Of a stretch of DNA of 19,644 nt, positions 1 to 19,644 are shown in pieces (position 1 is the stretch's first letter; every line of letters starts with the position of its first letter). The notes beneath the pieces are model-generated. The model had not been told where the DNA came from. It did no database searches and saw only the letters and a program-made list of their open reading frames with translations. The stretch is from a virus (Duplodnaviria; Heunggongvirae; Uroviricota; Caudoviricetes): IMG/VR virus record IMGVR_UViG_2648501186_000019, positions 1-19,644 of that record; one strand, given 5' to 3'. The translations under genes were made by a program, and so were the position numbers.

Positions 1-273
1 ATGAACATCGGTAAAGCAATCATCAACTACGCAGCACGTCGCAACATGGACATTACCTTGATTGACGATGAGACCGTGGCGTTCTGGGAAGCGGATAACG
101 ATTGTGAATGGATGTTCTCCTACATGATTGGTAATGATGGTTTCCTCCACTTTAAAGGGAATGTGTATCTGCCGCAGGAGATTAAAGAAGAATTACCAGC
201 GTGCATCGATACAGACAAGAAGCTGAAAGAAGTAATCAACTTTATCGCAAACGAGTTTATCAGCAAGAAGTAA
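1..273 (+). CDS. hypothetical protein (90 aa); ATG at window position 1, so the true start may lie upstream
   Basis: Open frame 1-273 ending in TAA at 271-273. No recognisable motifs. The antisense ORF 120-581 is judged spurious. Confidence 0.45.
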   Translation: MNIGKAIINYAARRNMDITLIDDETVAFWEADNDCEWMFSYMIGNDGFLHFKGNVYLPQEIKEELPACIDTDKKLKEVINFIANEFISKK

Positions 274-285
274 GGCAGCAAAACA

Positions 286-672
286 ATGTTCAATATCATG
301 ACTCGTAAATTTGGTGAGATGACTTTCGAGAAAGCTGGTGTTGCTCGTACCGAAGAAGAAGCAATGGCCTTAGTTCTGGTAGCACTGAGATCATCAACTG
401 AGATTATCGACGCTGAATATGTAGCCGCAGAAGGTGAGATTAACGAGATTAAAGCGGTGGCTAAGGAATTAGGTGTTAAAGGTTTCCGTAAGCTGAGACT
501 ATCCCGCGAGTCATATGTAATTGGTAAGCAAGGACAATACCTAGATGAGAATACCGTGATTATTCTACTGAATAAGATCACCCGCTATGGTTTCCAGATT
601 GAGCAATATAAAACGTGTTTCGAATTATACGAAAAAGGTTTGCTGGATACTCTGACCATCGTTCGCGCTTAA
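286..672 (+). CDS. hypothetical protein (128 aa)
   Basis: ATG at 286 follows the upstream stop by 12 nt with an AAGG Shine-Dalgarno-like sequence. Acidic, probably helical, no recognisable motifs. Confidence 0.55.
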   Translation: MFNIMTRKFGEMTFEKAGVARTEEEAMALVLVALRSSTEIIDAEYVAAEGEINEIKAVAKELGVKGFRKLRLSRESYVIGKQGQYLDENTVIILLNKITRYGFQIEQYKTCFELYEKGLLDTLTIVRA

Positions 673-686
673 TTAATTTCTAATTT

Positions 687-712
687 GGTGGGTGCAATTC
701 CCACCGCTTTTT
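687..712 (+). terminator. rho-independent terminator candidate
   Basis: Stem GGTGGG (687-692) pairs with CCCACC (700-705) around a 7-nt loop, followed by GCTTTTT (706-712), directly after the 128-aa ORF stop. Confidence 0.55.
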
Positions 713-729
713 AAACTGGAGAATCAAAC

Positions 730-810
730 ATGTTAGCTTTTATCTCATTCGTGGGAGGTAGTCTCACAACCATGATTAGTCTTTCTTATATTGTCGTTAG
801 TATGGGGTGA
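730..810 (+). CDS. speculative small hydrophobic peptide (26 aa, MLAFISFVGGSLTTMISLSYIVVSMG)
   Basis: ATG at 730 preceded by GGAG (717-720); the whole peptide is hydrophobic. Below the length cutoff of the ORF track. Confidence 0.2.
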   Translation: MLAFISFVGGSLTTMISLSYIVVSMG

Positions 811-813
811 GCA

Positions 814-939
814 ATGAAACAATTTCATGATGGCATTTCATCTAAGACATTCAAGAAAGAATATAGCGGATTGTGTATTAACTGGATTGATTTGATTGGT
901 GCGGTTGTGTTTGGTCTGGTAATTAGCATCAATTTTTAA
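814..939 (+). CDS. speculative small membrane peptide (41 aa) with a C-terminal hydrophobic helix
   Basis: ATG at 814, stop TAA at 937-939. Sequence MKQFHDGISSKTFKKEYSGLCINWIDLIGAVVFGLVISINF has a polar N-terminus and a C-terminal transmembrane-like segment. Confidence 0.25.
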   Translation: MKQFHDGISSKTFKKEYSGLCINWIDLIGAVVFGLVISINF

Positions 940-942
940 CGA

Positions 943-959
943 TATAAATATATCGTAAT
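943..959 (+). promoter_or_regulatory. TATAAATA box within the palindrome CGATATAAATATATCG; candidate phage (late-type) promoter
   Basis: TATAAATA at 943-950 lies 30 nt upstream of ATG 981, with the AAGAGGA Shine-Dalgarno sequence in between. The 15-nt string TAAATATATCGTAAT (945-959) recurs exactly on the - strand at 15881-15895. Confidence 0.35.
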
Positions 960-980
960 TCATTCAAAGAGGATTCAATT

Positions 981-1322
981 ATGAAAAAGACTATCTACGC
1001 AATTATTGTTTCTGTGTGTGTTGGTGGCATCGGTGGATTTGTTTGTGGGTATGACTATTCCGATACTCAACATCAAGAGACTATCCGGTCAAATAAGGCC
1101 GAGATTAAGGATCTGAATCAGGAGATTAGCCAGTTAGAAAATGCTCTCTCACTCAAAGACAGTGAATATAGCGAGGTTTATGCAGATAAACAAAAATATT
1201 GGAAAGAGAAAGATAATCTCGTTGTTTACGGGATGAAATTGTGTAAGAGCATGAAGGACGAGCGCAGTTGTTTAATGGAACTTGCCCTTAAAGGTAACGT
1301 GACCATCGACTTCAAAGACTAA
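981..1322 (+). CDS. membrane-anchored coiled-coil protein (113 aa); function unknown
   Basis: Strong RBS AAGAGGA. N-terminal hydrophobic helix (IYAIIVSVCVGGIGGFVCG) followed by a heptad-like charged region and two C-terminal Cys. No lipobox. Confidence 0.6.
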   Translation: MKKTIYAIIVSVCVGGIGGFVCGYDYSDTQHQETIRSNKAEIKDLNQEISQLENALSLKDSEYSEVYADKQKYWKEKDNLVVYGMKLCKSMKDERSCLMELALKGNVTIDFKD

Positions 1323-1351
1323 TTAATTCAAATAACAAAGAGGATTCTATT

Positions 1352-1597
1352 ATGAAAAAGATTATCGCTGGTGTTGTTCTTGCTCTGGGTTTGGTTGGTG
1401 CTGCTAATGCGGATCAATATGTACAGGGTGATAGTGTCAAGCGTGCTGCCGTTGCACCTTCTTTAAATCAACTGTGTACTGAATTAGCACAGGTTGCCGG
1501 AGTTGGTGACGATGACGACTTTATTACTGCGTGTGTATGGAGTCATATCGAGGATATTAATAAACGTGATGCAAAACTAACTGGAAAGAAATATTAA
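1352..1597 (+). CDS. small secreted protein with a Sec-type signal peptide (81 aa)
   Basis: RBS AAAGAGGATTC nearly identical to that of the preceding gene. N-terminus MKKIIAGVVLALGLVGAANA|DQ resembles a signal peptidase I substrate; no lipobox Cys. The mature part has two Cys and a DDDD patch. Confidence 0.6.
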   Translation: MKKIIAGVVLALGLVGAANADQYVQGDSVKRAAVAPSLNQLCTELAQVAGVGDDDDFITACVWSHIEDINKRDAKLTGKKY

Positions 1598-1613
1598 TGA
1601 CTTACTAACCAAT

Positions 1614-1650
1614 GCCCCTATCGTTATAATACACGGTAGGGGCGTTTTTG
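1614..1650 (+). terminator. rho-independent terminator candidate upstream of the recombinase gene
   Basis: Stem GCCCCTATCG pairs with CGGTAGGGGC (one G-U pair) around a 10-nt loop containing TTATAAT, followed by GTTTTTGTTT. Confidence 0.55.
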
Positions 1651-1662
1651 TTTGGAAATGGT

Positions 1663-3342
1663 ATGAAAACTAAACTGTATTCGTATATTCGCTTCTCTTC
1701 AATGAAGCAAGCGGATGGTAGTTCTTATGAACGCCAAAAGAGAACAGCCGCAGAGATAGCCGCAAAATATGACCTTGAACTGGTTACTTCCTATCAGGAT
1801 TTTGGTGTATCTGCATTCAAAGGGGCTAACAGTAGAACAGGTGCATTATCTCGTTTTCTGGATGAAATTGGTCGATCCGTTCCGGTTGGTAGCTGGCTGG
1901 TTGTGGAAAACTTAGACCGTATCTCTCGCCAATCCATCATTGAAGCACAAGAGCTATTTCTCTCGATTATCCGTAGGGGAATAACTATCGTAACTGGCAT
2001 GGATGGTAAGGTCTATAGCAAGGAATCGGTTAATGCCAATCCTATTGATTTGCTGTTGAGTGTCATGTTGTTTGCGAGAGCTAACGAGGAAAGTCAGACT
2101 AAGCGCAATCGTACTAACTCAAGCGCATTGATTAAGATTAAAGCTCATCAAGAAAATCCACAAAATCCGGCTGTTGCAATCGAGGAAATTGGAAAGAATA
2201 TGTGGTGGACTGATACCACATCTGGTTATGTGCTTCCTCATCCGGTCTTCTTCCCTATTGTTCAGGAGGTTGTGGAATTACGCAGGAATGGACGGTCAAC
2301 CGCCGAGATACTGGATCACCTTAACGCGACATACACACCACCACCAGCCGCAAGTCACAAGAGGCATTCAAACTGGTCACGGGCAATGATTGAAAGGTTG
2401 TTCCATACCCGCGCTTTGATTGGTATCAAGGAAATCTCTGTAGATGGCGTTAAGTATGAGTTAAAGGATTATTATCCTCGTGTGCTAGATGACGCTGAGT
2501 TTTATCACCTTAAGAAAAGCATTGGTGTTAGAGCATGTAACTATGGAGACAAGGAAGAAGTTAAACCTATTCCCTTGCTTAGTGGTGTTGGTCTATTGAA
2601 ATGTGAACATTGCGGTTCCGCTATGGTTAAGGTGAAAGGAACTAACAAACGTCCTAACCAATATCGTTATTCATGCGATGCAATGCGCTCTAGTCGTATT
2701 GCATGTGTGCATACAAACTGGAGTTTTCGAGGTGATCAATTAGAGAAAGCTGTATTGCAATTGCTGGCTGATAAAATCTGGATTGCTGAGGATAAGGCTA
2801 ATCCGGTTCCGGCTTTGAAAGTACAGATTGATGAAATATCACGCAAGATTGATAACCTGATTACCCTTTCTGCTATGACAGGAGCAACGAAGGAGTTAGC
2901 CGACCAGATTACTACCCTCAATAGCGAGCGTGAAACACTCTACAATCAGATTAAGATGGCAGAAGAGGAAATGTATTCTGTGGACTCTCAAGGCTGGGAG
3001 AAGCTCGCAGAATTTGATTTAGAAGATGTTTATAACGAGGATCGCATTAAGGTCCGGTTTAAGATTAAGCAAGCTCTAAAACGGATCGGGTGTAGCAGGA
3101 TTGACAAATACAAAAACTTGTTTGTACTGGAATACATTGATGGTAAGACCCAGAGAGTTGTAATAGAAAATTCAAGAGGACCGAGGAAAGGCCGGATCTT
3201 CGTTGATTTGAAGACCATCAATGATAGGCAGATTCTGGAGAGTAACGGGCTTGTTTTGCATCCATGTTTAGACATGCTGACAGATAAGAACTGGAAACCA
3301 GAAGAGGAAATACCAGGTCCATTACAGGAATTTGGAATTTAA
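1663..3342 (+). CDS. large serine recombinase (serine integrase/resolvase family), 559 aa from ATG 1663
   Basis: N-terminal catalytic motif YSYIRFSSMKQ...SYERQ (Y-x-R-x-S nucleophile region), a large central domain, a Cys-rich zinc-ribbon-like segment (CEHCGS...YSCD...IACVH) and a coiled-coil-like stretch. The track start at 1648 is TTG; ATG 1663 is preferred. Confidence 0.9.
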   Translation: MKTKLYSYIRFSSMKQADGSSYERQKRTAAEIAAKYDLELVTSYQDFGVSAFKGANSRTGALSRFLDEIGRSVPVGSWLVVENLDRISRQSIIEAQELFLSIIRRGITIVTGMDGKVYSKESVNANPIDLLLSVMLFARANEESQTKRNRTNSSALIKIKAHQENPQNPAVAIEEIGKNMWWTDTTSGYVLPHPVFFPIVQEVVELRRNGRSTAEILDHLNATYTPPPAASHKRHSNWSRAMIERLFHTRALIGIKEISVDGVKYELKDYYPRVLDDAEFYHLKKSIGVRACNYGDKEEVKPIPLLSGVGLLKCEHCGSAMVKVKGTNKRPNQYRYSCDAMRSSRIACVHTNWSFRGDQLEKAVLQLLADKIWIAEDKANPVPALKVQIDEISRKIDNLITLSAMTGATKELADQITTLNSERETLYNQIKMAEEEMYSVDSQGWEKLAEFDLEDVYNEDRIKVRFKIKQALKRIGCSRIDKYKNLFVLEYIDGKTQRVVIENSRGPRKGRIFVDLKTINDRQILESNGLVLHPCLDMLTDKNWKPEEEIPGPLQEFGI

Positions 3343-3380
3343 GCGGCCTAAATCGACGTATAACGAGCTAAAATAGTTAA

Positions 3381-3403
3381 GGGGTACAGATGTACCCCTT
3401 TTT
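3381..3403 (+). terminator. rho-independent terminator after the recombinase gene
   Basis: GGGGTAC (3381-3387), loop AGAT, GTACCCC (3392-3398), then TTTTT (3399-3403). Confidence 0.7.
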
Positions 3404-3437
3404 AATTTAATTGCGTTAGGCAGCGTAAGCAAGTTTC

Positions 3438-3474
3438 ATAGTAGTTTCCTCTAAAATAATAAGTTCACTACTAT
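3438..3474. repeat. inverted repeat ATAGTAGT / ACTACTAT with a 21-nt AT-rich spacer; CACTACT-like motif recurs at about 3492-3502 and 3559-3568
   Basis: Direct reading of the recombinase-helicase intergenic region; the two arms are exact reverse complements. Confidence 0.45.
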
Positions 3475-3618
3475 TTATCAGAGAAAATTGTCTTACTATT
3501 GCATTCTCTATCTGGATGTGGGTATAGGCGGGATTGAATACGGCAAAACTGAAACATTCCACTACTGCAATAAATCACTAAACAATATAAAGAATATTGC
3601 AAGTGTGGAGTGGAACTA

Positions 3619-5109
3619 ATGCAAGATATTAAAATTCATTTTCAAGATTACAGTTTCGTTAAGGTTGATTGCTCTCCTTCTATCGGAATGGAATTAAGAG
3701 ATTATTTCTCGTTTGAGGTTGAAGGGGCTAGGTTTAGCCCCCGTTACAAGTATTCTGGCTGGGATGGACGAATAAGACTGTTTACGCATGAAAACACCCT
3801 ACCAATTGGACTATTAAAAACGTTGGGTGTCTTCGTTAAAAATATGGGCTATTCAGTCTGGATTGACCCCAGATTGCTTGAGAAGGAAGATGTAACCAAA
3901 GACGCGATTAATGAATGGATTGATTCCTTAGAAGTGTATTCCGGTAGCAATAAAATCAATCCTTATTGGTATCAAAGGGAGGCAGTCTTTCAGGGTATCC
4001 ACAATCGCCGTAGAATGCTGGTTCTTCCTACCAGTGCCGGAAAGTCATTGATTGCTTGTATGCTGTCTCGTTGGTACTTAGAGAACTACACCGGAAAAGT
4101 GTTAATCATTGTTCCGACTACATCGCTAGTGGTTCAAATGAGGGATGATTTCATCGATTATAGGCTATTCCCTTATGAAGCAATTCATACAATGATGAGT
4201 GGTAGCGGGAAACATCCGGGAGACAGGTTAATCACGGTTAGTACATGGCAATCAGCGTGCAAGATGCCTCCTGAATGGTTCAAACAATATGGAATGTTGA
4301 TAGTTGATGAATCGCATAAGGCTAGTGCCAAAAATATTACCAATATCATTAACGGAATGAATCATTGCCAATTTAAGATCGGCATGACTGGTTCCCCTAA
4401 AGAATCAAAATGCCATCTTTTACAGTATGTCGGACTTTTCGGTGATATTTCTAAGATCGTGAGTATTGACCGCCTGATGGAAGAAGGGCAGGTGACAAAA
4501 CTGAAAATTAACTGTCTTTTCCTTCGTTATACCGATGAGGAATGTAGCGCGGTTAAGGGGCGAGAATATGCGGAAGAGATCAAGTATATTACATCTAACC
4601 CACGACGAAATAAGTTTGCTTGCAATTTGGCGCTAAAACTCGCTAAGAAGGGCGAAAACGTATTCCTGATGTTCCGCAATACTAAGCACGGAAAACTTAT
4701 GTATGATGCGTTACAGAAGGTACACGACAAGGTTTATTATATTGACGGTGGAGTTAAGACAGAAGAACGAGACGAGTTCAAAAAATTAGCGGAAGGGGAA
4801 ACAGGGATCATTTGCGTTGCATCCTATGGTGTGTTCTCTACTGGTGTTTCCATCAAGAACTTGCATCATGTTATTTTCGGTCATCCAGTGAAGGAATCAA
4901 CTATCGTTCGTCAGAGTATCGGTCGTGCATTGCGTAAACATGGTTCTAAGGATATTGCAACGGTCTGGGATCTTATAGATCATTTGTGTATATTCGGTCG
5001 TAACGGAAAAGTCAAGCATAAAAATTATGCGGTAAAACATGCACTTGAGAGAATCCGCTATTATTTGACCGACAAGTTCAGCTATGCAACTAAAACAATT
5101 GCTATATAA
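3619..5109 (+). CDS. uvsW: SF2 DNA helicase of the T4 UvsW type (497 aa from ATG 3619)
   Basis: Walker A LPTSAGKS, DExH box LIVDESHKA, motif III-like TGSP, C-terminal helicase motifs (VASYGVFSTGVSIKNLHHV, QSIGRALRKHGSK). The N-terminus MQDIKIHFQDYSFVKVDC and overall pattern track the T4 UvsW sequence as I recall it. RBS GGAG 8 nt upstream of ATG 3619; the track start at 3610 is GTG. Confidence 0.85.
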   Translation: MQDIKIHFQDYSFVKVDCSPSIGMELRDYFSFEVEGARFSPRYKYSGWDGRIRLFTHENTLPIGLLKTLGVFVKNMGYSVWIDPRLLEKEDVTKDAINEWIDSLEVYSGSNKINPYWYQREAVFQGIHNRRRMLVLPTSAGKSLIACMLSRWYLENYTGKVLIIVPTTSLVVQMRDDFIDYRLFPYEAIHTMMSGSGKHPGDRLITVSTWQSACKMPPEWFKQYGMLIVDESHKASAKNITNIINGMNHCQFKIGMTGSPKESKCHLLQYVGLFGDISKIVSIDRLMEEGQVTKLKINCLFLRYTDEECSAVKGREYAEEIKYITSNPRRNKFACNLALKLAKKGENVFLMFRNTKHGKLMYDALQKVHDKVYYIDGGVKTEERDEFKKLAEGETGIICVASYGVFSTGVSIKNLHHVIFGHPVKESTIVRQSIGRALRKHGSKDIATVWDLIDHLCIFGRNGKVKHKNYAVKHALERIRYYLTDKFSYATKTIAI

Positions 5110-5110
5110 C

Positions 5111-5140
5111 AAAAAAAGCGCCCACTAGAGGCGCTTTAAT
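5111..5140. terminator. bidirectional rho-independent terminator between convergent helicase and endolysin genes
   Basis: A-tract, stem AGCGCC (5117-5122), 7-nt loop, GGCGCT (5130-5135), T-rich tail; reads as hairpin plus U-tract on both strands. Confidence 0.6.
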
Positions 5141-5141
5141 T

Positions 5142-5495
5142 TTATCCATGCCAGCGTGATTTTTTCGATCTGGAATCGATATGCGTAAAGGTTTTATATT
5201 TGCCTAAGCCGTATTGAGTAGGATATTTCCCATCAAGATAAGCATGGACAATATCAGGAGAAATTCCTTTCACTGATATGTCGGCCGCACGGCCTCGAAC
5301 ATGATAGCTATTGGTTGCACCGCCTACATTCTTGTTATGAGTCGGACAACGGTTCCCGCTGTTAATAATTACTGGTTTCCCGAAGTGTTCGCGTACATCC
5401 TCAAGAATTACCAGCAGTTCAGCGTCGATAGTATCATAATCACATTTTCCGCATTTACATTTAAATTCCTTGCGAGAAAAATGCTTGCTTAACAT
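5142..5495 (-). CDS. endolysin, zinc peptidase M15 family (L-alanyl-D-glutamate peptidase / D-Ala-D-Ala carboxypeptidase-like), 117 aa
   Basis: H-x6-D zinc motif (SYHVRGRAADI) and downstream His (FTHID), as in Peptidase_M15 endolysins. ATG at 5495 has a strong AGGGGG Shine-Dalgarno sequence; the track start at 5531 is TTG. No signal peptide visible. Confidence 0.8.
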   Translation of the reverse strand: MLSKHFSRKEFKCKCGKCDYDTIDAELLVILEDVREHFGKPVIINSGNRCPTHNKNVGGATNSYHVRGRAADISVKGISPDIVHAYLDGKYPTQYGLGKYKTFTHIDSRSKKSRWHG

Positions 5496-5505
5496 ATTAC
5501 CCCCT

Positions 5506-5853
5506 TTAGATGTATTGCATAAGATACCCAATAAATCTGAGTCCCTTAATGTAATAAGGTGCTGTGCCTATGCATACCGCTCGTGCATCACCAATACAAT
5601 TGAAGTTGTAAGGGTTAACTACATCAATCTCCTGCCCTACACGGAAGCGGTATTTAGGACGTTTAGCGAGTGTCGCAACACAAAACACTAACCCGTTACC
5701 ATCATCGCGGATCATTTGCTTGAATTGTTTATGCTTTACTCTCTTCGCCTCGTAATCAAGTGTCATTGATTCAGGGCTAATGCCATTGATAAAAATACCG
5801 GAAAGCTGGTCGACCGGATAAGTAGGAAATTCAGTGAAAATATTTTTAGCCAT
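5506..5853 (-). CDS. hypothetical protein (115 aa), translationally coupled to the endolysin
   Basis: Strong GGGGGT Shine-Dalgarno sequence before ATG 5853; the stop is 10 nt before the endolysin ATG. No TM segment and no recognised motif; three Cys. Confidence 0.6.
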   Translation of the reverse strand: MAKNIFTEFPTYPVDQLSGIFINGISPESMTLDYEAKRVKHKQFKQMIRDDGNGLVFCVATLAKRPKYRFRVGQEIDVVNPYNFNCIGDARAVCIGTAPYYIKGLRFIGYLMQYI

Positions 5854-5891
5854 GTTATACCCCCATAAGATTCTATGAGGGTATTTATGGA

Positions 5892-6497
5892 TTAAACGAA
5901 GTTGATTTTACCCATGAAGTGCTTTTTCATCTTCTTCTGGATATTCTTCTTCATCGTTTTCTCATTATCTTTCCAACTACCCATGATGTTACTACGGTCT
6001 GTTTTCTTCAACACTGCAACAAGTCGCTTCCCTAGCTTTTTCTTGTTCTTCATGTCGGCTTTAACGGATGGATCGAGAAGCAGTATTTTACCAGTCTTAG
6101 ATTTTGTGGTTACATACTTCCCTATTTTCTTACCGTTTCTGAGTTGTGGAATGTTACCAAACTGGTTAGTTCGGTCATCAGTTACAGGAACAAATTTCTC
6201 AATATTATTACCACCTTCAAAGTAATATTTTAAGTATTTTTCCTGATTCTTCATGATGAAAACACTATGGTAAGACGTTTTACCGCTTGAGCGTATCCGG
6301 TTGTATGAATTGACCGCTTTCTGTGTGAACTTGGTCGGTCGATCTATCCTTGAATTGACTTTCTTCTGCAACTTTACCCGCTCATCTATGACCGCTAAAC
6401 CCAAATCCCTATGAAAGCTATTACTAGCTTTCTGTTTCCAACTCTTGATATCTTTTTTTACTTTATCAATATTGGATGTGATTATTGGATTAGCCAT
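5892..6497 (-). CDS. highly basic lysine-rich protein (201 aa), function unknown
   Basis: AGGGGG Shine-Dalgarno sequence; ATG 6497 lies 1 nt after the upstream stop. Very Lys-rich with a poly-basic C-terminus (KKNIQKKMKKHFMGK). Confidence 0.6.
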   Translation of the reverse strand: MANPIITSNIDKVKKDIKSWKQKASNSFHRDLGLAVIDERVKLQKKVNSRIDRPTKFTQKAVNSYNRIRSSGKTSYHSVFIMKNQEKYLKYYFEGGNNIEKFVPVTDDRTNQFGNIPQLRNGKKIGKYVTTKSKTGKILLLDPSVKADMKNKKKLGKRLVAVLKKTDRSNIMGSWKDNEKTMKKNIQKKMKKHFMGKINFV

Positions 6498-6498
6498 G

Positions 6499-6669
6499 TT
6501 AGCCCCCTAATAACGAAAAGACCCCCGCCAGTGTCCTTAGCAATTGTTCATCCACGGTCATAGCCGGGAGTTCAAGCCCAAAGGACGTTAGCAGAGGTCT
6601 AATTGCTACGTTATAAGTGAGGGCGACAATCAAGAGATAACCAAAATATTTCTTAAGTTTATTCTTCAT
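6499..6669 (-). CDS. small membrane protein (56 aa from ATG 6669); holin-like or immunity candidate
   Basis: AAGGGG Shine-Dalgarno sequence 7 nt before ATG 6669. Sequence MKNKLKKYFGYLLIVALTYNVAIRPLL... has a basic N-terminus and one or two hydrophobic helices; no lipobox. Confidence 0.45.
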   Translation of the reverse strand: MKNKLKKYFGYLLIVALTYNVAIRPLLTSFGLELPAMTVDEQLLRTLAGVFSLLGG

Positions 6670-6688
6670 ATATTCACCCCTTTTATTA

Positions 6689-6967
6689 TTATTTTTGTCT
6701 GAGTAAATCGATAACTTGGTCAAATTTGGCGTCCATCGCAACCACTTTCTTCTCTATACCGTGAAGGGTTTGTTCCATGCGATAAACTCTCTCGGCGATC
6801 TGGTCATGGTTACTTTGCATTGTTTCAAACTTCTGATTAAACAATGCATCATTGGACTCTAATTTCGACAATCTATTTTCTGTTGCTATTTGATTTCGGT
6901 GAAGTCTCCATAATCCACCACAAATTAAGGCGATAACACCGATACCGCCATATATAATTTCAGTCAT
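6689..6967 (-). CDS. single-pass membrane protein with a coiled-coil domain (92 aa)
   Basis: N-terminal TM segment (IIYGGIGVIALICGGLW) followed by a charged helical region. GGGGG Shine-Dalgarno sequence before ATG 6967. First gene after the terminator downstream of the gpJ-like gene. Confidence 0.6.
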   Translation of the reverse strand: MTEIIYGGIGVIALICGGLWRLHRNQIATENRLSKLESNDALFNQKFETMQSNHDQIAERVYRMEQTLHGIEKKVVAMDAKFDQVIDLLRQK

Positions 6968-7011
6968 TACGCCCCCGATATTTTTATATAGTTTAATGGC
7001 AAAATTATTTA

Positions 7012-7054
7012 GATAAAAATAATCCCGCCTAACTCAAAAGAATTAAGCGGGATT
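7012..7054 (-). terminator. rho-independent terminator after the gpJ-like gene (- strand)
   Basis: 8-bp stem AATCCCGC / GCGGGATT (7021-7028 with 7047-7054), followed on the - strand by a U-rich run (AUUUUUAUCU). Confidence 0.6.
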
Positions 7055-7073
7055 TATTATTAAAAATTAAATT

Positions 7074-10000
7074 TTAAGAAACAGTAATACCAGTAGTGGC
7101 TTTTTTAGTTACCATTACTGTTAAATCACTGATCCATGTGCTAGGCGTCCAGTTGTTGATTGCGCTTGATTGCACTTCAAAGGTCAAGGTCACAGCACCT
7201 TTACCCGCTGGCATATCAATAACACCTGAGTAAAGACCAGTATTACCGCCATACGCCCTATTATACAACTCTGACCCATTCTTACGAACAATCAGGCGAC
7301 AGGTGTCGTAATAGGTATTATTGTTCGACCCTTCACGCGCTCGCAATCCACCAAAACTAACAGCCGGAATAACGATTTGACGATCGAACTTGTGATCATC
7401 TTCAACGCGAACAGTGACCGTACCCTGTGGATAACCAGCATAACCATTATCAACGTTAACATCACGATGCGGGAACTTACGTCCAATCACCTTAACGAAA
7501 TCACCCTTAACCTGAGTAGCTTCAAGCATACCCTTAATAACACAGCTAGAGTTAATCGTGACGTTGTTCAGAGTACCAGAATCAGCAGTGATATTACCTT
7601 TAACGGTTGCATTCATGAACGTAGCGGACCCGTTCTTGTTGATATGCCATCCGGTCGATCCGTTCCAGTTGGAAGACTGGATATAGTTACCGATTTTAGC
7701 GTTATCAATTGCACCGTTTACGATCTTCGCGTTAGTGATTGCCCCGTCCTGAATCTTCGCGCTGTTAATTGCAGCATTGCCGATTTTAGCCGTGGTAATC
7801 GCCGCATCATTAATCTGGGCTGTACCAATTGCAGCATTACGAATCATCGCATTATCGAGATAAACCTTGTTACCTTCGATACCAAACGGGCATACTTCCG
7901 ATCCGTTCTGTGGAGCTACCGCGATTTTATCGGCATTAAAGATGATTCTCGTCGGTTGCGCCGGATCGTTGGTTGCGCTCATGTGAATACCAGCCACGCG
8001 ACCATCTGCATTAACCGCTAGATTGTATTTGCTGTTAATGGTTCCTTTCAAAGCATCGATTTTTACATCTGCTTCCTGATTCACACCAGCAATCTTGCCA
8101 TCCATTTCTACCCGAACTTGATCAATCTTACTTGCGCTTGCTGCCTCACTGGTAGCAATAGCTTGTTTCAGGGTAGTAGCAGATGCGCTGACTTCGGATT
8201 TAATATCGCCTTTCAGTTCAGCTTTAACCTGATCAATCTTAGTGGAGCTAGCTTGCTCGCTGGTAGCAATCAGACTCTTTAAGGTATTGGCTGAGGCTTG
8301 GACCGTCTGCCCTGTTTCGGTAGTGATTTGCTTATGCATTGCATCAATTTTAGCATCGGCATTAGCGCCAGCTTGAGCAATAGCATCCGCGATAGTTTCA
8401 TCTAAGCGGTCTTGTAAACCAATCAGGTCTTCCAGTGCTTCTTTGTCCTGATCGTCCCAGCTAATGGTAGATTTCATTTGCATGAAATACGGTTCAGACC
8501 AAACAGCATCATCCATACCGAAAATATCGTAGTGAGCACCACGGATATAATAATCACCGTCAGCAATATCAAAGGAAGTATGGCTAACACTATTCGTGCT
8601 TACTGCCCTTGCATCGGAGAACGTGTTATCGGTTGCATACTGGATGATTGACCCTGCATAATCATGTTCTACGTCATCTGCCCAGCTAACAAACGCAGTA
8701 TTAAAGCCACCACGCGCACTAAAACCTTTCATTGGCTTATGTTGTGGGTTGATAGCCACTAAACGCGCTGGGGCGCTCTCTGAGTTGTTATATCCCTTAG
8801 CTGATACTTCTACCGTCAGTTGACGCGAAAGGCCGTTAAACTGGTTCATATCAAGCGTATAAGTCCATGATTCAGGATCGCGGGTACGGTACTGAATAGA
8901 CTTACCAGCCTTGTTAGTCACCTTGATAATGTATGCTTCAAACAGGTCACTAAACTTGTTAGTTTCACCGTTGATCTCAACATCTAAGCCTTGCTGGTTA
9001 TCCCATTCGATAATCAGATCATTACCTTCGAAAGTTCCTGGCGTGCTACCCTGATTTTTGATTCGAATAACCGGAGTCGGCAATTCATAGGTAACAGTCG
9101 GATTCTGGTTAATCAGTTCTACCCAATCGGATCGCGCGATGATACCGAAAGCACAAACTCGGTAATCATAAGAGCGATCTTTCGCCAGTGCATTGACACT
9201 GAAAATTTGCTGTGAAGTCTGACCGAGCTTAATCCAGTTAGGTGATCCGCTTACACGGTAATCAATCTGGAAGCCATAACGGTTAAAATCTTCCGGTGCA
9301 TCCCATGTCAAAGTAACATTTTTACCGTAAATCGTCTCGCCAGTTGCCTTAATTCTGAAATTAGTAGGCTTCTGTACTGTCATTGAATCCGGTAAACCAC
9401 TTGGTCTATTGTCCGGTTTAGCCGCATAATCCAGATCTGTGTAAATCTGAGAATTATATTCTGTGGCGGTGATAGACAAAATACCAGCAATACCAGAATC
9501 AATGCTACGCTCAATAGAGATAATACGCCAAAGTGAATTATTCAGTTTCAATTCATCGTGGGTAACGCTGATAACGTCCCAAACTTCCGCGCTGAATGCA
9601 TCGGTAGTAGTGAAGTTGATAACCTGAGTAATACGAGATTTATTTCGTTCAATGCTCGCTAATTTGTCAATCTGGTTTTCATCTTTAACAAAGCGATATT
9701 CTACGTCTTTAGCAATAATGCGCCCATCTTGACGGATAGTAGCATCATTTTCAGCATCAGCCGGATAACGTAGCATTTGCTCTGAATAGTCTAAAGATGG
9801 TTCCTGATAGATTGCGTTAATGGTATTGAAATAACCGTTAGTGCCACCTGTTTTCAGGTTAACTTTCCCCATCATTATATTGTCTTCATTGAAGGTATGT
9901 TTAACAATATCAGGAGCATCCAGTTTCAGCGTAATACGTCCAAAGGATTCAAACATTACCCCGCCGAAAGTCTGCATCAATCCGGTCAAGTTCTCTTTAA

Positions 10001-10856
10001 AGCTGGCGTTCGGATCACATGCACCGTTAGAGTGCAAATTCATCTGGCGAACTTGAGAACGTACTTTCAGGAATGAATCAACGTTAATGTTTTCAATTGG
10101 TACTGATAAACCATATTTTTCATTTGTTAGGTAGTGGAAAATCTGATCCACGCCGTTAGTGCTAGCCTCAATAGCATTGGTTTCAAGGTTACGAATCTTT
10201 AATCCGCAAACGTCTACTGCTACCTGGCTATTTGGCTGGAGAATATCAACACCAGCAGCAAGAGATTTGTCATCACGACGTAACACAATACACATGGTTG
10301 CAATGCCGTTACCCTTGTAAGCATCGGTCCAGTCTGAGCCTAAATGAGTTTTTGCCAGTGACAATGCGGTGTTAGGATTCTTACCCGTGCGGAACTCGAC
10401 TTCTAACACTTTACGGTATTCTTCTTTAATGTTGCCCTTATCGAGAATGCCATCACGGATCGTCATGTTTCGACCAATCAGCACGTTTTTATTATCGATG
10501 AATAGTGCTTTGTAATGGTCAATTTCACCCTCGGCAATTGCGAAGATTTGCACTAACTTATTGTTTTCTTTCTTAGAAATTGCTTTGTAAACACAGATAG
10601 CACCAGTTCGAGTAGTACCAAAAATAACTGGTAATACTGTTTTAGGATCGTTTGATGTTCCTAGTGTCACTGCGTTATCTGGGCTTTGTACCTTCGGTGT
10701 TTTCGGTGCGCCTACAGTGGAAGCAATCAAAGACAATGCACCAGCACCAATACCGATAGCAACAGCCGCTAATGTTGAAATTGCCGCCACGGAAGCAGCA
10801 GCCATCCCAGCCGACGCACCAGCAATAACCGCGCCGACCAATACTTCTACGCCCAT
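7074..10856 (-). CDS. tail tip central fibre / host specificity protein (gpJ-like) with an N-terminal gpI-like domain and a lambda-J-type C-terminal receptor-binding domain (1260 aa)
   Basis: ATG 10856 with a GGGGG Shine-Dalgarno sequence, overlapping the upstream stop. Residues 1-50 are a Gly/Ala-rich hydrophobic segment, followed by APKTPK...VLPVIFG..R.G, reminiscent of the lambda gpI C-terminal half. The middle has FN3-like segments, a duplicated helical segment and 8-residue (A)IxNAKI repeats. The C-terminus (DDHKFDRQIVIP...VIDMPAGKG...VMVTKKATTGITVS) follows the pattern of the lambda J C-terminal domain as I recall it. Confidence 0.9.
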   Translation of the reverse strand: MGVEVLVGAVIAGASAGMAAASVAAISTLAAVAIGIGAGALSLIASTVGAPKTPKVQSPDNAVTLGTSNDPKTVLPVIFGTTRTGAICVYKAISKKENNKLVQIFAIAEGEIDHYKALFIDNKNVLIGRNMTIRDGILDKGNIKEEYRKVLEVEFRTGKNPNTALSLAKTHLGSDWTDAYKGNGIATMCIVLRRDDKSLAAGVDILQPNSQVAVDVCGLKIRNLETNAIEASTNGVDQIFHYLTNEKYGLSVPIENINVDSFLKVRSQVRQMNLHSNGACDPNASFKENLTGLMQTFGGVMFESFGRITLKLDAPDIVKHTFNEDNIMMGKVNLKTGGTNGYFNTINAIYQEPSLDYSEQMLRYPADAENDATIRQDGRIIAKDVEYRFVKDENQIDKLASIERNKSRITQVINFTTTDAFSAEVWDVISVTHDELKLNNSLWRIISIERSIDSGIAGILSITATEYNSQIYTDLDYAAKPDNRPSGLPDSMTVQKPTNFRIKATGETIYGKNVTLTWDAPEDFNRYGFQIDYRVSGSPNWIKLGQTSQQIFSVNALAKDRSYDYRVCAFGIIARSDWVELINQNPTVTYELPTPVIRIKNQGSTPGTFEGNDLIIEWDNQQGLDVEINGETNKFSDLFEAYIIKVTNKAGKSIQYRTRDPESWTYTLDMNQFNGLSRQLTVEVSAKGYNNSESAPARLVAINPQHKPMKGFSARGGFNTAFVSWADDVEHDYAGSIIQYATDNTFSDARAVSTNSVSHTSFDIADGDYYIRGAHYDIFGMDDAVWSEPYFMQMKSTISWDDQDKEALEDLIGLQDRLDETIADAIAQAGANADAKIDAMHKQITTETGQTVQASANTLKSLIATSEQASSTKIDQVKAELKGDIKSEVSASATTLKQAIATSEAASASKIDQVRVEMDGKIAGVNQEADVKIDALKGTINSKYNLAVNADGRVAGIHMSATNDPAQPTRIIFNADKIAVAPQNGSEVCPFGIEGNKVYLDNAMIRNAAIGTAQINDAAITTAKIGNAAINSAKIQDGAITNAKIVNGAIDNAKIGNYIQSSNWNGSTGWHINKNGSATFMNATVKGNITADSGTLNNVTINSSCVIKGMLEATQVKGDFVKVIGRKFPHRDVNVDNGYAGYPQGTVTVRVEDDHKFDRQIVIPAVSFGGLRAREGSNNNTYYDTCRLIVRKNGSELYNRAYGGNTGLYSGVIDMPAGKGAVTLTFEVQSSAINNWTPSTWISDLTVMVTKKATTGITVS
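7692..7859 (-). repeat. imperfect 24-nt (8-codon) tandem repeats inside the gpJ-like gene
   Basis: Protein-level repeats NAAIGTAQI / NDAAITTAKI / GNAAINSAKI / QDGAITNAKI / VNGAIDNAKI and matching DNA periodicity. Confidence 0.5.
8117..8330 (-). repeat. roughly 110-nt imperfect tandem duplication inside the gpJ-like gene (helical shaft segment)
   Basis: DNA blocks at about 8117-8227 and 8228-8330 share TGATCAATCTTA...GCTTGCT..CTGGTAGCAAT. Protein segments TLKSLIATSEQASSTKIDQVKAELKGDIKSEV and TLKQAIATSEAASASKIDQVRVEMDGKIAG are clear paralogues. Confidence 0.45.
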
Positions 10857-11275
10857 AGATCACCCCCAAAGCGATAAGCATCGTTATAATCAATTTCGTA
10901 AATCGGCTTGGTCGTCCAGATTCCATCTTCGGTAACGAGTCCATAGCCAGAATAATAAGGAGTCACGGAGTAATACTTACGGTTTCCTAATTTGTGATCG
11001 CGGATCAATAGATCGCCGTCCTGTAAATCATCAGTAACTAATTTAAAATGTTCTTTGATAGGCTGGAGGATATTGGTATATCCGCTAAGTTCTTTACAGA
11101 CTTTCAAGCCTTCTTCTTTCGTTGAATATTTTTTATAAAGAGAATTATATAGGTCAGTTCCAGCGAGAATATCGATGATCTTACATGCAATTAAATTGCA
11201 ATCATTCTCGCCTTGAACGAACTCCTGACCTACTAATGAATTGATGTAATCAGTGATAAGCCTAGTTTTTAGCAT
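10847..11275 (-). CDS. tail tip assembly protein, gpK-like with NlpC/P60-type Cys/His residues (about 142 aa)
   Basis: ATG 11275 preceded by GGAGG at 8-nt spacing. Motif GENDCNLIAC and downstream His (IRDHKLG) are consistent with a papain-like NlpC/P60 fold. Position between the gpL-like and gpJ-like genes. The track ORF extends to 11521 but overlaps the upstream gene. Confidence 0.5.
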   Translation of the reverse strand: MLKTRLITDYINSLVGQEFVQGENDCNLIACKIIDILAGTDLYNSLYKKYSTKEEGLKVCKELSGYTNILQPIKEHFKLVTDDLQDGDLLIRDHKLGNRKYYSVTPYYSGYGLVTEDGIWTTKPIYEIDYNDAYRFGGDLWA

Positions 11276-11324
11276 GTTGAATACCTCCATGCTGTTATTT
11301 ACTAGGCTTAGGGAGAAGGGATTA

Positions 11325-11978
11325 TTACTTTTTAGAGCTAAACCATTTTGATTCCGCGTTCCAGCGACCCGCCCTTGAGAAGAATAGATCGTTCTCGTTT
11401 CCTGGGTATGAGCGATGAATACCATCAGAAGCATGACTACGAGCGTTTTTATCGAGAACTTCCCAGATACTATTAAGCTGGAACTCTGATTCGTTGGTAC
11501 ATTCTTTATCCTTGTAGTCAATAGAAATATTGATGTTATCGACTACACCACGGAAAACAGGGTAAGTGGTTTCAACCTTGCCCGTGTTGGGGTTCAAGAA
11601 TACCATTTCGATTTTCACATCTGATTTATCGAATTGCTTGTTTCGAATGAGAGTAATGTATTCTTCTCGAACGTTCGAAACGTTAACGGTGATCCCGTTG
11701 TTGTTGATTTCTTTTTCTTCGGAGTTGGAAGAAATATCAAGAAAGTCACCGCTAGCGAGATAGGTAAATCCGTTATAGTCTAAGTCAAAGTACCCATCTG
11801 TAAGCCGTAGAACGTCCCCTGACGCGGTAATCACTTCGATAATGTGAAACATCGATCCGGTGGAAAAAAGCTGCGGTAGCGTCAATCTGGTAACTTCCTG
11901 CCCCGTCTGGTCGTTGTATACCTCGATAAAGTCAATATTGGTACAGAGTTTATTAAATGCGTCTTGAATAGTAGCCAT
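11325..11978 (-). CDS. minor tail protein, gpL-like (217 aa)
   Basis: Synteny (TMP, M, L, K, J) and N-terminal and mid-region resemblance to lambda gpL as recalled. Start ATG overlaps the upstream stop (TAATG). Lacks the C-terminal Cys cluster of lambda L. Confidence 0.55.
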   Translation of the reverse strand: MATIQDAFNKLCTNIDFIEVYNDQTGQEVTRLTLPQLFSTGSMFHIIEVITASGDVLRLTDGYFDLDYNGFTYLASGDFLDISSNSEEKEINNNGITVNVSNVREEYITLIRNKQFDKSDVKIEMVFLNPNTGKVETTYPVFRGVVDNINISIDYKDKECTNESEFQLNSIWEVLDKNARSHASDGIHRSYPGNENDLFFSRAGRWNAESKWFSSKK

Positions 11979-12538
11979 TATACATTCTCCACTAATTCAA
12001 ATTTCATCTTGCCAATCTGGGCGATGTTCCAATCGATGTTTTCAGTAGTGAGAAGAAATTCACCTTCAACGTTCTGATACTTGATCACCTCACCCGCTAG
12101 GACGTTCTGACGCAAGTTAGGGAAGAGTTTCATTTCACCACCTGATTTCACGTCTTCGGTGATCGTGTAGATTTTCTTGTGGTTCTCAAACTGGATGATA
12201 GTTCCCGCTTTCAGTGTTCCGGTGAAGTTGGAGAGTCTCACCTTACGCCCACCGCGAGCAGTACCAGCAGCAGCCGTAACCATCTGGCGTACATCACCTG
12301 TATATTTTGAAAAGTAAGACAGCGGAACAGTGAACGGACGACCAAAAAGGTGACGTGCTACAAATTCTTTTACTTCGTTAATATCCTGAGCCATGAAATT
12401 AGCTGTAAATTCTGCTTCATAGTAATGAATACCAGTAAAGCGACGCTGGAACTTACCAGAAATGGATTGCGCCTTGAAGAAAGGTTGTTTTGATTTAAGA
12501 GTAAAATCTGTGATTTTAATATTCTTGGATTTGAACAT
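11978..12538 (-). CDS. minor tail protein, gpM-like N-terminal region with a C-terminal extension (about 186 aa)
   Basis: First gene after the tape measure. ATG around 12538 is preceded by GGGGG inside the hairpin; the track start at 12574 is a GTG lying within the hairpin stem. Weak resemblance to lambda gpM in the first 100 residues. Confidence 0.5.
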   Translation of the reverse strand: MFKSKNIKITDFTLKSKQPFFKAQSISGKFQRRFTGIHYYEAEFTANFMAQDINEVKEFVARHLFGRPFTVPLSYFSKYTGDVRQMVTAAAGTARGGRKVRLSNFTGTLKAGTIIQFENHKKIYTITEDVKSGGEMKLFPNLRQNVLAGEVIKYQNVEGEFLLTTENIDWNIAQIGKMKFELVENV

Positions 12539-12541
12539 AGA

Positions 12542-12588
12542 AAAAGCCCCCATAGTTTTATGATTATTTATCACTATGGGGGCTTTTA
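12542..12588 (-). terminator. perfect 14-bp inverted repeat hairpin between the tape measure and gpM-like genes; attenuator/terminator candidate
   Basis: AAAAGCCCCCATAG ... CTATGGGGGCTTTT with an 18-nt AT-rich loop, an A-tract on one side and a T-tract on the other. The loop contains GATAAATA. Coordinates are +/-1. Confidence 0.5.
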
Positions 12589-12589
12589 A

Positions 12590-15109
12590 TTACATTCTAC
12601 GACGCTGGGCGTCTTCTACTGCTTGGGCAACAAGTTTCGGATGGCGTTTAATCGCTTCCATTACCATTGCATCAGAGCTATTAACGTTACCGCTAATTTG
12701 CAAAGGAGCATGTACCTCAATCGGCTGAGAGTTACCAGTGTTACCGGATTTCTGGTTAGCTAAGAAGTCTTTCAGATCGCCGTTAGTACGATCATCAACA
12801 ACTCGTTCCCCTTTCTGTAACAGCCATGTACCCTCACGCGGGATGTTATCAATACCGTCATGCGCCATACCGTCAACAGAGATTGATTTCATCTGCGCAA
12901 CACGAGCGATTGCAGAAGCATAGCTAGCAGCACCCATCGCAACACCCAACGGTCCAGGATACTTAGCCATAGCCTTAGTTGCGGCTTCGTGTGCGTTCAT
13001 CATACCCATTGCGATAGAAACGCCTTTCTGTGCTGCAAATAGTCCCTTAGTAACAGCGTTATTCTCTAAGCCAAATGCTTGTAACGCCTCACCAAATCCA
13101 CCGAACATATCCTGTGTATCTTGCAAGCGCATGTTATTGTATTTTAAGTCAATTTCACGCATTTTCTTTTGATGCGCTTCATTGAGTGCTTGCAGTGCTT
13201 TAAATTGTTCAGCTTGAGGCAGTTTATCAATGTTGGCTTTATGGGTAGCGTAATCAGCATTAGCATTATCAACATCAACGGCTTTCATCTCGTCAATAGT
13301 CTGATCACGTTCACCGAAGGAGTTAGCTAGACCACGAGATTTGATTTCTTGTAGTCCATCGGTCGCACCAGTACGGCCTTTGTAAGCATCTTCAATACGC
13401 TGTTTTTCTGCCAGATAATCCGCTAATTTGATGTTTTTATTCTGGTAGTTTTCTTCCAGATCTTTAAGGCTTTGTTCATAAACCTGTTTAGAAGCAGCCA
13501 ACATTTGCAGGGCTTCCATTGGATTTGCACCTAATACAGATTTACGGAAGTTTTCCGCGTTAGCATTAATTAGCTGGCGTCGTTTCTCTTCGTATTGTTC
13601 TTGCGTGATAATACCCTGTTTAAGAGCGTTATCTAACTTAGCAAGGTTTTCGGTAATCTGACGGTTAGAAGACGCCACAGCAGCTTGTGACGAGCTATAC
13701 AAAGAGATATTGATGGCCTTCAAATCATTGTAGGCTTTTTCTCTTAATTTTTTGGCTTCGTCTGCGGCTTTCTTCGCTGCATCTTTAGCTTTCTTGGTTT
13801 CTGGACAATCTGCGGCTGAATGCGCACCTTGCTTACATACAGGGCAAAGAGATTGAACACGGCGTTTATTCTCTTCTTCCTGTTTCTTTTTCAGTTCATC
13901 GGCTTGTGTTTGCAGTTCAGCAGCTTTGCGTTTGCGTTCTTGTTCTGCTAGATCTTCGAAGCTGGTTGCAGCACCGTTACTAACACCGCTTGCGATGGCT
14001 TCCTCTACCGCATCACCTAATGCTTTAGCACCTTTCTTGATGTTATCGGTAGTCAATGCTGGGATTTCAAAATCAAGAAAATCGGCATCAGCACCAAACC
14101 AGCCAGCAATAGTTTTACCACCCTTGCGGATCGCATTCTGTACTTTAGCGATAATCTCGGCTAGTTTGTTGTACAGATTAATCATTGTTTCCTGTACAGT
14201 TTTAACCGTCTTGATTATCGGGTTAATTGCTGTAAGTAGAGCATCCTTAGCTTTCTGGAATAACGGCGGGAGATTTTCGGTCACAAACTTACTAATAGCT
14301 TTCATACTCAAATAGAAAGTAGTATTAGTAAAATCCTTGTTGAAATAATCATAGATTAAGTTGAATCCTTTCGGGAGGAACGAAAATACATCCGCGAAAG
14401 CACCCATTACCGTTTTACCTAAAGCGGTCAAATTAGAACTTGCGTTTGAATACGCGGTCGCTGTTTCTTCTGAGACATAAGCGGCTTGTTGTTGGAGCTT
14501 AACTTGATGTTCCCAATAGTCGTTTGATTCAGACAAAGCACCGATCATCTTACTGGAATCAGAAGCAATTCGTTCCATACCCGCGATAATTTCAGAATGG
14601 CTTAGTCCTGCGGCTTTAGCTTGGTAATACCACATTTCAGCAGCTTTGCGACCGCCTTCTGGATCATCGGTAAAGGCTGCATAATCCTTGATATCGCCTT
14701 TGATCATTTTAAGCGCGGCTTGAAATTCCCCTGTACCGTCTCGCCATGCTTCCCCTAATTTCTCGGCTGCATCCTTGTTAATATCAAGAACTTTTTCGGC
14801 ATTCAGACCAAAGCCACTATAGACTTTTTCCATCTTCTGAATTTGTTCGATATTAACACCAAATTCTTTCGACATATTGGCATATTCGATAGCCATTTTT
14901 GCGCCACCAGCAGCAAGGGCAGTAAGAGCACCCAAAGCAGCACCAGCAGCCATCCCCAATGGACCCAGCTTACCTAACAATCCACTGATAGAGCCAGTTA
15001 AATTACCGACACCACCGGAGGCAAGACCATCAAGAATACCACTTGCTTTATCTGCGGCAGATTCAAGACCACCAGTAACGCCAGTAATATCAAATCTTAA
15101 TTCTGACAT
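12590..15109 (-). CDS. tail tape measure protein (839 aa)
   Basis: Position directly after the chaperone pair; length comparable to lambda gpH; long helical charged repeats and Gly/Ala-rich hydrophobic segments. Strong AAGAGG Shine-Dalgarno sequence before ATG 15109. Confidence 0.85.
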   Translation of the reverse strand: MSELRFDITGVTGGLESAADKASGILDGLASGGVGNLTGSISGLLGKLGPLGMAAGAALGALTALAAGGAKMAIEYANMSKEFGVNIEQIQKMEKVYSGFGLNAEKVLDINKDAAEKLGEAWRDGTGEFQAALKMIKGDIKDYAAFTDDPEGGRKAAEMWYYQAKAAGLSHSEIIAGMERIASDSSKMIGALSESNDYWEHQVKLQQQAAYVSEETATAYSNASSNLTALGKTVMGAFADVFSFLPKGFNLIYDYFNKDFTNTTFYLSMKAISKFVTENLPPLFQKAKDALLTAINPIIKTVKTVQETMINLYNKLAEIIAKVQNAIRKGGKTIAGWFGADADFLDFEIPALTTDNIKKGAKALGDAVEEAIASGVSNGAATSFEDLAEQERKRKAAELQTQADELKKKQEEENKRRVQSLCPVCKQGAHSAADCPETKKAKDAAKKAADEAKKLREKAYNDLKAINISLYSSSQAAVASSNRQITENLAKLDNALKQGIITQEQYEEKRRQLINANAENFRKSVLGANPMEALQMLAASKQVYEQSLKDLEENYQNKNIKLADYLAEKQRIEDAYKGRTGATDGLQEIKSRGLANSFGERDQTIDEMKAVDVDNANADYATHKANIDKLPQAEQFKALQALNEAHQKKMREIDLKYNNMRLQDTQDMFGGFGEALQAFGLENNAVTKGLFAAQKGVSIAMGMMNAHEAATKAMAKYPGPLGVAMGAASYASAIARVAQMKSISVDGMAHDGIDNIPREGTWLLQKGERVVDDRTNGDLKDFLANQKSGNTGNSQPIEVHAPLQISGNVNSSDAMVMEAIKRHPKLVAQAVEDAQRRRM

Positions 15110-15131
15110 ATTAACCTCTTATTCTTATTAT

Positions 15132-15163
15132 ATAAAAAAGCCCCACCGATAAAGGCAGGGCTT
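15132..15163 (-). terminator. rho-independent terminator/attenuator between chaperone and tape measure genes; copy 1 of a repeated hairpin
   Basis: On the - strand: AAGCCCTGCC, loop, GGTGGGGCTT (two G-U pairs), then UUUUUU. Near-identical to the element at 16413-16443. Confidence 0.55.
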
Positions 15164-15172
15164 ATAATTCAA

Positions 15173-15557
15173 TTAATCTGCGGTCGCCCTTAACTTATTG
15201 ACTAACGCCGGATCAAACATGCTCAACATTGCAGCTTTGCGATCTTCTTCTTTCTTACGCTCGATTTCTTCCAGTTCTTCTTTAGTCTTGAAGATTTTCT
15301 CTTCTTTGATTAACTGGAATTGGCTAGGTTTAATTTTATTAGCCATTTCTTTAGTCATTCCCTGAGAAGTCATATAAAGGGAATATTGAAGCATAGCGTT
15401 TTGCATGTCATGAAATGCGGGGGATTGTGGTTCTAAGTAAGTGTCGAAAATATGCAGTGACCAAAAAAGTGTCACTGGCATATTATCCATTTCATCTTTA
15501 CTCAATCCACGCCGCATCATCTGGCGGAAGTAGAAAGTTAAGAGCGGGTTTACTTTA
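15173..15557 (-). CDS. frameshift extension of the tail assembly chaperone (GT-like product), -1 frame relative to 15550-15858
   Basis: The -1 frame is open from 15571 through the G stop, and its first ATG (15520) has no Shine-Dalgarno sequence. The 21-nt overlap contains GGTAAAGTAA (15550-15559), where a P-site Lys slip from AAG to AAA is possible at the stop codon. Confidence 0.45.
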
Positions 15558-15858
15558 CCGATTCTTCTACCTTACTCGGTTCCGGCATCATAGAAGCCAG
15601 AGCAACCAGACCGATCAATTGTGCTTTAACAGTTGTGTAAAGGGCTTTAACTTGTTTAATATTAGTGAAAACTGGTTTACCGCTTTCATCTTCGATACAT
15701 TTCAGAATAGTACGTTCGTCGCGGTCTTCTTTATTGTTATTCTGAATGTGCTCGTTAAATTCCTGTACGCTCATCGGACGGGCATAAAATTTAAAGCCGT
15801 TGATTTCCATTGCTTCGCGTTTCGGGGAAAGAGCTTTCATTAAATCGTTGATATTCAT
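15550..15858 (-). CDS. tail assembly chaperone (gpG-like), 102 aa
   Basis: Small acidic protein immediately upstream of the tape measure with an overlapping -1 ORF. GAGGAAA Shine-Dalgarno sequence before ATG 15858. Confidence 0.6.
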   Translation of the reverse strand: MNINDLMKALSPKREAMEINGFKFYARPMSVQEFNEHIQNNNKEDRDERTILKCIEDESGKPVFTNIKQVKALYTTVKAQLIGLVALASMMPEPSKVEESVK

Positions 15859-15880
15859 TTTTGTTTCCTCATTAACAATG

Positions 15881-15897
15881 ATTACGATATATTTATG
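15881..15897 (-). promoter_or_regulatory. CATAAATA box plus TATCGTAAT; second copy of the 15-nt motif seen at 945-959
   Basis: The - strand reads CATAAATATATCGTAATCATT; the box ends 31 nt upstream of ATG 15858 (30 nt at the + strand copy). It overlaps the stop codon of the 168-aa gene. Confidence 0.35.
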
Positions 15898-16399
15898 TGA
15901 TCTTTAAACTCTGCTTAGTGCCAGTCTTCTTAATGTTGGTAAGGAAAGCAGCCGGAGGATTGCTTAACCAATAGTAATGAAAACCACTTTGCATACTGTT
16001 ATAAGGAACAGTGACAGTAGCACCACCCAAATTAACGGTTATATTCCCCGCTCTACCGTTCTGGAGATATACAGCCATAGTAGGAGTACCGCCATTGAAT
16101 TGACCAACGATAACGCCAATCAGACGCCCTACGCCCACGTTTTCGGGGTTCTCCATAGATCCTTTACCGCGCATGTCAGTTACTGGATAGTTTGAAGCAG
16201 TTACACCCCAGTTATTACCCAATGAAGTAGACCACGATGCAGTAGCAACAACCGTATCCATACCACGACCACACATAGCACTCATGTTAGCTGGGCGACT
16301 AACCTTTAATGCGTTCATTGCTGCGGTCATCCATCGTTGACCAGTTACAGAAACAGCAGATGACCCGACCCAGCCGGGCTTATTAACGACATTTGCCAT
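15893..16399 (-). CDS. hypothetical tail-module protein (168 aa), Gly/Ser/Thr/Asn-rich
   Basis: GGAG Shine-Dalgarno sequence 9 nt before ATG 16399, just downstream of the terminator hairpin. Composition suggests a beta-rich structural protein; could alternatively be the tube subunit. Confidence 0.55.
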   Translation of the reverse strand: MANVVNKPGWVGSSAVSVTGQRWMTAAMNALKVSRPANMSAMCGRGMDTVVATASWSTSLGNNWGVTASNYPVTDMRGKGSMENPENVGVGRLIGVIVGQFNGGTPTMAVYLQNGRAGNITVNLGGATVTVPYNSMQSGFHYYWLSNPPAAFLTNIKKTGTKQSLKIT

Positions 16400-16412
16400 T
16401 TTGATTACTCCA

Positions 16413-16443
16413 ATAAAAAAGCCCCACCATTAAGGCAGGGCTT
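16413..16443 (-). terminator. rho-independent terminator after the major tail gene region; copy 2 of the repeated hairpin
   Basis: The + strand reads AAAAAAGCCCCACCATTAAGGCAGGGCTT, against AAAAAAGCCCCACCGATAAAGGCAGGGCTT at 15132-15163. The stem is fully paired only in the - strand RNA (G-U pairs). Confidence 0.55.
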
Positions 16444-16573
16444 AAAATTAATTCTTAGCCTTGCGGCCTCGTTTTGCTGTGGCTTTCGCCGTAACTTCTT
16501 CTACTTCTGGAATCACCACCGCTTCATGTTCCGGCTGTGGTTCCGGTTCTATTAAAGGAAGTTCTTCGTTAGT

Positions 16574-17050
16574 TCATCCACCAACAGTAAAGATCTTCTG
16601 TGGAACGGGCTTGCCATCAACCGCAAACGTCAGTTCACGCTGTACGACGCTCTCGTCATCACCAGTCAGATTGACTTTAGAAATGAATCCGTTAAATGCA
16701 GTACGAATACCAGTCTGCTTATCCGCTGATACGTAATACTCTACTTTAATCTGGATTCGAGTGCCGTCTTCGGCAGCTTTAATGAGCTTCTCGTGTACCG
16801 CATCACCCGGAATGTAGTTGATCACCAGTTCCAGATCAGGAACGTTCAGTTTACCAACCAGCTTACGGTTATACTGAGAAGAGAACGACTTCACCTCAAC
16901 CGTGCCCCTCTCAATGGAGTAGGAAGGCCAACCAGCACACTCTTTAATTTCTTCGTATGCTTCATCAGCAAGATCGGTGTTAGTGGTATCAGCGTGATAG
17001 AACAGACTTACCAAACCACCAGTAAAAATATCTTTGAATTGTTGAGACAT
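16574..17050 (-). CDS. major tail (tube) protein candidate, 158 aa
   Basis: Strong AAGGGG Shine-Dalgarno sequence; located upstream of the chaperones and tape measure; size and beta-rich sequence typical of small siphovirus tube proteins. Ends in TGA, followed in the same frame by 41 open codons (16451-16573). Confidence 0.55.
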   Translation of the reverse strand: MSQQFKDIFTGGLVSLFYHADTTNTDLADEAYEEIKECAGWPSYSIERGTVEVKSFSSQYNRKLVGKLNVPDLELVINYIPGDAVHEKLIKAAEDGTRIQIKVEYYVSADKQTGIRTAFNGFISKVNLTGDDESVVQRELTFAVDGKPVPQKIFTVGG

Positions 17051-17080
17051 ATAATTACCCCTTAATTAAAATTGTTATTA

Positions 17081-17099
17081 CGGGGGAACTAGTCCCCCG
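17081..17099. terminator. GC hairpin CGGGGG-AACTAGT-CCCCCG between the fibre gene and the major tail gene; T-tract follows on the + strand
   Basis: 6-bp G/C stem with a 7-nt loop. The + strand continues ACTTTTATTATTT; on the - strand the U-run is interrupted. May be a bidirectional terminator or a processing/stability hairpin. Confidence 0.4.
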
Positions 17100-17106
17100 A
17101 CTTTTA

Positions 17107-19644
17107 TTATTTAGTTGCTTTCAGTTCGGCTAATTCAGCTTTAGTTTCGGCAAGTTCTTTAGCCATAGCATCAAACTTAGCGGTCATTTCCTGCATTGCT
17201 TTGATGATTAAAGCATTGACAGCAGAGTTAGAAATAGTCTTGATTGCTTCTGGATGTTCTGGATCTTCGGTGGATTGAATACCTACTGCTTCCGGCAATA
17301 CTTTTTCCAGATCCTGAGCAATAATACCTACTTCGCGTTTAATTACTGTGTCATCAGAAAGAGATTTAACTTTATCGTAGGTGTAGACTTTCAGGGAGTT
17401 TACTTTCTCTAATGCGCCGTCCTGTAATTCTTCCTTGTTAATTTTCAAACGGGAGTCGGAGCGAATGTAAACATCGTTAAAGCTACCGTTACGACCTGCG
17501 GTAAAGTCACCAGAGGCGTTAAAGTCAAAAGTTGCATCGTGTACGTGCATACGCACCATAGCATTACCGATAGTACCGCTAGGAACATGTACACCCATTG
17601 CTGCGATATGATATTTACCTTGATGGGTTGCTTTCCATACGTTATGAGCGGAATCGGTTGATTGTTGACAGTCGACCTGAATACCAGAAGCACGATCACG
17701 CCAGCTAGCCCAACTACCACCAGCAACGCTACCACGAATAAGACCATTACCGCCACCGGATACAGTGCCCGTTTCAAGGTGAATCATCTTACCGCCGAAT
17801 TTCCAGACTTCGGTTTGTTTCTCACCACGGAAGCGAATAACACCAGCGTCATCGCAATACATCAAGCCCAACTCTAAACCGTTTGGATCTCTAAACCAGA
17901 TGTGCTTATTGCCAGCGCGTTTAAACGAAATATCAGCACCAGTTGTTGTGATATTGCTAGCAACGTTTAGACTACCCGCCATAGAGAACAGAATAGGTCC
18001 AGTGCCACCCTGAGTACGTTCAGTATACCAGTGATAACTTGTAGCATCCTTACATTCAAAAACCTGTTTGCGTTGCTCGTTACCCCATGTGTGTAAGGTA
18101 AATTGAGACTGCGACCCCCGATTAGCATCAAATGCAATTTCACCAGATTCTACACGTACAAAGCCTTTAAAACGTGCAGTAATATTTCCGGTTTCATCAT
18201 TGCGTTCAGTAGAGAAATGTATACCTGTTGGGTCTTCTATTTGAAGAATGTTGTGTCGTCCACTGGCACTATCACCCAAATGGTTTATTTTCATGAAACC
18301 GCTAGCACCCTGACGCCCACTAGAAAAATGAAGAAATCCTTTTTCTACATAAACATCACCAGCAAAACGAGCAGCACGACTTGCACGTTCTAAGACTAAT
18401 GCACCTTCGTTACCATCACCACCCAAAGTAACATTACCGCTACCAAGATGGTAAATGAACGGACGATAGCCGTTCCAACTACCAAATTTATCATTTTCGG
18501 CAGTAGACAGAAGATATACGTTTTGACCATCATTACGCCAGAATGCACCATAGTTACCGTAAATCATACGGAATGCATCACTGTTAGCAGCTACATATTG
18601 ACCATTGGTGTATACAATTTTGGTAGCACCTGTGCTTAAAGATACTTGACCACTTGCTTCTAATTTAACAAAGTTTTTACCTTCGTCACTATACCATTGA
18701 AAATCGTTAGTATCTGTAGAACCAAAACCAAACCAGCCTTGACGTTTATTAGCCCCGTTTCGCTGATCCATATATTCAAAATAGTTACTACGACCAGTAG
18801 GACGCCACATACGAATCGCGTTATTGCCTTGCAGATGAAGTCTATCGACAAATAAACCATCACTACCAACAATTTTTAATACTTCTTTTTGGTCGGTGGA
18901 ACCAGTAGCCAAACGATACACATCACCTTGAACAGTTTCATGCCATATTGTTTCCGCCGCACGACTGCGGAATTTACGCATATATTTTTTATTGTTGTCT
19001 GGTACGTTATTAAGGCTCACAATATCATAGGTTGCTTGTGAGTTATTATCAAACATCAACGTTCCGGCTTTGTTTTCGGTGTTGAACATCGTAATAACAC
19101 GAGCATCGGTAACACCAACAGAAGGTTTAACGAGAGTTAATTCAGGAACATCATGTACTGTCAGAGTAACGCCATCAGTTTTACCGTATTCGACAATAAC
19201 GTTATCGGTGTAACGACCGTAGTTAACGTAGATATCGTAGTTATCACCGGAAGTATTAACCGCAAATACTTGATGAGTATTTTTAGAATTTCGACGATAC
19301 GCCGCAATACTAACGCCTTTCGGGTTATTGTTACCGGAACGGATGACAATTTCTACAAAGTCAACCTGATCATAAGAGTTAACGTTATAACCATTACCAC
19401 CGAAGATACGAAGCATTACCATTCGACCATTCTGTGGGATCGTAGCGGTTGCGATCTTGAAGTATCCACGAGTAGCATCACCAGAAGGAACGGTCATTCT
19501 AACGTTCTTGATGAACATCTTATCAACTTCGGCTTTGGTGTATGCACCAATCTCGCCAGGAGTCGGCTTATCACCTTCGTGATACATCTTATAGCTAAAG
19601 TTCTTCTGTCCTTCTCTATCAAAACCATAGGTTTCAACACGAGA
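17107..19644 (-). CDS. tail or neck fibre protein with a C-terminal intramolecular chaperone (peptidase S74-like) domain; 5'-partial, open to the window edge
   Basis: The frame stays open to 19644 (SRVETYGFDREGQKNFSYK precedes the first Met). The C-terminus (...YIRSDSRLKINKEELQDGALEKVNSLKVYTYDK...VGIIAQDLEKVLPEAV...AELKATK) matches the autoproteolytic chaperone domain of T5 pb1-type L-shaped fibres and endosialidases. The upstream body is Gly/Asn/Thr-rich, beta-type. Confidence 0.85.
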   Translation of the reverse strand, partial: SRVETYGFDREGQKNFSYKMYHEGDKPTPGEIGAYTKAEVDKMFIKNVRMTVPSGDATRGYFKIATATIPQNGRMVMLRIFGGNGYNVNSYDQVDFVEIVIRSGNNNPKGVSIAAYRRNSKNTHQVFAVNTSGDNYDIYVNYGRYTDNVIVEYGKTDGVTLTVHDVPELTLVKPSVGVTDARVITMFNTENKAGTLMFDNNSQATYDIVSLNNVPDNNKKYMRKFRSRAAETIWHETVQGDVYRLATGSTDQKEVLKIVGSDGLFVDRLHLQGNNAIRMWRPTGRSNYFEYMDQRNGANKRQGWFGFGSTDTNDFQWYSDEGKNFVKLEASGQVSLSTGATKIVYTNGQYVAANSDAFRMIYGNYGAFWRNDGQNVYLLSTAENDKFGSWNGYRPFIYHLGSGNVTLGGDGNEGALVLERASRAARFAGDVYVEKGFLHFSSGRQGASGFMKINHLGDSASGRHNILQIEDPTGIHFSTERNDETGNITARFKGFVRVESGEIAFDANRGSQSQFTLHTWGNEQRKQVFECKDATSYHWYTERTQGGTGPILFSMAGSLNVASNITTTGADISFKRAGNKHIWFRDPNGLELGLMYCDDAGVIRFRGEKQTEVWKFGGKMIHLETGTVSGGGNGLIRGSVAGGSWASWRDRASGIQVDCQQSTDSAHNVWKATHQGKYHIAAMGVHVPSGTIGNAMVRMHVHDATFDFNASGDFTAGRNGSFNDVYIRSDSRLKINKEELQDGALEKVNSLKVYTYDKVKSLSDDTVIKREVGIIAQDLEKVLPEAVGIQSTEDPEHPEAIKTISNSAVNALIIKAMQEMTAKFDAMAKELAETKAELAELKATK

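Follow-up and report, generated by a model that had tools for sequence, protein, structure and literature searches.

The window, that is, the whole 19,644-nt stretch of DNA analysed here, belongs to a temperate lambda-like siphovirus prophage of Enterobacterales / E. coli. One of its ends is occupied by a fibre gene with the following features, where residues are numbered in the partial protein.

17107–19644, minus strand: 3′ part of the fibre gene (2.5 kb; 845 codons plus stop).
18595–18894, minus strand: recombinant patch, residues 251–350 (sliding-window identity table).
18451–18762, minus strand: Gp34_trimer-type shaft domain, residues 295–398 (Pfam PF21446, 1.3e-28).
17110–17460, minus strand: intramolecular chaperone, residues 729–845 (117 aa), comprising Peptidase_S74 and a C-terminal helical tail.
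17458–17463, minus strand: predicted autocleavage site Arg728^Ser729 in DVYIR^SDSRLK (codons checked in the DNA; alignment to S16 and fPS).

Translation of the minus strand evidenced a frame that stays open from the stop codon at 17107–17109 up to the window edge. Because the complete fibre reaches 1153–1200 aa in full-length relatives, the window copy, with its 845 open codons, would be devoid of ~310–355 N-terminal residues, which bears out the truncation at the window edge noted in the preliminary description. Megablast aligned positions 17184–19644 to Krischvirus gp37 with 78–84% DNA identity (about 80%), and the window fibre matched PHROG 1699, the "long tail fiber protein distal subunit", at 3e-113. 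At the protein level, the full-length L003 fibre and gp37 of the Krischvirus GoldenSnicker are 76% identical over 911 aligned positions (residues 290–1200). In full-length relatives, whose fibre N-terminus corresponds to a part of the gene outside the window, this end matched PHROG 1699 positions 6–51 at 8e-20, and residues 1–51 of the L003 fibre showed 43% identity to the gp37 N-terminus. Judged by these alignments, the window gene is homologous over nearly its whole length to gp37, which forms the distal subunit of the long tail fibre in RB49-like T-even phages (Krischvirus).

From N- to C-terminus, the fibre is laid out as a gp37 N-terminal motif of ~50 residues, a repeat region of ~235 residues that looks like a coiled-coil, a Krischvirus gp37-like shaft, and an S74 chaperone. 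The repeat stalk sets it apart from T-even gp37, where residues ~55–70 stand in its place. Pfam found both Gp34_trimer and Peptidase_S74 in the window copy as well as in the full-length relatives. The shaft domain matches the T4 gp34 crystal structures 4uxe and 5nxf, and a PDB sequence search with the fibre returned matches limited to this gp34-type domain (T4 gp34 and one other tail fibre protein). Sliding-window identity further revealed that the T-even likeness of the fibre is confined to the shaft, the N-terminus and the chaperone being prophage-specific. Within the recombinant patch, identity rises to 94–96% with GoldenSnicker gp37 and is 32–54% with sibling-prophage fibres; the fibre therefore appears to be still recombining with virulent Krischvirus phages.

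The S74-type intramolecular chaperone proposed earlier for the fibre C-terminus was corroborated by the profile of Pfam PF13884 (Peptidase_S74), which matched residues 729–787 with an E-value of 8.7e-14 (52 bits versus a cut-off of 22). In the translation, the chaperone motif reads ..NDVYIRSDSRLKINKEE.. and contains a Ser729/Lys734 dyad, five residues apart. SDSRLK coincides with the first position of the S74 profile and aligns with SDRRIK of S16 and SDGRLK of the fPS phages, which are cut at DLNVS^SDRRIKK and DVYIR^SDGRLKI, respectively (PMC7917993). Because both cuts align there, the expected cut falls between Arg and Ser, before the Ser; the hallmark written as S|DSRLK in the preliminary description thus holds for the motif but not for the position of the cut. 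In S16, autocleavage removes the last 113 residues and exposes the docking site of gp38 (PMC7917993). By analogy with this system, whose gp37 and that of the fPS phages share with the window fibre an S74 chaperone with the DVYIR^SD cut motif (alignment; PMC7917993), we infer that the fibre is cut at DVYIR^SDSRLK, and the chaperone is predicted to be released after trimerisation.

The genes downstream of the fibre gene, in the direction of transcription, comprise a tube gene, an adhesin gene, and the rest of the tail module.

16574–17050, minus strand: short tail tube protein, 158 aa (PHROG 158; AlphaFold/Foldseek).
16419–16443, minus strand: terminator-like hairpin with T-run after the tube gene (pattern scan, consensus match only).
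15893–16399, minus strand: short gp38-type tail-fibre adhesin, 168 aa, two genes downstream of the fibre (Gp38_N, PHROG 1121).
16274–16390, minus strand: adhesin N-terminal attachment domain, residues 4–42 (Pfam Gp38_N, 2.1e-15).
7074–15858, minus strand: rest of the siphovirus tail module (Pfam and PHROG matches).

The 168-aa protein matched PHROG 1121, "tail fiber adhesin", at 4.8e-34, and a homologue carries the PGAP label "receptor recognizing protein Gp38". Its full-length matches make up a short adhesin family (PHROG 1121, Stx phages), the full-length homologues being annotated as adhesins in Stx phages, and the homologue search returned six near-identical proteins only. The S16 gp38 chain 6f45_D aligns with adhesin residues 9–65 only, both Trp of this segment being conserved. 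The likeness to T2/S16-type gp38 thus lies in the Gp38_N attachment domain. Unlike T2/S16 gp38, however, the window protein is 168 aa long and holds no polyglycine runs, nor the polyglycine sandwich with its glycine-rich sequence and hypervariable loops. The tube gene stands between the fibre and adhesin genes; this separation and the missing polyglycine domain are counter-points to an adhesin role.

The tube gene starts 56 nt downstream of the fibre gene, which bears out the adjacency stated in the preliminary description, and this order is conserved across the lineage. Its 158-aa product matched PHROG 158, "major tail protein", at 4e-19 and three Pfam tube families at ~1e-4, under their cut-offs. 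The AlphaFold model matched the lambda gpV, NF5, and 80alpha tubes (Foldseek E 3e-6, prob 1.0), and the protein is the probable major tube subunit. A near-identical copy of the 16419–16443 hairpin lies at 15138–15163. A terminator call for another hairpin, 3′ of the fibre gene, was dropped: its coding-strand stability is no better than that of shuffled sequences (z −1.2), and a T-run is absent. The remaining tail module encodes two tail assembly chaperones, an 839-aa tape measure, a distal tail protein, a hub, a DUF6950 protein, and a J-like tip protein (1260 aa). It is therefore of siphovirus type, as its tape measure, distal tail protein and J-like tip denote, and no gp34, gp35 or full gp36 gene was found.

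Megablast with the whole window identified no related siphovirus among sequenced phages, but only Krischvirus pieces, namely the fibre and a UvsW-like helicase. Among public assemblies, 79 index blocks of the collection nonetheless contain the identical tube protein, and the fibre-tube arrangement occurs in ~20 of 5426 complete E. coli chromosomes. One lysogen is E. coli ETEC1738, whose prophage copy is integrated in hicB. We read 24 contigs of the assembly-collection blocks; gene order, shown for eight loci, was common to all eight save for optional endonuclease inserts. These data bear on the idea that a prophage contig gained T-even DNA through misassembly, or that the prophage is defective and its fibre a disused remnant. 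The two separate segments holding the fibre and the helicase are indeed ~80–85% identical to Krischvirus DNA, IS1 sits inside the helicase gene of one prophage copy, and DCP80, the sole record of a phage isolate that has the module, looks chimeric. However, the same junctions recur in closed E. coli chromosomes and many independent assemblies, which is why misassembly was rejected. The prophage-specific fibre N-terminus and chaperone also speak against such an origin, as do intact reading frames and complete sets of head, tail, lysis, and integration genes, so that we regard an artefact or dead remnant as very improbable.

Tube-like genes flank the fibre gene on both sides. The upstream one is known from relatives, in all of which the gene directly upstream of the fibre encodes a 277-aa tube-protein paralogue, hereafter the anchor. 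This position falls past the window edge, and synteny suggests that the window's own element carries the gene as well. The anchor matches PHROG 158, with a 376-position "major tail protein" family as its best PHROG, and it aligns with the 158-aa tube protein at 25% identity (E 3e-12; hhalign probability 98.9%, E 2e-17). Its AlphaFold model is mostly well resolved over residues 12–160 (pLDDT 76–95, with a low-confidence loop at 53–68) and matches lambda gpV and other tubes, whereas pLDDT in the C-terminal half is 30–60. The tube/Hcp fold of residues ~12–160 is common to the 158-aa protein, both meeting lambda gpV, the YDC107 tail core, NF5, and 80alpha (Foldseek ~1e-6, prob 1.0). Behind this domain follow a conserved "shoulder" domain and a C-terminal tip that bears an end motif of T-even gp36. 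A search of the anchor profile against PDB sequences yielded nothing meaningful, no Pfam or NCBIfam model covers the family, and the database matches inspected are annotated "hypothetical". By tblastn with the anchor and a distant family member, the poorly annotated DCP80 was the only phage-isolate record with an anchor.

The anchor profile recovered 143 cluster representatives at E<=1e-10, and in most of its best 150 matches the alignment covers about the first 240 residues of a protein of 400–1600 aa. Three anchor-family representatives (seven retrieved, six scanned) end in an S74 chaperone domain, and a 1204-aa family member contains the Pfam T4_gp36 domain. In two distant contexts, a gene fusing the tube domain to a fibre directly precedes a short tube gene, with the chaperones and tape measure coming next. 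Since these distant relatives fuse a tube-like domain to a whole fibre in the same position, we infer that a tube-protein paralogue likewise anchors the window fibre.

The anchor ends in the T-even gp36 motif ..KPTxxExGAVxxxDRIDFGEF-COOH, its last 28 residues being 46% identical to the Krischvirus gp36 C-terminus; gp36 itself ends in ..DFGYY in T4 and in ..DFGTF in Krischvirus. The motif is nearly invariant across 24 anchor homologues from six genera, and in longer anchors (465 and 698 aa) a fibre shaft is inserted ahead of it. A Proteus chain even consists of three links, that is, an anchor, a 198-aa connector with both joint motifs, and a 675-aa fibre. The binding partner of the gp37 N-terminal region is trimeric gp36 (PMC3004832), and because the fibre runs parallel from N- to C-terminus, gp36 would touch gp37 through its C-terminal end; T4 gp36 as a query drew no match from PDB sequences. 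The matching motifs suggest that the anchor C-terminus would bind the fibre N-terminus in the same manner.

In a more conventional arrangement, the fibre would be fixed by its own N-terminus to a collar or the tip complex. The 277-aa protein would then be a usual major tail protein whose C-terminal domain serves as decoration, and its end motif would be one generic to fibres. Such a domain would not be without parallel, as lambda gpV has a C-terminal Ig-like domain, and the "major tail protein" family that is the anchor's best PHROG fits this assignment; Stf of Ur-lambda, moreover, builds its own collar (PMC12617516). The KPTxxDxGA portion of the motif also repeats inside fibre shafts, so that specificity is limited to the terminal DFGxF. 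Nevertheless, all 19 carriers of a DFGxF end among 1604 ORFs were gp36, anchor or connector proteins, always preceding a gene with the gp37 N-terminal motif, and the 18 copies of the latter motif in the same set all begin the next fibre gene; neither motif was seen in other contexts in these ORFs. The fibre N-terminus resembles the region of gp37 that binds gp36 rather than a collar domain. Homologues whose C-terminus extends into fibres of 400–1600 aa, some with a chaperone, would be implausible as major tube subunits, and a separate short tube gene always lies beside the chaperones and tape measure. The fibre-length homologues make the anchor an unlikely major tube protein, and we consider the conventional arrangement improbable.

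Collectively, these data make it likely that a jointed side fibre, of which the window encodes the distal part that binds the receptor, is held by the tube-paralogue anchor on the tail of a temperate lambda-like prophage. The anchor, which would have arisen by tandem duplication of the tube gene, would assemble into a ring aligned with the tube, with its C-terminal arms coming together as trimers that grip the fibre N-terminus through a gp36-gp37 kind of joint. Six arms would then accommodate two fibres per ring. At the distal end, the chaperone would drive fibre trimerisation and then cleave itself off at R^SDSRLK, as in S16, thereby uncovering the surface on which the 168-aa gp38-type adhesin would dock; contact with the receptor would fall to this adhesin. 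A counter-point to the ring is the symmetry mismatch between its six-fold order and the three-fold fibres, and the known siphovirus side fibres use a separate 12-mer collar (Ur-lambda, PMC12617516).

Where along the tail such a ring might sit bears on the preliminary description, which had deduced a neck/collar whisker or head-proximal side fibre from the gene position. The anchor ring would then be the last one under the tail terminator, or the terminator itself. The order of connector-like genes (96 and 140 aa), anchor, fibre, and tube would suit this placement, since tail genes of phages often track physical order. Tail terminators such as lambda gpU share the tube fold, and searches with Pfam, PHROG and NCBIfam turned up no terminator in the small genes that precede the anchor (96 and 140 aa). 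Still, small genes of 165, 96, and 140 aa suffice for adaptor, stopper, and terminator. The gene position is better explained without a neck function: tandem duplication of the tube gene probably gave rise to the anchor and thereby to the order of fibre gene ahead of tube gene. Nor is the fibre a fibritin-like whisker: it is a T-even gp37 homologue, that is, a receptor-binding distal fibre, accompanied by a gp38-type adhesin gene. By rough estimate, the fibre measures ~90 nm and the tube ~130 nm (839-aa tape measure), so that a head-proximal fibre would fall short of the tip. The side fibres of T5 sit at the tip end of the tail. Those of Ur-lambda do so too (PMC12617516), and a head-proximal location thus seems unlikely.

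The jointed fibre held by a tube paralogue shares with the long tail fibres of T2, S16, and Krischvirus a homologous gp37 shaft and the same gp37 N-terminal motif, and with T-even gp36 the C-terminal end motif, here on the upstream partner of the fibre. Conversely, T-even phages have a contractile tail, whereas the particle encoded here is that of a temperate siphovirus, as known from its genes, in which gp34, gp35, and full gp36 are absent and the gp36 end motif resides on a tube paralogue. Tube-fold duplicates in fixed in-line positions, with precedent for extra outward-facing domains, are found in lambda gpM and other distal tail proteins, T4 gp48/gp54, and two Nocturne116 distal tail proteins, but in the sources consulted none is described as ending in, or fused to, a long receptor-binding fibre. 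Among siphovirus side fibres, Stf of Ur-lambda relies on a separate Tfa chaperone, not on an S74 domain, and T5 pb1 is fixed close to the tip by a distinct collar protein, its gene lying downstream of the tip genes. Like the window fibre, pb1 serves a siphovirus as a side fibre and ends in an S74 chaperone; cleavage removes this domain from pb1 (PMC7289586). The comparison with pb1 made in the preliminary description therefore stands for the chaperone domain but not for the remainder of the fibre, as Pfam and PDB sequence searches detected no shaft homology and no pb1 match beyond the S74 family; besides, pb1 binds its receptor directly, with no gp38-type adhesin. Stf, too, is a jointed fibre at the side of a lambda-like tail; it speeds adsorption and is related to T4 gp37 in its distal part, setting a precedent for fibre-gene exchange between temperate and T-even phages (PMC12617516). 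Unlike the window fibre, it anchors itself, with 12 N-terminal domains forming a collar at the gpV/gpM junction that bears four fibres (PMC12617516), and the stf gene lies downstream of J.

The fibre type is thus already known, whereas anchoring by a tube paralogue appears to be undescribed. We lean, if only slightly, towards a broader view in which tube-paralogue domains built into the tube anchor a large class of tail fibres, the E. coli version being split at a gp36/gp37-type joint that allows distal fibre and adhesin swaps with virulent T-even phages. If the anchor is confirmed, it would represent a new structural mode of fibre attachment and, if this holds true, a third way to fix side fibres on non-contractile tails, beside collars and baseplate proteins; it would also provide a portable plug-and-socket joint for grafting T-even fibres onto siphovirus tails or tailocins. 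Here, a complete T-even distal fibre system, with joint, shaft, chaperone, and adhesin, would serve a temperate lambda-like tail. Host-range determinants accordingly move between lytic myoviruses and gut E. coli prophages, and this exchange of fibres across lifestyles bears on host-range prediction and phage therapy.

The window ends within a long fibre gene followed by a siphovirus tail module, with these features:

17107-19644, minus strand: 3' part of the fibre gene, an open frame of 845 codons from the window edge to a stop codon at 17107-17109
16574-17050: putative tube protein, 158 aa, 56 nt downstream of the fibre gene; PHROG 158 'major tail protein', 4e-19
15893-16399: putative gp38-type adhesin, 168 aa, two genes downstream of the fibre gene; Gp38_N (Pfam 2.1e-15)
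Rest of the window: siphovirus tail module with two tail assembly chaperones, an 839-aa tape measure, a distal tail protein, a hub protein, a DUF6950 protein and a 1260-aa J-like tip protein

In Pfam searches, residues 295-398 of the partial fibre matched the Gp34_trimer shaft domain (E 1.3e-28) and residues 729-787 matched Peptidase_S74 (E 8.7e-14; 52 bits, cut-off 22), bearing out the C-terminal S74-type chaperone proposed in the preliminary description, and the 56-nt gap likewise confirmed the fibre gene as lying just upstream of the tube gene. The S^DSRLK region named there is present in the translation (..DVYIRSDSRLKINKEE..), but the cut position has to be moved. The S16 chaperone is cleaved at DLNVS^SDRRIKK and the corresponding site of fPS phages is DVYIR^SDGRLKI (PMC7917993); by analogy, the fibre is expected to be cut at R^S, with the serine on the released side and 117 residues freed.

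DNA of the segment 17184-19644 is 78-84% identical to gene 37 of RB49-like T-even phages (genus Krischvirus), which encodes the distal subunit of the long tail fibre, and no match outside this genus was found among 50,697 phage records. Full-length fibre genes, taken from contigs encoding an identical tube protein and from one closed E. coli chromosome, specify proteins of 1153-1200 aa. In the fibre of the sibling prophage L003, residues 290-1200 share 76% identity with gp37 of the Krischvirus phage GoldenSnicker and the first 51 residues share 43% with the gp37 N-terminus, the two being separated by a coiled-coil-like repeat region of ~235 residues (..NKxDADxKIxxLTxTV..). Residues 251-350 of the window fibre are 94-96% identical to the Krischvirus protein versus 32-54% to sibling prophage fibres, while its chaperone shows the opposite pattern, with 92-100% identity to the sibling fibres and 60-74% to Krischvirus; the exception is sibling L009, whose fibre is only 69% identical over the last 45 chaperone residues. 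The window fibre thus reads as a mosaic, and these opposite patterns point to virulent T-even phages still exchanging sequence with prophage fibres.

The 158-aa protein scored ~1e-4 against three Pfam tube families, under their cut-offs. Its AlphaFold model (19 homologues, mean pLDDT 70.7, low-confidence loop at residues 42-69) matched lambda gpV, the YDC107 tail core and the NF5 and 80alpha tubes (Foldseek E ~3e-6, prob 1.0). We take this protein as the one that would build the tube because its gene adjoins those of the chaperones and tape measure, major tail proteins of other phages are homologues of its type, and a terminator-like hairpin lies just after the gene. This hairpin (16419-16443, minus) has a near-identical counterpart before the tape measure gene (15138-15163, minus), both reading AAGCCCTGCC..GGTGGGGCTT plus a T-run, and the pair brackets a block of the adhesin gene and two chaperone genes.

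Every related locus keeps one gene order: large terminase, a 165-aa protein, portal, protease-capsid fusion, 96-aa, 140-aa and 277-aa proteins, fibre, short tube protein, (adhesin), chaperones and tape measure. The 277-aa gene, outside the window and annotated 'hypothetical', yielded no Pfam or NCBIfam match. Its product matched PHROG 158 (6e-9) and aligned with the 158-aa tube protein at 25% identity across 155 residues (E 3e-12; hhalign probability 98.9%, E 2e-17). Residues 12-160 of its AlphaFold model are mostly confident (pLDDT 76-95), except for a loop of low confidence at 53-68; the model matched lambda gpV and other tubes. Alignment and model alike indicate that the N-terminal half of this protein, hereafter the anchor, is a tube-protein paralogue.

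The opposite end of the anchor resembles a T-even fibre joint. Its final 28 residues, KVYSDVERPTAQDVGAVSITARVDFGEF, align with the extreme C-terminus of Krischvirus gp36, QLYHEGNKPTPADVGAVPLNAVIDFGTF, at 46% identity; T4 gp36 ends in ..VQDFGYY, and in T4 the gp37 N-terminal region is bound by trimeric gp36 (PMC3004832). Comparison of 24 anchor homologues (Escherichia, Shigella, Salmonella, Providencia, Edwardsiella and Proteus) shows D273 and G275 unchanged throughout, with almost no variation at F274 and E276. A census of every ORF with 60 aa or more across the window and the comparison loci (n=1604) returned 19 ending in D[FLA]G.[FYE], all 19 being gp36, anchor or connector proteins, and 18 with [IFV][QKR]F[KR]R[STG], each of these 18 opening the next fibre gene; no other context among the 1604 ORFs contained either motif. 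Three variants further show, at the sequence level, both ends behaving like portable modules. Proteus has a three-link chain: an anchor with the C-terminus ..IDFGEF, a coiled-coil connector (198 aa) with the gp37 N-terminal motif at its start and ..MDFGTF at its end, and a fibre of 675 aa that again opens with the gp37 motif. Longer anchor homologues (465 and 698 aa) retain the N-terminal ~266 residues, carry a fibre shaft inserted before the same end motif, and are each followed by a fibre gene with the gp37 motif at its start. Finally, Pfam recognises a T4_gp36 domain (E 1.4e-7) in a 1204-aa relative whose C-terminus reads ..VIDAGTF. Escherichia phage DCP80 (PQ671644), a 141-kb record filed under the T-even genus Gaprivervirus, contains at 1-25 kb a siphovirus head and tail module related to the window prophage, with an anchor-fibre fusion of 698 aa and a distal fibre of 745 aa; the record may be a chimeric assembly.

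Searching the anchor profile against 1.84 billion representative proteins gave 274 matches at E<=1e-3, of which 143 reached E<=1e-10; in most of the best 150 listed, coverage was confined to the N-terminal ~240 residues of a protein 400-1600 aa long. Seven matches were retrieved and six of them scanned against Pfam; the S74 chaperone domain ends three of these long proteins, and the remaining long ones carry other fibre domains or a DFGxF-type end motif. In two distant contexts, a fused tube-domain fibre (816 and 1150 aa) occupies the same place as in the window lineage, after two small connector-like genes and directly upstream of a 151-153-aa tube gene, chaperones and tape measure, making the fibre-upstream-of-tube order ancestral to the phage lineage. 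This order is most simply explained by tandem duplication of a tube gene, one copy of which turned into a fibre attachment domain; in the E. coli prophages, the fibre is split into anchor and distal part at the T-even-type joint.

The match to PHROG 1121 'tail fiber adhesin' (4.8e-34) spans the whole 168-aa protein, residues 9-65 of which align with S16 gp38 (structure 6f45), both tryptophans of the segment being kept. Polyglycine motifs are absent from its C-terminal part, and along its entire length it is related to short adhesins from Stx phages (45% identity) and from an Edwardsiella T4-like phage. What makes this adhesin gp38-type is therefore the attachment domain alone; its binding domain differs. 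In S16, chaperone release uncovers the gp37 surface used for gp38 docking (PMC7917993). Several Krischvirus genomes, among them GoldenSnicker and RB49, have the gp38 gene far from gene 37 (~106 kb in RB49 by record coordinates), so separation of fibre and adhesin genes is not peculiar to the prophages. The Salmonella relatives L016/L017 lack a gp38-like gene; between their S74 fibre and tube genes lie three small genes (13088-14033; 99, 114 and 99 aa) with no domain matches, which may represent another kind of tip or accessory system.

The same element resides in E. coli ETEC1738 as a ~36 kb prophage that splits hicB. The region occurs in ~20 of 5426 complete E. coli genomes, always chromosomal, and the index of a public assembly collection lists the exact tube protein in 79 blocks, from which 24 contigs were read; the closed-chromosome copies and the many assembly blocks thus exclude an assembly artefact as the source of the fibre-tube arrangement. 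Homology of the ETEC1738 prophage to the window starts at window position 282; positions 1-281 form a different flank (ORF 1-273, PHROG 6147, unknown function), so the window copy may be inserted at another site. The window also encodes an endolysin, a large serine recombinase (1648-3342, plus strand, 564 aa) and a UvsW-like helicase (3610-5109, plus strand), the DNA of which is ~84% identical to Krischvirus DNA and ~77-86% to Krischvirus uvsW, making it a second T-even-derived segment in this temperate siphovirus prophage; the ETEC1738 copy is broken by IS1. Three small ORFs (92, 80 and 201 aa; 5892-6967, minus strand) without family matches lie directly downstream of the J-like tip gene, a position held in many siphoviruses by receptor-binding or superinfection-exclusion genes. 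Sibling prophages carry homing-endonuclease-like genes (345-422 aa, CapR/DUF723 domains, plus T5orf172 in L003) upstream of the fibre gene (L001/L003) or in the tube-adhesin gap (L005-L008); the window has none.

From the homology, motifs, synteny and fold documented here, we infer the physical steps of a possible assembly. The anchor would form a ring in line with the tube, and its C-terminal arms would trimerise and grip the fibre by a joint of the gp36/gp37 type, with room for two fibres per ring of six arms. The chaperone would aid fibre trimerisation and then cut itself off at R^S, and the short adhesin would dock on the freshly exposed tip and bind the receptor. Approximate lengths of ~90 nm for the fibre and ~130 nm for the tube, together with the Ur-lambda precedent, favour a ring at the tip-proximal end, which we consider probable; a head-proximal ring is rather unlikely, and other ring arrangements are more doubtful still. 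The neck whisker of the preliminary description found no support.

The closest known system is the distal half-fibre of T2, S16 and Krischvirus, which has in common with the prophage fibre the shaft, N-terminal motif, chaperone with cut site, and adhesin attachment domain. The prophage fibre differs in its carrier particle, in the lack of gp34, gp35 and a full gp36, and in its short adhesin. T5 pb1 shares the chaperone principle alone. The closest siphovirus analogue, Ur-lambda Stf, anchors itself through its own N-terminal domains, forming a 12-mer collar around the gpV/gpM junction (PMC12617516). Tube-fold paralogues with fixed positions are already known, for example gpM (PMC12617516) and the two distal tail proteins of Nocturne116; full-text literature searches returned no relevant description of one ending in or fused to a long fibre. 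The fibre is a variant, itself new, of an already known fibre type, and it is the probable mode of anchoring that makes the finding interesting.
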